Shown here: positions 1 through 64,000 of the stretch, piece by piece
How the letters are laid out: each line of letters opens with the position of its first letter
Numbering within the stretch: the stretch's first letter is position 1
The notes under the pieces: model-generated
The model's input: only the letters and a program-made list of their open reading frames with translations
Databases searched by the model: none
Told to the model about the DNA's origin: nothing
Made by a program: the position numbers and the translations under genes
Virus record (IMG/VR): IMGVR_UViG_3300000203_000003
Span: 1 to 64,000 of that record
Source of the DNA: a virus
Taxonomy: Duplodnaviria > Caudoviricetes
Reading direction: 5' to 3' (one strand)
DNA length: 64,000 bases

Positions 1-1
1 A

Positions 2-2374
2 TCACCCATTGATACGACGAGTTTCGACCTCACATGGCGCCCAGATCCGAGAGAACCTGCGTATATCTACACCTGGGGTAACAAATGGATCAGTGGTGAA
101 TTACAAGCAACTCTTGAATATATCTGCCCAGGAGCAACAGAGCGTAAGTATATGCCAGCCCTCATTAAAGTATTACCTGAGTTAGGAAGATGGTCTTCAT
201 TAAAGACAGCAAATATGCAATTCGATTTAAGTTGGAGACCTAATCCAACTAATCCTCCGCAGATATACCAGTGGCCTAATGATGGTCCCAGGTATACGGT
301 CCCCGGTGCAACAGAAACGGATGTCATCTTCATGGAAGATACTGAAGAATTCAAGATTAATATTGAGGCGGAAAAGAAAGTATCTAGCTACAAAATTAAA
401 ACAACGCTAGAGGCATTGATTGCAGAACACCCGAACGAAGTTTTTTGGGCCTTGAATCCCGACATGTCATATACAAAGTTTGACTTTAATTGGAGACCTG
501 AAAAAGACAAAGAACGATACATTAACGTATTCGGCAACAAATATAGCAAAGACATACAGACATACTTCGTCAATGGTCCTGCCTATGTTGTAGGCTATAA
601 AGAGTTTAACTATATTGAAATAGCCGGCGAGAAGATCGAGGCCGATCTGAACATGTTCTGGGTTGACAGAGGCAATCCTGAATCCGCGGCACGATTCGAA
701 AAACTAAAAGCAAGATTGCCAAGACTACAAAAGACACGTTTTCTTAACTCATGGGTAGATACTATCAGCCGGTGTGTTAATAAATCTGAAACCGGGTTGT
801 TTTGGGTGTTGAACAGCGAACTCGACTATACTGGGTTTGAGTTTGACTTCTATCCGGGCGCATGGCAAGCGAAGATGGTTCATGTGTTTGGCACTCAGTG
901 GTCACATTGGGGCAATACTTATATGATTAATCGTGACACGTTTGCGAATGAAACGAAGTATGTTAAAATAGTAGAACACCTGAACATTCTAAACTTTGTT
1001 AAGACGAAGAAAGCCAGAGCAACTAATTGTTTATACGATGTGGTGCTGATTGATCACGGTAATACTGACACCAAGATCGTTGATCGTATTAAGTCAAAAA
1101 TCAGTGACCGTTCGGTAGTAGCCACGGTTCCGTACGAACATAGCTATTTGAAAACACTGACGAACATGCTGTCTCTTCTTCCGGAAAAGAAAAATCATCG
1201 TATTTGGGTATGCAGTTCTATTTGTGACTACAGCAAATTTGACTTCACCTACATATGTGATCCATTTGCACAAGAACAACTACATGTGTTTCCTAGCGAC
1301 AAGCAGAAGTTTGGTGACACATTCCTTGTTGATGTGAATAAGCTGCGCGAGTTGATTGCGGAGATGACCGTGTTAGAAGATTATAAGAAGATAAACTATA
1401 ACGAGCATTTACGCGCTAAACGTCTCCCGGCGCCAATTATAACAGTAGATACTGATACTCATTGTGGTGGCATCACTGATGACTTTAACTTCCCATATGC
1501 TGTGTTTGAAACGGAAGAGGTAACATGCACTGATCACGAACCTATGAATCTGTGGACACCGGAGACGAAAACTCTCATGGTTACAAGCACCGGCGGCACC
1601 AGAATCGTTGTACCTAAAGAAGCGAAGGCATACGTCAAGAAAGAACTTTACGATTATCCGTACATCAAGAAGTCATCTACGCTTGTTAAATCTGCCCCGC
1701 TGGACATTGTGTTTTTAAGCAACGGTGAAACTGGGGCTGATGAAAACTATGCTCATCTACAAAAAGTAGTCGATGGGTTGGAGAACAGAATAGTCAGGGT
1801 CGACGGCGTCAATGGTCGTGTTGCAGCATATCACGCCGCTGCAGCAGCCAGCCAAACACCCTGGATGTTTACGGTGTTCGCTAAGTTGAAAGTAAGTAAT
1901 AAGTTCGATTGGAACTGGCAACCTGATAGATTGCAGATTCCCAAGCACTACATCTTCCAAGCGACGAATCCAGTAAACGGTCTGGTATACGGTCACCAAG
2001 CTATGATTGCATATAACAAGAAACTTGTGCTTGGTAACTCGGGACACGGGCTTGACTTCACGCTTGATGATGAACATGAAGTTGTCGAGTTGAACTCCGG
2101 GGTCGCTAATTACAACACAGATGCGTGGTCTACATGGCGCACATCATTTAGAGAAGTGCTAAAGTTGAAAGCAGCAAATAACTCCGAAAGCCTTGATCGT
2201 CTGAAAGCATGGTCGACTATAGGTAAAGGCGACTTTGCTCAATATAGTTTGGATGGTGCAAAACACGCCGTTGAATATTATGACGAAGTAGACGGCGATA
2301 TTTTTGAGTTGCGCCTTAGTTATGACTGGGCATGGTTGCGCTCATATTTTGATCGGCATTATCTAAATGAGTGA
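2..2374 (+). CDS. Large repeat-containing glycosyltransferase-like protein (5' partial; frame open from window start)
   Basis: Frame is open from nt 2, upstream of the called ATG152. Repeated FD(L/F)xWRP..P..IY.W..PGATE units; C-terminal DIVFLSNGE..ADENY..RVDGVNGR GT-A-like domain. Confidence 0.55.
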   Translation, partial: SPIDTTSFDLTWRPDPREPAYIYTWGNKWISGELQATLEYICPGATERKYMPALIKVLPELGRWSSLKTANMQFDLSWRPNPTNPPQIYQWPNDGPRYTVPGATETDVIFMEDTEEFKINIEAEKKVSSYKIKTTLEALIAEHPNEVFWALNPDMSYTKFDFNWRPEKDKERYINVFGNKYSKDIQTYFVNGPAYVVGYKEFNYIEIAGEKIEADLNMFWVDRGNPESAARFEKLKARLPRLQKTRFLNSWVDTISRCVNKSETGLFWVLNSELDYTGFEFDFYPGAWQAKMVHVFGTQWSHWGNTYMINRDTFANETKYVKIVEHLNILNFVKTKKARATNCLYDVVLIDHGNTDTKIVDRIKSKISDRSVVATVPYEHSYLKTLTNMLSLLPEKKNHRIWVCSSICDYSKFDFTYICDPFAQEQLHVFPSDKQKFGDTFLVDVNKLRELIAEMTVLEDYKKINYNEHLRAKRLPAPIITVDTDTHCGGITDDFNFPYAVFETEEVTCTDHEPMNLWTPETKTLMVTSTGGTRIVVPKEAKAYVKKELYDYPYIKKSSTLVKSAPLDIVFLSNGETGADENYAHLQKVVDGLENRIVRVDGVNGRVAAYHAAAAASQTPWMFTVFAKLKVSNKFDWNWQPDRLQIPKHYIFQATNPVNGLVYGHQAMIAYNKKLVLGNSGHGLDFTLDDEHEVVELNSGVANYNTDAWSTWRTSFREVLKLKAANNSESLDRLKAWSTIGKGDFAQYSLDGAKHAVEYYDEVDGDIFELRLSYDWAWLRSYFDRHYLNE

Positions 2375-3473
2375 CTACATGCTATTTTATAACGGCGGCC
2401 AGCGTCTGGTTACATTTAATTTTTTAATCCGGCCGCGCACTACTAATTTTGCCGATGCATTAACCTATCCGGGCACTGTTGTAGTGTTGTTGACTATATA
2501 TCAGACTCCCGTTGAGAGTTTAAATATTTATTTCTTCAGAAAAAATACCGGACTACCTGTGAAAATGATTATAGATAACTCAATGGAAGGACTTGTTAAT
2601 ATCGATGACCTCTATAGTCGCGGATTTGGTGGGGTTGAATTTGATGATATGATGTTCGTTCATAACAGCGGAATGAAACATCTAAATACAAAAACAATCA
2701 GTAATAATTGTTATATAGATTTTCATGCAATTGATGCATATCATAAATGCATTCTTAGAAACCATTCGCTTAATAATTCCCCGGTATCCACAAGAATTAA
2801 TAGGTTGAATTTGCTGATAGGAAAAATAAAAGTTAAGTATTCGAGGTTCTTAACAACCTTTTATTTTTATAAGTATGGATTACTAGACGGGGCCGTTTTA
2901 GGTATTCACGCACACCCTGCTGATTTTTTATCAATGATGGAGAAATATTCTATAGGTGATGTAGACTTTTACAACAACATAATAACACACCTCGGCGCCG
3001 CAGATAACACTCCTCTTTGGGAAACAAACGAAGGATTAACTGCGATAGATGGGTGGCCATATGATTCTAATATATACAAACGATCAAGCGTAAGTTATAT
3101 ATGTGAAACGTATGATATTGACAAAGGAGCTACGCTTTTAAATACAGAAAAATTCTATAGATCAATAACCAATCGACATCCGTTTGTTATTCAATCTGCT
3201 CCGGGTTATATACAGAAGATAAATTCTATGGGCTATGAAACATTCTCACCTATCATCGATGAGGGATACAACACCTATGACAAGCTAGATTTCTCGCATG
3301 TTGAACCGACAGTCCTAGCAGCAAAAGATTTTCTATCTAAAGTTCCTAGCCATACAGAAAAACTGCAAGAGATAGTTGATCACAATTTCGATCATTTTAT
3401 TAAAACTAGTTCAGCAGAATATCAATCCTTCAATACTACCCTTGATAATTTTGCTAACGGTCGCCCAATTTAA
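2367..3473 (+). CDS. AT-rich hypothetical protein, glycosyltransferase-like (TEK..I..HPF motif)
   Basis: C-terminal ICET..LNTEKFYRSITNRHPFVI..GYETF..IDEGY, shared with 58500..59687. Confidence 0.45.
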   Translation: MSDYMLFYNGGQRLVTFNFLIRPRTTNFADALTYPGTVVVLLTIYQTPVESLNIYFFRKNTGLPVKMIIDNSMEGLVNIDDLYSRGFGGVEFDDMMFVHNSGMKHLNTKTISNNCYIDFHAIDAYHKCILRNHSLNNSPVSTRINRLNLLIGKIKVKYSRFLTTFYFYKYGLLDGAVLGIHAHPADFLSMMEKYSIGDVDFYNNIITHLGAADNTPLWETNEGLTAIDGWPYDSNIYKRSSVSYICETYDIDKGATLLNTEKFYRSITNRHPFVIQSAPGYIQKINSMGYETFSPIIDEGYNTYDKLDFSHVEPTVLAAKDFLSKVPSHTEKLQEIVDHNFDHFIKTSSAEYQSFNTTLDNFANGRPI

Positions 3474-3474
3474 C

Positions 3475-3503
3475 TTGCTATTTGATAAATACTGATGTAT
3501 AAT
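3475..3503 (+). promoter_or_regulatory. Sigma70-like promoter (TTGCTA-17-TATAAT) with embedded late TAAATA, upstream of tmRNA
   Basis: Direct sequence match. Confidence 0.65.
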
Positions 3504-3509
3504 AACGGT

Positions 3510-3953
3510 ATGGTAACATTCTTTCAGCACTTTATATCTCTATAGTCAGGTTCACCCGGCTATATGGGTCGATGTTATGTGAAGTATGGAAACGTAAAAC
3601 ATTGTTGTAATCCCTTCGAAATGAAGGCGGGCAAGACGCGAGTTCGAATCTCGCCAGGTCCACCAGTAAACACTATTAAAGATGCGATAACATCAACTCT
3701 CAGGGCTGGTACACCACATACCTCTCGAAGAAAGTATGTATAGACCGTATAGTGTTTACTAATGGGCCTGCTCTGGTAATCGATTGCGCGAGATAGTAGA
3801 GACGGCAACAGGAACGATGATGGACCTAATCCACATAAAAACGAGAAATGCAAATGACTCACAATTCCTAATGGTTGCCTAAACAGCACCACAGGCGAGG
3901 TAGAAAGACCTTGTAACCAAACCAATCAGAAAGGCTCTTCGGAGCCTTTTCTT
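3510..3953 (+). ncRNA. ssrA: Circularly permuted (two-piece) tmRNA; tag (A)ANDSQFLMVA*
   Basis: T-arm GCGAG-TTCGAAT-CTCGC plus CAGGTCC-A-CCA ending at 3665 comes before the 5' acceptor strand GGGCCTG at 3764 (G3-U70 pair). The intervening segment is closed by AGTAAACACTA/TAGTGTTTACT. Tag ORF at 3850-3882; terminator follows. 5' boundary approximate. Confidence 0.9.
3929..3953 (+). terminator. Intrinsic terminator
   Basis: GAAAGGCTC-TTCG-GAGCCTTTTCTT; near-identical to 6566..6593. Confidence 0.85.
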
Positions 3954-3992
3954 ATGCATACATTATTTCGGAAAATGGGCATTAAATATCTG

Positions 3993-4181
3993 ATGCTTGA
4001 CCGAAACCTTATCCACATATATCAGCAATGGCAACAAGGCAATGAGAACTATGTCGGACGATATATGGAATTTGTTGAGATGGTTGCTAGGATGCACAAC
4101 ATCACCCCTGAGGAAAGTCTGTCTTTGCTTGAAAACACATACTGGTTTCGTAAACCAAACAACTTCAGTCGCTTCGGGTAA
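3993..4181 (+). CDS. Hypothetical protein (likely leaderless)
   Basis: ATG3993 lies 4 nt after TAAATA (3983-3988), in frame with ORF 3954..4181. Confidence 0.55.
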   Translation: MLDRNLIHIYQQWQQGNENYVGRYMEFVEMVARMHNITPEESLSLLENTYWFRKPNNFSRFG

Positions 4182-4330
4182 ACAATAACACACATTTGTT
4201 TGCGCTAGATCAATGAAACTTTCCTAATACACGGTATACACCGACTAAATAAATGTAGACAGCATCTAACTTCAGTCGCTGGTCAGCAATACATAAAAGT
4301 TTAGATGCTGATCAACCAAAGGAGTTTATT

Positions 4331-4708
4331 ATGAGCGCATTAGCACAAACAGCAGTCGGTACAGAACTTGGACAAGGGTTCGATCAAGAAAAAGCATTAG
4401 CACAAGTAACCGCAGTAGAACATCAACTACTAAACGTCGGTTTATTTCTAGCTGCACCATTCATCGGTCTTTTATACGCAATGGCTCTGCCATTTGTTGG
4501 CATGGGCATGATCGCTTGGATCGGCGGCAAAGCTCTTATGAAAACACAAGCATTTCCGTTAATGCTTCGGGCAACTAAGGATGTAACTCTATTCGTTGCT
4601 GCACCGTTTATCGGACTGGCGTACGCCGTGTCACTACCCTTCCTAGGTCTTGGTATGTTGGCATGGGTCGGAGGAAAAGCCCTATTCGGGACACCCCAAA
4701 AAGACTAA
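4331..4708 (+). CDS. Small membrane protein with internal tandem duplication
   Basis: AAGGAG SD; two copies of LF.AAPFIGL.YA..LPF.G.GM.AW.GGKAL. Confidence 0.75.
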   Translation: MSALAQTAVGTELGQGFDQEKALAQVTAVEHQLLNVGLFLAAPFIGLLYAMALPFVGMGMIAWIGGKALMKTQAFPLMLRATKDVTLFVAAPFIGLAYAVSLPFLGLGMLAWVGGKALFGTPQKD

Positions 4709-4726
4709 GTGATACGCACTGATAAC

Positions 4727-4749
4727 AAGGGGCTTCGGCCCCTTTCTTT
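4727..4749 (+). terminator. Intrinsic terminator
   Basis: AAGGGGC-TTCG-GCCCCTTTCTTT. Confidence 0.85.
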
Positions 4750-4779
4750 ACGGCTACGCTTCCTGAACATAAATAAAAA

Positions 4780-5544
4780 ATGAACACAAAAACTCGTATC
4801 AAAAAAATCTCCGCGTGGATTAAAAACTACTGCATCAAGAATAAATTAGACACACTTGTAATAGGTGTCAGCGGCGGCATCGACTCCGCCGTGGTAAGCA
4901 CACTATGCGCCCAAACAGGTCTGCCCGTTATCGCTGCTACACTTCCTATTAAACAGCGCAAGGATCTCCACACGTTAAGTTTAGATCATGCTAATTGGTT
5001 GACTAGAAAGTTCCCTAACGTGAAGCATGTCAATGTTGATCTTACTCCCACATTCAAACAGTTTGAAAAGTTGTTTGTGGATGCGAACACACTGGCGCTG
5101 GCAAATAGTCGCAGTCGGTTGCGTATGGTCACGCTGTATCAATTAGCTCAAACTGCGAACGGCATAGTAGTCGGCACCGGTAACAAAGTCGAAGACTTTG
5201 GAGTAGGATTCTTCACAAAATACGGAGACGGTGGCGTGGATATCAGCCCTATTGGCGATTGCCTTAAAACAGAAGTATGGGAAATGGGGCGCGAGTTAGG
5301 TGTCCATCAACTAATCATCGATGCTGCCCCGACTGACGGACTTTGGGACGATGGTCGGACTGATCAGGATCAATTAGGTGGTTTAAGTTATGCCCAACTT
5401 GAAACAGCAATGGAGATGGACACAAACAAGACATTACCGGTAACTAAAGAACACACTACAGCATTAAAGATTTATCGTGATATCAGAAAGAAAACCCTTC
5501 ATAAGATGAATCCTATTCCCGTTTGTATATTAAAAAATCCGTGA
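4780..5544 (+). CDS. nadE: NH3-dependent NAD+ synthetase
   Basis: GVSGGIDSAVV PP-loop, N.RSRLRM, VVGTGNK.E..GFFTKYGDGGVD, PTDGLW. Confidence 0.93.
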   Translation: MNTKTRIKKISAWIKNYCIKNKLDTLVIGVSGGIDSAVVSTLCAQTGLPVIAATLPIKQRKDLHTLSLDHANWLTRKFPNVKHVNVDLTPTFKQFEKLFVDANTLALANSRSRLRMVTLYQLAQTANGIVVGTGNKVEDFGVGFFTKYGDGGVDISPIGDCLKTEVWEMGRELGVHQLIIDAAPTDGLWDDGRTDQDQLGGLSYAQLETAMEMDTNKTLPVTKEHTTALKIYRDIRKKTLHKMNPIPVCILKNP

Positions 5545-5673
5545 CATTTTGTTTGATAAATATACATCTAGCCTGATGAAAATCAGGCTTTGTCATTGTC
5601 CCAAAGGCTTTGACATTACAGTGATTTTACTTTATACTAATCACTGTATTATTTCATTTTTAAAGGAAAACAT

Positions 5674-6552
5674 ATGAAGAAAATCGTAATCGCAGCAGCA
5701 TTAGCCGCAGCATCAATCGCAGCATCCGCTCAAGTAACCGTTTATGGTATGGTCCGTGAATATGTGGACAACACCAAGGTCGGCGGAGTATCGACTACTC
5801 AAATGGTTGACGACACCAGCCGCATTGGCATCAAGGCTTCAGAAACACTCGGTAACGGTCTAACCGCTCGTATCGTAGTTGAGACTGGCTTCGCTGCAAA
5901 TGATCCTGCAACAAATGCAGACACAAAGTTGGGCAATCGTCAAAGCACAGTCGGTCTGGCATCCAAGAATGGTTCTGTTGACTTCGGTCGCAAGACAAAT
6001 ACATTCTTTGAAGCAATCGATGCTAATGATGTATTCACCACAGACTACGGCTCTATCGCCGGCGACATTCATAGTGTTCGCACAGTTCGTAGCGGCAACG
6101 CAGTTTTTGTGAACTATACTTATGGTCCAGTTACTGTTGCGTATGATCGCACAGCATCAGGTCTAGGTGGTGAAGCAACAAGCTACAGTGCAACAGGCAA
6201 GTTAGGTCCAGTCGCAGCTAACATTGCGCGTTTTGAGCAAGGCGTTGACAAGAGTACCGTTCTCGGTGTTCGTGGATCGTATGCAGGAACAAACTTGTTC
6301 GCCAGCACAAGCTTTGACACAAGCATCTTCGGTGATGTTCGTGGTACAATGGTAGGTGCTTCGCGTCAGTTGACAGTTATGCCAATCGTGCTGAAAGCAT
6401 CGTACGGTGTTAAGACAGGTGACGTTAGAGCATTTGCACTTGGCGCAGACTATGCGTTATCCAAGCGTACTGGAGTTAGCGTAGCTTATCGCAACGTCAA
6501 TGACTTTGTTGATACTCGCCAACTAGGGCTCGGTCTGACCCATCGTTTCTAA
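5674..6552 (+). CDS. Gram-negative (Betaproteobacteria-type) outer-membrane porin
   Basis: Signal peptide ..ASA|QVTVYG, SRIG.KASE.LGNGL.A...E, R.STVGL, G.DYALSKRT, C-terminal H-R-F. Confidence 0.88.
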   Translation: MKKIVIAAALAAASIAASAQVTVYGMVREYVDNTKVGGVSTTQMVDDTSRIGIKASETLGNGLTARIVVETGFAANDPATNADTKLGNRQSTVGLASKNGSVDFGRKTNTFFEAIDANDVFTTDYGSIAGDIHSVRTVRSGNAVFVNYTYGPVTVAYDRTASGLGGEATSYSATGKLGPVAANIARFEQGVDKSTVLGVRGSYAGTNLFASTSFDTSIFGDVRGTMVGASRQLTVMPIVLKASYGVKTGDVRAFALGADYALSKRTGVSVAYRNVNDFVDTRQLGLGLTHRF

Positions 6553-6565
6553 TCAGAAACAAACT

Positions 6566-6593
6566 GAAAAGGCTCTTCGGAGCCTTTTCTTTT
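6566..6593 (+). terminator. Intrinsic terminator
   Basis: GAAAAGGCTC-TTCG-GAGCCTTTTCTTTT. Confidence 0.85.
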
Positions 6594-6596
6594 GGC

Positions 6597-6625
6597 TTGA
6601 CAAATAATCAAAGAACTGTTATAAT
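6597..6625 (+). promoter_or_regulatory. Early promoter TTGACA-17-TATAAT
   Basis: Consensus match; ATG 5 nt downstream. Confidence 0.8.
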
Positions 6626-6630
6626 ACAGC

Positions 6631-6885
6631 ATGGAAATAAAAACATCAACTGATTGGCAGAAAGTTCTTACTGAACTTACAATCGACCTCAATCAGCTGG
6701 GTTACAATCCCGATCTGTCCCGAATGATGCGAAACATAGGGTCGATGGTGACTGACCTGAGCAAGGCAGAAGTCGAAGCCCGTCGTATTCACAACAACAA
6801 GAACCTCGAGGAACCTCTTGAAAAGATCAATAAGTCGATCAAGCACCTGGAGCAGTTTTTGCTTATGGCCCGATTGATGAAATAG
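6631..6885 (+). CDS. Hypothetical coiled-coil protein
   Basis: ORF directly after early promoter. Confidence 0.7.
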   Translation: MEIKTSTDWQKVLTELTIDLNQLGYNPDLSRMMRNIGSMVTDLSKAEVEARRIHNNKNLEEPLEKINKSIKHLEQFLLMARLMK

Positions 6886-6892
6886 CCGAAAT

Positions 6893-6921
6893 TTGACAAT
6901 AAATGGGCTTTATGATATAAT
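6893..6921 (+). promoter_or_regulatory. Early promoter TTGACA-17-TATAAT
   Basis: Consensus match with the phage-specific ATAAAT extension. Confidence 0.8.
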
Positions 6922-6952
6922 ACATGTATCAGATCAGAAAACGGAGTAGAAA

Positions 6953-7378
6953 TTGGAATATCTCGTAGAAGCAAGTAGCGAAAAAACTCGCAAATTCCTT
7001 GACTCCCTGATGCCCTCGCTGATCGACCAACTCAAGTTGACTAACAGCAAACGGGCTGTATTAGTCCGAGTTGGCAATGACATTCCCAAAGAAATGATGG
7101 GCGCGACTCTCCACATTGAGGTTGCTGACTGCTATCTAGTTTTGTTGAAACCACCGAAGCGCATCACCCCGACTAATCTGATCTACATGGCGACGACTCT
7201 GGCACACGAAATGGTTCATGTGCGTCAGTTGGCTAAAGGTCAGATGAAGTTTTTGAAAAATCAAGCCCGCATTTGGATGGGCAAGCGTTACAAAGCATCG
7301 ACACCGTATTTGGATCAACCTTGGGAAGTTGATGCGTATTCTAAACAGGAACTTTTACTCCGAAGGGCAATTGAATAA
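6953..7378 (+). CDS. Zinc metallopeptidase-like protein (HExxH)
   Basis: TLAHEMVHVRQ ... PWEVDAY. Confidence 0.7.
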   Translation: MEYLVEASSEKTRKFLDSLMPSLIDQLKLTNSKRAVLVRVGNDIPKEMMGATLHIEVADCYLVLLKPPKRITPTNLIYMATTLAHEMVHVRQLAKGQMKFLKNQARIWMGKRYKASTPYLDQPWEVDAYSKQELLLRRAIE

Positions 7379-7379
7379 A

Positions 7380-7688
7380 ATGGTAAACCGCGAACGAAAA
7401 ATGATCAAGACGGAGAAGCAATCTGCCGATATCGATGGACTTACTCTGGCACAAGCGATACAGCGCCTTAAGGAACATATAGAGTTCTACGGCGCTGATG
7501 CGATTCTGGAAGAAGTTACCGATGGTTATAGCGACAGCGACCGAACCAATCTCAATATATTTGTGATGGAGCCGGAGACTGACTCGCACATGGCTCACCG
7601 TATCGCCCTGGAAGAAAAATACGACCTGGCGCGAGAAGCCCGTGATCGGGAAGAGTTTGAACGCCTACAGAAAAAGTTTGGAAAATGA
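7380..7688 (+). CDS. Hypothetical protein
   Basis: Tightly packed ORF in early operon. Confidence 0.65.
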   Translation: MVNRERKMIKTEKQSADIDGLTLAQAIQRLKEHIEFYGADAILEEVTDGYSDSDRTNLNIFVMEPETDSHMAHRIALEEKYDLAREARDREEFERLQKKFGK

Positions 7689-7861
7689 AAAAAGAAGTTG
7701 TTTATAAAAACAGCATCCTTGCTAAAGGCAGCACAGCCCTTGAGTTGTGGGAAGCTTGGCAACGCGATACAAAAGATCGCAATGCTGCTCAAAAGAAATT
7801 AGACGCCCACCTGAAGGATGTGGATAATCGTCATCGTGAATTATTGGAACGCTACAAATGA
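7685..7861 (+). CDS. Hypothetical 58-aa protein (not in ORF track)
   Basis: MKKEVVYKNSILAKGS..LLERYK; ATGA overlaps at both ends. Confidence 0.65.
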   Translation: MKKEVVYKNSILAKGSTALELWEAWQRDTKDRNAAQKKLDAHLKDVDNRHRELLERYK

Positions 7862-8121
7862 TGTATAAGATCAGGCTCAAAAATAATCCTGATAAGTATG
7901 TCAGAGGCACTCCTAGTTATATTTCAACTGACACACAGGGCCGCATCTTTCAAACACTTGGGCGACTGAGAATGTTCCTGAACAGTGTTATGTCTGATCG
8001 GAACCGAAGCGGGAACATAAGCAATTGGGAAATAGTGGAACTTGAGGTGGTTATTAAAGAAGTAAAAGGTGTCCACGAAATTATTACCCCGGAAAAGTTG
8101 GTTGAACTCCTGAAGCGATAG
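7858..8121 (+). CDS. Hypothetical protein
   Basis: Coupled ORF. Confidence 0.65.
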   Translation: MMYKIRLKNNPDKYVRGTPSYISTDTQGRIFQTLGRLRMFLNSVMSDRNRSGNISNWEIVELEVVIKEVKGVHEIITPEKLVELLKR

Positions 8122-8122
8122 G

Positions 8123-8151
8123 TTGACAATAAACTCAAATAATGATATAAT
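8123..8151 (+). promoter_or_regulatory. Early promoter TTGACA-17-TATAAT
   Basis: Consensus match; ATG 6 nt downstream. Confidence 0.8.
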
Positions 8152-8157
8152 ACGCGA

Positions 8158-8700
8158 ATGAAAACATTTATTACTTCGGATCTGCACTTCGGTCATGCTC
8201 GGATGATGGAGTTCAATCCAGATACCCGACAATATCGGGACGCTGACCACATGAACGCCATGCTGGTACAAGAATGGAACGCCGCAGTTGGCGTGGACGA
8301 CCTGACATACATACTGGGCGACTTTGCATTCCTGCAAGCAAACAAGGCGACAGCAATCGCTCGGATGCTGAACGGTCGCAAGATCCTGGTTCAAGGCAAT
8401 CACGACCACAAGCTGCTGAATGACAATACATTCCGGAACTGCTTTGAGGAAGTCCACATGTATCACGAAATCAATGTGGACGGAAACAAGGTCTGCATGT
8501 TTCACTACCCGATCCATGAGTGGAATCAGTGTCACCGCGGTGCAGTGATGTTTCATGGTCATGTTCACGGCAAGCCGACTGGACTGGAGAAGTATCGCGC
8601 CCGTGATGTGGGCATGGACGCAACTGGAACGGTTGTCGTTGAAATGTCAGACATGGTCCGCCGCGCACTGAGTGGTGAAATCAAAACTCACGGATACTAA
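8158..8700 (+). CDS. Calcineurin-like metallophosphoesterase
   Basis: SDLHFGH, LGDF, GNHD, HYP, HGHVH motifs. Confidence 0.88.
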   Translation: MKTFITSDLHFGHARMMEFNPDTRQYRDADHMNAMLVQEWNAAVGVDDLTYILGDFAFLQANKATAIARMLNGRKILVQGNHDHKLLNDNTFRNCFEEVHMYHEINVDGNKVCMFHYPIHEWNQCHRGAVMFHGHVHGKPTGLEKYRARDVGMDATGTVVVEMSDMVRRALSGEIKTHGY

Positions 8701-8701
8701 A

Positions 8702-8980
8702 ATGAAAACATACGAAGAAGCCTGTGCTATTGTCGCTGAAGTTCGCCTCAGTGGTATGGTCGGAGATTATCGATCTGCGTTCAATTTCGCTGGTGGCGCA
8801 ATGTTGCTTGCCGAGATTTACGAAAAAGGCCAGAACGAAGTCGCCAATGACTGCTACGAACTATACCTCAAACGCCGTAGTGTAATGGATCAGGCAATCA
8901 AAGAGGCTCGTAAAGCACAAAGCCGGGCTGAAAACGAAGAACGGCGCCTGGCAAACCTGGCGAAGGTATCAAATGTCTGA
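8702..8980 (+). CDS. Hypothetical protein
   Basis: ORF packing. Confidence 0.6.
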   Translation: MKTYEEACAIVAEVRLSGMVGDYRSAFNFAGGAMLLAEIYEKGQNEVANDCYELYLKRRSVMDQAIKEARKAQSRAENEERRLANLAKVSNV

Positions 8981-9269
8981 ATGTTTTTTAGGCTGGGCCG
9001 GACCAGCCAACACGCAAGGTCGTTGCTGCTGCAACTGTAAGTATCAGCGCCCTATCACTGCTCATCCTTGGAACAAGAATGAGTTTGCCAAGGGACCGAT
9101 TACAAAGAACATCGGTTGGGGCTGCACTGTTCCCGATATGCCCGGGATTACATTCTCGGAAGTAGAACATTCAATGTGCGAACTTCACGATTGGAAAGTT
9201 GAGGCAGTGGTCAATCCATACGCCGATGCTGACAATGGCGTATACGGCCCTGAGTACCAAGGTCAATGA
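8973..9269 (+). CDS. Cys-rich hypothetical protein
   Basis: CCCNC..C..CELH. Confidence 0.6.
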   Translation: MSECFLGWAGPANTQGRCCCNCKYQRPITAHPWNKNEFAKGPITKNIGWGCTVPDMPGITFSEVEHSMCELHDWKVEAVVNPYADADNGVYGPEYQGQ

Positions 9270-9463
9270 GAGTTCGGTTTAAGCGCGGCGAATGTCCTGT
9301 TTGGAATTGGATAATCGATTCTACTCCGGATGACCTGATTACGGAGGAATTTGTCGAGAAACTTGGTGGCAAACTATTCTCTGATGACCCGATGACATTC
9401 ACTTATGAAGGAATTGAGTTTGACGCCGAGGCTGACTATACCTGGTTTATGATGAGGATTTGA
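9266..9463 (+). CDS. Small protein, distant member of the F-x-L-R-W family
   Basis: Ends IEFDAEADYTWFMMRI. Confidence 0.55.
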   Translation: MRVRFKRGECPVWNWIIDSTPDDLITEEFVEKLGGKLFSDDPMTFTYEGIEFDAEADYTWFMMRI

Positions 9464-9494
9464 CAAGACACACGGAAGGATACTAAATAGTTAT

Positions 9495-10019
9495 ATGACC
9501 ACACTACAAGAAACAAGTTTAGCCCGAGTATGGCAACACGTTAACAGCGCCAGGCCTGTCGGGATTGTCACTGCTTTCCGCGGAGAATACGACCGAGAAA
9601 CAAATATCCAACGAAACAAAGCATTAGCATCAGATGTTCGCAATCTGGGGTACGGGTTCTTTTTCCTTGATGGATTCTGGGTCGAGAATCAAGGAACCGA
9701 CCATGAGCGTCATGTGTCAGAAGATAGTCTGTTTGTCATCGGTAAAGTGGGACACGATGACACGTTTCTCACTGATATGGTGGCGTTGGCCAACCGCAAT
9801 AACCAAGACGGAGTCCTCGTTAAAACGGTCGACGGCATTAATATTTACGACAAAACCGGCGGCGTCATGTTTGAGCTACATAACTTCGAACCCGGAAAAG
9901 CCGGAGAAATGTATTCAAAACTACGCACCAACCAGAAGGCAAATACCTTTATATTCACTGAGGAACGCGATGATCTTGGGTGGGTTGCAAGGTTAGCTGG
10001 AATTCATAAACAAACTTGA
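9495..10019 (+). CDS. SAM lyase (T3 SAMase)-like protein
   Basis: Colinear motifs TAFR, ETNIQRN, GFWVE, SEDSLFV, QDGVLV, matching my recollection of T3 gp0.3 SAFR, EVNMSRH, GCYRE, EEKTVRV, QDCVLV. Confidence 0.6.
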   Translation: MTTLQETSLARVWQHVNSARPVGIVTAFRGEYDRETNIQRNKALASDVRNLGYGFFFLDGFWVENQGTDHERHVSEDSLFVIGKVGHDDTFLTDMVALANRNNQDGVLVKTVDGINIYDKTGGVMFELHNFEPGKAGEMYSKLRTNQKANTFIFTEERDDLGWVARLAGIHKQT

Positions 10020-10070
10020 CAATAAATCGCTTTGGGTATATAATACACTTATCAACTCGCAAAACGGAAC
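10016..10070 (+). promoter_or_regulatory. Early promoter plus leader cassette (leader shared with 33790..33844)
   Basis: TTGACA-17-TATAAT followed by ATCAACTCGCAAAACGGAAC. Confidence 0.8.
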
Positions 10071-10074
10071 AAAT

Positions 10075-10368
10075 ATGATCTACGTCATCCTCAATAATGT
10101 CACCGGCCAAAAGTACAAAAAGCCGGGTCATTATTGCTCCGCGCAATATGCGTCACAGCAAGGTGCTCGGACCGCAGCAACCAAGCTGAACCGCAAAGCC
10201 GCATCAGGCGGTATCGTGTACGTGGCAATGTCGCAGGAGCAGTTTGAATACTACTACCCGGTGAAAATGGTTGAGCGTGTTAACATCATGACCGGTAAGA
10301 CATTCATGGAAGCCGAAGACACCCCGAACTTCTGCTCCCCGGCTTCGGAATCGTATTGGTCGGCATAG
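10075..10368 (+). CDS. Hypothetical early protein
   Basis: Ends V.RVNIMTGK.FME.EDTP.FCSPASESYWS. Confidence 0.7.
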   Translation: MIYVILNNVTGQKYKKPGHYCSAQYASQQGARTAATKLNRKAASGGIVYVAMSQEQFEYYYPVKMVERVNIMTGKTFMEAEDTPNFCSPASESYWSA

Positions 10369-10375
10369 TCAGTAT

Positions 10376-10404
10376 TTGACATTAAATCAACCCTGTGCTA
10401 TAAT
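10376..10404 (+). promoter_or_regulatory. Early promoter TTGACA-17-TATAAT
   Basis: Consensus match. Confidence 0.8.
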
Positions 10405-10445
10405 AAGCACTTATTCAGTTAGTTAACTTTTCAAAGGAAAGAAAA

Positions 10446-11543
10446 ATGGCATCAGCAGTATCAGACAACCTCACGATCACAAGTGTTCAAGCCCGTGAGG
10501 CGATGCTTGTTGCGTTTAAGGTCAAACGTCCCGTGTTTCTCTGGGGCCCTCCCGGCATCGGCAAGTCTGATGTTGTCGCTGAAATCGGCGCAGAACTCGG
10601 CGGCGCAGTCATTGATTTGCGTATGGCGCAAATGGAACCTACTGACATTCGTGGTATCCCGTTCTTCAACAAAGACAACGGTAAGATGGATTGGGCACCC
10701 CCTGTCGATCTGCCCGACGAGGAATTCGCCGCACAGTATCCCATCGTTATTCTCTTCCTCGATGAAATGAACTCGGCCCCGCCCTCTGTGCAGGCTGCAG
10801 GTTATCAGTTGATTCTGAATCGTCGCGTCGGCAAGTATCGTCTGCCTGACAATGTTGTGATCGTCGCAGCAGGCAATCGTGACAGTGACAAAGGCGTGAC
10901 TTATCGCATGCCGATGCCCCTTGCTAATCGTTTCCTTCACTTGGAAATGCGCCCCGACTTCACATCGTGGCAGACATGGGCAGTTAACAAAGGCATTCAC
11001 AAGGATGTCGTGGGTTATCTGTCGTTCGCCAAGCAGGACATGTACGACTTCAACGCGAAGTCCAGTAGCCGCGCTTTTGCGACCCCGCGCACTTGGTGCT
11101 TCGTCAGCGACTTGCTCCAGGACGAAAATGTCAGTGCTGACACCTTGTTCAATCTGGTGTCTGGCGCAGTCGGCGATGGTCTTGCTGTGAAATTTGCTGC
11201 ACACCGCAAAGTGTCTGGCAAGATGCCCCTCCCCGCAGATATTCTCTCGGGCAAGGTGACTACGCTTGATGTGAAAGAAATCTCGGCGATGTATTCGCTG
11301 ACTGTGGCCTTGTGCTATGAGTTGCGCGATGCTGTTGAAAACAAGAAGTCCAGCAAAGACTTCCATGTGATGGCTGATAACTTTTTCAGCTATATGATGG
11401 CTAACTTTGAAACTGAGTTGGTGGTGATGGGAGCAAAGGTCGCGCTGAAAACATACAAGCTGCCGATCGAGCCCTCGCAACTCAAGAACTTTGACGAGTT
11501 CCACAAGAAATTCGGCAAGTACATTGTCGAAGCAGGCAACTAA
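10446..11543 (+). CDS. MoxR-like AAA+ ATPase
   Basis: GPPGIGKS Walker A, LFLDEMN Walker B, AAGN, LANRF. Confidence 0.88.
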   Translation: MASAVSDNLTITSVQAREAMLVAFKVKRPVFLWGPPGIGKSDVVAEIGAELGGAVIDLRMAQMEPTDIRGIPFFNKDNGKMDWAPPVDLPDEEFAAQYPIVILFLDEMNSAPPSVQAAGYQLILNRRVGKYRLPDNVVIVAAGNRDSDKGVTYRMPMPLANRFLHLEMRPDFTSWQTWAVNKGIHKDVVGYLSFAKQDMYDFNAKSSSRAFATPRTWCFVSDLLQDENVSADTLFNLVSGAVGDGLAVKFAAHRKVSGKMPLPADILSGKVTTLDVKEISAMYSLTVALCYELRDAVENKKSSKDFHVMADNFFSYMMANFETELVVMGAKVALKTYKLPIEPSQLKNFDEFHKKFGKYIVEAGN

Positions 11544-11544
11544 G

Positions 11545-11593
11545 AAATGGGGCTTAGGCCCCATTTGACTTTAAATCGCCCCTGTGTTATAAT
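11545..11593 (+). promoter_or_regulatory. Hairpin terminator overlapping early promoter (TTGACT-17-TATAAT)
   Basis: AAATGGGGC-TTAG-GCCCCATTT followed by promoter. Confidence 0.65.
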
Positions 11594-11620
11594 ACATTCT
11601 GAATCGAATAAAGGAACAAA

Positions 11621-12928
11621 ATGGCAGTCGCAAACACTACGCTAAATCAGCCCAAAAAGCAGAAAAAGCTTCGGTCCAAAAAGTATGAAAATCTCATTGG
11701 TCCCTGCGACCCAAAGATTGACTTTCAAGCGCGTGAGCGCCTTGTCACTGCCCGCATTGGTCTGTTGCTGCGTCACTCTTTCTTCGGCAATCTCGCAACC
11801 CGTCTCAAACTGATTAACGCCGATGAGTGGTGTTCAACAGCCGCAACTGACGGGCTGAACTTCTATTACAACAGTCGCTTCATCATGCTCCTGAAGGTCA
11901 AGGAAGTTGAATTCCTTGTAGGGCATGAGGTGCTCCACGTTGTGTATGATCATATGGGTCGGCGTATGAGCCGTGATCCGCAAATGTGGAACATCGCGGA
12001 CGACTATGTTGTTAACGCGGACCTGAAACGTCACAAGATTGGGCAGTTCATTACCTCTGTTCCTTGTCTCTACGAACAAAAGTATGACGGCAAATGCGCT
12101 GAGGAAGTCTATGACGACCTGATGAAGAATGTCCAGAAGATCAGCATCGATGACCTCATTGATCAAATGCTTGACGATCACATGGAAGGTGATCAGCCCG
12201 GTGACGGCGATGAAGATGGCGACAAAGATGGCAAGGGCAAAGGCAAGGGTCGTCCTCAACTGTCTGACGAGGAGCGTGAGCGTATTCGTCAGGAAGTCAA
12301 GCAGGCTATCATCAGTGCTGCTCAAGGGTCTGATGCAGGTTCACTGCCTGCAGGTGTCGAGCGTCTGGTCCGTGATATCACTGACCCTGTTATGCCCTGG
12401 CGCGAACTGCTCCAGACAAATCTGACAAGTGCTATCCGCAACGATTACAGCTGGACTCGTCCCAGTCGTCGTTCTTGGCACATGGATGCTATCATGCCCG
12501 GCATGACGCCCGGCGAAGAGATTGATGTGACTGTCGCGCTTGACTTGTCAGGTTCTATCAGTGAGCGCCAAGCTTCAAACTTTCTAGGTGAAATCGCAGG
12601 CATGATGGGATCGTTTGCAGGCTACAAGGTGCATGTGTTTTGCTTCGACACCAAGACATACAATCCTGCTGACTTTGACAGCGACAACATGGACACCATC
12701 GAGGAATATGTTCCCGAAGGTGGCGGCGGCACTGACTTCGATTGTATCTTTGACTACCTCAAAGACAACGATATCAGCCCGAAACGTCTGATTGTGTTCA
12801 CTGATGGCTACCCCTGCGGCAGCTGGGGCGATGCTGAATACTGCGACACTACTTGGATCATTCACGGTGATCGTGACCCGCATCCCCCGTTCGGCACGTT
12901 TGCTCTTTACGACAATAAGACAGAATGA
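11621..12928 (+). CDS. HExxH metallopeptidase plus VWA domain protein (MoxR partner)
   Basis: TAATDG, HEVLH, DLSGSI MIDAS, GGGGTDF, FTDG. Confidence 0.85.
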   Translation: MAVANTTLNQPKKQKKLRSKKYENLIGPCDPKIDFQARERLVTARIGLLLRHSFFGNLATRLKLINADEWCSTAATDGLNFYYNSRFIMLLKVKEVEFLVGHEVLHVVYDHMGRRMSRDPQMWNIADDYVVNADLKRHKIGQFITSVPCLYEQKYDGKCAEEVYDDLMKNVQKISIDDLIDQMLDDHMEGDQPGDGDEDGDKDGKGKGKGRPQLSDEERERIRQEVKQAIISAAQGSDAGSLPAGVERLVRDITDPVMPWRELLQTNLTSAIRNDYSWTRPSRRSWHMDAIMPGMTPGEEIDVTVALDLSGSISERQASNFLGEIAGMMGSFAGYKVHVFCFDTKTYNPADFDSDNMDTIEEYVPEGGGGTDFDCIFDYLKDNDISPKRLIVFTDGYPCGSWGDAEYCDTTWIIHGDRDPHPPFGTFALYDNKTE

Positions 12929-13035
12929 CCGCGATTGAGTATATTCTGATGACAGCAGTGGCAGGTCTCGGCCTGTCACTATTAGTCCGGGTAGTATATT
13001 GGGCAATAGAATATGTCGATGATAAAATCGATTGA
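12925..13035 (+). CDS. 36-aa single-TM peptide (not in ORF track)
   Basis: MTAIEYILMTAVAGLGLSLLVRVVYWAIEYVDDKID; ATGA overlap. Confidence 0.45.
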   Translation: MTAIEYILMTAVAGLGLSLLVRVVYWAIEYVDDKID

Positions 13036-13258
13036 GGAAGTGACCATATTCGAATCGCCGGATGGTGGTAAGACAATCTTCGCCCGCAAGTCCGGATCAG
13101 TTGATCGTGAAATGATCTATCAGGACCCTAGTGTCCATTACATAGCGCGATGGTATGAATGGAAAGAGATCCTACGCGCCGCAGATGATAACGTCACGCT
13201 CAATGATCTAATTAAAAGAGTAGAGGAAGTCTATGCGCTTGTCAAAGACAACCCGTAA
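13013..13258 (+). CDS. Hypothetical protein
   Basis: IFESPDGGKT motif. Confidence 0.7.
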   Translation: MSMIKSIEEVTIFESPDGGKTIFARKSGSVDREMIYQDPSVHYIARWYEWKEILRAADDNVTLNDLIKRVEEVYALVKDNP

Positions 13259-13605
13259 GTTTCTGGCAGTGTGGTGCTGCGACGGGTTAGAAACGTTGTG
13301 CGACCTAACGGAACTTGAGCGCCGGCAGAACGACTGGGAAAAAGAAGAACCCTGGCGCATCCTCAAGGGAGGAACAACATCGCAACAAACCTGAGGGCCC
13401 GCGCCTACAGTCGATATTGGTGCGCGCCAAGGTCAACAGTCAGCGCCAGTATGAGGTTTATATCTTCAACACTGAAGGCATGACAAAGGAAGATGTAGCG
13501 CAGACGTTTGAGGAAGAACCGCAGTTTATGGCAGACTTCATCCGACTGAATGGCTCAAAAATCTACTCAGATTACTATCCCAAACATAAACGAGTTATTG
13601 AATAA
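13233..13605 (+). pseudogene. Hypothetical gene apparently split by a +1 frameshift at AAGGGAGG (13365-13372)
   Basis: ATG13233 with SD reads MRLSKTTRKFLAVW..WRILK and stops at 13394; the +1 frame continues EEQH..RAKVNSQRQYEVYIF. Confidence 0.5.
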
Positions 13606-13668
13606 AATATTTTAACACCGCTTTTCTCTGTTAAATAGTTTAAAGCATATTTACGAAGGAGAAAGAAT

Positions 13669-14358
13669 ATGAGTTTTACACGACATGTTGGACGCCACGG
13701 TGACCGCAAAGTAGCAGTAGTTTTCCGTGAGATACCAGGCGAGCCACATATGTGCTTGGTTACTTATACCGAAACAATCAATCAGCATATCCATGATCCG
13801 TTGATCAAGTGCATTGACAGTGATATCGGTCAGAACAGCGAAAATCTTGCTGATGCCCTAAATCGGACATACGCACAAGACGGCAGACCTATTTTACAGG
13901 TCCTGCACATGGAAGGTCAGTTGAAGAAGGTTCAGACAGCGGCGATTGTTATGACACCTAATCCTAACACAAAGATCAAGTTGGATGAACTGAACACAAT
14001 GCTTGACGAAATGAAGCTCGGTGAAGCTGCCGTGAAGAAAATGGCAGACATGGACAAGAGCATGGGTATGCAGTCGCCGGGCGAAGTCGCCAAGCGTATG
14101 CGTGTGCCTGAAGCAGCCGTGACCGCAGCAGGCGATGACGTTCTTGGTGACGCATCACTGGCTAAGCAACGTATCGCACAAGCTACTAAGATGGCAGCAG
14201 AAGCAAAAGGATTGCTTGCTGAATCTGAACGACTGATGGCAGAAGCAGCCACACTTGATCCGACAACAGCGCCTGCAAAGGTAAAGAAAGTGTCACCTGC
14301 AGCGGTAGAAGTCACCACTAAACGCAAGTATGTTCGGAAAGTAGCGAATGTCACCTGA
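13669..14358 (+). CDS. Hypothetical protein (late promoter upstream)
   Basis: TAAATA near 13632, AAGGAG SD. Confidence 0.75.
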   Translation: MSFTRHVGRHGDRKVAVVFREIPGEPHMCLVTYTETINQHIHDPLIKCIDSDIGQNSENLADALNRTYAQDGRPILQVLHMEGQLKKVQTAAIVMTPNPNTKIKLDELNTMLDEMKLGEAAVKKMADMDKSMGMQSPGEVAKRMRVPEAAVTAAGDDVLGDASLAKQRIAQATKMAAEAKGLLAESERLMAEAATLDPTTAPAKVKKVSPAAVEVTTKRKYVRKVANVT

Positions 14359-14644
14359 ATTTGTCGCTAAGTGGGAACACATTCTTGCTGACGTAGAGAA
14401 GAATAAGATTCCCATTCAGTTCATTAAGAAGTTGGTTATTCGGTTACAAGGCAAAAAGCAACAAACTGTTAATATTCACAACTTACTAAAGCAAGGGCTT
14501 GAACCTGAACAAGTTGAAGAGGTGTTGAACAGAAAACTTGAAGAACTGGACGAAATTATTGTCAGTGTCGAGTTTATTCTTAACGTCGAATCAATCGCAG
14601 AAACGGTACAGCCCCTTACTGACGAGATGCTGAAAAATCTATAA
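14348..14644 (+). CDS. Hypothetical protein
   Basis: Overlapping coupled ORF. Confidence 0.7.
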   Translation: MSPEFVAKWEHILADVEKNKIPIQFIKKLVIRLQGKKQQTVNIHNLLKQGLEPEQVEEVLNRKLEELDEIIVSVEFILNVESIAETVQPLTDEMLKNL

Positions 14645-14673
14645 TGTGGACTTTATTATTAATAGGAGTCAAT

Positions 14674-15291
14674 CTAATCTTCGCGTTGATTTGTATGAAG
14701 TCTCCACCCGTGGATAGATGACTGCTTGCCCTTAATTACTCTACTAAGATTGCCTGCCTCAATGTTGTGTTTCATTCGGAACTCATATTGAGGCATTCTT
14801 ATTACTTCTCCCGATCGTATATTCTCAAACCGGTATACAGTAGAATCAAACCGTGGATTTTTATCAGGGGAATAGTCTACTCGCCTCATGTAATGATTTA
14901 CTCCCGAGAATTTGTCCTTCACATCTTGTTTAGTCGCAGGATTATTGTTACCACGCAGTTTATCCTTTGAACTCTCCTGCCAAACAATGTTAGAAGCACC
15001 TTCACCACCGTCAGTTTTATTTCGGAGTATTCCTGTGTTAATGTCCTTGCGGCCATACCACCTTATTAACCGACGCTCAATCGCAAATGCCCCAATTTCA
15101 GAAAGATTTGTTTCGTGGATTACAATTCTTCTTTCGTCTTTCGGGGTCCAAACCCCCTTGCCGGATTTCCTATGTTGTTGCCATGCCCGAACGCCGGAAC
15201 CCTTGCCTATATAGTAAGGAGTATGATCCTCACGAAGATAGGCATAAGTATAAAATCCTTCTGGTGGGTGATTTCTTGAATAAATAGTCAT
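14674..15291 (-). CDS. GIY-YIG homing endonuclease
   Basis: [31 protein letters not shown]; C-terminal HTH-like domain. Confidence 0.85.
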
Positions 15292-15357
15292 GCTGATGCT
15301 CCTCTAAAGCGTTAGAGAGGGCGGGAATGTCCGTTCCGTGGCTCTCACTTTTATTTA
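15281..15357 (+). ncRNA. HEG-leader module copy A (candidate antisense sRNA between convergent TAAATA promoters)
   Basis: TAAATA..CTGATGCT/AGCGTTAG..GAGGGC-G-GGAA/TTCC-GTG-GCTCTC..ACTTTTATTTA. Confidence 0.7.
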
Positions 15358-15403
15358 GTCCACTTTGCTTGCGTTTCACCATAACTAATGATATAATCAA
15401 TAC

Positions 15404-16336
15404 ATGATTCAATATTTAAATTTATTACAGGATATTTTGGACAATGGGGAAGAAAAGAGTGATCGCACAGGCGTAGGCACCATATCAGTCTTTAGCAGAC
15501 AAATTAGGTTTGATTTAAGGAAAGGCTTCCCGGCTGTTACCACGAAAAAGCTGGCTTGGAAAGCAGTAGTCAGCGAACTACTCTGGTTTCTGGAAGGATC
15601 AGGTGACGAAGGCCGGTTACGGGAAATCCTATACGGCAGCCGTGATGCGAAAACTGATCATGGTGTCGCCAAGAAAACAATCTGGAGTGATAACGCTAAT
15701 GCTCCGTACTGGCAACCTCATTCAAAGTACCCCGGCGATCTAGGCAGAGTATACGGAGTTCAATGGAGACATTGGCGCGGTAAAGTAGTCACTGCTGATC
15801 CTGAATTTACGCATGTTCACGACTCCAGACTTGCCGGCGTGGTGAATGTTAAGCGACAACAGATAGACCAACTCACTACTCTTATTGAAGGATTAAAGAA
15901 CGATCCTAACGGCAGACGGCATATTCTGACAGCATGGAATCCCGGCGAGTTAGATCAAATGGCTCTGCCGCCCTGTCATGTAATGAGTCAGTTCTATGTC
16001 AACAAGAATAAAGAACTAAGCTGCCACATGTATCAACGCTCTGTGGATGTTTTCCTCGGCCTCCCGTTTAATATCGCATCGTATGCTCTGCTGACACATT
16101 TGCTGGCTCAAGTATGTGGATTGAAAGTGGGCGAGTTGATCATCAGCACCGGAGATACTCACATCTACAAAAATCATGTAGAGCAAGTTAAAGAACAGTT
16201 AAGCAGAACACCACTTACTCTTCCTACTCTGTTCACAAACCCTCCTATACTGGATATTACAAAGTTCACCATGGATGACATTCATTTAATGGATTATAAA
16301 AGTTATGACACCATCAAAGCAGAAATGGCAGTATAA
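15404..16336 (+). CDS. thyA: Thymidylate synthase
   Basis: DRTGVGT, ELLWFL.G, LG.VYG.QWR, MALPPCH, YQRS.D.FLGLPFNIASY. Confidence 0.97.
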   Translation: MIQYLNLLQDILDNGEEKSDRTGVGTISVFSRQIRFDLRKGFPAVTTKKLAWKAVVSELLWFLEGSGDEGRLREILYGSRDAKTDHGVAKKTIWSDNANAPYWQPHSKYPGDLGRVYGVQWRHWRGKVVTADPEFTHVHDSRLAGVVNVKRQQIDQLTTLIEGLKNDPNGRRHILTAWNPGELDQMALPPCHVMSQFYVNKNKELSCHMYQRSVDVFLGLPFNIASYALLTHLLAQVCGLKVGELIISTGDTHIYKNHVEQVKEQLSRTPLTLPTLFTNPPILDITKFTMDDIHLMDYKSYDTIKAEMAV

Positions 16337-16607
16337 TGTTCGGGTTATCGACGGCAAGCATGTCGTTGACAGCGAGATGGTTGTCCATCGCTTTACGGTT
16401 CCCTGGTCAGAAGACGCGGTATTGACTGCCGGCGCACCATTATGGGAGTGGGAACAAAGTGAAGCAGGTAAGTGGGTGATGGAACATGCAGTTGAGAAGC
16501 CGCGCTGGGAACGCTACACAGAACCGGTGGCCCTCAATGAAAGATTTGTTATAATAGCACGGCTCACTGCTCAGGATCAAACATATTTTAGATTGGCATA
16601 CGAATGA
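16305..16607 (+). CDS. Hypothetical protein, distantly F-x-L-R-W-like
   Basis: WEQSEAGKWVMEHA..ARLT..DQTYFRL; start uncertain. Confidence 0.55.
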   Translation: MTPSKQKWQYNVRVIDGKHVVDSEMVVHRFTVPWSEDAVLTAGAPLWEWEQSEAGKWVMEHAVEKPRWERYTEPVALNERFVIIARLTAQDQTYFRLAYE

Positions 16608-17566
16608 AGATTTTAGTAACAGGCGGTCTGGGCCTTATCGGACACAATGTAGTCGCACGATTAGAACAACAGGGGCATGATGTTGTGATTTTTGATACGC
16701 GAACAACATACGGAATCATCCCGCAAGATGAACTTGATTATCTGATGGAAGAACGATTGAAGAAGATCAAAGCTTACTTAATCTTCCGTACGGACATCTC
16801 CGGCGACAGTGCTTGCAGAATCATTCAGTCATATCGACCTGAGGTGGTGATGCACCTAGCAAGCTTCCCCAGACAGAAAGTTGTCAACAACAATCCGCAA
16901 CTTGGATCAAAGACAATGAGCGAGGGACTTTTGAATCTCCTCGAGGCGAGTGTCCAGGCGAAGGTTAAACGCTTCATGTATATCAGCAGCAGCATGGTCT
17001 ACGGTGACTTTACTGATGATGTACGTGAGGATTATGATTGTCGCCCACAGGGACAATACGGCATTATGAAATATGCTGGTGAGTTGCTTGTCAAAGACTA
17101 CACTAGGAAGCATGGTATGGCTCATACGATCATCCGACCAAGCGCGGTATACGGTCCGCTTGATGTGGAGGATCGCGTCATTGCGAAGTTTATGCTTCAG
17201 GCAATGCGTGGTGAAACGCTCAAAGTAAATGGATCAAACGAAACTCTGGACTTCACTTATGTCCAGGATGCCGCAGATGGATTCGTTGCAGCGGCCCTAA
17301 GTGATGCGACAGTTAACAGAACATACAACATCACCAAGAGCCATTCCAGGACGCTACTTGAGGCAGCGGAACTTGCCGTGAAGATCGTCGGAAAGGGAAA
17401 CATCGAGGTTCGTGGTAAGGACGCTGACTTCCCGAGTCGAGGTGCTCTGAACATCGATGCTGCTCGTCGAGACTTTGGATTCGACCCAAAAATAGATGTA
17501 GAAGAAGGCTTCCAGAAGTATTACGACTGGCTTTCAACATCACCATATTGGCAGAGCAGAATATGA
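16604..17566 (+). CDS. NAD-dependent epimerase/dehydratase
   Basis: VTGGLGLIG, SSSMVYG, YGIMK, RPSAVYGP, DFTYV.D. Confidence 0.9.
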   Translation: MKILVTGGLGLIGHNVVARLEQQGHDVVIFDTRTTYGIIPQDELDYLMEERLKKIKAYLIFRTDISGDSACRIIQSYRPEVVMHLASFPRQKVVNNNPQLGSKTMSEGLLNLLEASVQAKVKRFMYISSSMVYGDFTDDVREDYDCRPQGQYGIMKYAGELLVKDYTRKHGMAHTIIRPSAVYGPLDVEDRVIAKFMLQAMRGETLKVNGSNETLDFTYVQDAADGFVAAALSDATVNRTYNITKSHSRTLLEAAELAVKIVGKGNIEVRGKDADFPSRGALNIDAARRDFGFDPKIDVEEGFQKYYDWLSTSPYWQSRI

Positions 17567-17847
17567 AAACCGGAGTAAGAGGAACAACGACGGTTGACGC
17601 CGCATACTTCTATGCGCCCTACATACCATTAATGAAAAAACCTAAATATAGTTTCTCCCGGGCGAAATGGTATGTGGCAGAATTTGATCTTAAAGATTAT
17701 GACGAAGTTCGTCAATGGTGTTCGACACAGTTTGGTAAACATGACGGATGTACAGATGCATGGAGTCGTTGGTGGCATCGGTATGAAACAAGCATACACT
17801 TCCGTGATCAAAAAGATTATGTTCTGTTTATGTTAAGATGGTCATGA
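17563..17847 (+). CDS. F-x-L-R-W family protein with N-terminal capsid-like peptide
   Basis: Begins GVRGTTTVDAAYFYAPYIPLM; ends FRDQKDYVLFMLRWS. Confidence 0.7.
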   Translation: MKTGVRGTTTVDAAYFYAPYIPLMKKPKYSFSRAKWYVAEFDLKDYDEVRQWCSTQFGKHDGCTDAWSRWWHRYETSIHFRDQKDYVLFMLRWS

Positions 17848-18935
17848 TCCAACACTTCGGTCTCGTCAGGCAATACGCCAATCTCAAAGACGAACTCCTT
17901 GACGCCAGTGACCGGGCCATGCGTGAAGGGTGTCTTGTTGACGGGCCGTATGTAGATCAGTTTGAACACTGGCTATCCGGTAGAACTGATGTTCAATATG
18001 CAGTGACTTGCCACAGCGGGACACAGGCTCTGGAAATCATTGCCAGATATAGATATTCAGTATTTCAGGTATCACATCCGATATCGGCAATGCCGCCGAC
18101 CATTTGTCTACCGAATCTGACATATCCGGCAACGATGAATGCCTTTGTTAACGCCGGATGGAATGTTGAACTGGTTGATACCGACCGTAATGGATTAATG
18201 CTTCAAACGGGAAGCGTTAATGACCCCACTGGAAATTATGATTGTCCTGTTGGATTGTATGGTGCCCGACCTAGCCGTAATTACAAATATGATAATGGTT
18301 ACACTATCGTAGACGGCGCACAACATTGGCTTGTGTCCGACGGGCACATTGGTTCTGGTATGGCAATTTCGTTTGACCCGACAAAGAATTTACCATCATC
18401 TGGTAACGGTGGCGCCATTGTAACTCATAATGTGGATCTGCATAACTTCGCCAGAAACTACAAGAACAATGCGAAGTTGTCACAGCACGGAACATCAGGC
18501 ACCAATAGCAAGATGAGCGAACAAGATTGCGCCCAGATTCTGGTCAGAACAAAGTATATCAATGAATGGCAACAGCGCCGTAGAATGATTACTGAACATT
18601 GGTGCCGTGATCTGGCACATCTGGAGTATCAAACGCCCGGTCTGCGATGCCTGAGTCAAGGTGTGAAATATCATGCTCACCAGAAGTTTGTCGTTTACAC
18701 TTCAGATCGTGACGGACTATTCGGATACCTAAACAACAACGGCATCGAAGCAAAGATACATTATCCGCATACTCTCGGTGAGTTGCCGGTTGCCAAAGAC
18801 TTCAAGAAACCCGATATGATAAGCACCTCAGTTATGCTGTCCAGAGGCGTGTTAAGTCTGCCTATGTACCCAGAACTGACTGATGCCGAAGTAGAATACA
18901 TATCTAAAATAATACTTGCCTACTACGATAAATAA
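17844..18935 (+). CDS. DegT/DnrJ/EryC1/StrS PLP-dependent aminotransferase
   Basis: SGTQAL, DGAQH, SFDPTKNL...GNGGA, LSLPMYP. Confidence 0.9.
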   Translation: MIQHFGLVRQYANLKDELLDASDRAMREGCLVDGPYVDQFEHWLSGRTDVQYAVTCHSGTQALEIIARYRYSVFQVSHPISAMPPTICLPNLTYPATMNAFVNAGWNVELVDTDRNGLMLQTGSVNDPTGNYDCPVGLYGARPSRNYKYDNGYTIVDGAQHWLVSDGHIGSGMAISFDPTKNLPSSGNGGAIVTHNVDLHNFARNYKNNAKLSQHGTSGTNSKMSEQDCAQILVRTKYINEWQQRRRMITEHWCRDLAHLEYQTPGLRCLSQGVKYHAHQKFVVYTSDRDGLFGYLNNNGIEAKIHYPHTLGELPVAKDFKKPDMISTSVMLSRGVLSLPMYPELTDAEVEYISKIILAYYDK

Positions 18936-18939
18936 GTTT

Positions 18940-19449
18940 ATGTGGATCATTGATTTCTTTCCCGACTTCGTAGCGCATATCATTGTCGCAGTGGGTATCA
19001 TTGGGGTGTTAATAAGTTCGATACCGGTTATCTGGAACCTGATACCGGGTGCTGCTCTATACAAACTTCCGTTACAAATCATCAGCGTCCTTGCTCTTGT
19101 ATTCGGCGTATATCTTGAAGGCGGCATCGCAAAAGACGATTGGTGGAAAGCCAAAGTAAGCGCACTTGAAAAGAAAGTGAGTGAAGCGGAAGCAAAATCA
19201 GCCCGAGTTGATACCAAGATTGTTACCAAGCTACTTACTAAAAAACAAGTAGTAAAAGAAAAGGGTGACACCATTACTGAATACATTGAGCGTGAAGTAG
19301 TCAAGTATGATAATACCTGTCAGATACCAGTTGAAGTTATCAGATCACACAATGCAGCGGCGATGAACGACCTATTGTTACTGGTTCCGACCGATGCTCA
19401 TAACGCTCTTGCTGTGCCTACGATTAAATTGGCTCCTAAACATGAATAA
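18940..19449 (+). CDS. Inner-membrane spanin (Rz-like)
   Basis: N-terminal TM segments plus coiled coil; directly precedes a lipoprotein gene. Confidence 0.65.
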   Translation: MWIIDFFPDFVAHIIVAVGIIGVLISSIPVIWNLIPGAALYKLPLQIISVLALVFGVYLEGGIAKDDWWKAKVSALEKKVSEAEAKSARVDTKIVTKLLTKKQVVKEKGDTITEYIEREVVKYDNTCQIPVEVIRSHNAAAMNDLLLLVPTDAHNALAVPTIKLAPKHE

Positions 19450-19708
19450 GTCTCTGTTATTAGTATTATTGTTAGCGGGATGCAGCACCGTTGTACCTGT
19501 TAAACAGCAGTTCCCGGATATGCCAGCAGAACTGACGCAACCCTGTAAACCGCTGACGATTATCGAAGGTGAGAAAACCACTCTGTCCAAGTTAATGGAG
19601 ACCGTTGCTAAAAACTACGGATCAAGGCACGAATGTGCCGCTCAAGTAGAAGCAACTAAAGAGTGGTATCAGGAACAAAAGAAGATTTTTGACGAAACTA
19701 ACAAATAG
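19442..19708 (+). CDS. Outer-membrane spanin lipoprotein (Rz1-like)
   Basis: Lipobox LLLAGC, Pro-rich, two further Cys. Confidence 0.72.
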   Translation: MNKSLLLVLLLAGCSTVVPVKQQFPDMPAELTQPCKPLTIIEGEKTTLSKLMETVAKNYGSRHECAAQVEATKEWYQEQKKIFDETNK

Positions 19709-20155
19709 TTAGTTGCACCAGCTGGCTTTTGCGTCACCGTAGTACGCCCGAGCATATCCACTTGTGATAAGCATATCACGCAGACTCTTCCCGTCTAGTA
19801 AAACATCGCCAAGAACGCGGCCGCCGTATTTATCCCATGACATGATCACAACTTGGCGCTTGGTAGCAGCATTGACAGCAGCAGCGGTGAATTTAGTTGC
19901 TGCTTTTCCTTTTTCTATTTCAGCAGGACATTTCGCCTGTGCTGATAACTTCTCAGGTGTATCAACTCCCCATATTCTGATTGAAAGTTCAGGTTTCAAC
20001 GGGCCTGGGAGAAAAGATGCCTGAAAAGCCACGGTGTCACCGTCGATTACTCGGGTTACGGGGTAGTCATATGTGACTGAAGCAGGAACTTTGGGCGTGA
20101 CTGCAAATGCTGACAGTGACAGGAGAATAAGAATGATTGAGAGTAGTTTTTTCAT
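19709..20155 (-). CDS. Thermonuclease (SNase) family with signal peptide
   Basis: RVIDGDT, RIWGVDTPE, DKYGGRVLG. Confidence 0.88.
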   Translation of the reverse strand: MKKLLSIILILLSLSAFAVTPKVPASVTYDYPVTRVIDGDTVAFQASFLPGPLKPELSIRIWGVDTPEKLSAQAKCPAEIEKGKAATKFTAAAVNAATKRQVVIMSWDKYGGRVLGDVLLDGKSLRDMLITSGYARAYYGDAKASWCN

Positions 20156-20187
20156 TATGTATTTAGCTACAGGATGATAAATACTCT

Positions 20188-20721
20188 ATGGCACTTGAAT
20201 TAATCAATGTAGGTTTAGTACCTAACGACAGGACGGGCGATCCTATTCGTACGGCTCTGATCAAAATCAATAATAACTTTACTGAACTGTTCGCCACGGA
20301 TGTAGATACTACTGATGCGTATACTGTAGGTGACACCCCTGATCAGATTATCTTTCAGGCCCCGGCAGAGACATTCACTCAGGCAAGATTTCAGATCAAT
20401 TCTAGCGACCCGCTTACTCACACAAATCAAAACATAACGATTTCTGCGTCTATCGTTCATAATACAGCAACCGTGGGATTCACTGCGTTCGGCACCGTGT
20501 TCACTGGCGACCCGTTGACCCGATACGACATGGATATCAGCGGCGGCAATGTCAGGATCATGTGCAGCCCGCTTACTACTGCTACGCTGACTCACTTCAT
20601 TGCCTGTCAGATAACATACATCGGCTCTGCTGGTCCAAGTTTGAATCTGGCAGTTAACGGCTATCCAGAGGGCAGCGTCCTGTCAACTGAAGATGGTATT
20701 ACATTGATCACAGAAACATGA
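20188..20721 (+). CDS. Virion/baseplate protein (T4 gp9/gp10-like N-terminus)
   Basis: INVG..PND.TGD..R.A..KINNNF.EL. Confidence 0.65.
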   Translation: MALELINVGLVPNDRTGDPIRTALIKINNNFTELFATDVDTTDAYTVGDTPDQIIFQAPAETFTQARFQINSSDPLTHTNQNITISASIVHNTATVGFTAFGTVFTGDPLTRYDMDISGGNVRIMCSPLTTATLTHFIACQITYIGSAGPSLNLAVNGYPEGSVLSTEDGITLITET

Positions 20722-21101
20722 GAGCGCACGAATTTATAACTGAAGGACGAACCGGTAGTTTAGCACCAGATGTTGCCGCGGCCCTTCCGGCAACGTATGT
20801 GATACCCGAGTTACCTAATCAAGATCCGTATTTACAATACAGATTCGGTGTTGCTATGGCTGCTGCTAAAAGTGCCAAGGCACGCGCCGGAGATGGTATT
20901 CCACCGTTTGAGAAGTCAAGTGCTTGGGGAGAGAATCAGATTGTTATTGGATATATGGATCCGCATACCGGGGAGTATATTGATGATGCCTTGAAGCAAA
21001 TGGGCCTTAGCGGTAAGCGAATGATCAGCACTCCGACAAGTGAAGAAGCATCTGATGTAGATAAAATAAGTCCAGTCAAGGCTTTTAAAGGTTTCAAATG
21101 A
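20718..21101 (+). CDS. Putative internal head protein (paralog of next gene)
   Basis: MRAHEFITE N-terminus; shares AMA, W, SPV..FKG with next ORF. Confidence 0.55.
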   Translation: MRAHEFITEGRTGSLAPDVAAALPATYVIPELPNQDPYLQYRFGVAMAAAKSAKARAGDGIPPFEKSSAWGENQIVIGYMDPHTGEYIDDALKQMGLSGKRMISTPTSEEASDVDKISPVKAFKGFK

Positions 21102-21481
21102 GAGCATCCGAGTTTATAAACGAATCAACGAAGGGTAAAATACATCCCGATCAGGAAAATACAATGCCCGGTGTTCACCGTACCAGGGATGTAGGCGGAT
21201 ATGATCGGGTATACCACATGAATAGATTGTGGATGGCGATGGCCTGTTCAGATGGTAAGAGCACCAAGAAACCCGAAGGCATGGACGGCGCAAGTTGGGT
21301 TGAGAAATACAACACAATCCATCCGTATACCAAAGAAGAAGATAACATGGTGCAACAGGCCATGAAGATTGTACCTACAGACCATCACCATGAGGTCAAG
21401 GATCATCGAAGTACCGAACCCGATGATACTCATAAGACCAGCCCGGTCAACGGCTTCAAGGGCTGGGGCATCAGAAAATAA
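21098..21481 (+). CDS. Putative internal head protein
   Basis: MRASEFINE N-terminus. Confidence 0.55.
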   Translation: MRASEFINESTKGKIHPDQENTMPGVHRTRDVGGYDRVYHMNRLWMAMACSDGKSTKKPEGMDGASWVEKYNTIHPYTKEEDNMVQQAMKIVPTDHHHEVKDHRSTEPDDTHKTSPVNGFKGWGIRK

Positions 21482-21524
21482 TCAGCTGGTCATTTCGTCA
21501 ATAAATATTGTATCAGGAGATACA

Positions 21525-22217
21525 ATGGCAGACGCAGCACAAATGATTGACACCCTCAAGTTGAGGTTCTACAACGATTGGTTATACCAAGTTCATATAT
21601 ACGGCGAAGGGGACAGTCCGTTCCACAAGTCACTTACGACCGATGTGGTCAAGCAATATATTGATCCGTTGAATATTCCCAAGAACGCCAAGATTCTTGA
21701 TTTGGGTTGCGGCCCGGGATACTTTCTGGATGAGATGAAGGAGCGCGAATACACTGACGTAACCGGGGTTACCCTAAGTTCAAGTGACATTAAGATTTGC
21801 GAGGACAAAGGACATAAAATAAAGCAATATGATCTGTCCTTTCTGCCACAGAAAGACGGGTACTATGATGAGTCGGTGGACTTCATCTTCCTTCGTCACG
21901 CTCTGGAACACTCTCCTTACCCCATCTTCTCACTGATTGAATACAACCGTATTTTGAAACAGGGAGGGAAATTGTATGTGGAAGTCCCTCAGCCTGATTG
22001 TGATCGTAAGCACGAATGGAATCTGAATCACTATTCCATCTTCGGTCAAAATCAACTGGCGGCATTGCTACAACGAACCGGCTTCAACATCGAAATCTTC
22101 AACAATCTGGAGTTTGATCTTCATGTTGGCAACGATGATGCAGGCGAGCCTATCACGGCCCGCGAGAAGTATTTCTGTGTCGTGGCATCAAAAGCGCGAC
22201 CACTGGATATCAAGTAA
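21525..22217 (+). CDS. Class I SAM-dependent methyltransferase
   Basis: ILDLGCGPG, RHALEH, LKQGG.LY; late promoter and GGAG SD before ATG21525. Confidence 0.85.
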   Translation: MADAAQMIDTLKLRFYNDWLYQVHIYGEGDSPFHKSLTTDVVKQYIDPLNIPKNAKILDLGCGPGYFLDEMKEREYTDVTGVTLSSSDIKICEDKGHKIKQYDLSFLPQKDGYYDESVDFIFLRHALEHSPYPIFSLIEYNRILKQGGKLYVEVPQPDCDRKHEWNLNHYSIFGQNQLAALLQRTGFNIEIFNNLEFDLHVGNDDAGEPITAREKYFCVVASKARPLDIK

Positions 22218-22224
22218 TCCGGAC

Positions 22225-22292
22225 TAAATAAGTTATCGCAGTGAATCTGTTCGCCGCGGGGCGTGGGTACCCGTTCACCGCTAACTTATTTA
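22225..22292. ncRNA. Intergenic long hairpin bounded by convergent TAAATA motifs
   Basis: TAAATAAGTTA..GCAGTGAA..TTCACCGC-TAACTTATTTA with GC-rich interior. Confidence 0.5.
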
Positions 22293-22353
22293 AGGATTAC
22301 ACTTGCTACGACGGCACAGCAGCCAACTGCTATGTTGCTGCGACTTACTTCTA

Positions 22354-22617
22354 ATGTTTGATCCGTTTCAACAATCTAAACTACAATCGGCATATTCCAG
22401 ACTCAAGGACTACAAAGTTCCAGAGAGTCGGGACATGTCGCTTGATGATTTAAAAAGATTAAGCGGGGTTGATAAAGCGTCGAAAGATGCCGATGTGGCC
22501 ACTCAACAAAACAAAGCGCAGTTTATGCGTGAGAACAATATCAAACCCGGAACACAAGAGTGGTTCCGGCTCTGGTTCGCTAAACCACAACTTACCGGCG
22601 AAAATCCTTTTAAGTAG
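22354..22617 (+). CDS. Hypothetical protein
   Basis: NIKPGT.EWF.LWF..P.LTGE C-terminus. Confidence 0.7.
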   Translation: MFDPFQQSKLQSAYSRLKDYKVPESRDMSLDDLKRLSGVDKASKDADVATQQNKAQFMRENNIKPGTQEWFRLWFAKPQLTGENPFK

Positions 22618-22640
22618 TAGCATATTTTGCTAAATACTAT

Positions 22641-24200
22641 ATGGCTAAACCAAATAATAGTGCTCCAAGTCTTGTTAAAGATCCCTACGTAAAGACGCAC
22701 TTTAAAACCCAACAGGAGCTTGATGACTTCGTAAAATGCTGTGACCCTATCGACGGTTACAAGTATTTCATGGACAACTTCTTTATGATACAGCACCCAA
22801 CAAGAGGTGCGATTGTATATCACCCGTACGGCTATCAGCGTAAACTGACTGATATCTATCATAACTATGTTCACTCTGTAAATCTGCTGCCACGACAATC
22901 AGGCAAAACAACAACGGCAGCCGGATATCTACTCTGGTTTGCGATGTTCCAGCCAGATGCCACGATTCTTATCGCAGCACACAAGTACACCGGTGCACAG
23001 GAAATTATGCAACGTATAAGGTACGCCTACGAGAACTGTCCTGATCACATCAAAGCAGGTGTGACAACATACAACAAAGGCTCGTTAGAGTTTGAGAACG
23101 GCAGTCGTATCGTCAGTGCCACAACAACTGAAACAACAGGTCGGGGTATGTCTATTACTCTGCTGTATCTTGATGAGTTCGCCTTCGTGCCACCTAACAT
23201 CGCCAAGATGTTCTGGGCTGCTATTACGCCTACGTTAGCAACTGGTGGTAAATCAATCATCACCTCTACTCCAAACAGCGATGAAGATCAGTTTGCTCTG
23301 ATCTGGAAGGGTGCGAACAAGACTGAGGATGAGTTCGGCAACAAGACAGACATTGGTGTCAACGGCTACAAGGCATTCACCGCTGAATGGAACGAACACC
23401 CCGATCGTGATCAAAAGTGGGCTGACGATATGAAGGCCAAACTCGGCGATGATCGATTCCTTCGTGAAATCTGCTGTCAGTTCTTGATCGCTGATGAAAC
23501 ACTGATCAATCCTAATACGTTATTTGTTCTTCAGGGCGTGGAGCCGATACTTCGACAGGGGCAGATCAGATGGTATAAGATCCCGACGAAGGGCAATATC
23601 TATCTTGTGGCACTTGATCCAAGTTTGGGCACCGGTTCAGACCCGGCCGCTATTCAAATCTTTGAAGCAAACACCACAACCCAAGTAGGCGAATGGAAGC
23701 ATAACAAGACAGACATTCCCGGTCAGATTAAACTTATCACACAGATAAACAACTACATCGTGGAATGCACCAAAGAACCTAATAGCCTATACTACTCAAT
23801 AGAGAATAACAGCATAGGTGAAGCAGCACTGATATCACTGAATGAATACGGTGAGCAGAATATCCCGGGCGTGTTTATCAGTGAGCCTGGTAAGAAGCGT
23901 CGAGGGTTTAACACTAATCGCACCACTAAACTTGCGGCGTGCGCCAAGTTCAAAACTCTTCTGGAGAGTAAGAAGATGACCGTAAATAGTTTCGGTCTTG
24001 TTTCTGAACTGAAAGCGTTTGTTGCCTCGGGCGGAAGCTATGCTGCTAAGATCGGCGACCATGATGATCTTGTGATGGCCACGCTATTGATTGTTCGTAT
24101 GCTTCAGCAACTCTCTGATTTTAACTACGACCTCGATGAACATCTAAGAGACCATGATAACTTTATAGAACCACTCCCCTTCTTTGCGGTATTCGCCTGA
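22641..24200 (+). CDS. terL: Terminase large subunit (T4 gp17-like)
   Basis: PRQSGKTT, LYLDEFAFV, TSTPN, ENNSIG, HDDLVMA. Confidence 0.95.
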   Translation: MAKPNNSAPSLVKDPYVKTHFKTQQELDDFVKCCDPIDGYKYFMDNFFMIQHPTRGAIVYHPYGYQRKLTDIYHNYVHSVNLLPRQSGKTTTAAGYLLWFAMFQPDATILIAAHKYTGAQEIMQRIRYAYENCPDHIKAGVTTYNKGSLEFENGSRIVSATTTETTGRGMSITLLYLDEFAFVPPNIAKMFWAAITPTLATGGKSIITSTPNSDEDQFALIWKGANKTEDEFGNKTDIGVNGYKAFTAEWNEHPDRDQKWADDMKAKLGDDRFLREICCQFLIADETLINPNTLFVLQGVEPILRQGQIRWYKIPTKGNIYLVALDPSLGTGSDPAAIQIFEANTTTQVGEWKHNKTDIPGQIKLITQINNYIVECTKEPNSLYYSIENNSIGEAALISLNEYGEQNIPGVFISEPGKKRRGFNTNRTTKLAACAKFKTLLESKKMTVNSFGLVSELKAFVASGGSYAAKIGDHDDLVMATLLIVRMLQQLSDFNYDLDEHLRDHDNFIEPLPFFAVFA

Positions 24201-24229
24201 AGTGATAAATAGTCTATTGAGAGATAACT

Positions 24230-26092
24230 ATGCCTAAAAATGCTGAATCACTAAACAACTCGCTATTTGAACTACTAAGGTCACGCGGATATAACCCGAC
24301 TTTACTTGGTACAGATGGTAAAGAAATTCCTGTCCCAGACGAAGCCGAAGTATTTCAGTTTCACTTTGTCAAGGATGATAAGGACTACGGTCCCGTAACT
24401 ATCTCTATCGACGGTCTACACAAACTTGTAGTTTACTTCGGCGACAGCGTTGCTAAGAGTCCGTCTGAACAAAGTCACAACGAAGATACCAGCTGGTATT
24501 CTCTGTTGAACCATCTAAAGCGTTTCAGCCAACAACATCAACTCAGTTTTGAAGTTAAAAACACAGACCATTTGAAATACGACATGGCAAAAAGGAATCA
24601 TATGAAAAAGATTGACGAACAAGCAAAATGGCGCCAAGGTTACTCCGCATCCGGTCACCCAGCTGGCTACAAGCACAAGTCAGGTGAAGTTGGTCCGGTA
24701 GGAGGAACATTCATCAATGAGCCTAGCGGATATGATGGAGAAACAAAGAAATTTCCCGTTCAAAAACATCGTGATAAGGAAGATGAATTAGCAGGTCGCG
24801 CAGGTACGAAATTATCAACTACTGGCAAACCATTGATTCCTAAGAATGCCCAAAAGAATTTAAAGGGTGCCATTAAACAATCTAAAGGAAAGCATGGTCC
24901 TGTCGGGCATCTACCTGAAAGCATCGCAGAAGGTTACTACCCAATGGGCAAGAAAGCAAGTTATTCTGACTCTGTGCCTCAGGTCAAGATCATTCTACAG
25001 CACTCCAGACAACTGGAAGAAGGTGAACGCCGTTATCGTGCGATTGAACGCATCTTTGTTGAGAATGCCAATGGTGAAAGATTTTTACTTGACACCAAGA
25101 AGCCAGGATTGGCCCGTGTATATGCCCGTCATATTGCTGAAGGGGGCACTCCATACGATGAGCAAGGCAAACACATTCACTCGCTTGTTGAAGAATACAC
25201 CAAGATGGCGGGTTTTGTTCGTGCTACTCGCAATGGTCAGTTCAATGAATCAGCACAATCGTTAGTGAATGAGGGAATCAACCATTACAATAATCTGCGT
25301 GAGCAACTACACAAAATGTCCGGTCATCGTGGATACACCGCATACTTTGAAAGCTGGTCTCCTACATTAACCGAAGATGAAGATACAACTGACCTAAGTG
25401 AGATGTTCGCCAGCACAGCACTTGATCCAAGAATTGAATCAGTGATGCCAATTTTGAACAAGTTGAAGAAGAACATTTCTGAAGTTGATCACTCTGCTGA
25501 ATTGGCCGAGTGGGCTGACGCAGTTATTGAAGAATCTCTTGGTCTTGCTGAAGTTTCAAACGAGTTACTCGGTCGTTATAAAAAAAACGCTGGTCACCAG
25601 GCCAGTACCGCTGATGCAGGTGCCGCAGGTGCGTATTCTGCAGGATCTTCTGGTAAAGATTTAGGAGATCGATTGACCAAACTTGGTAACAAGCGATTCA
25701 AGGGTATAGTCAAAGCCACACTTAAACAGTTCGCCAATGATAAGCCTAAGCAAGTTGCTGAGGCTGATGGCCTAGAAGCACTCAACGCCCAAGGTATTCC
25801 TGAAGATGGACACGGTGTGGCGGAAGATATAGGCCCAGAACAAAAGCGTGTCGGTCAGCTTGGTCCTAAAGATAAGGTCGGTCCAAAAGGAGCCGTCGGT
25901 AAGTTAGTCGGAGCATGTGAGAGTGCCGATAAAAAGAAGCCAGACTTCGCTGCCAGGTTCCAAAAGAATCTGGAACAGACTAAGAAACAAGCTGATGACA
26001 CCGAAGATAAGATCAAGCAACACACTGAGAAGAAACCAGTGAAAGAGGGTGATGAAGGGCTTGACGCAATCAAACGTCTATTGGGTAAATAA
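24230..26092 (+). CDS. Late protein, probable head-internal/core protein
   Basis: Late promoter; many (I/L/V)-x-E sites; modular low-complexity segments. Confidence 0.5.
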   Translation: MPKNAESLNNSLFELLRSRGYNPTLLGTDGKEIPVPDEAEVFQFHFVKDDKDYGPVTISIDGLHKLVVYFGDSVAKSPSEQSHNEDTSWYSLLNHLKRFSQQHQLSFEVKNTDHLKYDMAKRNHMKKIDEQAKWRQGYSASGHPAGYKHKSGEVGPVGGTFINEPSGYDGETKKFPVQKHRDKEDELAGRAGTKLSTTGKPLIPKNAQKNLKGAIKQSKGKHGPVGHLPESIAEGYYPMGKKASYSDSVPQVKIILQHSRQLEEGERRYRAIERIFVENANGERFLLDTKKPGLARVYARHIAEGGTPYDEQGKHIHSLVEEYTKMAGFVRATRNGQFNESAQSLVNEGINHYNNLREQLHKMSGHRGYTAYFESWSPTLTEDEDTTDLSEMFASTALDPRIESVMPILNKLKKNISEVDHSAELAEWADAVIEESLGLAEVSNELLGRYKKNAGHQASTADAGAAGAYSAGSSGKDLGDRLTKLGNKRFKGIVKATLKQFANDKPKQVAEADGLEALNAQGIPEDGHGVAEDIGPEQKRVGQLGPKDKVGPKGAVGKLVGACESADKKKPDFAARFQKNLEQTKKQADDTEDKIKQHTEKKPVKEGDEGLDAIKRLLGK

Positions 26093-26100
26093 GTTCTCAA

Positions 26101-26125
26101 AAACCTCACTTAAAAGGTGAGGTTT
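26101..26125. terminator. Hairpin, probable terminator
   Basis: AAACCTCAC-TTAAAAG-GTGAGGTTT. Confidence 0.6.
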
Positions 26126-26138
26126 GCCATATTCCAGA

Positions 26139-26213
26139 TAAATAGTAGTGAGGATCACGGCCGGCAAGCCCACCCTCTCTAACGCCGTGAAAGGGCATCA
26201 GCATGAATATTTA
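26139..26213 (-). ncRNA. HEG-leader module copy B
   Basis: On the - strand: CTGATGCC/GGCGTTAG; GAGGGT-G-GGC/GCC-GTG-ATCCTC; TAAATA at both ends. Confidence 0.7.
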
Positions 26214-26856
26214 TTCAAGACAAAATCCACCCGAAGGTTTCTATGTATATGCCTACCTACGCGAAGATGGCACCCCGTATTACATTGGCAAGGGGAAAGC
26301 AAAACGAGCCTGGTATAAATCACCCGGTGAAGTTTATCCGCCCATAAATAAATCTAAAATAATCATTGTAGAGAAAAATTTAACTGAAGTGGGCGCTCTG
26401 TCTATTGAACGCCGGCTAATACGTTGGTATGGGAGAAAAGATGAGAATACCGGAATTCTACGAAACAAAACTGAGGGAGGGGACGGTGTATCAGGGTTAG
26501 TTCATTCTGCTGAATCCAAGAATAAAATGAGTGTTGCTAAGACGGGTAAAAAGCAACCTAAAATAAGTAAGGCTAAGCAGGGTATACCATTACCCCAGGA
26601 GACAAAACTAAAAATGAGCATATCCCATCGCGGTAAAATTCACACTGATGAACATAATAGAAAAGTATCAATCGCATTAACGGGCAAGAAGTTATCTCCC
26701 GATCATTGTACCGCCATCAGTGAGAGCCATAAAGGATATGTTCATAGTGAGGAATCCAACGTAAAACGATCCATAGCACTACGAGGTCGCCCACAATCTC
26801 CTGAGTCCATTCAAAAACGTCTTTTAACAAGATTAAAAAATAAAATAGCAATTTAA
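26203..26856 (+). CDS. GIY-YIG homing endonuclease with NUMOD3 repeats
   Basis: [16 protein letters not shown]; repeated HS.E..KMS.(A/S)..GK. Confidence 0.88.
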
Positions 26857-26866
26857 CCGAAAGGAC

Positions 26867-26904
26867 TAAATACTATTGCTCATTGATGTTTATTATGCTA
26901 TAAT
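26867..26904 (+). promoter_or_regulatory. Late TAAATA plus TTGCTC-17-TATAAT promoters for SSB
   Basis: Direct match. Confidence 0.65.
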
Positions 26905-26987
26905 AAGCACTGATGTTCAGTTACTTCATGCCGAGGTAGCGAATACAAAAACCGACACCATGTCAATTTAAATAAAGGAAATATATC

Positions 26988-27971
26988 ATGGCAACATCAC
27001 TCGCTGAAATCAGGGCCCGCATTGCGGCCGCAGAAAACAAACAAAATACTCCCCGCGCTTCCGCAGACAATTCTATATATTGTCATTGGAACATGGACGA
27101 AGGCACCACAGCTACACTTCGGTTTCTGCCTGACGCCGACACAAACAACCCTTACTTTTGGACCGAACGCCAAATCATAAAACTCCCCTTCAATGGTGTA
27201 AAGGGTGACCCAGCAGCCAAGCGGGTCGAGGTCCAGGTACCATGTATAGAAATGTTTGGACCTGAATATCACTGCCCAATCTTGGCAGAAGTTCGCCCTT
27301 GGTATAAGGATGAAACTCTCAAGGAACTTGCCAACAAGTACTGGAAGAAACGCGCTTATCTGTTCCAAGGATTTGTCCGTGCAAACCCAATCGGCGATGA
27401 CAAGGCACCAGCGAACCCAATTCGTCGTTTCATCATCAGTCCGCAAATCTTTACTATCGTCAAAGCATCTTTGATGGATCCTGAAATGGAAGAACTGCCG
27501 ACTGACTTTCTGCGTGGTCTTGATCTGAACATCAAGAAAACATCGAAGGGCGGCTATGCTGACTATTCAACTAGCACATGGGCACGTAAGGAATCGGCTC
27601 TGACCGCAGCAGAACAAGAAGCAATCGACACCTTCAAGTTGTTTGATCTGGCTTCGTTTCTGCCGAAGAAGCCAAGCGAAGCGGAATTGAAAATCATCAA
27701 GGAAATGTTTGACGCATCCGTCGACGGCAAGCCGTATGACTTGGAACGCTGGGGTCAATACTATCGCCCATGGGGCCTTGATGCTCCGGCAGGTTCGACT
27801 CCGACAGCTACAGCACCTGCAGCGGAAGCACCCGCTTCTAAGGCACCCGAAGCATGGGAAGATGATGTGAAGTCGGCAGAAGCACCGATTGTTGTCCCCA
27901 AAGCAGCAAGTGGCGATAAGGCACAGGACATTCTCGCAATGATTCGTGCCCGTCAGACAAAAACTGTCTAA
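26988..27971 (+). CDS. Single-stranded DNA-binding protein (T4 gp32-like)
   Basis: LRFLPD, C.EM...CP, YWKKR.Y, KT.KGGYADYS.S.W; Ala/acidic tail. Confidence 0.85.
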   Translation: MATSLAEIRARIAAAENKQNTPRASADNSIYCHWNMDEGTTATLRFLPDADTNNPYFWTERQIIKLPFNGVKGDPAAKRVEVQVPCIEMFGPEYHCPILAEVRPWYKDETLKELANKYWKKRAYLFQGFVRANPIGDDKAPANPIRRFIISPQIFTIVKASLMDPEMEELPTDFLRGLDLNIKKTSKGGYADYSTSTWARKESALTAAEQEAIDTFKLFDLASFLPKKPSEAELKIIKEMFDASVDGKPYDLERWGQYYRPWGLDAPAGSTPTATAPAAEAPASKAPEAWEDDVKSAEAPIVVPKAASGDKAQDILAMIRARQTKTV

Positions 27972-27975
27972 TAAA

Positions 27976-27999
27976 ATAGGGGCCGAAGCCCCTATCTTT
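27976..27999 (+). terminator. Intrinsic terminator
   Basis: ATAGGGGC-CGAA-GCCCCTATCTTT. Confidence 0.7.
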
Positions 28000-28010
28000 A
28001 GGAGAATCCC

Positions 28011-28238
28011 ATGACCCTACCGGATGAAAGATTTCGGGCCTTGAAAGCGGCCAAGAAACTATTGGAAGAACTGTGCGACCCGGGCAAAACACCCCGAGTA
28101 CCGAGCATAGTGCGAGACAGAGCCCGCGGCGCCCTTCGACATTATCCAAGCGACTATGAGTTTGAAAAAATGTCTGACCGGTGTCCTGATCTGCTGAATA
28201 AAGTGCCGTGGACTTCACGGCTGCATACAACTAACTGA
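28011..28238 (+). CDS. Small protein (BPSL0761-like)
   Basis: MTLPDER.RA..P..VR.RA...LRHYP. Confidence 0.5.
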   Translation: MTLPDERFRALKAAKKLLEELCDPGKTPRVPSIVRDRARGALRHYPSDYEFEKMSDRCPDLLNKVPWTSRLHTTN

Positions 28239-28246
28239 AAGAAAAC

Positions 28247-29314
28247 ATGGCAAAGGCTTTTGATTTAAGCAAATTCCGTCGAGGAATTACAAAGAGTATT
28301 GAAGGGCTTAGTATAGGCTTCAATGATCCGACAGACTGGATCAGTACTGGTAACTACGCACTGAACTATTTAATATCAGGTGCATTTGATAGAGGAATAC
28401 CCTTGGGTAAAGTTACAGTGTTTGCAGGAGAATCTGGTGCCGGCAAGAGTTTTATCTGTTCGGGTACCCTTATTAAGAATGCCCAAGATCAGGGTATTTT
28501 TGTGGTATTGATTGATACTGAGAACGCATTGGATGAATCCTGGCTAAAGGCTCTAGGAGTAGATACTTCTGCTGAAAAACTATTAAAATTGAACATGGCG
28601 ATGATAGACGATGTGGCCAAAGTGCTAAGTGACTTCGTAAAAGAGTATCGAACCCTCAGTGAGGAAGATCGGCCCAAAGTTTTATTCGTAATTGATTCAC
28701 TTGGTATGTTGCTGACTCCGACTGATGTGAATCAATTTGAAGCCGGCGAGATGAAGGGCGACATGGGACGCAAGCCTAAGGCTTTAACCGCTCTTGTTCG
28801 CAATTGTGTGAACATGTTCGGGTCCCTAAATATAGGGTTGGTTGCAACCAACCACACTTATGCAAGCCAGGATCCTTATAACCCTGATGACAAAATTAGT
28901 GGCGGCGCCGGATTTGTATACGCCAGTTCAATAGTTGTGGCCATGAAGAAACTCAAGTTGAAGGAAGATGAAGATGGTAATAAGGTCTCAGAAGTTTTAG
29001 GAATACGTGCCGGGTGCAAGATTATGAAAACGAGATATGCCAAACCTTTTGAGGATATTCAATTACATATACCGTATGCTACTGGACTTAGCCCATATAG
29101 CGGCTTTTTTGAGATGCTAGAAAAGAAGAAGATGATCACTAAAGAGGGTAATAGATATGCATATACTGATTTAGATGGGGTGGTGCATAAATACTTTCGT
29201 AAAGAATGGAACAGAAACGAAAACGGTATATTTGATTTGGTTATGAAAGAATTCGAAGCCAAAGATAAAAATACAATCTCACCTACTGAAACTGATGAAA
29301 ACAATATTGCCTAA
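28247..29314 (+). CDS. uvsX: RecA-like recombinase UvsX
   Basis: ISTG..LNYLISG, AGESGAGKS, DTENA, VIDSLG, TNHTY. Confidence 0.93.
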   Translation: MAKAFDLSKFRRGITKSIEGLSIGFNDPTDWISTGNYALNYLISGAFDRGIPLGKVTVFAGESGAGKSFICSGTLIKNAQDQGIFVVLIDTENALDESWLKALGVDTSAEKLLKLNMAMIDDVAKVLSDFVKEYRTLSEEDRPKVLFVIDSLGMLLTPTDVNQFEAGEMKGDMGRKPKALTALVRNCVNMFGSLNIGLVATNHTYASQDPYNPDDKISGGAGFVYASSIVVAMKKLKLKEDEDGNKVSEVLGIRAGCKIMKTRYAKPFEDIQLHIPYATGLSPYSGFFEMLEKKKMITKEGNRYAYTDLDGVVHKYFRKEWNRNENGIFDLVMKEFEAKDKNTISPTETDENNIA

Positions 29315-29966
29315 TGGTGCCTACGGATTCATTTACAAAACAACTCTTCCGGATGGCAGATATTATATAGGTCAACACAAAATCATAAGTCAGGTCACTT
29401 TAGATCCTACTTATTTTGGTTCAGGTGTAATAATTAAGGACTATATAAAATCTAAAGGAATTATTGGTCTTAACCGAGAAATATTAGAATACGGTTTTTC
29501 TTGGTGCGAAATGAACACACTTGAACGAGAATATGTTACTGAGGGCGTATTAGGTGATCCATTGAATATAAACCTGGATAAAGGTGGGCGAAATAATTAC
29601 ACCCGTTCAGAATCAGTCAATAACAGGATCAGCGTATCAATGACTAGTGCCCGGGCGAGGAATCCGGCAGCATGGCCGAAGATCGTCAGTAAAGAAAATA
29701 ATAAATCAGTCAACTGGCGATTAATTTCACCTGCAGGCGAAGTATTTGTTTTTTGCGGTGACCTGAATACTTTTTGCACCAAACATAATATTTCCGCAAA
29801 TACTATTAAAAAGGCAGTGATTGAAGGATGGATCCCTAAACGAGGATCATGTGCTGGATGGCGAGCCTTCAATGAGGATTCTGGAGCAGGCACCGTAAGA
29901 GAGACTAAAAACCATGGTGAGGCGCACTCTGGAAGGAATAACCCGTGGTTTAAAAATAGGAAGTAA
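29295..29966 (+). CDS. Seg-like GIY-YIG homing endonuclease
   Basis: GFIYKTT..G.YYIGQH..YFGSG..REILE. Confidence 0.85.
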   Translation: MKTILPNGAYGFIYKTTLPDGRYYIGQHKIISQVTLDPTYFGSGVIIKDYIKSKGIIGLNREILEYGFSWCEMNTLEREYVTEGVLGDPLNINLDKGGRNNYTRSESVNNRISVSMTSARARNPAAWPKIVSKENNKSVNWRLISPAGEVFVFCGDLNTFCTKHNISANTIKKAVIEGWIPKRGSCAGWRAFNEDSGAGTVRETKNHGEAHSGRNNPWFKNRK

Positions 29967-29970
29967 CAGA

Positions 29971-30216
29971 ATGAGTATAGATTTTGTTGTTGAAGTATGG
30001 GACGCTCTACGCTCCCATGTTGATTCAAATGAACGCAAAGATGCAGCCGATACACTGATCAATCTGCTGATTGAAAACGATTACGAAGCGGCTGATATTA
30101 AAGAGGCGTTTCGTGGCGACAAGGATGTTCTGGGTGCGTTAAAGTTCTATGTGGAACAGCACGAAGAAGATGACTACGAAGAAGATGAAGACGAAGACCA
30201 AGAAGAATGGGACTAA
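29971..30216 (+). CDS. Acidic hypothetical protein
   Basis: Between uvsX and uvsY; D/E-rich tail. Confidence 0.75.
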   Translation: MSIDFVVEVWDALRSHVDSNERKDAADTLINLLIENDYEAADIKEAFRGDKDVLGALKFYVEQHEEDDYEEDEDEDQEEWD

Positions 30217-30678
30217 ATGGCAAACTGGTATTCTCGCGTCAGCGCAGACTTATCTGCTATTCCCGATTTCATCAGTCACTTTGAAGCAGAGTTATATGCG
30301 GCAAAGGCGGATTGTGGTATCAAGGGAAATGTAGAAAAGAATGTTGCTGCACTACCCGGCATAACTGAGCATCGCTTTAATCAACTCCAAGAAGTGGAAG
30401 CGGTGCTCAATTATCTTAATTTACAACTACGCAAGATTCGGCGCAAGCATTTCCAAAAGTATCTTGAGGCATACAACAGGGCACTGTCCAGTCGTGATGC
30501 TGAAAAGTACATGGAAGGTGAGGATGAGGTGATTGACTTTGAGACAATCATCAACTCCGTTGCTTTTCTGCGTAATCAATATTTAGGGCTGATTAAAGGA
30601 CTTGAATCAAAGAACTTCATGCTTGGTCACGTGGTCAGACTACGGGCGGCGGGTATGGAAGATATCACTCTCAGCTAA
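30217..30678 (+). CDS. uvsY: Recombination mediator UvsY-like
   Basis: Helical 153-aa protein, YLE.YNRAL.SRDAEKY..GE, KGL..K; next to uvsX. Confidence 0.7.
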   Translation: MANWYSRVSADLSAIPDFISHFEAELYAAKADCGIKGNVEKNVAALPGITEHRFNQLQEVEAVLNYLNLQLRKIRRKHFQKYLEAYNRALSSRDAEKYMEGEDEVIDFETIINSVAFLRNQYLGLIKGLESKNFMLGHVVRLRAAGMEDITLS

Positions 30679-30686
30679 ATAATACG

Positions 30687-31418
30687 ATGAAAAAAATATT
30701 ATTAGCAGGTGACAGTTGGGGTTACGCAGCCGGGTATGACCAACCCGGCTTTATCCTTACTGCTGATGCTTTCCCGGAGTATGACTTCACCAATGTATCT
30801 GAGCGCGGCGGGCTAAACTCCAAAAGTATTCAGTTTATTAAAGATGGTCTGAACAACATAGACTACGACACTATATTTTGGATTCAAACTGATCCAATGA
30901 GGGATTTACGTCTGGAATTTTTAGAGTGGGATGAAGGACATGGCGCCGGCAAGTGTATTTCTTTATCAGAGTATGGTGTTGAAATATGTTCAACTGTTAA
31001 TTTGGTCAAGTTCATCGAAAACTTAATAACTGATTCTTATTCGCGCCTGAATACAATTGCCGGCGATGCTAATAAGAAAATACATTGTCTAGGTGGTTGC
31101 AGTATGCTCCACCCATCTATTTCCCTATTCCCCAATTTGATACCTATTATTCCTAGCATAGTTCAGTTCTTAGTTCCTACCTTTACTGAGGATACTTTCA
31201 TATATGATACGAACTGGCTGCACCTGATGATTCTATATGCGGATTCACATGCCGTAAATAAGACCTTTTCAGATAATTTACGAGCCGTAGTTGATTTGTC
31301 TCATCCGAAAGAAAGTAAGATTTTCGGATATGTTCCGCATTTCAGTCTCGTCGATAGTCATCATCCAGATCCTGAGGGGTTATTGCTTTGGGCAGCAGAG
31401 TGTAAGAAGTATATTTAG
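30687..31418 (+). CDS. SGNH/GDSL hydrolase-like protein
   Basis: LAGDSW, G..N, D.HHP..G. Confidence 0.6.
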   Translation: MKKILLAGDSWGYAAGYDQPGFILTADAFPEYDFTNVSERGGLNSKSIQFIKDGLNNIDYDTIFWIQTDPMRDLRLEFLEWDEGHGAGKCISLSEYGVEICSTVNLVKFIENLITDSYSRLNTIAGDANKKIHCLGGCSMLHPSISLFPNLIPIIPSIVQFLVPTFTEDTFIYDTNWLHLMILYADSHAVNKTFSDNLRAVVDLSHPKESKIFGYVPHFSLVDSHHPDPEGLLLWAAECKKYI

Positions 31419-31483
31419 GACGCCGCGGTGTTGCAAAACAACGGTTTTCCTGTTATAATAAACTTTTAGTCACAAGGATAATT

Positions 31484-32290
31484 ATGTCGCAAACATCAGT
31501 ATCAAGCACTCTGAGCCAACTTCGGGCAGCGAAACAGGTCTCTTACGACCCTTATAAGGGCATGTTAAGGTCACAGGGTAACACGAATATGACATTACAT
31601 GAGGATTTTAGTGGATTCGGAGATGTAAAAATCAATCCATATGTGAAACAATACAAGGTCAATGAATCCGCGGAAGATTTGCTGGCACTCAGTGTTGCTT
31701 GGTTTCGTCTTCGTAAAAACAAAACGCTGACGCCGTACCCGATGATTGAATCGCTGACAGATGAAAATCTGTTTAAGAGTCTCACAGAAGAAGATCGCCT
31801 GACGGCGAATACAATCCGGGATTACTACTCAAAGAAGATCATGGTGATGGCTCTTAAAGAAATCAAGTTGACCAAGTTCCGCGAAGATTTGAGCAAGTTC
31901 ATTCACAGTGATGGTAAGTTATTTGTTGATGACATGCTACCCCTGGTGTTTCGTCTTCCGGAGTTCTACGAATATGATACGGCGCTTGCTGATATGATGC
32001 GTGATCTTACTCCGGTGGTAGTGGATAGAACCCGGATATTAACAAATGTCCGTACTCTACGTCCGTTGCGAAAGTTTGATGTGAAGCGCAAGTTACACTA
32101 TAAGCATGAATACTGGTTCAAGGATGAACAGGATCGTGCAGTCTTGATCATGCTGGAGCATATCAACTCATGTAAATCTTTGTTTGAGCGAGAGTTCAAA
32201 AAGGAATCAACTGTGATGCGAATCACCGGCTTCGCAACATCACAAGATGACCATTCTTACTTCAAAGTAAATAAATGGGAAGTTGAATAA
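31484..32290 (+). CDS. Hypothetical protein
   Basis: TTGCAA-17-TATAAT upstream, AAGGA SD. Confidence 0.75.
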   Translation: MSQTSVSSTLSQLRAAKQVSYDPYKGMLRSQGNTNMTLHEDFSGFGDVKINPYVKQYKVNESAEDLLALSVAWFRLRKNKTLTPYPMIESLTDENLFKSLTEEDRLTANTIRDYYSKKIMVMALKEIKLTKFREDLSKFIHSDGKLFVDDMLPLVFRLPEFYEYDTALADMMRDLTPVVVDRTRILTNVRTLRPLRKFDVKRKLHYKHEYWFKDEQDRAVLIMLEHINSCKSLFEREFKKESTVMRITGFATSQDDHSYFKVNKWEVE

Positions 32291-32782
32291 ATGAGTGGTT
32301 ATGTATATTTAATCGGCTCACCGTTATTCGGTTGGTATAAGATTGGAAAATCTAAAACACCCGAGATTCGTGTAAACCACCTTGGTATTTTATTACCATT
32401 CAAGATTCATATCATTGGAGTATGGAGTGCTAAAAATCATAGTCTCCTAGAAACAACATTACATGAAAAATATAGGGATCAGGCGATTAATGGTGAATGG
32501 TTTGAATTCACGAAAAGGGGAGTGTACGATGTTTTCAATTCACTCCCAGTTGAGGCCAGAGTATATCCGATAGAAAATACAGTGCATCCGTTGGATAGAT
32601 TTTCAAATATAGTGGAAGATACAAAAGATACATCTAAAGGAATACGAAAAATTTTAGGATTAAAAGTCCAAAAACTACGAGGGAATTTCACTTCTGCTGA
32701 ACGAGAAGAAAAGCGTTTTGCTTCGATGGCAGAGCGAAAGGCAAAGAAGGAACATAAAAATAGTCTGCATAATCCAGACTAA
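32291..32782 (+). CDS. GIY-YIG (T5orf172/Mug113-like) nuclease
   Basis: GYVYLI..YKIGKS..R..LE..LH..GEWF. Confidence 0.75.
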   Translation: MSGYVYLIGSPLFGWYKIGKSKTPEIRVNHLGILLPFKIHIIGVWSAKNHSLLETTLHEKYRDQAINGEWFEFTKRGVYDVFNSLPVEARVYPIENTVHPLDRFSNIVEDTKDTSKGIRKILGLKVQKLRGNFTSAEREEKRFASMAERKAKKEHKNSLHNPD

Positions 32783-32867
32783 ATAGAATTGTGCTGATAG
32801 GCAGCACAACTTAACAGAGTTTAATGTGGGCCCTTACTCTGTGGGCCGTTACAATAAGGAAGTAAAA

Positions 32868-33758
32868 ATGATGTATAATCAAAAATTAGTCGCCTCTTTA
32901 AAGGCAAACGGGCGCATCCTCAGAGAAATCAAAGACAATGTTCTTCTCCCTTTCGGATGTGAATACTCTCTGCTACTGAAAAATCTCAATACAGTTCGTG
33001 CTGTGGTCAATGTGTTCATTGACGGTGAAGATCAATGCCCCGGTGGCCTTGTTCTTAACGCCGGCCAAGAAATTGATCTGGAACGCTCAATCAAAAACAA
33101 CAATCTGAACGAGGGCAACCGATTCAAGTTCATTGAACGAACCGGAGCAGTAGAAGCCGGCCCCCGTGGTATCAAGTTGGAAGACGGTATCATCCGAATT
33201 GAATTTCAATTTGAAAAGTATGTCGCTCCCTCTCAAACACTATGGGGTTCAACGTGGAACGATCAATGGAAGAACAGCAACCTTTGTTACCCAGCTGGTG
33301 CCCGAAACATAGGCAGCACATCAGGCTCTCTAGGGAACTTCACTAATGTCGGCGGTGTGATGCGTTCGATTGATACCAGTAAAGGTGAGTTCGTTAAGAC
33401 ACAGGCATCGCAAAACATAAACCAATATTGTGCTGACAACAACATCCAATGTAGCGCCCAGAGTATTCACGATGGCTTGGCGACAATGGATTCGTATAGT
33501 CCGCCGAAGAACGACATTGGCATCACTGTACCAGGTAGCAAGAGTGAACAAAAGTTTTACACAGCAACGATGGGCGCGCTTGATCCAGAGAAACATTCTA
33601 TCGTGTTGAAACTACTCGGTGAAATGGCAGGCGGCGAGAAGATTCTGTCTCCACTGACTGTACATTACAAACCGAAGTGTCAGACATGCGGCAAACAGAA
33701 TAAAGCAACGGCGCATTTCTGTTCGGAATGCGGCACTGCGTTAGAAATTTTTGCGTAA
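32868..33758 (+). CDS. Hypothetical protein with C-terminal zinc ribbon
   Basis: C..CG..N...A.FC..CG. Confidence 0.75.
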   Translation: MMYNQKLVASLKANGRILREIKDNVLLPFGCEYSLLLKNLNTVRAVVNVFIDGEDQCPGGLVLNAGQEIDLERSIKNNNLNEGNRFKFIERTGAVEAGPRGIKLEDGIIRIEFQFEKYVAPSQTLWGSTWNDQWKNSNLCYPAGARNIGSTSGSLGNFTNVGGVMRSIDTSKGEFVKTQASQNINQYCADNNIQCSAQSIHDGLATMDSYSPPKNDIGITVPGSKSEQKFYTATMGALDPEKHSIVLKLLGEMAGGEKILSPLTVHYKPKCQTCGKQNKATAHFCSECGTALEIFA

Positions 33759-33762
33759 AATC

Positions 33763-33784
33763 AGCCCCGGAAACGGGGCTTTCC
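33763..33784 (+). terminator. Intrinsic terminator
   Basis: AGCCCCG-GAAA-CGGGGCTTT. Confidence 0.75.
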
Positions 33785-33789
33785 TACGG

Positions 33790-33844
33790 TTGACATTTAA
33801 TCATTTTGGGTATATAATACTAACATCAACTCGCAAAACGGAAC
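33790..33844 (+). promoter_or_regulatory. Early promoter plus leader cassette
   Basis: TTGACA-17-TATAAT; 20-nt leader identical to 10051..10070. Confidence 0.8.
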
Positions 33845-33848
33845 TAAA

Positions 33849-34085
33849 ATGAAACAATTTAATCAATCCCAGAAGATTCGGGTCATCGTCAGCGGTGTCG
33901 GCTTCTATACGACTGTTAAAGAAATTCGGAACAGTTTGTTCTGCTTCACCGCGCAAAATGCAGCGGTGCAAAAGGCAGTCTGTGCGCTTGAGTTCATTCG
34001 CTCAGGCAAAGGCGCTGCTGACAAATGCGCGTCTGGTCTCGGCGGAACCTGGGAAGGTCTGCAAGTTCAAATTGATTTGATCTAG
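33849..34085 (+). CDS. Hypothetical early protein
   Basis: Follows promoter. Confidence 0.65.
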   Translation: MKQFNQSQKIRVIVSGVGFYTTVKEIRNSLFCFTAQNAAVQKAVCALEFIRSGKGAADKCASGLGGTWEGLQVQIDLI

Positions 34086-34093
34086 GAAACAAA

Positions 34094-34339
34094 ATGCTTA
34101 CAAACGATCTGAAAAAAGGTGCCCGCGTTAAACTACGCAACGGCTGGATGGCTACTGTCATGGACAACGCCCGAGGCAACACCCGCATGTGTGAGGTCGA
34201 AGGACTCTACACCGAGACAGGTTCTGTATATGCTCACGACATTGTGACATGCTACCTCTTCGACGGATCATGTGTTCCTGTGGAGCACACTGAAAAGCAA
34301 ATGAAACTCCGTGAACAAGCCGCAGTTTTTGGATTCTGA
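34094..34339 (+). CDS. Hypothetical early protein
   Basis: AGGA SD. Confidence 0.7.
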   Translation: MLTNDLKKGARVKLRNGWMATVMDNARGNTRMCEVEGLYTETGSVYAHDIVTCYLFDGSCVPVEHTEKQMKLREQAAVFGF

Positions 34340-34563
34340 TGGAAGACTTCCTGAAACGACCACTGATGATTGGGGACAGCGTTGTCCTCATGCACCCCTT
34401 TTACAAATGTTTGCTTTTGGCCCGAGTGACCAAGTTTACCGCAAAGGGAAATGATTGCTACGTTAGTTGGGGACCAAGTCCATACCAAGAAAAACGTCAA
34501 CGTGGCGAACAACTCGTAAAGGTTGATGGCCCCGATTTAACAGCGTACCTACTGAAAAAATGA
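34339..34563 (+). CDS. Hypothetical early protein
   Basis: TGATG overlap. Confidence 0.65.
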   Translation: MEDFLKRPLMIGDSVVLMHPFYKCLLLARVTKFTAKGNDCYVSWGPSPYQEKRQRGEQLVKVDGPDLTAYLLKK

Positions 34564-34799
34564 TGACTCACCAAGAAAAAGTTGACGCCAACGTTCTGGC
34601 ACTGCAAGCAAAGATGCAGCAGAAAAACGCTGATCGCCCAAGCGCGAACTGGCAGACAATCGCCGACGTTGACTGGGAAGACCTGGAATACTACATCGGA
34701 AAATGTCGCCTGACGCGAGACAAGGATTCCTTTGGCATGGCGATCACCATCCTGACCGCTCTGAAAGATCAGGTTCTGAACCGAAAACCCAATGGTTGA
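34560..34799 (+). CDS. Hypothetical early protein
   Basis: ATGA overlap. Confidence 0.65.
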   Translation: MMTHQEKVDANVLALQAKMQQKNADRPSANWQTIADVDWEDLEYYIGKCRLTRDKDSFGMAITILTALKDQVLNRKPNG

Positions 34800-34846
34800 C
34801 ATTAAATGGGTTTTCTGATATAATTGATACTTCAATCGAAACAAGG
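34796..34846 (+). repeat. 51-bp direct repeat copy 1 (early promoter plus leader)
   Basis: TTGACATTAAATGGGTTTTCTGATATAATTGATACTTCAATCGAAACAAGG. Confidence 0.9.
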
Positions 34847-34852
34847 TCTCAA

Positions 34853-35065
34853 ATGCTTACAACTCTTGCACAATTCATCCGGGAAGTAAACACTATCGTC
34901 GGCCCCACAGGAAAGTTTACTGCTAATACCAATGACAAGATCATTGATGTGTTTGAGTATGACTGTACCGACGACCTCATGGACGATATCTACGGATACA
35001 GTGACCTAGTAACGCCCGAACCTTTCCGCAGCGCAATGTTCAATCTGGGCTTCAAAGAGTTCTGA
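34853..35065 (+). CDS. Hypothetical early protein between the direct repeats
   Basis: AAGG SD within the repeat, then ATG34853. Confidence 0.65.
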   Translation: MLTTLAQFIREVNTIVGPTGKFTANTNDKIIDVFEYDCTDDLMDDIYGYSDLVTPEPFRSAMFNLGFKEF

Positions 35066-35081
35066 TACTCGGACCCGTTTA

Positions 35082-35132
35082 TTGACATTAAATGGGTTTT
35101 CTGATATAATTGATACTTCAATCGAAACAAGG
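35082..35132 (+). repeat. 51-bp direct repeat copy 2
   Basis: Identical to 34796..34846. Confidence 0.9.
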
Positions 35133-35141
35133 AATTAATAA

Positions 35142-36188
35142 ATGGCTACAGTTCGTATTCTCAATGGCTCATATCGCAATCAACCTGTGGTCAATCAAAC
35201 ATTCACCTTGGTGAAAGGTTTCCAAACAGGTAAGACGGGTAGCTGGGTCACTGTAAAGAACGAAGGACAGTTCCCGCAGTTCGCTATTGACGAGGTCAAG
35301 ATCAAGGTCGGTAGCATCCAGGAACTCACATTCAACGGCGTCACGGTTGCTGATCAAATTGAAGATCATATCGAACTGGCGCCGGCCAAGCAAGTACAAG
35401 TTGAAACTGACGAGGCAGCAATGGATCGCATTGCTACTCGTTTCTCTGTTTTGGACGACATGTCCAAAGCTGCAATCAACGGCGACATTCGTGCAATGAT
35501 CGTCAGCGGTCCTCCTGGCGTCGGCAAGTCTTTCGGAGTCGAAACGCAACTGAACAAGGCGATCATGTTTGATCAGATCGCAGGCAAGAAGGTTCGCTTC
35601 AACATCGTTAAGGGTGCGATGACCGCGCTTGGTCTTTACGCTCAACTTTACAAATACAGTGACAAGAAAAACGTTCTGGTGTTCGATGACTGTGATTCAG
35701 TTTTCGCTGATGATCTGTCCCTGAACATTCTGAAGGCTGCGCTCGACTCTGGCAAGAATCGCAAGATTTGCTGGAACTCTGATTCGCGTCTGTTGCGCGA
35801 AGAAGGCATCCCGAATCAATTCAACTTCGCAGGCTCTGCGATTTTCATCACCAATTTGAAGTTCTCCAGTGTCAAGTCCAAGAAGTTGCAGGATCACTTG
35901 GAGGCTCTCCAATCTCGTTGTCACTTTCTTGACCTGACCGTGGATTCGGTAAGGGATAAACTTCTGCGTATCAAACAGGTCAATCGGGATGCTGATGGTG
36001 GTCTGTTCGTTGATTATGACTTTGATAACGGTGAGGGTGATATGATTATTGAATACATGGAGCAAAATCAAACCTCGTTAAATGAGATTTCAATGCGTAT
36101 GTGTTTGAAGATCGCCGACCTTGTCAAGATCAGTCCTAGTAACTGGCGCAATCTGGCCAATGTCACTTGCTGTAAAAATAAGCATTGA
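35142..36188 (+). CDS. AAA+ ATPase
   Basis: GPPGVGKS, VLVFDDCD, IFITN, ALQSR. Confidence 0.85.
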   Translation: MATVRILNGSYRNQPVVNQTFTLVKGFQTGKTGSWVTVKNEGQFPQFAIDEVKIKVGSIQELTFNGVTVADQIEDHIELAPAKQVQVETDEAAMDRIATRFSVLDDMSKAAINGDIRAMIVSGPPGVGKSFGVETQLNKAIMFDQIAGKKVRFNIVKGAMTALGLYAQLYKYSDKKNVLVFDDCDSVFADDLSLNILKAALDSGKNRKICWNSDSRLLREEGIPNQFNFAGSAIFITNLKFSSVKSKKLQDHLEALQSRCHFLDLTVDSVRDKLLRIKQVNRDADGGLFVDYDFDNGEGDMIIEYMEQNQTSLNEISMRMCLKIADLVKISPSNWRNLANVTCCKNKH

Positions 36189-36830
36189 TTTACAATTAGT
36201 GAAGTGGAAACGCTTCATATTTCCTTGACCCCCTGTTTGCCCACATTGTGGGCAAACCAATATTTGCTGTGGTTTGTGCTTTTGTCCGCGATTTGAGTTT
36301 GCTATCTTGGCAACCATTTCCGGAGATTTAGATACACCTAGCATCCTCAAACTTTTCCTTTTATTGGCTTCTGCGGAGTGTTTTGATATTTTCTTACCTG
36401 TCCGTGTGAGGGAGCGTTTCACCATAGAAGCCGCCGACATTTTCCTGCCTAACTGGGCCTTCCGCATTTTCTCTTTGGTAGCGTCAGACAGGGATTTCCC
36501 GGATAGTGCCGTGCGGCGCATCTCACTAAATTCATGTTTCAATGTCTCATATACTCTAGGCGCCATTCGATGAGATCCTGTGTGACACATCAATTTAATA
36601 GCATAAATCATTTTTTCGCGTGCCGCACCTTCAAGCATTTTAGGTAATAACCAGTGGCAGATGAAGTGTTCTCTGGCAGTTAGTTTGACGAGATTATTTT
36701 GGGTGTTATCTCAGCCAATAGACTTGGGTACGATGTGATGCCGTTCTGTATAACAGGGCAATATTCGGTTTTTGGCTCGTTCTATTATTCGGTAATAAGT
36801 TGCGGTATATTTGTTGTTGATAAATATCAT
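36090..36830 (-). pseudogene. HNH homing endonuclease interrupted by in-frame TGA (codon 40)
   Basis: ATG36830 MIFINNKY..ERHHIVPKSIG*DN..NLVKLTAREHFICHWLL, in frame with ORF 36638; paralog of 46094..46894. Confidence 0.82.
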
Positions 36831-36896
36831 TGCTGGTGTCCTCTACGACATTAGAGAGGGCGGAGATTGCAGTCTCGTGGCTCTCACTTCTATTTA
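36821..36896 (+). ncRNA. HEG-leader module copy C
   Basis: CTGGTGTC/GACATTAG; GAGGGC-G-GAGA/TCTC-GTG-GCTCTC; TAAATA at both ends. Confidence 0.7.
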
Positions 36897-36941
36897 TTCC
36901 GTTTCTATTGCTTCTATGAATTCAGTAGTGTATAATAAGTA

Positions 36942-38423
36942 ATGACAAAAAAATGTATTATACATATAGCCGATGAAGTGAACCTCAAGATTACCGGCCT
37001 GGAACTTTCGGAGCGAAAGGCCCTGATGAAGCTATTCTCCTTCGATGTGCCGGGAGCGCGATATATGCCAAGTGTCCGATTGGGGCGCTGGGATGGCAAG
37101 GTCAGCTTCTTCTCACTGGGTGGGTCAAGCTACATCAATCTGCTTGAAGAAATCATCCCCGTAGTTGATCGCGCAGGATACGACATTGAAGTAGAAGATA
37201 CCCGAGACTATTCAACATCGTTTACATTCGACATGGTCAAAGAAGATACATATTCCTCGACACTATGGCCCAAGGGGCATCCGGTTGAAGGCACGCCGAT
37301 CATGCTACGTGACTATCAAGTTGAAATCGTGAATAACTTCCTGGCGAACCCACAATGTCTCCAGGAGATTGCCACAGGTGCTGGCAAGACTTTGATGACA
37401 GCATCGTTAAGCAAGAGCGTTGAAGCATATGGACGATCAATCGTTATCGTCCCTAACATTAGTCTGGTCACACAAACAGAAGCAGATTACATCAACATGG
37501 GACTTGACGTTGGGGTATACTTCGGCGGCAGAAAAGAGATTGGCAAAACGCACACAATCTGCACCTGGCAATCATTAAATGTTCTGCTGAAGAATACTAA
37601 AGCGGGTACCGGTGACACAACTATCGGTGAGTTTCTTGAAGGTGTTGTCTGTGTCATTGTTGACGAGGTGCACCAGGCCAAGGCAGATGCGCTGAAAACA
37701 TTGCTGACAGGCGTGATGGCGAAGATACCAATCAGATGGGGTCTGACTGGTACGATACCTAAAGCGAAGTTTGAAAGTCAAGCATTGCTTGTCAGTCTTG
37801 GTCCTGTTATTAATAAGTTGGCAGCATCAGAATTACAAGAACAAGGGGTGTTGGCAAATTGCCATGTGAACATCATTCAATTACAAGACAAGGTTGAGTA
37901 TACGAATTATCAGCAAGAGTTAAAATATCTTGTCAGTGATGACACACGAATGACGGCGATTGCCAGTGAGATTGCTAAAGTAAATCGAACCGGTAACACT
38001 CTGGTACTTGTTGACCGAATTGAAGCAGGCGAAATACTGTTGAGTAAACTCGCCGGCCATAGCACACTCAAAGATGATGTGGTGTTCGTATCAGGCGGGA
38101 CCAAGTCATCTACCCGCACAGAACAATATGAAGATGTGGCCACAGCAACAAATAAGATCATCATTGCCACATACGGTGTAGCAGCAGTTGGTATTAATAT
38201 TCCTCGGTTATTCAACGTTGTGTTGATCGAACCAGGGAAGAGTTTTGTCCGAACTATTCAAAGTATCGGACGAGGGTTGCGTATGGCCCACGACAAATCG
38301 TTTGTTCAAATAACGGATATCACTTCAAGTTGTAAGTTCTCTAAGAGGCATCTTACCCAAAGAAAAGCTTTCTACAAGGATGCGAAGTATCCCTTCGATG
38401 TAACTAAAGTCAACTACAAATAA
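36942..38423 (+). CDS. uvsW: SF2 DNA helicase UvsW-like
   Basis: LRDYQ, ATGAGKT, VDEVH, GLTGT, QSIGRGLR. Confidence 0.9.
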   Translation: MTKKCIIHIADEVNLKITGLELSERKALMKLFSFDVPGARYMPSVRLGRWDGKVSFFSLGGSSYINLLEEIIPVVDRAGYDIEVEDTRDYSTSFTFDMVKEDTYSSTLWPKGHPVEGTPIMLRDYQVEIVNNFLANPQCLQEIATGAGKTLMTASLSKSVEAYGRSIVIVPNISLVTQTEADYINMGLDVGVYFGGRKEIGKTHTICTWQSLNVLLKNTKAGTGDTTIGEFLEGVVCVIVDEVHQAKADALKTLLTGVMAKIPIRWGLTGTIPKAKFESQALLVSLGPVINKLAASELQEQGVLANCHVNIIQLQDKVEYTNYQQELKYLVSDDTRMTAIASEIAKVNRTGNTLVLVDRIEAGEILLSKLAGHSTLKDDVVFVSGGTKSSTRTEQYEDVATATNKIIIATYGVAAVGINIPRLFNVVLIEPGKSFVRTIQSIGRGLRMAHDKSFVQITDITSSCKFSKRHLTQRKAFYKDAKYPFDVTKVNYK

Positions 38424-38459
38424 CTTGACAACCCCCTCACTAACCTGCTATAATACACT

Positions 38460-38963
38460 ATGTTCATACTTACCCTTGATAATAATTCCAGATACAATCT
38501 TGAAACTCTGCCTGAAGAGATAGATGATTTAAGATTCGCAATTCTGGATAACAGCAATCCTCTCAATGTAGATTATCATTACATTCCGTTGATCTTTCTG
38601 GAATCGTTTAACTCGCCTGCATTAGTTTTGAAGATTGGTAAACACACAATGAAGATGCCTGTTGATTGGCAAATCGTAATCGGCGAAAAAGAACACGGTG
38701 ATCTTGAAACATTGCCACTGACAAGTATCAATGACCGTGGATTCAATGCGTTTGAGTTCAATCCGTTATCTTCATTCTCCCCGACATTTCTGCCTATTGA
38801 AATTGTTGACATTTATAATGATGTGACATGGTATGCCCCGCGATTGAAGAACGGTCAGTTTTTGTGTGTTCCACTAGAAGACGGACCGAAACCGGCATGC
38901 GTTTACTTTGTTAAAGAAGTATCAAGGAACTGTGAAATTATTGACTACGCTCAGGTATTCTGA
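38460..38963 (+). CDS. Hypothetical protein
   Basis: Promoter TTGACA-18-TATAAT directly upstream. Confidence 0.75.
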   Translation: MFILTLDNNSRYNLETLPEEIDDLRFAILDNSNPLNVDYHYIPLIFLESFNSPALVLKIGKHTMKMPVDWQIVIGEKEHGDLETLPLTSINDRGFNAFEFNPLSSFSPTFLPIEIVDIYNDVTWYAPRLKNGQFLCVPLEDGPKPACVYFVKEVSRNCEIIDYAQVF

Positions 38964-39262
38964 TGAAAACTCATGCCGAAATTATTAATGAGGTACATGC
39001 TGCTATCGTGAAGGAGTGGCCTACTGAAATGTTAAATGACTTTTTCTTGACAGGCCTGCGAGATGATGATACAATGAGCAAGTATCATATGAATCTAGGT
39101 ATGTACATTCGAAACAAATATAACCTGTGGTCTATTCCATGGACACCGGTAATGGAAGATATGCATGGATGCCAGTGTGATTGTTCACCGTATCATCCTG
39201 ACGCCGTGAGTGGAACTATCATTCAAGAAGTATGGAAAAAGGGAATGCCAAATGGCAACTAA
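38963..39262 (+). CDS. Hypothetical protein
   Basis: YH..LG.YIRN.Y.LW..HPD..S..II..VW. Confidence 0.7.
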   Translation: MKTHAEIINEVHAAIVKEWPTEMLNDFFLTGLRDDDTMSKYHMNLGMYIRNKYNLWSIPWTPVMEDMHGCQCDCSPYHPDAVSGTIIQEVWKKGMPNGN

Positions 39263-39842
39263 AGCAAAAGCACCCGGGACAGAAAAGTTCGCTGATCAAG
39301 AGGTTGATCTGTTCGGAATCCTTGCAGCTATTGACAAGAAGGATTACGGATACTATGAACGGCTCAGTGACATTCAACAAAAGAAGGTTGCGCTGTTCAT
39401 TCTTGTTCACTGGACCTCTGCGATAAAAGCATCTGCGGAGATTCAAGGATACTATCTGCGTTCGGTTGATTATCATGCGAACAAGTATCTGTTCAATGAG
39501 AATGTGATGCGTCATCCGAAGTTGATATGGCTGATGTTGTGCGCCAGTTCTCCGGGCCTGGGTAAATATCAGCATCAATGGATTCCGCATATCAGCCCTA
39601 AGGTGTCAACGCTGACAGCGGATGCGAATCTGGCTGATATGAAAAAGTATTACACGAAGCTGTATCCGAAAGCAACAGCAAATGATATCACGGAACTCTC
39701 AAAAGAGTTTGTTCGTGATCAAAAACGAAAACGCTATCTGGCCACAATCTATCCTAATCTGAAACTATCTGATGTTGAAACCCTTAGTCATATCATCACC
39801 GATGAAGAAATCAACCAATACGAAGCCGACCGAGGAAACTAA
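39252..39842 (+). CDS. Hypothetical protein
   Basis: Operon packing. Confidence 0.7.
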   Translation: MATKAKAPGTEKFADQEVDLFGILAAIDKKDYGYYERLSDIQQKKVALFILVHWTSAIKASAEIQGYYLRSVDYHANKYLFNENVMRHPKLIWLMLCASSPGLGKYQHQWIPHISPKVSTLTADANLADMKKYYTKLYPKATANDITELSKEFVRDQKRKRYLATIYPNLKLSDVETLSHIITDEEINQYEADRGN

Positions 39843-40518
39843 ACCGGTATTCTCTTGTGAGTTTTGTCGCAGAGTATTCCTTCGTGAGAAAACCATGTTC
39901 ACGCATATATGTGAGCGGAAACATCGTTGGGCTGAAAAAGATAAACAGGGTCCTCGCATCGGCTTTCAAGCATGGCTACAGTTCTATGCGAAGAATTCAA
40001 TGGGCAAGAAGAATCGCACCCAGGAAGAGTTCATCAAAAGCGCATACTACACGGCGTTCATCAAGTTCGGAACATACTGTGCCGGCGCGAATGTTGTTAA
40101 TGTAAGTAGATACACTGACTGGCTGCTGAAAGAACAGATCCGAATTGACAGTTGGAATCAAGATACCAACTATACCAAATTCCTTATAGAGTATATCCGC
40201 GTCGAGGATCCGATGGATGCGCTGGCCCGCAGCATTGAAACGACAATCAAAATGGCTGAAACGGAACGGATTTTGGCGCATGATATTCTGCGTTATGGGA
40301 ACCCGAATAAGATATGCTATCAAATCACGCTTGGAAAGATAAGTCCCTGGATGCTTTACCAGAGCGAAAGTGGCGTAGAGTTTTTATCAAAACTAAATGC
40401 TGACCAAGTACGAATCATTAATGACTACATAAATCCCGAGCAATGGGCAATCAAGTTTAAACGGGATCCGGAATCAGCAACGCAAGTAAAAGACTTATTG
40501 GTCGCTGCTGGCTATTAA
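39802..40518 (+). CDS. Hypothetical protein with N-terminal zinc finger
   Basis: CEFC...F......H.C. Confidence 0.7.
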   Translation: MKKSTNTKPTEETKPVFSCEFCRRVFLREKTMFTHICERKHRWAEKDKQGPRIGFQAWLQFYAKNSMGKKNRTQEEFIKSAYYTAFIKFGTYCAGANVVNVSRYTDWLLKEQIRIDSWNQDTNYTKFLIEYIRVEDPMDALARSIETTIKMAETERILAHDILRYGNPNKICYQITLGKISPWMLYQSESGVEFLSKLNADQVRIINDYINPEQWAIKFKRDPESATQVKDLLVAAGY

Positions 40519-41087
40519 TTTAGCTGCTTTGGTTGCTTTACATTTAGCAATACTTTCAGCAGTATTAGTATTAAGTGTTCCGTTCTTGCGCCTGCTCTCT
40601 TTTAATTTAGCTTTGCTCTCATCAGTCCAAGTATTGAGATTACCGTTTTTGCGTCTGGTAGCGATTCGCTTGGCGATATTCTCCGGAGTAGGTTTTAATG
40701 TTCCGTTTGCTGCCATTGTTGCTAATCTTTTTTTGGTGCTTTCAGGCTTAGTTAAGTATGTATTGTTAGACCTCCGCGCCGCGACGACCTTGGCAATTAT
40801 TTCGGGGGTAGTACCGCCGTTACCGGATTCCGGTTTTAAGTTGGCCCATTCATCACTCTCGACAACGTTCCATTCTTCACTGTAATGGATTCCCATTCTT
40901 TAAGTTCATCTTTGGATTGGCACTCGCGGATTATTTCGGTTGTTATATCTTTGCCGTGTTTATTTAAATGGCGCTCCCAATGTAAACCTGAACCGAGGTA
41001 TTTGTGAGGATCTTTGCGTTTTGTCTGACAGAGGTATTTTAGACCGGTAATATTATGGGTCTTTACCATGAGGTAATAAATAGTCAT
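40495..41087 (-). pseudogene. GIY-YIG-type homing endonuclease split by a frameshift near 40893
   Basis: YLMVKTH..TGLKYL.QT..Y.GSG..W then ELKEW|GIHYS..WNVVES..WANL.PESG.GG in another frame; one G missing. Confidence 0.78.
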
Positions 41088-41160
41088 GCTGGTGCTCCTT
41101 ATTTAGTTATAGCATTAGAGAGGGTGGGAAGTCCAATTCCGCGATCCTCACTTCTATTTA
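41077..41160 (+). ncRNA. HEG-leader module copy D
   Basis: CTGGTGCT/AGCATTAG; GAGGGT-G-GGAA/TTCC-GCG-ATCCTC; TAAATA at both ends. Confidence 0.7.
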
Positions 41161-41168
41161 TCTTCGGC

Positions 41169-41197
41169 TTGACATTAAATCATTTTTATGTTATAAT
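41169..41197 (+). promoter_or_regulatory. Early promoter driving the small-gene array
   Basis: TTGACATTAAAT..TATAAT, 17-nt spacer. Confidence 0.8.
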
Positions 41198-41228
41198 GTA
41201 TTGTACTTAAAACAAGCAGGATACTGAA

Positions 41229-41453
41229 ATGGATTACAGTAGAGATGTTGACATTGATGTTAAAGATGAGAATCACTTTGACGAACTCCTTGATTGGTGC
41301 GAACAAAATGTAGCCGTGTTGCCAGTTAGTGCAAGTTGCTTGCCGTGGACATGGTCTGGTGATGCTACTCATTCGCCAACTACATCACACAACAATACCT
41401 TCTCCTTTGCGCGTCAGAGCGATGCCATGATGTTTATCCTGAGGTGGTTATGA
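41229..41453 (+). CDS. F-x-L-R-W family protein 1
   Basis: Ends FSFARQSDAMMFILRWL. Confidence 0.75.
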   Translation: MDYSRDVDIDVKDENHFDELLDWCEQNVAVLPVSASCLPWTWSGDATHSPTTSHNNTFSFARQSDAMMFILRWL

Positions 41454-41683
41454 ACGCCAAGCAACGCCGACAAATCGAACGCCGACTCTGCCATAAGGTT
41501 GTCTTCCGCTATAAACCATACACTGATTTTGACGAAGACGACCTGGACGAGGAAGTTCAACACCGGTGTAATAAGAATATCGGACGAGAGAACTGGAGAA
41601 GGGATCAAGGTGGCTGGGCATCTCGTGGATACTTCTTTGCTGATCAGAAGCATGTTACCTTGTTTGTATTGAGGTGGTTATGA
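41450..41683 (+). CDS. F-x-L-R-W family protein 2
   Basis: Ends FFADQKHVTLFVLRWL. Confidence 0.75.
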   Translation: MNAKQRRQIERRLCHKVVFRYKPYTDFDEDDLDEEVQHRCNKNIGRENWRRDQGGWASRGYFFADQKHVTLFVLRWL

Positions 41684-41874
41684 CTACTTTTAATTTTAAT
41701 GTAAACGATTTTCCTAATTTACGTGAGGAGTTTGGTCGATCAAACTATACCAATTGGATCACTTTTTTATATGATCTTGGGTATAAATTTCGTTGGAATC
41801 ATTATGCTTCAAATAAAAAATTCGTTGAAATGGATGAGGCTGATTTTGTGTGGTTCTCATTGAGGTGGTCATGA
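41680..41874 (+). CDS. F-x-L-R-W family protein 3
   Basis: Ends MDEADFVWFSLRWS. Confidence 0.75.
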   Translation: MTTFNFNVNDFPNLREEFGRSNYTNWITFLYDLGYKFRWNHYASNKKFVEMDEADFVWFSLRWS

Positions 41875-42119
41875 TATACACTGACATTAACTCATTGTAT
41901 CCAAACATTATGTCATATATACCACAGAAATTCTTCAAAATCGCTGAGGCTGAAGTGGATGGTGCCATGTGGTATACTCTGTTCATTGAACCTGAGGTTA
42001 TGATGTGGTTGAAGTCTATTAACTCATCTCAGTGGGTATATGAGCCCGGCGGCAGCTGGCGGCTGTATGTTGATGTTCACGAACAACTTTATTCGGCACT
42101 GGTGCTGCGCTGGGGTTAA
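41871..42119 (+). CDS. F-x-L-R-W family protein 4 (PolB-motif-like N-terminus)
   Basis: Begins YTDINSLYPNIM; ends ALVLRWG. Confidence 0.75.
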   Translation: MIYTDINSLYPNIMSYIPQKFFKIAEAEVDGAMWYTLFIEPEVMMWLKSINSSQWVYEPGGSWRLYVDVHEQLYSALVLRWG

Positions 42120-42120
42120 T

Positions 42121-42339
42121 ATGGCGAAGTATCATTCAGAAGGCGGCCAGTTTGACCCGGAGTTTAGACACCGGGTAAGCGTTGATCGTCCAACTTATGA
42201 AATGATCGAATGGTGTAATCAGTATCCGACGAAAGGATCCGGTGACCGGTATTACATAAAGTGGAGTCCTCGCACCAGTGCTATTTTTTCGTTTGAAACA
42301 GAGGAACCAAGTATTATGTTTGCGTTGAGGTGGTTATGA
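42121..42339 (+). CDS. F-x-L-R-W family protein 5
   Basis: Ends FSFETEEPSIMFALRWL. Confidence 0.75.
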   Translation: MAKYHSEGGQFDPEFRHRVSVDRPTYEMIEWCNQYPTKGSGDRYYIKWSPRTSAIFSFETEEPSIMFALRWL

Positions 42340-42524
42340 AGGTATATCAAGTTGTGGGTTATCCGAAAAGTCATTACTTCGTCAGAACCTGGTGTGAGTT
42401 TGATGAGATAATGCGCTGGATGCATAAGAACAAAGTGGGCTATCTACATGAATCCTATAGCCATCACGGCATCGGATTCAGTCTTCGTTCTAATGCTGAA
42501 TGGTTTCTATTGAGGTGGGAATGA
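42336..42524 (+). CDS. F-x-L-R-W family protein 6
   Basis: Ends AEWFLLRWE. Confidence 0.75.
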   Translation: MKVYQVVGYPKSHYFVRTWCEFDEIMRWMHKNKVGYLHESYSHHGIGFSLRSNAEWFLLRWE

Positions 42525-42808
42525 AACTTAAAAAACTTGACAAACGAATGACTGGGTATGGTGACTTTCAATACTCTGTGGACTTCCCGGTTAACCGCGG
42601 TAAGGTCCTGATGGATTTCTTTGAAGTGCGGGAATGGTGCTTTGAACAATGGGGAAGATCCGCAGAGATTGATATATGGCAGAAGTTCCCGCAGATTCAG
42701 AATCCTGCTTGGGCATGGGAACGCGGAGAATACAACAAGATGTATCGGTGCAGAATCTTTCTGGCATCAGATAAAGAAGCTGAATGGTTTCTATTGAGGT
42801 GGTTATGA
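42521..42808 (+). CDS. F-x-L-R-W family protein 7
   Basis: EVREWC..W; ends DKEAEWFLLRWL. Confidence 0.75.
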   Translation: MKLKKLDKRMTGYGDFQYSVDFPVNRGKVLMDFFEVREWCFEQWGRSAEIDIWQKFPQIQNPAWAWERGEYNKMYRCRIFLASDKEAEWFLLRWL

Positions 42809-43089
42809 ATCTCTTTTACGAACTTGCTGATACTATGGTGTGTAAACGACCTGACGGACAAAAGTATCTGGCTCAGTATGGGCTGAAACTCAACAGGGTT
42901 ATGGATCCGGCAACTTTTGAAATGGTTGATACCCTCAACTACAACCGTCGAGCATTGTGGTATTCAGATAGAGTCTGGCTTGAGGGAGACACCGAAGTCA
43001 AGTATTTCAAGAATAGATTTACCGGTGACGATACAGTAGTTGATATGAAGGAATTTATGTGGATTAAACTAAAGGCTCAAACATTATGA
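42805..43089 (+). CDS. Array protein 8 (divergent C-terminus)
   Basis: Ends EFMWIKLKAQTL. Confidence 0.7.
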   Translation: MNLFYELADTMVCKRPDGQKYLAQYGLKLNRVMDPATFEMVDTLNYNRRALWYSDRVWLEGDTEVKYFKNRFTGDDTVVDMKEFMWIKLKAQTL

Positions 43090-43334
43090 GTTGGCAAAAC
43101 GATTTGATAGAGGCTCAGAATTGGTTTAAGTTTGAACCAATGGACGCACAAACGCTGGCTGAACTTGATAAAGTGTTCCGAGCAAAACGCCCAGGACCCT
43201 GGAAGATGACCTGGAATAGAAACGCCGCGAACTATTCATACAACAGACTACGAGCAATGAATGAGTATCTGGTTTGCATTGTATTTGAAAATGAACAAGA
43301 CGAAGTATGGTGGTTATTACAAAATGGAGACTGA
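43086..43334 (+). CDS. Array protein 9 (divergent C-terminus)
   Basis: Ends FENEQDEVWWLLQNGD. Confidence 0.7.
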   Translation: MSWQNDLIEAQNWFKFEPMDAQTLAELDKVFRAKRPGPWKMTWNRNAANYSYNRLRAMNEYLVCIVFENEQDEVWWLLQNGD

Positions 43335-43581
43335 GGAAGAATTCAACAAACGAGTCAGCAGATTCGTTCAACTGGGACTGATGATGGGTGGTAACATGCC
43401 AGTAGATTATATCACTTGTATTGAAGTGAACTGGTATGAATCGTTTGCTCTGCTACCGCACAAAACAATCGCCGGCAAATGGGTATGGTTCAGAAAGATA
43501 TTCAAACGACGAGTATGGAAATGCACCGGCTTCGCTGACGAACCCTTTACTGAATACGGAGAACTATTTGATCTGTTATGA
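43324..43581 (+). CDS. Array protein 10 (unrelated small protein)
   Basis: W.ESFA.LP..TI.G.WVW. Confidence 0.65.
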   Translation: METEEEFNKRVSRFVQLGLMMGGNMPVDYITCIEVNWYESFALLPHKTIAGKWVWFRKIFKRRVWKCTGFADEPFTEYGELFDLL

Positions 43582-43976
43582 TTACCTATATCAAAGATAA
43601 AACTCGGCAGTTTTTTCATGCCCGTGATTTGAAACGGATGGGAATAACGCAGGCACAATATGATCGTGCGTATGATCCTGATATCAATTTCCGTGCCACC
43701 AGAGTGAGAGATATGTATCCGGGCTATCCGTATGTTTTTGAAAAACAATACTCTGATGCGTTCTGGAGTCAATTCGGCGACTGGGAACAGGGTCTGACTA
43801 TGATGAGAGTATGGTGCCAGGCGAACTGCCAAAGCAAATGGCGCGATGACTTTCACCGAGTGATGAAAGATTACTGGAGTGAATGGGTGTGTAGTGAAAT
43901 CGGCGGCGGAGATGTTCTGTTCTTCGCTTTCAAAAGTGAGCAAGAGTATATGTGGTTTACACTGAGGTGGGCATGA
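43578..43976 (+). CDS. F-x-L-R-W family protein 11
   Basis: Ends FAFKSEQEYMWFTLRWA. Confidence 0.75.
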   Translation: MITYIKDKTRQFFHARDLKRMGITQAQYDRAYDPDINFRATRVRDMYPGYPYVFEKQYSDAFWSQFGDWEQGLTMMRVWCQANCQSKWRDDFHRVMKDYWSEWVCSEIGGGDVLFFAFKSEQEYMWFTLRWA

Positions 43977-44206
43977 AATACAGAGAATACGAATTACTCA
44001 ATGATCCGGGATATGTTGATGAATATTGCGTCGATCTATCACCGTATCCAGTGGATCGGACCGAGGAAGAACGGGCTAAATTGTGGCAGATTTCAGTTGA
44101 TGCTATAGATAATTTTAACGCCGACTCATTGGGTTCAAGATTGTTTTTCAAATCTGATGATGACCGACAGAAGTTTTTAACTTGGTATACATTGAGGTGG
44201 ACATGA
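43973..44206 (+). CDS. F-x-L-R-W family protein 12
   Basis: Ends FLTWYTLRWT. Confidence 0.75.
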   Translation: MKYREYELLNDPGYVDEYCVDLSPYPVDRTEEERAKLWQISVDAIDNFNADSLGSRLFFKSDDDRQKFLTWYTLRWT

Positions 44207-44454
44207 AGTTCTGGAACAAAGATAAAGATATTCGGCGCAGATGCTGGACCAAAGTGAATCACCCTCTGAGGACTGCTCGTTGGGTGCTGAACTCAGGTGA
44301 TGCTATCTTTACCGAGCGTCTTCTCTATGAGGATTTGAAGCGTTGGTGTCAGCAACAGGCAAGCCCCGGACGATTCTATCACTACTACGGTGCAGATTCA
44401 TGGTGGTTTGAGAACCCACATGACGCCACGCACTTTCTATTGAGGTGGGCATAA
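44203..44454 (+). CDS. F-x-L-R-W family protein 13
   Basis: Ends WFENPHDATHFLLRWA. Confidence 0.75.
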   Translation: MKFWNKDKDIRRRCWTKVNHPLRTARWVLNSGDAIFTERLLYEDLKRWCQQQASPGRFYHYYGADSWWFENPHDATHFLLRWA

Positions 44455-44466
44455 CAAAGTAAATAT

Positions 44467-45681
44467 ATGATGAATAAACCTATCTTCTGCGCTTTAGCCT
44501 TCGGATCCGTAAACATAACCACTGAAAATAAGTATTTACCTTGTTGTAATGTTGTACACGGGGAATACAAGTCTAACTACCTTGATCTAGACTCGCCGGG
44601 CGTGCCAACGGCCCGTCTTAATAATTCATGGTTAGTTGATGTGCGGCGGCACCTGAATCAGGGAATATGGCATGAATCTTGTTCATTGTGCGAACACTCA
44701 GAAAAACAAGGCGGTCAGTCGATGCGTAATATTTGGAATATTGCTCTTGCTGACTATTATATTCCCGCTGACTCGGTCGTGAATCCGGACCATGTCAGAT
44801 ATATTAGTGTGGCGTTTAGCAATAAGTGCAATAGCAAGTGCATGACTTGTTCTCCGGATAGCAGTAGCCTTTGGTATGAAGAATTCAATGAGATATCTCA
44901 GGATAAATACATTTACCAGATAATACCGTCGACGGACAGAATACATAGCACCCCGGCCGCACTTCTCAAAACTTTTCCAAATGCTGAACATATCTCTTTG
45001 TTGGGCGGCGAACCGACTATCGCATTTGAGCATGATTCTCTTATAAATGAATTAGTTACTTCTAACAGAAGTAAAAATGTCAGCTTGACGTATGTAACCA
45101 ATCTCACGGGAATCACAGACGAACTCTTAGAAACCTGGAAAAAATTTAAACATGTTACTATTATGGCGTCGATTGACGGGGTGGGGCTGAGTAATGAGTA
45201 TATACGATATCCATTTAAATGGGAAAAAATTGAAAGAAATCTAACACGCCTTTTTGAGTTATCAAAAACTGATCAAATATCAGTTGGATTAAGTTGTACT
45301 GCTGGCATGTTTAACTGCATTGATATTGCTGATTTATTGTTGTATTGGTATAATAAAAGTAAAGAATATGGAATTGATTTCGGAGTATATGTAAATATAG
45401 TGACTAATCCTGAATATGTCGTATCTAACATAATGACAGATAAACACAGATCCGAGGGAATAGAACGATTAAAAATCGTAAAGGAATTATTCGATGCTGA
45501 TACCAATTTAAATACATCCTATTCCGCAGCAGTATCTTTATTGATTACTCATTTGTCATTGCCCAGAGCGAACTCTGACCTTATTAATACTGCAAAGCAT
45601 TTCATATTAGCATCCGATAAATTTAGAAATAGGAGTATCAAAGACTATATTCCGAAAGTATGGCAAGACCTATTTGAATGA
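44467..45681 (+). CDS. Radical SAM protein with N-terminal Cys-rich (SPASM/Twitch-like) segment
   Basis: CNSKCMTC CxxxCxxC, GGEP, SIDG; N-terminal FC..PCC..C..C. Confidence 0.85.
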   Translation: MMNKPIFCALAFGSVNITTENKYLPCCNVVHGEYKSNYLDLDSPGVPTARLNNSWLVDVRRHLNQGIWHESCSLCEHSEKQGGQSMRNIWNIALADYYIPADSVVNPDHVRYISVAFSNKCNSKCMTCSPDSSSLWYEEFNEISQDKYIYQIIPSTDRIHSTPAALLKTFPNAEHISLLGGEPTIAFEHDSLINELVTSNRSKNVSLTYVTNLTGITDELLETWKKFKHVTIMASIDGVGLSNEYIRYPFKWEKIERNLTRLFELSKTDQISVGLSCTAGMFNCIDIADLLLYWYNKSKEYGIDFGVYVNIVTNPEYVVSNIMTDKHRSEGIERLKIVKELFDADTNLNTSYSAAVSLLITHLSLPRANSDLINTAKHFILASDKFRNRSIKDYIPKVWQDLFE

Positions 45682-45866
45682 GAAAGACATATAGATACGA
45701 CCATAAGATCAGCGGTAAAGAGGATAAGATCACCCTCGTCAAATGGCTACGGAGAAACTTAGGGAACAGAGGTGAAGGATGGGACTTTACTTTATCCGGA
45801 GGATATGTTACAATAGACATATGGGATTCGAGGCTCCAGACAATGTACGAAATGTGGAAAGAATGA
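45678..45866 (+). CDS. Small hypothetical protein
   Basis: KWLRRNLG.RG.GWDF. Confidence 0.65.
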   Translation: MRKTYRYDHKISGKEDKITLVKWLRRNLGNRGEGWDFTLSGGYVTIDIWDSRLQTMYEMWKE

Positions 45867-46090
45867 GAACAGACAAGCATACAAAACAGGACACCTGGCG
45901 ACAGCTAAAAGGGTTGGAGCCAGTACAATCTTGGAAATGTAGATTGGGCATTCATCAGTGGACAAATTGGGAATTGTTTGAAGATGAATATGAACGCGGC
46001 AGAGTATCAGTGGCACAATGCTATTGTGCCCGATGTGGCATGCCCCGACGAGAATCCCCACTGACACGAAAAACAAAGAAAGCAACATAA
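45863..46090 (+). CDS. Small zinc-binding hypothetical protein
   Basis: CRLGIHQW..C..C.RCG. Confidence 0.65.
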   Translation: MRTDKHTKQDTWRQLKGLEPVQSWKCRLGIHQWTNWELFEDEYERGRVSVAQCYCARCGMPRRESPLTRKTKKAT

Positions 46091-46093
46091 TGG

Positions 46094-46894
46094 CTATTGT
46101 CGATATTTACATTTATCGCCGTGCCACTTTTTAAGATTGGCGACATCCATTGATCTTTGACAATGGGGACAGGTGTCTAATATTTTTCTTTCCCCGAGAC
46201 CGAGAATCCATCCAATATTTAAATACGGACCAGTATCTTCCGGATCAAGTTGTTTTCTCTCGCTCGGATTGTTTGGATTATGTATCCATTGTTTCCCGGT
46301 GTTCGCTTCTTTGATTTTTTGTTTGTCTGCGTCAGTCCGACTTATTCCGATGTTCCATGGTTTTAGCCCGTTGACTACTAGTTTTTTCCTCGTTTCGGAC
46401 ATCTTGTGACACTCGGCCTCAGTTCTAGGGATACCTTTGTTCCATGCAGTTTTACCTCTCTTAGAAGCCGCAATGCGTTCTTTCCATTCTGGAGTGAATA
46501 TTTCAGTCGTTCTTTCAGGATGTTTTTTACCAAAGTTAGGATGGGCCTCTCCTCGTCGGCCCCGAAGAATCGCAGCCCGTTGTTCTTTGACTTGTTCGTA
46601 TATCCTAGATGATGGCTTGTATCTTTTGCCCAACTTCTTTGTATTAGACATGAACCACAGCGCATGAACCATTTTATATCTATTGTTACCTGTTGTAAAC
46701 TTTGGTAGAAGCAGATGACAGATGAAATGTTCCCGTGCAGTAAGTTTTACTATATTTGATGCGGCGTCCGTTCCGCCTAGGCTTCTAGGCAGAATATGGT
46801 GTTTCTCGGTATAGGCGTTCGGGTCATTTACCCTTGACAAGGCTACATTGATTATGTTATAATAACATTTATTATATTTGTTTAGTAAGTTCAT
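46094..46894 (-). CDS. HNH homing endonuclease with NUMOD repeats
   Basis: EKHHILPRSLGG..N.VKLTAREHFICH; WNKG repeats; C-terminal CPHC..H..KC. Confidence 0.87.
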   Translation of the reverse strand: MNLLNKYNKCYYNIINVALSRVNDPNAYTEKHHILPRSLGGTDAASNIVKLTAREHFICHLLLPKFTTGNNRYKMVHALWFMSNTKKLGKRYKPSSRIYEQVKEQRAAILRGRRGEAHPNFGKKHPERTTEIFTPEWKERIAASKRGKTAWNKGIPRTEAECHKMSETRKKLVVNGLKPWNIGISRTDADKQKIKEANTGKQWIHNPNNPSERKQLDPEDTGPYLNIGWILGLGERKILDTCPHCQRSMDVANLKKWHGDKCKYRQ

Positions 46895-46940
46895 GTGGTT
46901 CTTTCTATTACAATGTATTTATACTTAAAGGAAAATAAAA

Positions 46941-47483
46941 GTGTCCCACATTATGATCGACTGCGAAACGCTTGACACAAGCCCGTTTTGCGTATTACTT
47001 ACAATCGGCGCAGTGATCTTTGATCCTAAGGGAACAGGCATCATTGACAAAATTGATCTGCGTCCAACGATGGAAGATCAACTTGAACTGGGACGAGTTA
47101 TCAACGATGACACTGTTCGGTGGTGGGGTAATCAATCTGTTGCTGCTCAGGAGGAAGCACTCGGTGACCGTGATCGTATTCCGTTCAAAGAATGTATGGA
47201 GAAACTATACAAGTTCTGCTGGAATCGAAACTATGTCTGGAGTCACGGTGCAGCGTTTGACGTTGTGGCAATGGAAACATCGTGGGCATCTCTTGGCATG
47301 AGTGAACCTTGGTTGTTCCATACAGTGCGAGACACCAGAACTCTGTTTGATGTAACCGGTGTCAGTCTGAAAGATGATGGATATGTCACAACTCACAAGG
47401 CATCAGAAGATGCAGCGCGACAGGCATTCATTGTGCAGAAAGCATATCAAAAACTGATCAAGGCAGGAGTTACCCCTCCGTGA
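46941..47483 (+). CDS. DEDDh 3'-5' exonuclease (DexA/RNase T-like)
   Basis: MIDCETL, WSHGAAFD, RDTRT, H.A.EDA. Confidence 0.82.
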   Translation: MSHIMIDCETLDTSPFCVLLTIGAVIFDPKGTGIIDKIDLRPTMEDQLELGRVINDDTVRWWGNQSVAAQEEALGDRDRIPFKECMEKLYKFCWNRNYVWSHGAAFDVVAMETSWASLGMSEPWLFHTVRDTRTLFDVTGVSLKDDGYVTTHKASEDAARQAFIVQKAYQKLIKAGVTPP

Positions 47484-48064
47484 AGTTTCAAGGTGACGTA
47501 GATATAGATTTTGCTTCCCGAGAATTGATACTGGAGCATATCAAGCATATCCCTGCAGCGATGCGTAATGTCACTCCGATTCGCAAACATGCCACTGGTG
47601 TTCATATCACCGATGTGCCATACGATCCTGTCCATGACATGGCTGCGATTGATTATTCTAAAGCAGAGAAGCGCGGCTACTTTAAGTTAGACTTGTTGAA
47701 TGTTCATGTATATGAGAAGGTCCGTGACGAAGCGCATTTGAAGTATCTGATGCGTGAGCCCAATTGGAATCTGTTGAACGACAGTAAGTTTGTCAGCGAA
47801 TTGATCCACTTGAGTAATCACTTTCATTCTATACAACGCATGCCAGAACCGATTGACAGTGTGCCTCGACTGGCAATGTTTTTGGCACTAATCAGGCCTG
47901 CTAAAAAGCACCTAATAGGAAAACGATGGAGTGAAGTAGCGAAAGAAGTGTGGGAGAAGGATGCTGACGGTGGCTATAGTTTCAAGAAGTCGCATAGTGT
48001 CGGCTACGCGCACCTTGTAATCGTTCACATGAACTTGCTCAGGGCAGACGCCGAACCAGTGTGA
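47480..48064 (+). CDS. Miniature DnaE (C-family polymerase alpha)-like protein
   Basis: DVDIDF, HATGV, GYFKLDLL, LALIRP, GYSFKKSHS.GYA in DnaE order. Confidence 0.75.
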   Translation: MKFQGDVDIDFASRELILEHIKHIPAAMRNVTPIRKHATGVHITDVPYDPVHDMAAIDYSKAEKRGYFKLDLLNVHVYEKVRDEAHLKYLMREPNWNLLNDSKFVSELIHLSNHFHSIQRMPEPIDSVPRLAMFLALIRPAKKHLIGKRWSEVAKEVWEKDADGGYSFKKSHSVGYAHLVIVHMNLLRADAEPV

Positions 48065-48419
48065 TACTGCGGCGTTTAGATCGTCGTTTAGTAAGTTCAG
48101 TCATACTACAGACTGGACCATGAAGAACAACTAAACTCTTATTGTTGAATGTTCTGATATACGGTTTGAATGGTGCCCAGTCATCTTTAAGAAATAGATT
48201 GATTGGGATAAGTCTGTTTGATTCCCACCACCATATATCACCGAGAGATAGAAACTTCTCTTTCAACACTCCGTCGAGTATAGATCCGTAATCATATATA
48301 GTGGTTACCACATCATCACGATTCTGAACTATGCCAACGTAGTCTTGACCGGCATAACTGACGATGGTGATGAATGGGTGATTTTCAGTTAGACGCAGGA
48401 AGAAATCGTTAGCAGACAT
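48039..48419 (-). CDS. Hypothetical late protein
   Basis: TAAATA on the - strand just upstream; WWWESNR.IPI; basic tail. Confidence 0.7.
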   Translation of the reverse strand: MSANDFFLRLTENHPFITIVSYAGQDYVGIVQNRDDVVTTIYDYGSILDGVLKEKFLSLGDIWWWESNRLIPINLFLKDDWAPFKPYIRTFNNKSLVVLHGPVCSMTELTKRRSKRRSITLVRRLP

Positions 48420-48478
48420 TAAGTTTATTTATCGGGCAAAAGGTTAATCGATTTAATAGTTTGCAGACTAAATACAAG

Positions 48479-49249
48479 ATGTATTCCACACAAGTATTCC
48501 TATACACTCAGCGCCAGATAGTTGTTTTGCTATCTGGCACTTCACCGAGGTCATATATGCCCCAATACGCTAAACCACTTACGCTGCATCGCGGCGTTGA
48601 CAATCAACTCCAATTCAAGTTTCTGAACCAAGAACAAAAACCCGTGGACATCACTGGTCTGGAGATTACCTGTAGAATCATCAACGCTGACGGAACCGCT
48701 GTGCTATTCAACAAAGCACTTACCCTGACGCTACCATTGACCGGCCTTGCCGTGCTGACCATGAATGCTGCGGACCTTGAAGATATTGACGCACAGAAAT
48801 GCTCTTACTCTCTGGAGATACCAGTTAACAGTCTGGGTCTTCCCGTATTCGTTGATCAGAACGCAGGTGCCCGCGGCGACATGTTCATTGTGAACTCAGT
48901 GATGCCAAGCTTTGTTCCGTCTTTCTCTGTCTCTATCCCGTCAGGTCAGCCGTTCCCGAATATCTCTAATACGGCAAACGCCAACTCGCCGGGACAGACT
49001 TACTTCTCCAGTGTGCTTGATAATAACAGCAACCCGGTTCTGACCCTACAGTCAACATACGACGGTTACTATGGTAATGTTTCCATTCAAGGTTCGGTGA
49101 TCGAATCCGCAGATTGGTATGTCATTGATACCTATTCATACGCTAACGCAGCAGATACCAAAGGCTACACTGTTAAAGGATTCCATCCTTATATCCGTGT
49201 TGAGTATGTAAGCAACTGTGGCGCGGTCACGAACATATTGGCAAGATAG
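48479..49249 (+). CDS. Virion structural protein (baseplate-upper-like beta domain)
   Basis: Late promoter; [22 protein letters not shown]. Confidence 0.55.
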
Positions 49250-49252
49250 GAA

Positions 49253-49331
49253 TAAATAGAAGTGTAGTCCACGAGTCTCTTACCTCTCCGACTACTCTAC
49301 TGCTAAAAAGGAGCACCAGCATGAGTATTTA
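49253..49331 (-). ncRNA. HEG-leader module copy E (divergent, compensatory changes)
   Basis: On the - strand: CTGGTGCT/AGCAGTAG; GTAGTC-G-GAG/CTC-GTG-GACTAC. Confidence 0.65.
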
Positions 49332-50000
49332 TTCAAAAACCAATCCTCCCGAAGATTCCTATTTATACGCCTATTTACGAGAAGATGGGACGCCTTATTA
49401 TATCGGCAAAGGGACTTACAGACGAGCCTGGGAAAAGGGTAGAGGAGAAATTCAACTTCCTAGCGATAGAAACAGGATAGTAATATTAGAAGCCGGGTTG
49501 AACGAAGTAGGTGCGTTGGCGTTAGAGCGCCGATATATACGTTGGTACGGACGAATGGATAAGAATACAGGAATCCTTCGGAATATGACGGATGGCGGTG
49601 ACGGGGCAGCGGCGCAGTTCGTTCCGACGATTGTAAATTGTTACATAAAGTTATCACAACTAACTACCATGCTGCCTTATCCGAAACGCAGATAAAAACA
49701 AGGGCTAATAATTGTTCAGCCGGCCAACGAAATCGTTTTAAATTAACGCCCGAGTCAGTATTAACTAAAGAACGAAAGAGCAAATCGCATCAAGGTAAAT
49801 ATCTGATAATTAGTCCGGCCGGTGAATCTCATTCCGCGGCGTCGGGATTAAAAGAATTTGCCCTAATACATGGTGATCTATTGCAGGTAACATATTGGCA
49901 ATTATTCAACGCATATAGAAAATCTTATCATACAATCCCAACCAAAAGAATACGAAGTGATGCAAATAATTGGAAAGTAACCCGCATTGATAACGACTGA
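49321..50000 (+). pseudogene. GIY-YIG homing endonuclease split by a frameshift at GGGG 49603-49606
   Basis: [24 protein letters not shown]; adding one G joins it to ORF 49638..50000. Confidence 0.72.
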
Positions 50001-50044
50001 CCATTTGCGATTGCTTTACGAGAGTGTTTAGTGTATAATAACTA

Positions 50045-51031
50045 ATGCTTAACATAGCCTCTATTATTCCCGGAAAGAAAAAGAATACCAGTACTGGGTG
50101 GTTAACTTTTAATTCAGTATGTTGTCAGCACCGCGGTCACAAAGCTGACAGGCGAATGCGCGGTGGTATTAAAGTAGAAGGAAATACCCAAATATACCAT
50201 TGTTTCAATTGTGGATACAGTTGCGCCTTTACTATGGGCCGGAGCATCAATCAAAAGACAACTAATCTTCTCAACTGGTGCGGGATAGACACTGAACAAA
50301 TTCAGCGATGGTCATTTGAGTCGCTTCAACGCAAAGACTTGTTAGACTTTACACATACGAAGAAGCATAAATCAAAGATAACATTCAAAGAGTTCAAGGT
50401 GCCACCAGAGGCAACTCTTCTGGATCAAACAAATCCCGAACACCAGCACTATGTTGACTATCTTCTAAAGAGACACATCAATCCAGCAGAGTATCCATTC
50501 ATGATTACTCCGGGCATGCCGGGACGATACAGAAATCGGATCGTTATCCCGTATACATACAATAACAAGATCGTCGGACAGACAAGTAGATTTTTAGATA
50601 CGCTGACACCAAAGTATCTCAATGAACAGCAACCGGGATATGTATTTGGTATCGACTTTCAGAAGCCTGAGTGGCAAGTATGTATTCTGGTCGAAGGGAT
50701 ATTTGATGCGCTGAGTATCAATGGCTGTGCCCTCACACATAACACGATCAATGAGGATCAGGCCAGGTTACTTGCACAGTTGAACAGACGCATCATTGTA
50801 GTACCAGACAGAGACTTGACTGGTATGGATATATGCGACCGAGCATTAGAGTTAGGATACAGCGTCAGCATACCTGATTGGGCACCGTACATAAAAGATG
50901 TGAATGACGCAGTAGTAGAATATGGGAAGTTGCCGACGCTGTTAAGCATATTAGAAGCGGCAACTTCATCAAAGATAAGAGTAGAAATTCAAAGGAACAA
51001 AATTGTCAAAAGATTACAAAAAGGAAGATAA
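50045..51031 (+). CDS. DNA primase (T4 gp61-like)
   Basis: Zn finger C..H..YHCFNC, RIVIP, TOPRIM VEGIFDA, PDRD, KDVNDA. Confidence 0.9.
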   Translation: MLNIASIIPGKKKNTSTGWLTFNSVCCQHRGHKADRRMRGGIKVEGNTQIYHCFNCGYSCAFTMGRSINQKTTNLLNWCGIDTEQIQRWSFESLQRKDLLDFTHTKKHKSKITFKEFKVPPEATLLDQTNPEHQHYVDYLLKRHINPAEYPFMITPGMPGRYRNRIVIPYTYNNKIVGQTSRFLDTLTPKYLNEQQPGYVFGIDFQKPEWQVCILVEGIFDALSINGCALTHNTINEDQARLLAQLNRRIIVVPDRDLTGMDICDRALELGYSVSIPDWAPYIKDVNDAVVEYGKLPTLLSILEAATSSKIRVEIQRNKIVKRLQKGR

Positions 51032-52451
51032 GCAGGTAGAATACACCCCTGAGGTGCAGACATTATTTTTAAGGATGATGCTTACCAACGCGGTGTTGTA
51101 TACTCGCGTGGCAAACATTATGAATGCCGCAAACTTTGATAAGACGCTGCGCCCTGTTGCTGAGATGTTCAAGGAGCATGGTGAGAAATACAATGTGTTA
51201 CCAGATGCCTCACAGATCAAAGCATTGACGGGTCAAGACATTGAACCAATCCCCGAACTGAATGAAGGGCACTATCAATGGTTTCTGGATGAGTTTGAGA
51301 AATTCACAAAGAAGCAAGAACTTGAACGCGCAATCCTGAAGAGTGCTGATTTGTTAGAGAAGGGCGGGGACTTCTCCCCAGTCGAAAAGCTGATCAAAGA
51401 TGCAGTTCAAATCAGTCTGCAAAAAGATATGGGCACTGATTACTTTGCTGATCCGCGTGGACGATTGCTGGCACTGAAAACTAACAACGGACAGAATAGC
51501 ACAGGGTGGCCTACTATGGACAGGGCCCTATACGGTGGATTCAACCGCGGCGAACTTCAAATCTTTGCGGGTGGATCTGGTTCCGGCAAGTCTTTGTTTC
51601 TTCAAAATCTTGCTGTCAACTGGTCACAAGCAGGATTCAACGGAGCATACATCACACTTGAATTGGCTGAAGGTCTCTGTTCAATGCGTATCGATTCGAT
51701 GATGACCGATACATCGTCACGAAACATCTTCAAAGACATTGACAACGTTGAGATGAAGGTCAAGATGATGGCGAAGAAGTCTGGTAAGATGCGTATCAAG
51801 TATATGCCCGCACAGTCGAATGTGAATGATATTCGGGCATACTGTAAAGAGTTGATGATTCAAACTGGAGTCAAAGTTGACTATTTGTGCGTAGATTATC
51901 TTGATCTGATCATGCCAGTCTCTGTTAAAGTATCACCAGAAAATCTGTTCATCAAGGACAAATATGTCGCAGAAGAATTGCGTAATCTGGCAAAAGAATT
52001 GAATGTTCTGTTTGTGACAGCATCACAGCTTAATCGTTCGGCAGTTGAAGAAATTGAATTTGATCACAGTCATATCTCAGGTGGTATCAGTAAGATTAAT
52101 ACTGCGGATAACGTTATGGGTATTTTTACTAGTCGTGCTATGCGTGAACGTGGACAGTATCAACTTCAACTGATGAAAACTCGTTCCAGTTCGGGTGTTG
52201 GTCAGAAGATTGAGTTACAATTCAATGTGGAAACTCTGCGAATCACTGATGATGGCGGCGGAGAAGATGAATCAAGCTACAGACCACAGACAGCGCCGAC
52301 TCCGTCCCCGTTAGAAACAATAACAGGGGTGAAGCCTACTCCGTTTACTGACATATCACAACTTGCCGAAGTTGAACCCTGGACTAAGCACGTTGTCTCT
52401 GACGTTCAAGGCTCTAAGTTAAAGTCTCTGTTAAATTCCCTGAAGAAATGA
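51003..52451 (+). CDS. Replicative DnaB-like helicase (T4 gp41-like)
   Basis: STGW, GGSGSGKS, TLEL, VDYLDL, TASQLNR, KTR. Confidence 0.92.
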   Translation: MSKDYKKEDKQVEYTPEVQTLFLRMMLTNAVLYTRVANIMNAANFDKTLRPVAEMFKEHGEKYNVLPDASQIKALTGQDIEPIPELNEGHYQWFLDEFEKFTKKQELERAILKSADLLEKGGDFSPVEKLIKDAVQISLQKDMGTDYFADPRGRLLALKTNNGQNSTGWPTMDRALYGGFNRGELQIFAGGSGSGKSLFLQNLAVNWSQAGFNGAYITLELAEGLCSMRIDSMMTDTSSRNIFKDIDNVEMKVKMMAKKSGKMRIKYMPAQSNVNDIRAYCKELMIQTGVKVDYLCVDYLDLIMPVSVKVSPENLFIKDKYVAEELRNLAKELNVLFVTASQLNRSAVEEIEFDHSHISGGISKINTADNVMGIFTSRAMRERGQYQLQLMKTRSSSGVGQKIELQFNVETLRITDDGGGEDESSYRPQTAPTPSPLETITGVKPTPFTDISQLAEVEPWTKHVVSDVQGSKLKSLLNSLKK

Positions 52452-52470
52452 TGACAAAGATAAATACTTG

Positions 52471-52710
52471 ATGCAGCCAAAAACCAAAAGTCTACTGGAA
52501 GAATTAGAAGCCCTCAGCGTCAATCGTGATACCTCTCATGTTATTGAGTCGAGGGCTAATAACATCATTACCAGTGCTATCAATCTTCTTGAAATGATTA
52601 GCAAGCATTATACCGCCGAACAAACTGAAGTTTTAGAACGAAAGTTACTCGGCGCTATAAAGAGCAGAGACCAGACTAGGTTTGCAAAATCATTAAGGAA
52701 GAATAAATGA
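52471..52710 (+). CDS. Hypothetical late protein
   Basis: ATG 4 nt after TAAATA. Confidence 0.75.
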   Translation: MQPKTKSLLEELEALSVNRDTSHVIESRANNIITSAINLLEMISKHYTAEQTEVLERKLLGAIKSRDQTRFAKSLRKNK

Positions 52711-53303
52711 AGATTGACGAAATTATTGTAGAAGGTCAACAACTAGACGAAGCTAATCCATATGGATTGCTGCAACGCGCCGGATCAGCTATCATGGGTA
52801 AGCTGGGCAGCACAAAGGCGCAAGCTTCCGGCGATGTTGGTAAACGTGCAAATGAATTGTACAGGGGCTTTACGAATTGGGCAATGCGAGCTGGCGTAGA
52901 TATGAGTGCAGTACCTAAACTAACACTTACTAAGTGGCTATCCTCGCAACATTTACCCACTAAACTACCACCTACACTAGCATCGCTGCCGTCACTTGAT
53001 TTAGAAGATCCTAATGTCTCTAAAACTCTCTGGACAGCATTGGCTCAAGGAACATACAGTGCGGCTGGACAGCCAGCCAGCCGGCCTACTTTGGGAGCAA
53101 ACTACGGGATTCCTCAACCGACAAAGCGGCCGAGGACACCGGCCCCTAGTCCTACGCCAGCCCCCGGTCCTACACCGGCCCCTAGTCCTGCACCAGCTCC
53201 AGCCCCGGCTGATTTGCTATCTGAAATTCAAGCCAAGATTGCTCAACTTAAAAAGACAGATAGAACAGCATATAACAACTTACTCAGTAGCCTGATGCCG
53301 TAA
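52707..53303 (+). CDS. Putative head-internal protein with Pro-rich linker
   Basis: MKIDEIIVE..LDE N-terminus; PAPSPTPAP repeats. Confidence 0.6.
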   Translation: MKIDEIIVEGQQLDEANPYGLLQRAGSAIMGKLGSTKAQASGDVGKRANELYRGFTNWAMRAGVDMSAVPKLTLTKWLSSQHLPTKLPPTLASLPSLDLEDPNVSKTLWTALAQGTYSAAGQPASRPTLGANYGIPQPTKRPRTPAPSPTPAPGPTPAPSPAPAPAPADLLSEIQAKIAQLKKTDRTAYNNLLSSLMP

Positions 53304-53367
53304 CTATTAAATGTGACGGTATCCTGCTTATTTAACTATTAGACATAAATACATCAGAGGAAATATT

Positions 53368-54015
53368 ATGCTAATAGAAATAACACCGGCGATTGAAGAA
53401 ACTATAATCCGATTATACACCGAAACATATTCGGTAACTGATGTCCTGCTTGATCCCTTGATCAAGGGAATAGGAAGATTACGAATAGTAGAGGTATTGA
53501 AAGATGCCAATATCTATGAGGGTATTCGTGGAAAAAATCAGCAGGCAAAAAAACAAGAAAAAATAAAAAACACTATGCTTTCTAGATATGGTGTTGAGAA
53601 CAATGGGCAGCGACCTGGCCAGGGGTTTGGGGAACGTAATAAAATTCCATATACTAACGTGGAGTTTTTGGATGAAGGTTATAAACTATATAGAAAAGCG
53701 GTAGAGCATCAAACCAATAAAACGATACATTCTATGGTAAAACCGGATACATGTTTTTATACCGGGATTAGATTTGCTGACGTTGACGCGGAACATGTTA
53801 ATCCTAACGACCAGCGAAAGAGAACAATCGATCATAAGATACCGGTAATCATCGGATACTTGCAAGGACGAACGGTAGAAGAAATATCATCTCCGGAGAA
53901 CATAACATTTGTATTGCGATATGTAAATACTATAAAGGGTAATACACTACATGAGAACTTTTTACCTATCGCAGAATATATCAAACTAGCATTTATCAAA
54001 AGGGATACTAAATGA
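53368..54015 (+). CDS. HNH-family homing endonuclease-like protein
   Basis: KIKNT.L.RYGVEN motif; TIDHKIP..EN....N..KG. Confidence 0.7.
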   Translation: MLIEITPAIEETIIRLYTETYSVTDVLLDPLIKGIGRLRIVEVLKDANIYEGIRGKNQQAKKQEKIKNTMLSRYGVENNGQRPGQGFGERNKIPYTNVEFLDEGYKLYRKAVEHQTNKTIHSMVKPDTCFYTGIRFADVDAEHVNPNDQRKRTIDHKIPVIIGYLQGRTVEEISSPENITFVLRYVNTIKGNTLHENFLPIAEYIKLAFIKRDTK

Positions 54016-55166
54016 AAGCCGAAGACTTCAGAAAAACATCTAACATCTTAACCAAACTGTCTTTAACAGAGGATAAAGGTCATTTAGATCATCCCGAAGA
54101 CCTAATATTCTTAGAAGGATCAACGGGGGCATCCCGAGCCTTGCGCTCAATACTTGATACTGTAAAAAATCCACATAAGATAACCATAAAGTTCGATGGT
54201 TACCCAGCCTTAATATTTGGTCGTAACGCCAATGGTCGATTCAGCATCATGGACAAGCACATGTTCAACAAGAAAGACGGCACTGGAAGAAATGTATTCA
54301 GTCCGGAACAGTTCAGACAATATGATCTGGCCCGCGGTGTTGACCGATCTGATCTGCATCGTCTTATCAATGAAATCTGGCCCGGGCTTGATCATGCATC
54401 AAAGACTGCGCCGGGATACTATTGGGGCGATCTGCTGTTTAGCAAGCCTCTTCAGAAAAACTCTCATGGGCTGTACCAGTTCAAGGCAAACCCGAATGGA
54501 CTTGCTTACACGGTACAAGTTGACAGCGAAGTAGGCGAACTAATGGCTGGCAAGACCGCAGGGGTAGCGGTCCATCAACAACTGTCACCTGATGCTCAAA
54601 CGACTGACCAGGCACAGTCATTAGATGGAACTATTGGTCAATTACAAAACAACTCTAATGTGGCAATCATACCAAGCGCAATGCCATATAAACCGAATCT
54701 GCACCTTGAACCTACCCTAGTTCAGAACGTAAACGCTGCTATCGGACGATATGGCAAAGCAGTCGATAAAATGATGGACGAGGCCCCTCAATCGCGTCCG
54801 GCGTTTAATGGTCTGTTTACCACATACATCAATAAGAAGATAGTATCAGGCAATCTTGACAATCTGATTGCAGGGTTCATGGAGCACTTTGAGAACAAAA
54901 ATAAGAACCCCGGCGGCATGGAGATGCAGTTGTCGAATCACTTTCACGAAAACGAAGAGGGTCTCGTCGGTGCGTTCACTATCTGGATCGAAATATACAA
55001 ACTGAAGATGTCCGTAGTGGCTCAGTTAAACAAAGCCGCAGAAGAATCGCCGGTTAAGGGTTATCTCCAAGACGGCACTGAAACACACGAAGGATTCGTC
55101 AGCAACGGGCTGAAATTCGTGGATAGAATGGGATTCAGTCGCCAAAATCTAGCCGGTCAGCGATAA
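54012..55166 (+). CDS. Ligase-fold nucleotidyltransferase-like protein
   Basis: HLDHPED, TIKFDG (KxDG), WGDLL, HEGFV, LKFVDR. Confidence 0.5.
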   Translation: MKAEDFRKTSNILTKLSLTEDKGHLDHPEDLIFLEGSTGASRALRSILDTVKNPHKITIKFDGYPALIFGRNANGRFSIMDKHMFNKKDGTGRNVFSPEQFRQYDLARGVDRSDLHRLINEIWPGLDHASKTAPGYYWGDLLFSKPLQKNSHGLYQFKANPNGLAYTVQVDSEVGELMAGKTAGVAVHQQLSPDAQTTDQAQSLDGTIGQLQNNSNVAIIPSAMPYKPNLHLEPTLVQNVNAAIGRYGKAVDKMMDEAPQSRPAFNGLFTTYINKKIVSGNLDNLIAGFMEHFENKNKNPGGMEMQLSNHFHENEEGLVGAFTIWIEIYKLKMSVVAQLNKAAEESPVKGYLQDGTETHEGFVSNGLKFVDRMGFSRQNLAGQR

Positions 55167-55247
55167 TAAACCACCCTTTTTTGCCATATGGCATAAATAC
55201 TTTTATGCGATTCTATACGGAGCGCAAACATTTTAAAGGAAACTATC

Positions 55248-55664
55248 ATGTCAGGATTTACAAGAGTTAACGGCGATGCACAACCAGTATTCGCCATCGA
55301 TACACAAAACGGCCCAATCGCTCCAGCAACACTAGCTACAGGCAACGGCATCACAACCAACTTCATCGGCCCAGCGTTAGATTTCTTCGCTATCGATGTC
55401 AAGGCTGATCCAGCTGCTGAACTAGGCGTCGGCGAAATGGTCTCTTTACTGATGACTAACATCGCTCAGATGGCTACAGTTATGATGTATCAAGTGTCTG
55501 TTACTAACACCCGTGTTAGCGTTGCTGTATACCCAATCGGTGCTTACACTGCTGGTACATTACAGACTCAAGTTCAAGCAATGGGCGCAACAGTTGGTCC
55601 AAACAACTTTGACTTGTCAAGTGCTACAGTTACTAACGTTGGCTTCAAGTTAGCAATCGCTTAA
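55248..55664 (+). CDS. Probable abundant virion structural protein
   Basis: Late promoter, AAGGAA SD, strong codon bias, own terminator. Confidence 0.6.
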   Translation: MSGFTRVNGDAQPVFAIDTQNGPIAPATLATGNGITTNFIGPALDFFAIDVKADPAAELGVGEMVSLLMTNIAQMATVMMYQVSVTNTRVSVAVYPIGAYTAGTLQTQVQAMGATVGPNNFDLSSATVTNVGFKLAIA

Positions 55665-55683
55665 TCAATTCATTGATTGAAAG

Positions 55684-55712
55684 AACCCGAGATTTATTCT
55701 TGGGTTTTTTTT
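55684..55712 (+). terminator. Intrinsic terminator
   Basis: AACCCGAGA..TCTTGGGTTTTTTTT. Confidence 0.7.
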
Positions 55713-55728
55713 CCTCTATAAATAGCAT

Positions 55729-56187
55729 ATGAGTTTCAGAATCACATGTTACACGCTTTTCGACATAACGCAGACCGGCGTAATGAACCGGTCCCGTCCT
55801 GGTATCGATGAGGATATGTCTACTTGGCTTCACAAACGAAACACTCAATGTAACTTCGACACTATTCTACAATCTATATCGCTGCGCTCACAGCCTGAGG
55901 TGGTAAACTCCCCGACAAGAACTGACATACAGTTTGACAACTTCACTGAGTTTGGCTTTCTGTTCAATCAACAAGATGATGAAGTTTATTCTTGCTGGTC
56001 ATTTGAGTTTGATGTTCATCATACAGGTGTATTTGACAACGGAATCACGGAGCTTGGTGCTCTATACAGCGATTGTGACATGGTCCCGATGATCAAATGC
56101 GGGACTGAGTGGGACAAACTACCTGCGTTCCTTGATACATCAGACGAACTACGAAATATATACTTTAAGGTAACTGAGAATGGCTAA
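55729..56187 (+). CDS. Hypothetical late protein
   Basis: ATG 4 nt after TATAAATA. Confidence 0.75.
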   Translation: MSFRITCYTLFDITQTGVMNRSRPGIDEDMSTWLHKRNTQCNFDTILQSISLRSQPEVVNSPTRTDIQFDNFTEFGFLFNQQDDEVYSCWSFEFDVHHTGVFDNGITELGALYSDCDMVPMIKCGTEWDKLPAFLDTSDELRNIYFKVTENG

Positions 56188-56662
56188 AAAGAAAATCCAA
56201 TTTGATAAACTTCAGAAAATGATCCCGAATTCGGAGATGAAATCTCTGCAGGATCTTATTATCTATCAAGAGTCTGATGGTAGCTATCAGTTGTTTAACA
56301 GATATGTCATCAACAAGAAATCTGTATCCGAGTATGTTGTCACAACTACATTCTCTGATGACCCCAGTATGTTTAACACATTGAAGAACGCAACCGCTTG
56401 GTGTATCTTTGATAAGCGTGATAAGTTCTATGAGGCCCGACGTATTCTTGAGTTAGATAATAAGTTGGGCGGGGTAGACGTTGACATTATGATTCATCAA
56501 AAGCTATTCAACAAGTCAAAGACCGACGAAGATAAGCTGATCTATATTGCTAAACTGAACGAGGATCGTATCAAGAAGCAAATGATCATAGACGAACTAG
56601 ATTCGTATGTGTCTGAGTCTAAGATTTGGCAGGAAAGACGGTTTGAACGGAAATCCGCATAA
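56180..56662 (+). CDS. Hypothetical protein
   Basis: Overlapping ORF. Confidence 0.7.
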   Translation: MAKKKIQFDKLQKMIPNSEMKSLQDLIIYQESDGSYQLFNRYVINKKSVSEYVVTTTFSDDPSMFNTLKNATAWCIFDKRDKFYEARRILELDNKLGGVDVDIMIHQKLFNKSKTDEDKLIYIAKLNEDRIKKQMIIDELDSYVSESKIWQERRFERKSA

Positions 56663-56707
56663 TAATCGCAGAATGATAAATACTCTATAAGTTTTGGAAT
56701 CACAACT

Positions 56708-57409
56708 ATGAAATTAAACGAACTAAATTACTCCTCGATAATCACTGCTAAAAAAGCATTGAAAGAGCATTACAACATGCCTCTTAACCTGGACAGAATG
56801 AACGGGTCAGAGACACGTGCTATGCTCCAGAAGGTGCGTAAGCTTGTAGCTGAGACAAAGCAATCTGGCAACTTTTACCGAAGTCAGAATAATCACTCGT
56901 ATCTAAAACTTGTGTTTATGGAACAGGCGCTAACTCAACATCTTGCTGCTATCCCCAGAGCAAATGTTATGCTTGAGAACGAAAAGATTGAAGAATCCCA
57001 AGTTTATCTGGCGGCGCAGGCCCTTGTTGACAGCATTCAGAAAATGCTTGAAGAAGTCGGTCAGATGCAAGTTAAAGAGCTACCTGCTCTTGTTTCAAGT
57101 ATCGAATCTGAGCTTGATGTAAACGAAAGTGAAACCTTCAATGAGCAAGTTTCTCAATCGCTTGACAGTTTAAGTGCTGGTCTTAAAGAAACACTTGTCG
57201 GCTTAAAAGAAGCAGTCAAGATGCTTACTAACCCTGATGAAGCCGGCGCATTTAGTCCGGATGCTATGGGTGGTGAAGAAGACCTTGGCATGGGAGACGA
57301 AACAGGTATGGATGCCGGTGCTGACATGGGCGGCGGTGAGTTTCCTGAAGAGGAACCCGAAGAACCTGAAGCAGAGCCGGTCGCTGGTGTAGGTCGTCCG
57401 CTTCGATAA
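56708..57409 (+). CDS. Probable prohead core/scaffold-like protein
   Basis: Late promoter; coiled coil; acidic tail ending GRPLR. Confidence 0.5.
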   Translation: MKLNELNYSSIITAKKALKEHYNMPLNLDRMNGSETRAMLQKVRKLVAETKQSGNFYRSQNNHSYLKLVFMEQALTQHLAAIPRANVMLENEKIEESQVYLAAQALVDSIQKMLEEVGQMQVKELPALVSSIESELDVNESETFNEQVSQSLDSLSAGLKETLVGLKEAVKMLTNPDEAGAFSPDAMGGEEDLGMGDETGMDAGADMGGGEFPEEEPEEPEAEPVAGVGRPLR

Positions 57410-57410
57410 T

Positions 57411-57749
57411 ATGCTACTATCTGAGTTTACTTCCGTTGATCCGTTGCTCATTAACTTAGTCGCCGTAATCGGTCAACTAAAGAGTGAAATTGACGCCGGA
57501 CAGGAAAAACCTGACTGGACAGTTGATGAGCTACTTCAACATCTGAAGAATAGCAACGTCATCATTGACAAAGAAGACCTGTATGATATGATCAAAGGTC
57601 CTCCTCTTAATCATTCTATCGAAAACATCCAAGGCGACACGATTATCTTCAAAGGTCAACAGGGTGCAATCGACGGTGAAGCAGGTGCTCACGACGAAGA
57701 AGAAAACAAAAAGATAGTTAAGCAAATGGCCCAGACTGCTGTAAAATAA
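57411..57749 (+). CDS. Hypothetical late protein
   Basis: MLLSEF N-terminus. Confidence 0.7.
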   Translation: MLLSEFTSVDPLLINLVAVIGQLKSEIDAGQEKPDWTVDELLQHLKNSNVIIDKEDLYDMIKGPPLNHSIENIQGDTIIFKGQQGAIDGEAGAHDEEENKKIVKQMAQTAVK

Positions 57750-57758
57750 ATCATAATT

Positions 57759-58499
57759 ATGGAAATAACGCATCTCGTAGTTAACGGGTGTAGTTGGACA
57801 TATTGTCAAGGACTAGATGATCCTAAAACTCAAGGATGGCCTGCACTAGTTGCCAAAGAGTTGGGGGTCCCTGTTGTGAATATAGCTGTCCCGGGCTCCG
57901 GAAACGATTCTATTCACCGAAGAACGTATGAATACGTTTATCAAAACTTACCGACCGGAAGTAACCCTTTATTTTTAATTTTCTGGAGTCAATATTGGCG
58001 CAGAGAAGCTTGGTGTGAGTTTGGATTCGGTGTTAAAGACTACAGAAATGTAAATGTTAATCAATATAGGACAGTTGAACATGAGAATGCATTGCTGGCT
58101 CACTGGAGCGAGGAAGATTTTCTTAGAAGAACTATGCTATATAAGTTATCAACAATAAACTTATTTACTGCGAATAATATTCCATTTTTGATGTCTGATT
58201 ATTGCCCGGCATTCACTGAGAATATGCAACCCGGCATCGAACATAAAATGCTATCATCGATCAATAATAATCCTAACCATTTAATAAGTCCGGAGCTATA
58301 TACTATTAGAAGGTCCTATCCCGAGTTACCATGCGGTCACGACGGCGCCCTGGCTCAAATAGCAATAGCCGGATGGTGGATCAGACATATTAATATGCGT
58401 TATAACGGGCTGACATTTAGCCCTAACCCCACTGAATCATTTATCACACTTGATACCTTTATTATAGAAAAGGATTCTGAACATGTCCATTGGAAATAA
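57759..58499 (+). CDS. SGNH hydrolase-like protein
   Basis: NGCSWT..W..N.A.PGSGN..CGH. Confidence 0.6.
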   Translation: MEITHLVVNGCSWTYCQGLDDPKTQGWPALVAKELGVPVVNIAVPGSGNDSIHRRTYEYVYQNLPTGSNPLFLIFWSQYWRREAWCEFGFGVKDYRNVNVNQYRTVEHENALLAHWSEEDFLRRTMLYKLSTINLFTANNIPFLMSDYCPAFTENMQPGIEHKMLSSINNNPNHLISPELYTIRRSYPELPCGHDGALAQIAIAGWWIRHINMRYNGLTFSPNPTESFITLDTFIIEKDSEHVHWK

Positions 58500-59687
58500 A
58501 TGAAATCTTTTGAAACTATAGTTATTGAAAAATTTAAATTCCGAGACTCGGATGATGCATTGGTTATCGAATACAATGGACTTACCCCCGAAGACCTCAC
58601 TGATGATGTTACTAAATATTTAGCCGGTTATATTAATAATAGGCTTCACGAAACCAAACAAAAGAATGTGACCTTTTTTATATCAGGTGAGGGCATTCCG
58701 TTAAACCCCTTTCTATTCACGACAGCTATAGTAAGGTGCTTGGTATATGAGTATCGTATTCCACATTATGCGTTCGTGATAGTGAGTGGGGCTGTTCCTA
58801 CTCTGTCAAATATCGAATTTTATAAACATCATATTAAGAAGTATGCACTAGAACAGATTAAAATTAGCTTTTGGAATAGTTTTGAAAATTCAGCTTCACA
58901 AGTTCAATTATATCGTAATACATCTACGTGTGATCCGTTTTATAGTAAATTTGATACTACTCCCAGAATCAAACCTAAGTTGTTTCTATCCTATAATAGG
59001 AATGCAAGTAGAATACATCGATTATACTTGACCGCAGAAGTGGTTAGTCGGAATTTACTAGACCGCGCCTTTTTTTCGATGTATCTAGGTGGGGTATCAA
59101 ATAGTAAACCATCGATAGCAGCCGGAGAACTTGATTATGTCTTTAAACATGCAGCCCTCTTCATCCCCGAATCATGTAATCGTATCCGACAAATTCTTGA
59201 CGACAACATCGACTTATTTCCATTAAGACTTAATTTATGTAATACTCCCAGCGATACTAACGAGCAACCATTTCACATAGATAATGATCTACATTATTAT
59301 AATAATAGTTATTTCAGTGTAGTAACCGAAACAAAGTTCTTTGCTGATGTTGATGGGGTCTATGATACACAATTGGACTGCTACTTATTTTCAGAGAAAA
59401 CCTATAAACCTATTTTAGGTAAACACCCGTTTATCTATATGGGCATGCCCGGGTCGCTTCATGTAATGCGTGATTCGGGATACAGAACGTTTCATCCATA
59501 TATAGATGAAACATATGATACGATAGTAAATGATGAATACAGACTAGAAGCTATCATAGATGAAATAGAACGACTGTCGAAGTTCACGGATGATCAGTGG
59601 TTAGAATGGCAAACAAACATACAGAACATTGTCGAACACAACTTCAATGTGCTAAAAGAGCATAGACCTACTTACTTGACTTATTAA
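58500..59687 (+). CDS. AT-rich glycosyltransferase-like protein
   Basis: FLSYNR..HR, FSVVTET, SEKTYKPI..HPF, GY.TF.PYIDE.YD. Confidence 0.5.
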   Translation: MKSFETIVIEKFKFRDSDDALVIEYNGLTPEDLTDDVTKYLAGYINNRLHETKQKNVTFFISGEGIPLNPFLFTTAIVRCLVYEYRIPHYAFVIVSGAVPTLSNIEFYKHHIKKYALEQIKISFWNSFENSASQVQLYRNTSTCDPFYSKFDTTPRIKPKLFLSYNRNASRIHRLYLTAEVVSRNLLDRAFFSMYLGGVSNSKPSIAAGELDYVFKHAALFIPESCNRIRQILDDNIDLFPLRLNLCNTPSDTNEQPFHIDNDLHYYNNSYFSVVTETKFFADVDGVYDTQLDCYLFSEKTYKPILGKHPFIYMGMPGSLHVMRDSGYRTFHPYIDETYDTIVNDEYRLEAIIDEIERLSKFTDDQWLEWQTNIQNIVEHNFNVLKEHRPTYLTY

Positions 59688-59740
59688 ATAGGCTAACCAA
59701 ACGACTTGCTTTTTTCTAGCAAATCATCTATAATAATTAG

Positions 59741-60424
59741 ATGTTCAACCCCAAATTCAATTATGTCCCTATCAGCCGCGAAACTATCGATGGCGTCAGA
59801 AAATACGCCACGCCAGATGGTGAAAAACTCCCCTCAGTGACAACTATTCTTAGTGCTACTTCTCCACCAGAGAAGATGCAGGCACTCAATGAATGGCGCA
59901 AGCGTATGGGCGCTGCTAAAGCACAAGAGATTACAACAGAAGCAGCAGGTCGCGGCACCAGGATGCACAAGTATCTTGAAGATTACATTATGACTGGAGA
60001 GTTGAAGGCTCCGGGAAGCAACCCCTACAGCATACAAAGCAATGCGATGGCAAAGACTATCATGGAACAAGGTCTTGTCAACTGTTCAGAATATTGGGGC
60101 ACTGAGATTCCAGTATACTACCCTAAAGTATATGCAGGTACAACTGACTTAGCAGGTGTTCACTCTGGTTCAGAGGCTATCATGGATCATAAGCAAACGA
60201 ACAAGCCGAAGAAGCGCGAATGGATCGATGATTACTTCATTCAACTGGCAGCATATGCCGCAGCACATGATGAAGTTCATGGCACTAAGATCCGCAAGGG
60301 TGTCATTTTCATGTGCGACCCTACTTGCGTGTACCAAGAGTTCGTGATTGAGGGTGCTGAGTTTGACAAATACAGCAATCTGTGGTTTAAACGAGTCGAA
60401 CAATATTACATGGCGTTTTTATAG
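59741..60424 (+). CDS. PD-(D/E)XK exonuclease
   Basis: LPSVTTIL, RGT.MH..LE, AGT.DL, MDHKQ, QLAAY. Confidence 0.85.
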   Translation: MFNPKFNYVPISRETIDGVRKYATPDGEKLPSVTTILSATSPPEKMQALNEWRKRMGAAKAQEITTEAAGRGTRMHKYLEDYIMTGELKAPGSNPYSIQSNAMAKTIMEQGLVNCSEYWGTEIPVYYPKVYAGTTDLAGVHSGSEAIMDHKQTNKPKKREWIDDYFIQLAAYAAAHDEVHGTKIRKGVIFMCDPTCVYQEFVIEGAEFDKYSNLWFKRVEQYYMAFL

Positions 60425-60474
60425 ACCAAACTTTCTCAAATAGATAAATAGTATGATAAAGCGAAGATCATACT

Positions 60475-61170
60475 ATGATAATTTACAAAACAGTCAATCT
60501 CATAACCGGTAAATGGTATATCGGGAAGGACGCCGCCAATCTCAATTCTTACTTGGGATCCGGAAAGGCATTAAAAAATGCTATCCGGAAATATGGTGTG
60601 CAAAATTTCAAAAAAGAAATTATTGAAGAATGTGCCGACTTGACACACATGTCGGCCCGAGAAGCGCATTGGATATCGATATCCAATGCGGTAAATGATC
60701 CCATGAGTTACAATCTAGTGCCTGGTGGTGAAGGCGGGGACCGTAGTAAATTCATAGATTATGCTGCGGTAGATCGCACTAACTATAAAATGACCGGGAC
60801 CAAAGCATGGTTTGAGGCCCTCTCAGAGGTCCAGCGGTCAGCATGGCATGCTAAACAAGGTCTGGCCCGGTGTAAGGGCTGGTATGTAAGTAAAGTAGAT
60901 AACACTGATGAAATTTATGTGCTTAATATAGCGAAATGGTGTAGAGAGAATAATATAGATATCGGTATGCCTACTAAAATGAATGATCCTGCTGATAGTT
61001 GTTATCAACGAGCAGCAAAGGGTTGGAGAATTAGGCGTGCTGATATGCCGATCTTACCAGTATATGTTAAATATATCAGGCAAGGTTATCCTAATGTGGC
61101 CTGTAGGGGCAAGTCATGGAAGATGATCGATGGCAAACGCATTTGGATAAATAAAGAGGAGAAGGCATAA
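60475..61170 (+). CDS. Seg-like GIY-YIG homing endonuclease
   Basis: IIYKTVNLITGKWYIGK..YLGSG..KYG..NF.KEI.E..YNL..GGEGG. Confidence 0.87.
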   Translation: MIIYKTVNLITGKWYIGKDAANLNSYLGSGKALKNAIRKYGVQNFKKEIIEECADLTHMSAREAHWISISNAVNDPMSYNLVPGGEGGDRSKFIDYAAVDRTNYKMTGTKAWFEALSEVQRSAWHAKQGLARCKGWYVSKVDNTDEIYVLNIAKWCRENNIDIGMPTKMNDPADSCYQRAAKGWRIRRADMPILPVYVKYIRQGYPNVACRGKSWKMIDGKRIWINKEEKA

Positions 61171-63653
61171 TGGCAATCATACAGATAAGCCGGATACAGC
61201 ACCGATCAGGTAACCTGGTAGACTTACCACAATTGTCTGACGCAGAGTTTGGTTGGGCTACCGACACTAAACGACTGTTCATCGGCAAGTCTTCACCCAA
61301 TGAAAATATAGAGGTGTTAACCTCATACTCTAACGTAAACTTCAGTCAGATCATCGGTGCGCAAGGTAATCTGAACATAACAGGTGCGCTAGCTGGACAA
61401 GTTTTGTCATATGATGGTAATAACTGGGTTAACTATGCAGGAACCGGGTTATCGGGTAACATCAATCTCGGTGTTGTTGGTAATGTAAAGATTCAAGGCG
61501 GCGCGATTGGATATGTGCTAGAAACAGATGGCACCGGCACTCTATCTTGGGCGCCAAAAGGAACTCAATATACCCATATACAATCATTGTCAGCAGCTAC
61601 TCCTATTATAATGAAGGTCGCAAATACGGTACCGTATGTTAACGGTGCAGAGGTTACTATCACTAACGCAGACGGCACACATGCAAACACTATTGTTAAC
61701 GGTAAATCATTCTTCATTACATTATCAGTAGATTATGCATCATCTGGTAACGTGCAGTTATATACTGATATCGGCAGAACATTGGCCGCGAACGGCACAG
61801 GCTTGGGCGCGTCAACACCAAATATAGCGGTAGCAACTTCCGTAATATCAACCGGAAGTGGCGGAGGTGCAAGCGTCGGAGGATCAAATACTACTATACA
61901 GTTCAATAACAATAATATTCTTGATGGTAATACCGGTTTCACTTACGATTATACTACAAACCTGCTGACGTTAAACGGCAATGCTAATTTTGGTAATCTA
62001 AATGCCACTGGTGTTGTTACATCAAGCAGATTGATATCTAAAGCAACAACAGGAACAACCCCTATTCAAGTTGCTAGCACCACATTAGTGCCGAATCTTT
62101 ATGTTGCGCGGGCGAATGTATCTGATTATAGTGTGGTGTCAACACAAACAACTGGTGTATTCTATCCTACCCTAGTCGGAGCAAATACAACGGCTAACTA
62201 TTTTCTTGCGTCCAATTCAAACCTCTCATTCAACGCTGCATCAGGTGCACTGTCAGCAACACTACTGACTGGCACTTTAACTACTGCGGCACAGCCAAAT
62301 GTTACTTCAGTTGGCACTCTAACAGGGGTAGTCGTCAGTGGACATATTACCCCGAGTGCAAATATTACATACAATCTAGGTAACAATACAAATAGATTTA
62401 ATGATTTGTGGTTGGCAAATAGCACAATTTATATAGGCGCACAGACTATTAGTGCCAATAGTAACTCCGTTATTATCTCCGGTGCTATTGTAGGTAATAT
62501 GTCAGGTAATGCTACCACAGCAGGTACAGTCACCGCAGCGGCACAACCTAATATTACATCGGTCGGCACATTAACATCACTGTCCGTAACAGGGACTGCA
62601 TCAGCAGGCAATTTAAGTACAGGCGGAACGCTAAGTGTAACTGGTAATGCGAATGTAGGTAATTTAGGAACCACAGGATTAATAGCAATCGGCAACATAT
62701 CAGGTGCAAATCTGACAGGTAATCACTACGGGTCAGCTAGTGCGTTATCATCGTTGACTGGTGCTAACGTGACCGGTCAAGTAAACTATGCTGCAACAGC
62801 AAATGCAGTAGCAGGTGCTAATGTGTCTGGACAAGTTTCTTTTGCAGCAACAGCAAATGCAGTTGCAGGTGGAAATGTCAGTGGTCAAGTTTCTTTTGCA
62901 GCAACAGCAAATGCAGTTGCAGGTGGAAATGTCAGTGGTGCAGTAGGACTTGCTACTTATGCCACAACAGCAAATGCAGTTGCAGGTGGAAATGTCAGTG
63001 GTGCAGTAGGACTTGCTACTTATGCCACAACAGCAAATGCAGTTGCAGGTGGAAATGTCAGTGGTCAAGTTTCTTTTGCAGCAACAGCAAATGCAGTAGC
63101 AGGTGGAAATGTCTCGGGCACTGTTGCAAATGCGACTTATGCAGTGACAGCAGGATCAACTACTACTGTTACAATTGGTGGATCAGTAACTACTACAACT
63201 CTTACTACTGGCGCAACAGCAACAGCAGGCACTATCACAGGTAACTGGTCATTAGCTGCAGGCTCACAGTTAAGAGCTACATACGCTGACTTAGCTGAGT
63301 GCTATAAAGCTGATGCTTATTACGAAGCAGGGACAGTCCTGGAGTTCGGTGGATTGAATGAAGTCACTCTGGCATCAGACTCAACAAACAGAGTAGCAGG
63401 TGTTGTATCAACTAACCCTGCGTATGTGATGAACTCTCAGTGCGAAGGCGAATACATCGTGCAACTTGCTTTACAGGGCCGTGCGCCGTGTAAGGTCAGA
63501 GGTGTGGTACGAAAAGGTGATATGATGGTAAGCGGTGGCGATGGCTTCGCACGACCTTCAGCAACACCGTTAATGGGAACAGTAATCGGTAAGTCTCTGG
63601 AAGACTTCGCTGGCACATCAGGTGTCATCGAAGTAGCAGTGGGCAGATTATAA
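61170..63653 (+). CDS. Tail fibre / receptor-binding protein
   Basis: N-terminal QISRIQHR.G..LPQL..EFGW..D..RLFIG; AAQPNITSVGTL repeats; C-terminal ADLAE..GVVST.P..GKSL domain. Confidence 0.8.
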   Translation: MAIIQISRIQHRSGNLVDLPQLSDAEFGWATDTKRLFIGKSSPNENIEVLTSYSNVNFSQIIGAQGNLNITGALAGQVLSYDGNNWVNYAGTGLSGNINLGVVGNVKIQGGAIGYVLETDGTGTLSWAPKGTQYTHIQSLSAATPIIMKVANTVPYVNGAEVTITNADGTHANTIVNGKSFFITLSVDYASSGNVQLYTDIGRTLAANGTGLGASTPNIAVATSVISTGSGGGASVGGSNTTIQFNNNNILDGNTGFTYDYTTNLLTLNGNANFGNLNATGVVTSSRLISKATTGTTPIQVASTTLVPNLYVARANVSDYSVVSTQTTGVFYPTLVGANTTANYFLASNSNLSFNAASGALSATLLTGTLTTAAQPNVTSVGTLTGVVVSGHITPSANITYNLGNNTNRFNDLWLANSTIYIGAQTISANSNSVIISGAIVGNMSGNATTAGTVTAAAQPNITSVGTLTSLSVTGTASAGNLSTGGTLSVTGNANVGNLGTTGLIAIGNISGANLTGNHYGSASALSSLTGANVTGQVNYAATANAVAGANVSGQVSFAATANAVAGGNVSGQVSFAATANAVAGGNVSGAVGLATYATTANAVAGGNVSGAVGLATYATTANAVAGGNVSGQVSFAATANAVAGGNVSGTVANATYAVTAGSTTTVTIGGSVTTTTLTTGATATAGTITGNWSLAAGSQLRATYADLAECYKADAYYEAGTVLEFGGLNEVTLASDSTNRVAGVVSTNPAYVMNSQCEGEYIVQLALQGRAPCKVRGVVRKGDMMVSGGDGFARPSATPLMGTVIGKSLEDFAGTSGVIEVAVGRL
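62760..63142 (+). repeat. Coding tandem repeats of 54 and 63 nt (ANAVAGGNVSG-QVSFAAT / -AVGLATYATT)
   Basis: Six ANAVAG units, several near-identical at DNA level; ends approximate. Confidence 0.88.
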
Positions 63654-63671
63654 AATATCAAAGGAAGAAAC

Positions 63672-63956
63672 ATGGCATCATATATACAAACTCCAGCAGC
63701 CGGTAGTCTAAGGATTGGACCGATTGCAACAGACAAAGTTCGAATCGCAACTACCTCATGCGCGATTGCGTTCAACATCGGTAACTCAGCAGTAACAGCT
63801 AATACAACCGCATGCGAAATCATTCCAGCTAGCACAGTAGAACGTAGCATCTTGGTGCTCCAAGGTAACTATATTGCTTATATTCTTGCTGATGGTACAG
63901 CAGCACCATTCAGTGTAACTGAACTAGGCGCCCCGCATCTGGTCACTGGTACGTAA
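63672..63956 (+). CDS. Small probable virion protein
   Basis: AAGGAA SD; follows tail fibre. Confidence 0.6.
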   Translation: MASYIQTPAAGSLRIGPIATDKVRIATTSCAIAFNIGNSAVTANTTACEIIPASTVERSILVLQGNYIAYILADGTAAPFSVTELGAPHLVTGT

Positions 63957-64000
63957 CCCATCATTTTTCGCCCAAAGCGATAAATAAACTCATACACTCT

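Follow-up and report, generated by a model that had tools for sequence, protein, structure and literature searches.

A portable cassette with convergent TAAATA boxes heads homing-endonuclease genes of uncultured jumbo phages and carries a fold selected on the antisense strand

Why do the start regions of several homing-endonuclease genes in one phage genome share a single compact arrangement, and which of the two strands carries its conserved structure? The question arises from an IMG/VR virus record of 141,978 bp, whose completeness is put at 41%; its first 64,000 nucleotides are here called the window. An earlier note on this DNA had described five sites of one architecture at the 5' ends of five homing-endonuclease genes and had proposed that each gene carries its own cis-antisense small RNA. 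All five sites are present and share that architecture; they align over ~85 bp, and similarity falls off on either side. The unit is a portable cassette of 75-85 bp that heads many unrelated homing-endonuclease genes. On the gene strand, its order is a TAAATA box, N5, a G, hairpin A, hairpin B, the start codon and TATTTA. More specifically, the 5' part reads (A/G)ATAAATA, 2 nt and AGT, followed by hairpin A, which has a 6-bp stem, a C-R-C opposite one base, a 3-5-bp stem and a variable loop, with a T after it. Hairpin B, of 7-8 bp, starts with CUA, ends with CAG and holds the Shine-Dalgarno (SD) sequence in its loop; after it come a C, the start codon and TATTTA(T). The two convergent TAAATA boxes lie ~75 bp apart, each followed by N5 and a G. 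On the antisense strand, all five window copies fold into a G, hairpin 1, an A, hairpin 2 and an 11-nt U-rich tail, and this 3' tail, ACUUUUAUUUA, overlies the forward promoter box.

At copy 1, a 205-aa GIY-YIG-type endonuclease ORF containing YYIGKG is encoded at 14674..15291 on the minus strand. Its forward TAAATA box, the candidate late promoter of the endonuclease mRNA, is at 15352..15357 (-), and the inverted TAAATA box at 15281..15286 (+), a candidate antisense late promoter, is the TATTTA of codons 2-4 of the ORF on the minus strand. The predicted antisense RNA of ~66 nt occupies 15292..15357 (+), with the G at 15292, hairpin 1 at 15293-15315 (anti-SD CUCCUC in or next to its loop), hairpin 2 at 15317-15346 according to the predicted fold, and the U-rich tail at 15347-15357, where the predicted RNA ends. 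The minimum free energy (MFE) of this RNA is -21.6 kcal/mol (z -1.8), and that of the same interval on the sense strand is -12.2 (z -0.3). Copy 2 (26139..26213, +) has its forward box at 26139-26144, its ATG at 26203 and its TATTTA at 26208-26213; it heads a GIY-YIG-type endonuclease ORF of 217 aa (26203..26856, +), and its predicted antisense RNA runs from 26202 to 26139 on the minus strand. In copy 3 (36821..36896, -; predicted antisense RNA 36832-36896, +), the ATG at 36830 is shifted by 1 nt (CAGCAATG) and TATTTA is read as MIF. The gene behind it, an HNH endonuclease gene at 36090..36830 (-), is broken into a 39-aa ORF at 36711-36830 (...ERHHIVPKS) and a 182-aa ORF in another frame at 36090-36638. 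Copy 4 (41077..41160, -), in which the hairpin-B loop is longer, has its predicted antisense RNA at 41088-41160 (+) and precedes a broken endonuclease gene of the MTIYYLMVKTHNITGLKYL type (40495..41087, -; 83 aa + 133 aa). Copy 5 (49253..49331, +), with a predicted antisense RNA running from 49320 to 49253 (-), precedes a GIY-YIG-type endonuclease gene at 49321..50000 (+) that is apparently frameshifted (124 aa + 120 aa). The description of five homing endonucleases therefore stands as far as the cassette at each gene start is concerned, and has to be amended in that three of the genes are broken and copy 3 belongs to an HNH rather than a GIY-YIG gene. The three split genes have intact cassettes, and the splits could represent recent decay, assembly error or programmed frameshifting.

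The cassette is repeated in the record and in related genomes. The pattern TAAATA-NN-AGTG-N5-CNCG gave 11 matches in the 141,978-bp record compared with 0 for the reversed control pattern, and a covariance model of the antisense strand recovered 12 copies, 7 on the minus and 5 on the plus strand, and nothing else; the twelfth copy, which has a 3-nt spacer, was found by this model. Two scans of IMG/VR, one with the 5'-part pattern and one with a 14-mer taken from hairpin A only, yielded at least 131 further distinct modules at at least 139 loci, on contigs of up to 524 kb, and these counts are lower bounds. The host clade of the cassette is an abundant group of uncultured jumbo phages. The large terminase of the record shows 42-50% identity to those of the jumbo phages Phosso, PA5oct, Vibrio 2.275.O and GAP32 and has 587 relatives in IMG/VR, the best 80 of the 587 being at 76-93% identity. 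Six modules were present in the 80 terminase-anchored loci. Among large relatives, three carried 4, 2 and 1 copies and two others carried 0, and such a patchy copy number fits the expectation for mobile endonuclease genes. A presence/absence polymorphism was observed downstream of the terminase and a virion protein, where window 26092-26988 was compared with four relatives (L268, L269, L290 and L263): the syntenic gap between the flanking genes measures 212-244 nt in the four relatives vs 896 nt here, where it contains cassette 2 and its endonuclease. With flanks that share no more than 45-70% protein identity, the comparison shows presence or absence at this locus but gives no nucleotide-level insertion boundaries.

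Cultured phages gave no match by megablast of the locus or blastn of a consensus-like module, and the covariance model returned nothing credible from Sinorhizobium phage Phosso, PA5oct, Vibrio phage 2.275.O and GAP32 (best E 0.2). Bacterial and archaeal carriers were considered and rejected: the 14-mer AGTGTAGTTCGCGG matched at least 120 loci, the full module was in none of those listed, and the matches are attributed to chance in 596 Gb. Nor does the motif coincide with a described RNA family, a prospect that had been raised earlier; Rfam 15 placed no family on the modules at the gathering score in the window, nor at E<=1 in the 37 kb of sequence surrounding the 12 copies.

The antisense fold is maintained by compensatory changes. 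In a covariance-model alignment of 90 distinct sequences, which are related to one another and were found with patterns derived from the module, 97.9% of cells held standard pairs on the antisense strand and 14 of 19 pairs had changed on both sides (336 cells). None of 500 shuffles reached the observed pairing or covariation, and pairing fell to 30-53% in a control in which the partners were slid by 1-3 columns. Since a model-fitted alignment can lean to its own structure and may favour it in these figures, we added a parse based on sequence anchors only, and this model-free parse agrees. The larger set thus bears out everything that had been read from five copies: the two hairpins, an internal loop of the form G x G(Y)G, the tail ACUUYUAUUUA and covariation between copies. 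The G / G-Y-G motif, in which one covarying pair lies between two unpaired G's, is nearly invariant. Hairpin 2 on the antisense strand has two conserved bulged G's and a mean energy of -9.8 kcal/mol, and the U-rich tail follows it. Its stem is interrupted by bulges, an 'AC' separates the stem from the U run, and a simple consensus terminator scan did not call this hairpin.

The type of non-Watson-Crick pair distinguishes the two strands, given that an A·C mismatch on the mRNA strand is a G·U pair on the antisense strand. In the anchor-based parse of 86 modules, the pairs of the mRNA strand comprised 1335 Watson-Crick, 191 A·C and 9 G·U. The covariance-model alignment counted 183 G·U on the antisense strand vs 11 on the sense strand; without one invariant G·U pair and a doubtful apical pair, the numbers are 92 and 5, and the wobbles are spread over 13 pair positions on the antisense strand vs 4 on the sense strand. 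In the same columns that are 97.9% paired on the antisense strand, standard pairs make up 87.8% of the cells on the sense strand. It follows from the A·C/G·U asymmetry that switches between G-C and A-U nearly always had an intermediate that still pairs on the antisense strand. Predicted energies agree with this, the RNAalifold value being -20.8 for antisense vs -12.9 for sense, and the MFE being lower on the antisense strand in 71 of 82 sequences. The five window copies reach -19.7 to -22.8 kcal/mol on the antisense strand (z -1.3 to -2.1), and on the sense strand they do no better than shuffles. For the hairpin over the SD, the mean is -6.1 on the antisense vs -2.6 kcal/mol on the sense strand, with the antisense version more stable in 84 of the 86 modules.

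Such a strong asymmetry argues that the fold was selected on the antisense strand, and, because modules lie on both genome strands, replication or a strand-specific mutation bias cannot cause it. The earlier note had drawn the same conclusion from several A-C mismatches, had considered the opposite outcome, covariation confined to the sense strand, which is not what we found, and had judged the arrangement unlike the sense-strand RBS-occluding hairpin of T4, in agreement with the weak sense SD hairpin predicted here. On this comparative evidence, the folded molecule under selection is one read from the strand opposite to the nuclease gene. A small ORF on the antisense strand, starting at the palindromic CATG, was considered as well and rejected, as its ATG is missing in 23 of 86 modules and stops fall anywhere between 2 and 22 codons; no conserved antisense ORF was found in the 86 modules. 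The cassette provides a clean worked example of how the asymmetry between G·U and A·C can assign the functional strand of a structure.

The forward TAAATA box lies 60-80 nt upstream of the ATG in all copies, and the same box stands before many other genes of the phage. In the record, ATAAATA occurs 49 and 26 times on the two strands vs ~24 expected, and many genes have it 4-5 nt or 16-21 nt upstream of their ATG. About ten genes have it exactly 4 nt before the ATG (for example at window 20177, 52460 and 55718, and at record 74602, 84523, 120241 and 128314), and a second class has it 16-21 nt upstream together with an SD. This distribution suggests that many of the phage's late mRNAs have little or no leader. 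In T4, a late promoter consists of an 8-bp box located roughly one helical turn upstream of the start, and it can fire in both orientations (PMC2988020). A related complete 348.7-kb genome with four modules encodes a late sigma factor of the gp55 type (phrog_12791, E 1.6e-70); sigma factors of this type were found in larger relatives only, and a search of this 41%-complete record for gp55, the T4 late sigma, gave no match. The likeness to the T4 late box and the late sigma in a relative make it reasonable to regard TAAATA as the putative late-promoter box of this clade.

Both boxes behave as elements of the module. When a search imposed neither of them, the forward box was present in essentially all true modules and the inverted box in 80 of 84, and both were present in all 6 modules found through the terminase gene, so the TATTTA that had been noticed in the first codons of five genes is a general feature. 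It had been interpreted as a second promoter pointing backwards over the leader, and two observations show that it is kept as a nucleotide element. Across 141 distinct downstream ORFs, TATTTA is read in all three frames (MxIY, MIF/MVF/MLF and MYL), and in 72 of 86 modules the inverted box keeps its N5 distance from the G that precedes antisense hairpin 1, even as the ATG shifts by one or two bases. The forward box has the corresponding N5-G spacing to hairpin A in 85 of 86. The inverted box thus appears to be promoter-like and not a by-product of protein coding. A closing stem between the boxes was ruled out, as the positions flanking them are paired at 0.51 vs 0.48 expected if independent; without covariation of their flanks, the boxes look like two separate sequence signals and not like the arms of such a stem. 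Immediately behind the forward box, 56% of modules have AA as the next two bases vs 10% of other boxes, and this lengthens the U tract on the antisense strand.

The genes behind the cassette are DNA endonucleases of roughly 130-310 aa. Among the 141 distinct downstream ORFs, 126 have at least 100 aa and the remainder are cut by contig ends or breaks. Pfam assigned the 122 complete downstream proteins to NUMOD3 (35), HNH_3 (11), HNH (8), GIY-YIG (4) and the I-TevI DNA-binding domain (3), together with HNH_5, HNH_4 and one each of TnsA-like, DUF559 (Vsr-like) and PvuRts1I-like; many of the proteins without those Pfam domains have obvious GIY-YIG-like N termini. Types of hairpin A, types of hairpin B and nuclease families are freely combined. 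For instance, an identical hairpin B is present at 26139, before a GIY-YIG gene, and at 73298, before an HNH gene, and another is shared by 15357 and 106036, whose hairpins A differ. This is consistent with a mosaic cassette and recombination inside it. The same genome also has cassette-free GIY-YIG genes directly behind ATAAATA-N4-ATG, at record positions 70534 (-) and 88459 (+) beyond the window, and a 435-aa HNH-family ORF (phrog_1314) at window 11621-12928 (+) lacks the module too. The genome thus combines at least two styles of expressing endonuclease genes.

Taking the strand of selection and the boxes together, we hold with moderate confidence, from sequence alone, that the cassette is a self-contained gene for a ~65-nt cis-antisense small RNA that limits expression of the endonuclease. 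In this scheme, the forward box would make the endonuclease mRNA, whose leader opens with hairpin A and has its SD within hairpin B, a hairpin kept deliberately weak, and the inverted box in codons 2-4 would be the late promoter of the ~65-nt antisense RNA starting at the G. The 5' hairpin of that RNA would present an anti-SD in its loop and upper stem, and the second hairpin, with its two conserved bulged G's and the U-rich tail ACUUUUAUUUA, would end the RNA over the forward promoter. As the complementarity of this RNA would be perfect over the leader as a whole, the SD and the AUG, pairing could block translation and/or mark the duplex for cleavage, and the sense promoter may in addition be disturbed by antisense transcription that runs across the forward box. 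The G·U bias would keep the antisense hairpins stable and at the same time leave the SD hairpin of the mRNA weak and open to pairing, and the combined effect would be a low output of nuclease late in infection. The firing of both boxes, the end of the RNA and the repression are predictions of this scheme. Because both RNAs would come from one promoter class at the same time, net repression would hinge on their relative stability and strength. The comparison with type I antitoxins made in the earlier note is best kept as an analogy, since in the classical pairs a labile antisense RNA blocks synthesis of a small hydrophobic toxin, with addiction or stress induction as the result, and the targets here are DNA endonucleases and not small membrane toxins; among type I toxin-antitoxin pairs, the architecture resembles only the atypical symE/SymR.

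An antisense RNA could also exist mainly for another purpose than silencing its own gene, as a scaffold that binds a phage or host factor able to recognise the bulged-G motif or as a trans-acting small RNA, or, in a variant of this idea, as one of a pool of related RNAs that cross-regulate all endonuclease leaders or SDs. We regard this as rather unlikely. Plain antisense pairing has no need of the strictly conserved bulged G's, and the near invariance of the G / G-Y-G motif hints at an extra partner; moreover, the loop of hairpin 1 is a generic anti-SD, and the leaders of different copies have long identical segments through which they could cross-pair. The RNA is nevertheless always tied to the start codon of a nuclease gene, which is a full-sized ORF in the great majority of cases, its complementarity lies exactly over the SD and AUG, and the nuclease folds are unrelated, which makes direct binding to each of them improbable. 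The invariant bulged G's also count against the silencing scheme, as they suggest an additional partner. A bolder proposal, to which we attach a similarly small weight, is that the RNA forms a new structured phage class in which the bulged-G hairpin may recruit a common protein of phage or host and the shared leaders may form a genome-wide network. If this were true, the network could set the total nuclease load, or resident endonuclease genes could suppress incoming competitors, and the latter would amount to RNA-level immunity between selfish elements.

It appears quite improbable that the inverted box is an outward late promoter for neighbouring genes, or an insulator, with hairpin 2 and the U tract attenuating or terminating transcription that passes through the endonuclease gene in the antisense direction. 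In T4, endonuclease genes often contain promoters that serve host genes downstream of them (PMC2988022), and window copies 1, 3 and 4 oppose their neighbours, so that the box points at the next plus-strand gene. However, 5 of the 12 copies in the record are codirectional with their neighbours, where the box aims back into the upstream gene, and the module is equally conserved in both orientations. The genes after copies 1, 3 and 4 also have sigma-70-like promoters of their own, seen by direct reading for copies 1 and 3 and confirmed by a promoter scan for copy 4 (41169-41197) and for other sites at 35-50 kb. Finally, an outward promoter leaves the anti-SD hairpin selected on the antisense strand unexplained.

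A role at the DNA level has a comparably low probability in our estimate. Here the cassette would be a portable homology patch by which nuclease genes are shuffled, in the manner of PeSL cassettes, or a hairpin signal in single-stranded DNA, and any RNA would be incidental. The mosaic of hairpins A, hairpins B and nuclease bodies, with an identical hairpin B next to different hairpins A and families within the record, speaks for it, promoter/stem-loop cassettes drive modular shuffling in T4-like phages (PMC4122927), and G·T is likewise tolerated in DNA hairpins. Yet a homology patch requires neither covariation nor strand asymmetry, and a cruciform would need pairing on both strands. A replication-linked single-stranded signal should track the orientation of the genome, whereas the observed asymmetry tracks gene orientation on both strands, and the N5 spacing of both boxes would have no explanation.

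Very unlikely is a T4-type control on the sense strand, in which the forward AUAAAUA of read-through transcripts would pair with the UAUUUAU after the AUG and hide the start region, and late transcripts starting inside the structure would be translated. In its favour, the boxes are exact inverted repeats, this logic is established for I-TevI, segB and mobE (PMC2988022), and RNAalifold draws a 7-bp closing stem, but on the antisense strand only. Against it, a multiloop would have to be closed by 6-7 A-U pairs, covariation is lacking at the positions that adjoin the boxes, the sense fold is no more stable than shuffles, and the SD hairpin has A·C mismatches on the sense strand and both of its arms downstream of the point where the late transcript is expected to start.

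The antisense reading places the cassette beside several known systems. Unrelated nuclease families in one phage clade use one portable cassette with a selected fold on the opposite strand; to our knowledge, T4 and its close relatives are the only phages for which it is known how free-standing homing endonucleases are kept harmless to their carrier, and there the control acts on the sense strand. A close parallel in layout is SymR of E. coli, a short cis-antisense RNA whose reverse promoter lies in the first part of symE, a nuclease-like toxin gene; it spans the SD together with the start codon, and its effect is mainly translational (PMC3874152, PMC4147584). The RNA predicted for the cassette would share this arrangement. 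SymE is, however, a 113-aa RNase-like protein under SOS control on a bacterial chromosome, while the targets of the cassette are phage homing endonucleases of ~130-310 aa with many folds, both of its putative promoters belong to the phage late class, and its covarying two-hairpin fold forms a portable unit; the two are related neither in sequence nor through Rfam. Reverse promoters and antisense RNA are likewise at work in the genes of the restriction endonucleases EcoRI and Eco29kI (PMC3874152), and there, too, a selfish DNA-endonuclease gene is held down by intragenic promoters facing the forward promoter. The distances inside the coding region are longer in those systems and no conserved structured RNA is involved, in contrast to the compact ~65-nt RNA predicted here, which spans the leader exactly.

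Among phages, CfrI is an antisense RNA to a homing-endonuclease gene of cyanophage S-PM2 (Millard et al. 2010, cited in PMC2984593). According to the account in the citing paper, it resembles the cassette in that the phage has T4-type late transcription and the antisense RNA is coexpressed with its endonuclease target, and differs in that CfrI has ~225 nt, links the endonuclease gene to psbA and occurs at one locus, whereas the cassette is repeated before many nuclease families. The T4-type scheme combines a late promoter with an RBS-sequestering hairpin at I-TevI, I-TevII, I-TevIII, segB and Aeh1 mobE (PMC2988022). It shares with the cassette a late promoter directly upstream, RNA structure around the SD and the apparent purpose, a tight limit on nuclease synthesis. 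In T4, however, the hairpin is on the sense strand with the late start inside it, whereas here the fold is selected on the antisense strand and the sense SD hairpin lies wholly downstream of the expected start. PeSL cassettes of T4-like phages, which comprise a terminator and an early promoter between hypervariable genes (PMC4122927, PMC2839356), are likewise short, repeated and conserved regulatory cassettes at gene boundaries that travel with, and seem to shuffle, unrelated genes. Unlike them, the cassette carries a pair of convergent late boxes, takes in the start codon and is confined to nuclease genes.

Should the RNA be confirmed, it would define a new and easily recognised RNA family with more than 140 distinct members, absent from Rfam, and would extend antisense control of selfish endonucleases from restriction systems and symE to phage homing endonucleases. 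It would also provide a compact, transferable module for limiting expression, with promoter, leader, silencer and start codon within ~80 bp.

Other features of the window were recorded alongside the cassettes. Rfam places a tmRNA gene at 3555-3952 (+), where beta_tmRNA scores 116 bits and an overlapping permuted-tmRNA match 95 bits; ARAGORN reported no tmRNA and no tRNA over the window. The betaproteobacterial type of this tmRNA may be a hint at the host. A radical SAM domain protein is encoded at 44467-45681 (+) amid replication genes (phrog_14086, E 3.6e-16). Perfect 12/12 sigma-70 promoters (TTGACA-N17/18-TATAAT, with TG before the -10) were observed on the plus strand at 35082-35110, 38425-38454, 41169-41197 and 46834-46863. 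The one at 41169 directly follows cassette 4, and promoter-like sequences also follow cassettes 1 and 3, which places these endonuclease genes between the end of a gene and the next early promoter.

Follow-up and report, generated by a model that had tools for sequence, protein, structure and literature searches.

Genomic context and organization of ORF 17563–17847

The DNA analyzed here (the window) comprises the first 64 kb (64,000 nucleotides) of a 141,978-bp IMG/VR record from an uncultured giant freshwater phage. The record was judged to be 41% complete, and the phage is therefore a jumbo phage with a genome of roughly 350 kb. Its clade is very abundant in metagenomes and ranks among the most abundant freshwater jumbo-phage clades. 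A hint to the host group comes from a phage-encoded tmRNA of the betaproteobacterial type at window positions 3555–3952 (+) (Rfam RF01850, 116 bits). No DNA match to window positions 17300–18100 was found among GenBank phages.

The ORF of interest is a plug-in small-gene cassette that is wedged between an epimerase and an aminotransferase gene in a sugar-nucleotide operon. The features of the locus are:

16604–17566 (+): NAD-dependent epimerase/dehydratase gene, upstream (Pfam PF01370, E 1.7e-42)
17563–17847 (+): ORF of interest, 94-aa product
17563–17566 (+): ATGA junction, read from the sequence, in which ATG 17563–17565 overlaps TGA 17564–17566 of the epimerase gene
17569–17637 (+): capsid-like tail, residues 3–25, a segment of the major capsid protein (MCP) ending in FY-x-PYIPL (T4 gp23 ~437–458); predicted disordered
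17632–17634 (+): internal ATG (Met24), a rival start codon, replaced by Ser in ortholog P0021 and by Lys in ortholog P0072
17644–17844 (+): body, residues 28–94, with a predicted folded beta-alpha-beta-beta-alpha domain (residues 37–93) and a Leu-Arg-Trp-Ser end
17830–17847 (+): 3′ end of the ORF, Leu-Arg-Trp-Ser-stop, which overlaps the start of the next gene (ATG 17838 or ATG 17844)
17838–18935 (+): DegT/DnrJ-type aminotransferase gene, downstream (Pfam PF01041, E 2.4e-39)

The ORF belongs to the LRW family by its C-terminal conserved domain of 60–70 residues that ends with hydrophobic-x-Leu-(Arg/Lys)-Trp. It also shows a further trait of this family, i.e., stops and starts that overlap with those of the neighboring genes, with the Arg-Trp codons serving as the ribosome-binding site of the next gene. 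Here, these codons form a Shine-Dalgarno-like AAGATGG (with the following ATGA, 17833–17847); two of the three syntenic orthologs have GAGGTGG at this place. These orthologs (P0021, P0009, and P0072) all have the long form of the tail, and all lie directly 5′ of the aminotransferase gene. The epimerase gene was confirmed upstream of P0021; in P0009 and P0072, the upstream gene is cut at the contig end and has the same 3′-end sequence. All three orthologs overlap the neighboring genes on both sides by four bases. Directly 3′ of the aminotransferase gene lie a spanin-like pair (PHROG 2536/4952) and a secreted thermonuclease-like gene (PHROG 452), at 18916–19708 (+) and 19709–20155 (−).

The N-terminal tail matches a conserved segment of the major capsid protein

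Residues 3–24 of the ORF product matched the Pfam family Gp23 (PF07068) at profile positions 305–326 of 376 (E 7.9e-4). The score of this match (19.4 bits) is below the family cut-off of 24.4 bits, as expected of a 22-residue piece. PHROG 138 (“major head protein”) matched residues 3–25 with an E-value of 4e-3. This tail is the sole Gp23-like stretch of the whole 142-kb record. When the 1063 small ORFs of the record were compared with the long ORFs of two genomes, its match was among the more significant ones. The ORF includes a piece of an MCP and is not itself an MCP: its product has 94 residues, the matching segment is predicted to be disordered, and the profile is covered over a short stretch. 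The preliminary description of this locus, made from the sequence alone, had pointed to a similar stretch of T4 gp23. This stretch is real; it was recovered in an alignment to PDB chain 6uzc_a (~residues 437–456 of 521), with the match counted as 9 of 20 residues. A search of PDB sequences with the tail alone gave no match.

The MCP of this phage itself is absent from the 41%-complete record, and all MCP comparisons were made with relatives. A profile was built from five real MCPs of related phages with genomes of 260–374 kb. Of note, more than 8000 relatives of the MCP of this phage clade (L086–L090) are present in the protein collection, with an identity of 92% or higher for each of the top 120. 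Against the five-MCP profile, the tail scored 19.5 bits, whereas none of 2000 shuffled versions of its 26 residues scored above 5.0 bits. The tail is identical to the MCPs of the relatives at 13 of 23 residues, and this identity is unevenly distributed. An alignment of 14 MCPs (two clades) has 12 invariant columns in this segment, of which the tail retains 10 and alters two conservatively; of the nine variable columns, it matches only three (Fisher one-sided p 0.03).

A second T4-like MCP clade in the same collections, which is unrelated, has exactly the nine-residue core YFYAPYIPL of the tail. The tail resembles a consensus rather than the MCP of the phage clade itself, because its variable columns mix the states of the jumbo-phage MCPs and of the second T4-like clade. 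In addition, the tails share derived states that are absent from the MCPs of the clade, for example an Ala in place of the Cys of the MCPs. At the DNA level, the tail and the MCP genes of the relatives are ~55% identical, and the same codon is used at ~40% of the shared residues. The tail is probably an old capture that has not been refreshed from the MCP gene, because its likeness to the MCP is found in the protein and not in the DNA.

The tail is probably translated and is more constrained than the body

The tail is very probably translated from ATG17563, most likely by stop/start coupling with the epimerase gene. The preliminary description had called for a check that ATG17563 rather than ATG17632 is the start codon, and the orthologs bear this out: all three share the ATGA overlap at 17563, and Met24 is replaced in two of them. 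Translation from ATG17632, with the capsid-like stretch as an untranslated spacer, is very improbable, as the weak point of ATG17563 (no strong Shine-Dalgarno sequence before it) is shared by ATG17632, which has none either, and the 69 bases 5′ of ATG17632 evolve as coding sequence, with a pN/pS of 0.17–0.35.

Substitution rates were compared between the tail and the body in four genes (the ORF and its three orthologs). The pN of the tail was 0.02–0.15, compared to 0.30–0.37 for the body. The pS was similar in both parts, at 0.5–0.9 (up to 0.89), except for the closest pair, where it was 0.18. Amino-acid changes in the tail were conservative (Tyr/Phe, Ile/Met, and Arg/Lys). Among ten IMG/VR homologs, the conserved Tyr, Ala, Pro, and Ile residues of the core motif were each encoded by 2–4 synonymous codons. 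These patterns indicate that the tail is the most constrained part of the protein and that it is under strong purifying selection as protein.

The body is a small folded domain of an undescribed, apparently phage-specific family

An AF2 model based on 31 homologs predicted a confident beta-alpha-beta-beta-alpha fold for residues 37–93, with pLDDT values of about 77–92 over residues 31–94. The pLDDT of the tail was 48–62, and the tail is accordingly predicted to be disordered. It consists of an aromatic/hydrophobic core followed by Lys-Lys-Pro-Lys.

No family matching the body was found in Pfam or PHROG, and a Foldseek search of the body against the PDB returned nothing at an E-value of 1e-3 or better. 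A wide VIA-align search gave a best Z of 5.2, to generic alpha/beta sandwiches, and thus no convincing structural neighbor. Only unnamed viral clusters were retrieved from the ESM Atlas. The sequence profile of the body matched 500 clusters at an E-value of 1e-3 or better among 1.84 billion representatives. The 150 clusters listed consist of small proteins in which the body is always C-terminal, barring one unrelated 611-aa repeat protein. The 68-residue body represents an undescribed family that is apparently confined to phages. The body is an independent unit with the tails as accessory add-ons, because 60 of 146 representatives have almost no residues (<20) before the body.

Taken together, the description of the 94-aa ORF as an LRW body with a capsid motif at its N-terminus was confirmed by its sequence, by the Gp23 and PHROG matches, and by the body profile. 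The further proposal that a captured capsid segment is displayed on a small scaffold is supported by the MCP match, by the selection on the tail, and by the folded body. Neither of the outcomes that the preliminary description had named as refuting it was observed: the comparisons favor the start at 17563 over 17632, and homologs retain the peptide, whose match exceeds all shuffled controls.

Homologs carry tails from several core proteins of the phage

Simple patterns were used to search the region before the body in 118 close homologs, and recognizable motifs were found in 109 of them. The most frequent was a segment with the Asn-Leu-Cys-x-Glu active-site signature of RNR (58/118). The Gol-equivalent N-terminal segment of the MCP, which is absent from ORF 17563–17847, occurred in 33 homologs. 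The C-terminal MCP segment carried by this ORF (core motif) was present in 32, so that the peptide is kept among homologs as well as matching the MCP profile better than any of the shuffled controls. A P-loop segment was found in 31 and a segment similar to PolB motif B in 15 homologs. In twelve homologs, both MCP motifs (N-terminal and C-terminal) are present and follow the order of the parent protein. The order of the segments is fixed (P-loop, PolB, RNR, MCP C-segment, and body, with the MCP N-segment before the MCP C-segment), and no inversion was observed among 95 ordered pairs.

The parents of the tails were sought by comparing one profile per set of tail segments with 295 long ORFs from the record and from a complete 364-kb relative (G002). 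For the MCP tail segments, the top match was the MCP (E 3.8e-15 and 6.5e-5), and the RNR profile matched the RNR large subunit (E 5.7e-5). The P-loop profile matched the DnaB-like helicases of both genomes (E 6.8e-5 and 2.2e-4). The PolB profile ranked the PolB of both genomes first and second, although weakly (E 0.17 and 0.24). Large terminase was also considered as the parent of the P-loop tails and was rejected, as ten long homologs showed no Pfam terminase signal and the profile picked the DnaB-like helicases. No parent was found among the 295 long ORFs for two short tail modules, the six-residue YPKTSA and LNRLP. For the P-loop tails, the best parent is encoded in the window at:

50985–52448 (+): DnaB-like replicative helicase (Pfam DnaB_C, 6e-20)

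In P0017 and its relatives, and at G002 201472–201843, the RNR tail combines the NLC-x-E loop with the LCTLG motif and has a shortened stretch in between. The RNR tail of this group runs straight into the MCP motif at a shared Gly-Ala-Phe, which is a possible microhomology joint. Other subfamilies of the body also have tails with MCP, P-loop, and PolB motif A segments. Of a run of five adjacent array genes in G002, four have tails: PolB motif A, P-loop, RNR plus MCP, and the MCP N-segment.

Small-gene arrays, the post-epimerase slot, and homing-endonuclease-like genes

Most homologs sit in long arrays of overlapping small genes, and ORF 17563–17847 lies outside any array. The window contains one such array and several homing-endonuclease-like genes:

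41229–44454 (+): tandem array in which at least 10 distant paralogs of the small-domain family overlap at their junctions and have LRW-type ends
41871–42119 (+): array member with a PolB motif A N-terminus, in which DINSLYP is identical (7/7) to the PolB of this phage
14677–15303 (−): homing-endonuclease-like gene (PHROG 314)
26191–26853 (+): homing-endonuclease-like gene (PHROG 314)
40839–41102 (−) with 40498–40899 (−): homing-endonuclease-like gene (PHROG 314)
49204–49692 (+): homing-endonuclease-like gene (PHROG 314)

More of these homing-endonuclease-like genes are found outside the window. They form a large paralogous set, with a dozen in the genome, and have GIY-YIG-like motifs (PHROG 314, E down to 1e-12). 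One adjoins thyA, and the one at 40.5–41.1 kb is apparently split into two ORFs. The family B DNA polymerase is also found in two ORFs, outside the window (G000 130817–132547 and 133260–134522; L117/L118). It is split between motifs A and B with a gap of ~0.7 kb and corresponds to a single 904-aa ORF in G002. The split PolB is flanked by homing-endonuclease-like genes, and no intron was found there by Rfam.

Relatives (L134–L213) differ in what follows the epimerase gene: this slot is either empty or occupied by at least seven unrelated types of genes. The occupants include a tail-less member of the family and, in G002, a different member with an MCP N-segment tail. Others are an HNH gene, a radical-SAM-like gene, and an unrelated gene of 65–70 residues. 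A specific tie between MCP-tailed genes and the sugar operon was rejected in view of these many unrelated occupants. Likewise, an intron or intein origin of the tail was rejected, as the ORF is flanked by epimerase and aminotransferase genes and not by the MCP gene, and its homologs lie in small-gene arrays. Rfam detected no intron in the window.

A proposed role of the tail as a linear-peptide mimic

The explanation that we favor, although with less than even confidence, is that the tail is a linear-peptide mimic that is read by a binding partner and competes with the real capsid protein. A partner that reads the preserved residues is the simplest view, because the tails preserve what is unchangeable in their parents, even catalytic signatures that would serve no purpose in a disordered peptide. 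The tail would also be available for binding, because it is predicted to be disordered. By this mechanism, the tail would present residues that the MCP cannot change and would compete for the reader of that segment on nascent or unfolded MCP, with the folded domain acting as a stable carrier or as a blocker. Most likely, the reader would come from the host and would be either a chaperone or a sensor for abortive infection that resembles Lit/Gol/EF-Tu. The sister proteins may do likewise with the invariant motifs of RNR, the replicative helicase, and PolB and thus form a set of core-protein look-alikes. The decoy function that was proposed in the preliminary description is therein plausible, as judged from the sequence comparisons. 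Tails also derive from a second MCP segment, RNR, PolB, and the DnaB-like helicase, which speaks against a role that is specific to the capsid and in favor of invariant core motifs being displayed in general.

The closest precedent is Gol of T4. This 29-residue region is the most conserved part of gp23; it binds EF-Tu and switches on the Lit protease (encoded by e14) (PMC3014915). It supports the mimicry explanation as a case in which a linear stretch of nascent gp23 is read by the host. Both Gol and the tail are short, linear, conserved capsid stretches, with Gol recognized and the tail proposed to be recognized as a peptide, and sister proteins of the ORF carry a copy of exactly the Gol region (the N-terminal MCP motif). 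The precedent is imperfect because it concerns a different MCP segment: the tail of ORF 17563–17847 corresponds to T4 residues ~437–458 and not to residues 93–122 (the region around the GVQPM motif). Moreover, Gol belongs to the capsid protein itself and elicits defense, whereas the peptide of the ORF is located on a separate small protein.

Other known systems are more distant. Phage anti-defense mimics and sponges (e.g., the DNA mimic Ocr) and the short-linear-motif mimics of eukaryotic viruses imitate host molecules or DNA. As proposed for the ORF, a viral protein of the Ocr type imitates a recognized pattern and occupies its reader; in contrast to Ocr, the ORF family would imitate core proteins of the phage itself. 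The internal proteins of T4 are small phage proteins with a short N-terminal capsid-targeting sequence that is linked to head assembly. This sequence is likewise a short, head-related N-terminal peptide, but its similarity to the tail of the ORF is limited to the first three residues, and the RNR, helicase, and PolB tails of the ORF family do not fit this function. No account of small phage proteins that display invariant motifs of their own core proteins was found in the literature, Pfam, PHROG, or solved structures. By this comparison, the Gol peptide is the closest published idea.

Several observations count against mimicry. The copied segment is hydrophobic and, as we assume from HK97-type folds, probably buried in the folded MCP. 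Many members of the family are tail-less, which makes the tail an accessory feature. A sensor should be activated and not blunted by a protein that resembles its trigger, unless the body blocks signaling. Finally, the known sensors of capsid, terminase, and polymerase (Avs families) recognize folds and not short peptides (bioRxiv 10.64898/2026.01.04.697583). A disordered 22-residue peptide would not be obviously visible to such fold-sensing capsid sensors, and this analogy also speaks against mimicry.

A broader form of the mimicry explanation is that the small domain is a common display scaffold for the unchangeable peptide signatures of the capsid protein, RNR, helicase, and polymerase of the phage, and that it saturates or misdirects host surveillance of nascent or unfolded phage proteins. 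We regard this proposal as doubtful.

Alternative explanations for the tail

The tail could instead act on capsid assembly by docking on the MCP, scaffold, or chaperonin of its own phage, where it would time the small domain or target it to the procapsid, or on those of co-infecting T4-like phages as a dominant-negative strand. It does copy a strand of the MCP and retains the packing residues of the parent; the identity of YFYAPYIPL with the second T4-like clade and the 12 homologs with both MCP motifs in the parental order also agree with this explanation. It leaves the RNR, helicase, and PolB tails on the same body unexplained, and we consider it unlikely.

Equally unlikely, in our estimate, is that the likeness to the MCP is merely historical and that the tail is now a generic hydrophobic peptide with basic flanks, i.e., a chaperone-binding site, a degron, or a self-association site. 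The disorder of the tail and its aromatic/hydrophobic core followed by Lys-Lys-Pro-Lys suit such a peptide, and purifying selection as such shows function and not mimicry. However, the conservation falls exactly on the invariant columns of the parent, and the sister tails keep the RNR Asn, Cys, and Glu residues and the helicase P-loop, which a sticky peptide would not need.

Slightly less probable still is that the tail is a functionless relic, in which filler DNA from a broken core gene was caught in frame at the cassette junction, perhaps during the repair of a homing-endonuclease cut. The surroundings would favor such an event: the genome has a dozen homing-endonuclease-like genes, the post-epimerase slot is a hot spot where many different genes (one of them HNH) are found, and RNR and MCP pieces abut at the possible Gly-Ala-Phe microhomology. 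Homing enzymes also typically cut in the codons of invariant motifs (PMC3943268), which would explain which motifs are captured. This scenario accounts for the origin of the tail but not for its maintenance, since the tail evolves more slowly than any other part of the protein despite nearly saturated synonymous sites, and it has outlived a nucleotide divergence of ~45% from the MCP gene.

Selection could also act on the DNA, with the tail sequence mimicking the recognition site of a homing endonuclease (as a landing pad, a trap, or the remnant of a homing site). Homing enzymes read the non-wobble bases of invariant codons (PMC3943268), which would also give a low pN with a high pS, and many such genes are present here. 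We nevertheless consider this quite improbable: no endonuclease gene adjoins the locus (the nearest, beside thyA, is 2.3 kb away), the observed amino-acid changes are conservative, as for a protein, and a cleavable site within the operon would have no visible benefit.

Implications for phage counter-defense

Bacterial immunity often keys on phage parts that are unable to mutate. If phages keep expendable copies of such invariant peptides on a carrier, as the favored mimicry explanation holds, this would be a new logic of counter-defense, namely self-mimicry. The tails would then amount to a list of the peptide patterns that matter, each a bait for its reader. The broader display-scaffold proposal, if true, would describe a counter to pattern recognition by self-imitation and would imply that bacteria have undiscovered sensors that read peptides. 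Even without the decoy function, the ORF is unusual, as a disordered gene fragment of 25 residues appears to be under tighter selection than the folded domain to which it is attached.

Follow-up and report, generated by a model that had tools for sequence, protein, structure and literature searches.

The locus at 41229-44454 raises the question of why a run of small, divergent genes should be joined end to end by almost the same few nucleotides, and what such a junction might do. The DNA analysed (the window) comprises the first 64 kb of a fragment of 142 kb (141,978 b) from an uncultured jumbo phage of fresh water, and it carries here 13 co-directional genes of 62-132 aa (g1-g13; Table 1). 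The initial annotation had described an array of small genes joined by L-R-W codons that double as a Shine-Dalgarno (SD) sequence, and we confirmed that this array is real: a check of ORFs and tails likewise gave 13 small ORFs behind the promoter at 41169, ten of which (g1-g7 and g11-g13) end in L-R-W-x-stop, eight of these ten in F-x-LRW. We consider it probable (roughly 0.7 for the explanation as a whole) that this is a hyperplastic region filled with promoterless small genes, mostly of one unnamed phage protein family, and chained into a cassette array by their common junction.

Table 1 The array, its flanks and other features of the window discussed in the text (E values are from the profile built without window sequences)
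Feature	Position	Strand	Description
RecA-like gene	28247-29314		RecA/UvsX-like
Helicase gene	36942-38423		UvsW-like helicase
14th family member	17563-17847	+	Subfamily A; tail FMLRWS, TTA AGA TGG TCA TGA; E 8e-16
phrog_11058 gene	39772-40518	+	Conserved left anchor of the hyperplastic region
Two overlapping ORFs	40495-41087	-	Weak GIY-YIG (SegE-like) similarity, E 0.05, below cut-off
Sigma-70 consensus promoter	41169-41197	+	TTGACA, 17 nt, TATAAT; TG before -10; predicted from sequence
g1	41229-41453	+	74 aa; member; FILRWL; E 6e-11; CTGAGGTGGTTATGA junction to g2
g2	41450-41683	+	77 aa; member; FVLRWL; E 7e-9; ATGA overlap to g3
g3	41680-41874	+	64 aa; member; FSLRWS; E 3e-8; ATGA overlap to g4
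g4	41871-42119	+	82 aa; tail LVLRWG, CTG CGC TGG GGT TAA; next ATG 1 nt past stop; body not detectable as family member (E 0.76), tail alone shared
g5	42121-42339	+	72 aa; member; FALRWL; E 3e-9; ATGA overlap to g6
g6	42336-42524	+	62 aa; member; FLLRWE; E 3e-5; ATGA overlap to g7
g7	42521-42808	+	95 aa; member by independent profile; FLLRWL; structure modelled
g8	42805-43089	+	94 aa; no LRW tail; ATGA overlap to g9, no SD-like motif there; unrelated to the family as far as profile (E 0.6) and hhalign show
g9	43086-43334	+	82 aa; divergent member; ends WWLLQNGD, kept in orthologues; E 3e-4; g10 starts 11 nt inside its end
g10	43324-43581	+	85 aa; ATGA overlap to g11; unrelated to the family as far as profile (E 0.5) and hhalign show
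g11	43578-43976	+	132 aa; member, long subfamily E; FTLRWA; E 4e-11
g12	43973-44206	+	77 aa; LRW tail YTLRWT; marginal profile match, E 0.018
g13	44203-44454	+	83 aa; member; FLLRWA; E 5e-10; conserved array anchor
Twitch-domain radical SAM gene	44467-45681	+	NF033640, 265 bits vs cut-off 170
62-aa gene	45678-45866	+	Conserved right anchor, after the array in all close relatives

The junctions are far more alike than the genes that they join. Nine of them read TGAGGTGG, at the positions first reported, and eight continue NNATGA; an ATGA overlap is found at 10 of the 12 internal junctions. There are 12 copies of TGAGGTGG in the window against 1.6 expected, a count reached in 0 of 100 shuffles, and all eight copies of TGAGGTGGNNATGA in the whole record lie in the array, with none on the other strand. 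If any codons are allowed, L-R-W-x-stop occurs 11 times on the plus strand of the record (ten times in the array, and at 17833) and not on the minus strand. The reported identity of 42495-42518 and 42779-42802 is of exactly 24 nt, and makes the ends of g6 and g7 before the NN the same, while array members in the window are only 15-32% identical to one another.

At eight junctions GAGGTGG stands 2 nt 5' of the ATG, matching the anti-SD over 6-7 nt at a distance of 5 nt from the start codon. Such a spacing is the textbook optimum. The GAGGTG motif is special to the array, since only 1 of 68 long genes in the window has a copy upstream; the SD is weak or absent in most other window genes. Codon usage points in the same direction. 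Of 60 members, 39 (65%) have AGG for the Arg of LRW vs 9.9% of Arg codons in the background (n = 4,779; Fisher p 2e-24, which is too small because related genes were treated as independent), and G is the last base of the Leu codon in 45 of 68 members vs a background of ~30%. Among motif-bearing members in relatives, 50 of 75 have an ATG within -4 to +4 of the stop, and AGG is used in 31 of these 50 vs 8 of the 25 others (p 0.026, kinship ignored). This codon bias, together with its link to overlapping starts downstream, bears out the proposal that the LRW codons double as the predicted SD of the next gene, which is thus well supported at the level of sequence. That the SD is in fact used, and that translation is coupled along the array, would be the natural reading of this arrangement. 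The motif is nonetheless not always needed or used, because g13 retains TTGAGGTGG, with its AGG, despite a next start 15 nt off, while the g8/g9 and g10/g11 junctions have the ATGA overlap without an SD.

The tail also has a life outside this array. A profile of 50 members matched 4,938 clusters (50% identity) with an E value of 1e-3 or less, almost all of them of 55-145 aa, with the match reaching the last residues and the domain always at the extreme C-terminus. In the 258 best matches the tail is LRW in 212, LKW in 12 and LTW in 7 (L-[RKT]-W in 231/258), followed by exactly one residue in 204. The matches are assigned to Viruses/Uroviricota, and no Pfam, PHROG or NCBIfam family matches these proteins; judged by such searches, they are a very large, unnamed, phage-only family. 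Sinorhizobium phage Phosso has 36 members scattered over its genome and Pseudomonas phage PA5oct has five, with tails such as FKLRWS spelled CTC CGC TGG. In our window too, g4 and the gene at 17563-17847, which stands alone between sugar-modification genes, spell LRW in other codons, as had been noticed. The persistence of LRW, LKW and LTW over ~4,900 clusters, including those with non-SD codons as in Phosso, upholds the claim that the peptide itself is selected: LRW is not lost where the SD is not needed.

The initial annotation had further placed all 13 genes on one small scaffold, which holds in part. C-terminal L-[RKT]-W plus one residue is found in 10 of the 13 array genes and in the gene at 17563-17847. 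When membership was judged by a profile built solely from members in other phages (alignment A2), without window sequences, g1, g2, g3, g5, g6, g7, g9, g11, g13 and the 17563 gene were recovered (E 8e-16 to 3e-4) and g12 was marginal; g4, g8 and g10 are not demonstrable members. An AlphaFold2 (AF2) model of g7 (pLDDT 77, pTM 0.70) has the order strand-strand-helix-strand-strand-helix and resembled only uncharacterised phage proteins, themselves predicted models, in BFVD and the ESM Atlas (TM 0.7-0.78). The model of g4 has the same order of elements, but is poor (pLDDT only 52). If the g7 model is a guide, the family domain would be a small alpha/beta unit whose last helix ends in F-x-L-R-W plus exactly one residue. 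We suggest that these proteins may be accessory host-interaction factors, with a fixed scaffold, variable loops and N-terminal extensions.

The promoter matches the consensus at 12 of 12 positions, is the sole such site in 40400-46200 and lies 32 nt upstream of the g1 start; it is this match that suggests early transcription. Inside the array no further promoter scored above 9/12 (20 sites in total vs a shuffle mean of 15), the four terminator-like sites of the region compare with 3.9 in shuffles and none is at a junction, and no Rfam family was matched. The flanks are variable in their turn. The minus-strand ORF pair is missing in two related loci, L086 and L088, where the array adjoins the left anchor directly, the g2 orthologue of L086 coming straight after it. 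The radical SAM gene, which is outside the LRW family, is an optional insertion at the right end: it is missing beside the arrays of L086-L093, and contigs of three runs skip it, joining 44459 to 45738/45741. By precomputed annotation, all called neighbours in L042 belong to the Pfam families helicase, DUF6794, radical SAM, NUMOD3, exonuclease and DnaB, with no tyrosine-recombinase integrase among them.

Does the array exchange its units? Content is not invariant among relatives, and the predicted gain, loss and replacement of cassettes with breakpoints at junctions was seen among closely related phages, whose array maps vary in content around colinear anchors. The shuffling that had also been proposed is not seen as free reordering in close relatives, in which common cassettes remain colinear; order differs only among distant ones. 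Orthologues of g4 (71-73% identity) occur in L081, L086 and L088, those of L081 and L088 spelling the Arg of LRW as AGG, and orthologues of g5 in L086 and L088. The clearest event is a 227-nt unit present in L090 and missing from L089, bounded by a 15-nt direct repeat, TTGAGGTGGCTATGA, between flanks that are 100% identical over 608 and 1,515 nt; it is the only perfectly clean repeat-bounded indel, and comes from a comparison of two metagenome assemblies. From a point ~20 nt upstream of the g12 start rightward, L093 matches the window at 94.4% identity, and to the left of this breakpoint it is 94-96% identical to L092/L088; g12 itself is in L093 and missing from L092, L088 and L086. L086 and L088 have one cassette in common at 97.3% identity against a background of 68-81%. 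Homology blocks end on the right within 7 nt of a stop codon in 9 of 12 cases (binomial p 3e-9), and on the left less sharply, 0-56 nt from starts. Contigs from other lake runs part from the window at 41860, 42525 and 43953. Turnover is not fast, for the array is 100% identical in at least five assemblies of the same population.

We propose the following mechanism. The tail reads TTG AGG TGG NNA TGA in this lineage, and GAGGTGG would pair with the anti-SD of the 16S rRNA at 5 nt from an ATG overlapping the stop codon. A ribosome ending one gene would therefore be placed to start the next, so that the single sigma-70 promoter could serve the entire chain. Since each unit ends in the same ~15 nt, the junction would also be a short homology at which recombination could delete, insert or replace whole units, each time rebuilding a working junction. 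Crossovers of this kind would be homology-driven, and the phage has both a RecA/UvsX-like protein and a UvsW-like helicase. It is possible, if somewhat doubtful, that the 15-nt junction is moreover a selected, self-restoring 'socket' of a giant freshwater phage clade, uniting scaffold end, ribosome-binding site with start, and crossover, such that any member could be plugged into any related array and be expressed at once. Were this so, members with N-terminal captures (e.g. fragments of the major capsid protein) could be plugged in as well, and the array would be the equivalent of integron cassettes, working by homology, for a pan-genome of small proteins that interact with the host.

The array might instead be one of ordinary tandem paralogues, which would have inherited the junction by duplication and kept it for translation only, with gene-end breakpoints left by selection after illegitimate recombination. 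In phages, mosaicism often has its boundaries at gene ends, and selection on random joints can produce this; the invariance of the array within its population, the colinearity of common cassettes in close relatives and the blurred left ends of the homology blocks would all fit. Yet the L089/L090 indel is exactly one unit with a 15-nt direct repeat and identical flanks, the L093 crossover falls inside a junction, and junction DNA is near-identical, including the 24-nt identity, between members that have diverged as far as ours. On balance, we find a junction kept for translation only unlikely, and prefer the junction-chained cassette array.

Two other explanations concern parts of the evidence. 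The AGG TGG spelling might be kept for a non-ribosomal reason, be it a rare-codon pause before termination, mRNA structure or a protein site at the DNA level, and indeed AGG is rare in these phages, g13 has it without a close downstream start and the 142-kb record has no tRNA gene. This is very improbable: the anti-SD match has both the length and the spacing of an SD, AGG use tracks the overlapping start, and the third-base bias of Leu goes in the direction that lengthens the SD. Least credible of all is a RiPP-like locus in which the small genes would be precursors or substrates of the radical SAM enzyme encoded directly after g13. All 33 IMG/VR relatives of the enzyme adjoin same-strand arrays of the family, but this association followed from searching with the enzyme, and the closest relatives of the array are without it, as are the contigs of three runs. 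Members are, besides, predicted as folded domains, and both the thousands of family clusters and the scatter of the 36 Phosso copies speak against such a role.

If our cassette reading is right, one short sequence is under three constraints, namely protein structure, translation initiation and recombination, which makes it a concrete and testable case, and suggests a way for jumbo phages to turn over many small accessory genes with operon expression intact. A very large phage family that is named in no database is now defined, some cultured jumbo phages carrying dozens of copies, and its fixed scaffold with variable parts marks it out as a candidate source of proteins for host takeover or counter-defence. 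The cultured carriers Phosso and PA5oct bring both coupling and protein functions within reach of bench experiments.

Both translational coupling through an intragenic SD and PeSL-like modular shuffling (see below) are already known. Termination-reinitiation coupling has been described at ATGA/TGATG overlaps with an intragenic SD (Huber et al., 2019, PMC6728339; reviewed in PMC12548453). Similarly, the array has 4-nt ATGA stop/start overlaps (TGATG/TAATG in relatives), an SD within the preceding ORF at 5-8 nt from the start, and genes chained in one operon. Unlike in those pairs, its SD consists of the codons of a family-wide C-terminal peptide motif rather than of an arbitrary upstream stretch, one spacer codon (NNA) sets the SD spacing, and the motif recurs at nearly every junction and over thousands of homologues, although coupling here is what the sequence leads us to infer.

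The promoter-early stem-loop (PeSL) cassettes of T4-type phages undergo modular shuffling (Arbiol et al., 2010, PMC2839356; Comeau et al., 2014, PMC4122927). As there, small non-essential genes fill a hyperplastic region flanked by conserved core genes, and a short repeated regulatory sequence at unit boundaries bounds the insertions, deletions and replacements of close relatives. The array is not itself made of PeSL cassettes, for it has no strong promoter at each boundary and no stem-loop terminator in its repeat; the repeat, ~15 nt long, is made up of coding sequence and translation signal rather than of an intergenic promoter with a terminator, one promoter serves the whole chain, and the units are mutually homologous. 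Integron arrays likewise hold promoterless cassettes that are read from one upstream promoter and vary in content between relatives; here, however, there is no integrase among annotated neighbours and no attC-type site, exchange would use short homology instead of site-specific recombination, and the setting is a lytic jumbo phage. A further comparison is with the genes of Phosso (36 matches) and PA5oct (gp209, gp210, gp201, gp202 region), annotated 'hypothetical protein', which by profile belong to the same superfamily and have in common a W-C helix, an F-x-F strand and a D-A-x-x-F-K-L-x-W/F tail, but whose tails often use other codons and lack regular chaining through GAGGTGG-NN-ATGA.

The array is a real and well-defined feature, and both sequence statistics and breakpoints compared between relatives support the mechanistic core proposed for it. 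Thirteen small genes on the + strand (g1-g13) fill it with gaps of at most 1 nt, and ten of the thirteen end in L-R-W-x-stop, as the initial annotation had described; counting all spellings, the record has 11 such endings on its + strand and none on the opposite one. [quoted passage not shown] Indeed, the window contains 12 copies of TGAGGTGG where 1.6 would be expected, nine of them at these junctions, and the longer pattern TGAGGTGGNNATGA has eight copies in the entire record, all eight inside the array (within 40400-46200 the junction repeat is TTGAGGTGGNNATGA). The 24-nt identity between the ends of g6 and g7 is exact, and the promoter ahead of the array matches the sigma-70 consensus 12/12, with no second such site in the region. 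Terminator-like sites in the array region were no more frequent than in shuffled sequences, and an Rfam scan of 40400-46200 returned no family.

The source record (141,978 b, its first 64 kb being the window) has a CheckV completeness of 41%, and its large terminase is 47-49% identical to the counterparts in the jumbo phages PA5oct and Phosso; the DNA of the window is present in freshwater metagenomes from many studies, with no RNA run listed among its sources. Homing-endonuclease-like genes also lie near the array. Two overlapping ORFs on the - strand show weak SegE-like GIY-YIG similarity and have the appearance of a homing endonuclease that was split or has decayed. This ORF pair, the promoter and g1 are all missing in the related phage contigs L086 and L088, in which the array directly follows the phrog_11058 gene.

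Coordinates of the array, its members and neighbouring genes in the window
Feature	Position	Remark
14th family member	17563-17847	found with HMM of the array
RecA-like gene	28247-29314	
UvsW-like helicase	36942-38423	near array
phrog_11058 gene	39772-40518	near array
GIY-YIG-like ORF pair	40495-41087	- strand
Promoter	41169-41197	sigma-70 type
Array, g1-g13	41229-44454	+ strand
Radical SAM gene	44467-45681	twitch domain, NF033640
62-aa gene	45678-45866	
DnaB-like helicase	51003-52451	near array

In the array the tail is spelled TTG AGG TGG NNA TGA. The 3' end of 16S rRNA is complementary to GAGGTGG, whose GAGG ends 5 nt ahead of the ATG that overlaps the stop. That the LRW codons double as the predicted SD of the next gene, as had been claimed, is well supported by codon choice in 81 distinct members with DNA sequence. 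The Arg codon of the tail is AGG in 39 of 60 cases, a share that is 9.9% in the long genes carried by these contigs and 10% in family-gene bodies, and AGG is used by 31/50 members with a next ATG within 4 nt of the stop versus 8/25 others. The Leu codon, in which a final G lengthens the pairing, ends in G in 45 of 68 cases, as compared with a background of about 30%. These three codon results, whose p-values are optimistic because relatives were counted as independent but whose effect is nonetheless large, argue for selection on the bases and not on the peptide alone. Moreover, GAGGTG stands upstream of only one of the 68 long window genes, most of which have a weak AGGA-type motif or none (even AGGA is found in only 17/68), and the motif is special to the array. 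Several window genes (8158, 15404, 50045, 59741) have a TATAAT ending 6-8 nt ahead of the ATG and no SD, which suggests leaderless or very-short-leader mRNAs.

The peptide itself nonetheless appears to be selected, as the initial annotation had also proposed, since the tail is kept with non-SD codons in g4 (CGC), in Phosso (CTC CGC TGG) and in terminal members ending in LKW or LTW. Most simply, this lineage would have co-opted an old structural tail, in which L and W hardly vary and R is favoured, to act as the SD for the following gene, with the one codon after the Trp setting the SD spacing and providing the A of ATGA. In relatives that spell the middle tail residue AGA, AAA or ACA, its last base and TGG together form an ATG 7 nt before the stop (for example L010:4143-4421, L022:13573-13857 and L023:11993-12298, all on related phage contigs). 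It shares its frame with the usual ATGA start, and nine members offer no other candidate start for the next ORF, so the Trp codon may itself contribute to a start codon.

The array does not vary within one population, in which five full-length assemblies match at 100% identity over 3,401 nt. Close relatives, one of them a 355-kb phage, were reached via g13 homologues. They have in common a backbone of helicase, phrog_11058 gene, array, 62-aa gene, exonuclease, primase and DnaB, but lack both the GIY-YIG-like ORFs and the radical SAM gene. Between 8 and 22 genes make up each of their arrays; the g2, g4, g5, g6, g9, g11-like, g12 and g13 cassettes, where shared, are colinear, and the intervening cassettes differ. 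One 227-nt unit, present in contig L090 and missing in L089 between flanks that are 100% identical (608 and 1,515 nt), is bounded in L090 by the direct repeat TTGAGGTGGCTATGA, and the L088 scaffold has an N gap exactly at this position, between two junction copies. Apparent 100-nt differences between L088 and L089 proved to be runs of N in the scaffolds. Between a switch point about 20 nt ahead of the g12 start and the end of g13, contig L093 matches the window at 94.4% identity; left of this switch point its identity is instead to L092 and L088 (94-96%). One cassette with both its junctions is 97.3% identical between L086 and L088 against a background of 68-81%, and for 9 of 12 homology blocks a stop codon is found no more than 7 nt from the right end. 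Divergence from the window at 41860, 42525 and 43953, into other family tails or another cassette, was seen in contigs from four other lake runs. Contig joints with sides of 20-26 nt (41226>41450, 41447>44195, 41874>42785 and 43067>43308) were left out, because so short a side can be any conserved junction.

These comparisons support a junction at which whole units are gained, lost and replaced. Of the gain, loss and shuffling originally proposed, these are the parts that the breakpoints uphold; free reordering was not seen among close relatives. Subfamilies A-F recur in differing orders among distant relatives. Short homology may drive the crossovers, or it may merely survive selection. A 127-aa gene on another related contig (L081:1055-1438) is chimeric, with 67% identity to g7 over the first 69 aa and 60% to g11 over the last 94 aa, and implies in-frame recombination within family genes in addition to that at junctions. 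In the cassette that L086 and L088 share at 97% identity (L086:5950-6180, L088:3265-3492), the L086 copy has a 1-nt frame-breaking insertion, which points either to recent pseudogene formation or to an error of sequencing. The N-terminal part of g4 (41871-41912) is strongly divergent among orthologues that are otherwise 71-73% identical overall, so that the variable N-terminal extension turns over even within one cassette type.

The radical SAM gene next to the array raises the alternative of a RiPP-like locus, with the array genes as substrates of the enzyme. In more distant phages this gene still adjoins arrays of the family. No close relative, however, has it at this site, and in contigs from three other runs 44459 is joined to about 45740 without it; on this evidence it is an optional insertion. 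Because the closest arrays have no radical SAM gene, we consider the RiPP reading unlikely. The array itself has features that would suit accessory proteins produced early by the host polymerase: a consensus promoter, small size, strain-level turnover, a position in a hyperplastic region, and a fixed core bearing loops and N-terminal extensions that vary. The PA5oct omics paper gives no timing for the PA5oct family members. Pieces of capsid protein seem to have been captured in the variable N-terminal part of some members. The N-terminus of the 17563 member (17563-17634) resembles positions 301-326 of Pfam Gp23, the major capsid protein, at E 5e-5 to 8e-4, below the cut-off, and a 136-aa member (L086:7594-8001) resembles Gp23 positions 1-44 at E 9e-12, above it. 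The 142-kb fragment does not include the capsid gene of the phage itself.

An HMM of the array recovered a 14th member, and tandem arrays of the family, each time on the same strand, were present in every longer IMG/VR contig fetched via the neighbouring radical SAM gene. The family profile A2 (50 sequences) matched 4,938 clusters at E<=1e-3 among 1.84 billion representatives, nearly all of 55-145 aa and with the match extending to the last residues. Tails among the 258 best matches include LRW (212), LKW (12) and LTW (7), and exactly one residue follows the Trp in 204. The proteins are annotated as hypothetical in their sources, where the taxa are phages, and Pfam, PHROGs and NCBIfam hold no family model for any array member. 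Family membership holds for only part of the array: a profile made without any window sequence recovers g1, g2, g3, g5, g6, g7, g9, g11 and g13, with g12 marginal, but not g4, g8 or g10, so the array is mostly, not entirely, one family. IMG/VR searches with g12 and g4 returned no relatives, and exact-protein look-ups of g6 and g7 the same strain only; P0100, a 94% relative of g7, lies on a contig with a different gene order. Two large database proteins resemble the family profile over part of its length: P0116 (4,818 aa) does so in 22 stretches (profile positions 5-39) and P0151 (1,176 aa) in 7 (positions 18-46). The stretches could be repeated copies of the W-C helix region or just low-complexity noise.

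The AlphaFold model of g7 (pLDDT 77, pTM 0.70) predicts a sheet of four strands plus two helices, ordered strand-strand-helix-strand-strand-helix. Foldseek found no match to it in the PDB at E<=1e-3, and in an exhaustive VIA fold search generic two-layer alpha/beta domains tied at a best Z of 6.0. In that search DCoH-like entries reached a Z of 4.8-5.0; the matches to solved structures being weak and generic, no fold was assigned. The g4 model, from four orthologues, was too poor for use (pLDDT 52).

Neither megablast of the array nor tblastn of g11 and the database proteins P0113 and P0114 gave a match in 50,697 phage records. Profile search of whole records, by which alone the cultured members were detected, placed the superfamily in Phosso (36 hits) and PA5oct (5 hits), with tails including FKLRWS, FKLAWS and FKLRFG, and found no family members in Vibrio phage 2.275.O. 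The hits in Sinorhizobium phage Phosso (PV764938.1, cultured, 469 kb) are scattered in many clusters, including 1-15000, and this phage would be a bench model for the family. Phosso has a tRNA-Arg(CCU), the reader of AGG; neither the window nor the 142-kb record contains any tRNA gene, and hence no phage tRNA-Arg(CCU) there.

We found no paper on an LRW motif in phage. An intragenic SD combined with stop/start overlap is a known route to coupled translation (PMC6728339), and on its translation side the array would be a family-wide case of such putative coupling at ATGA overlaps. Exchange at the junctions works like the modular shuffling mediated by promoter-early stem-loop (PeSL) cassettes in T4-type phages (PMC2839356), yet the array lacks two features by which PeSL cassettes are defined, namely that every boundary has its own promoter and its own terminator stem-loop. 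Its likeness to integron arrays is confined to promoterless cassettes behind one promoter.
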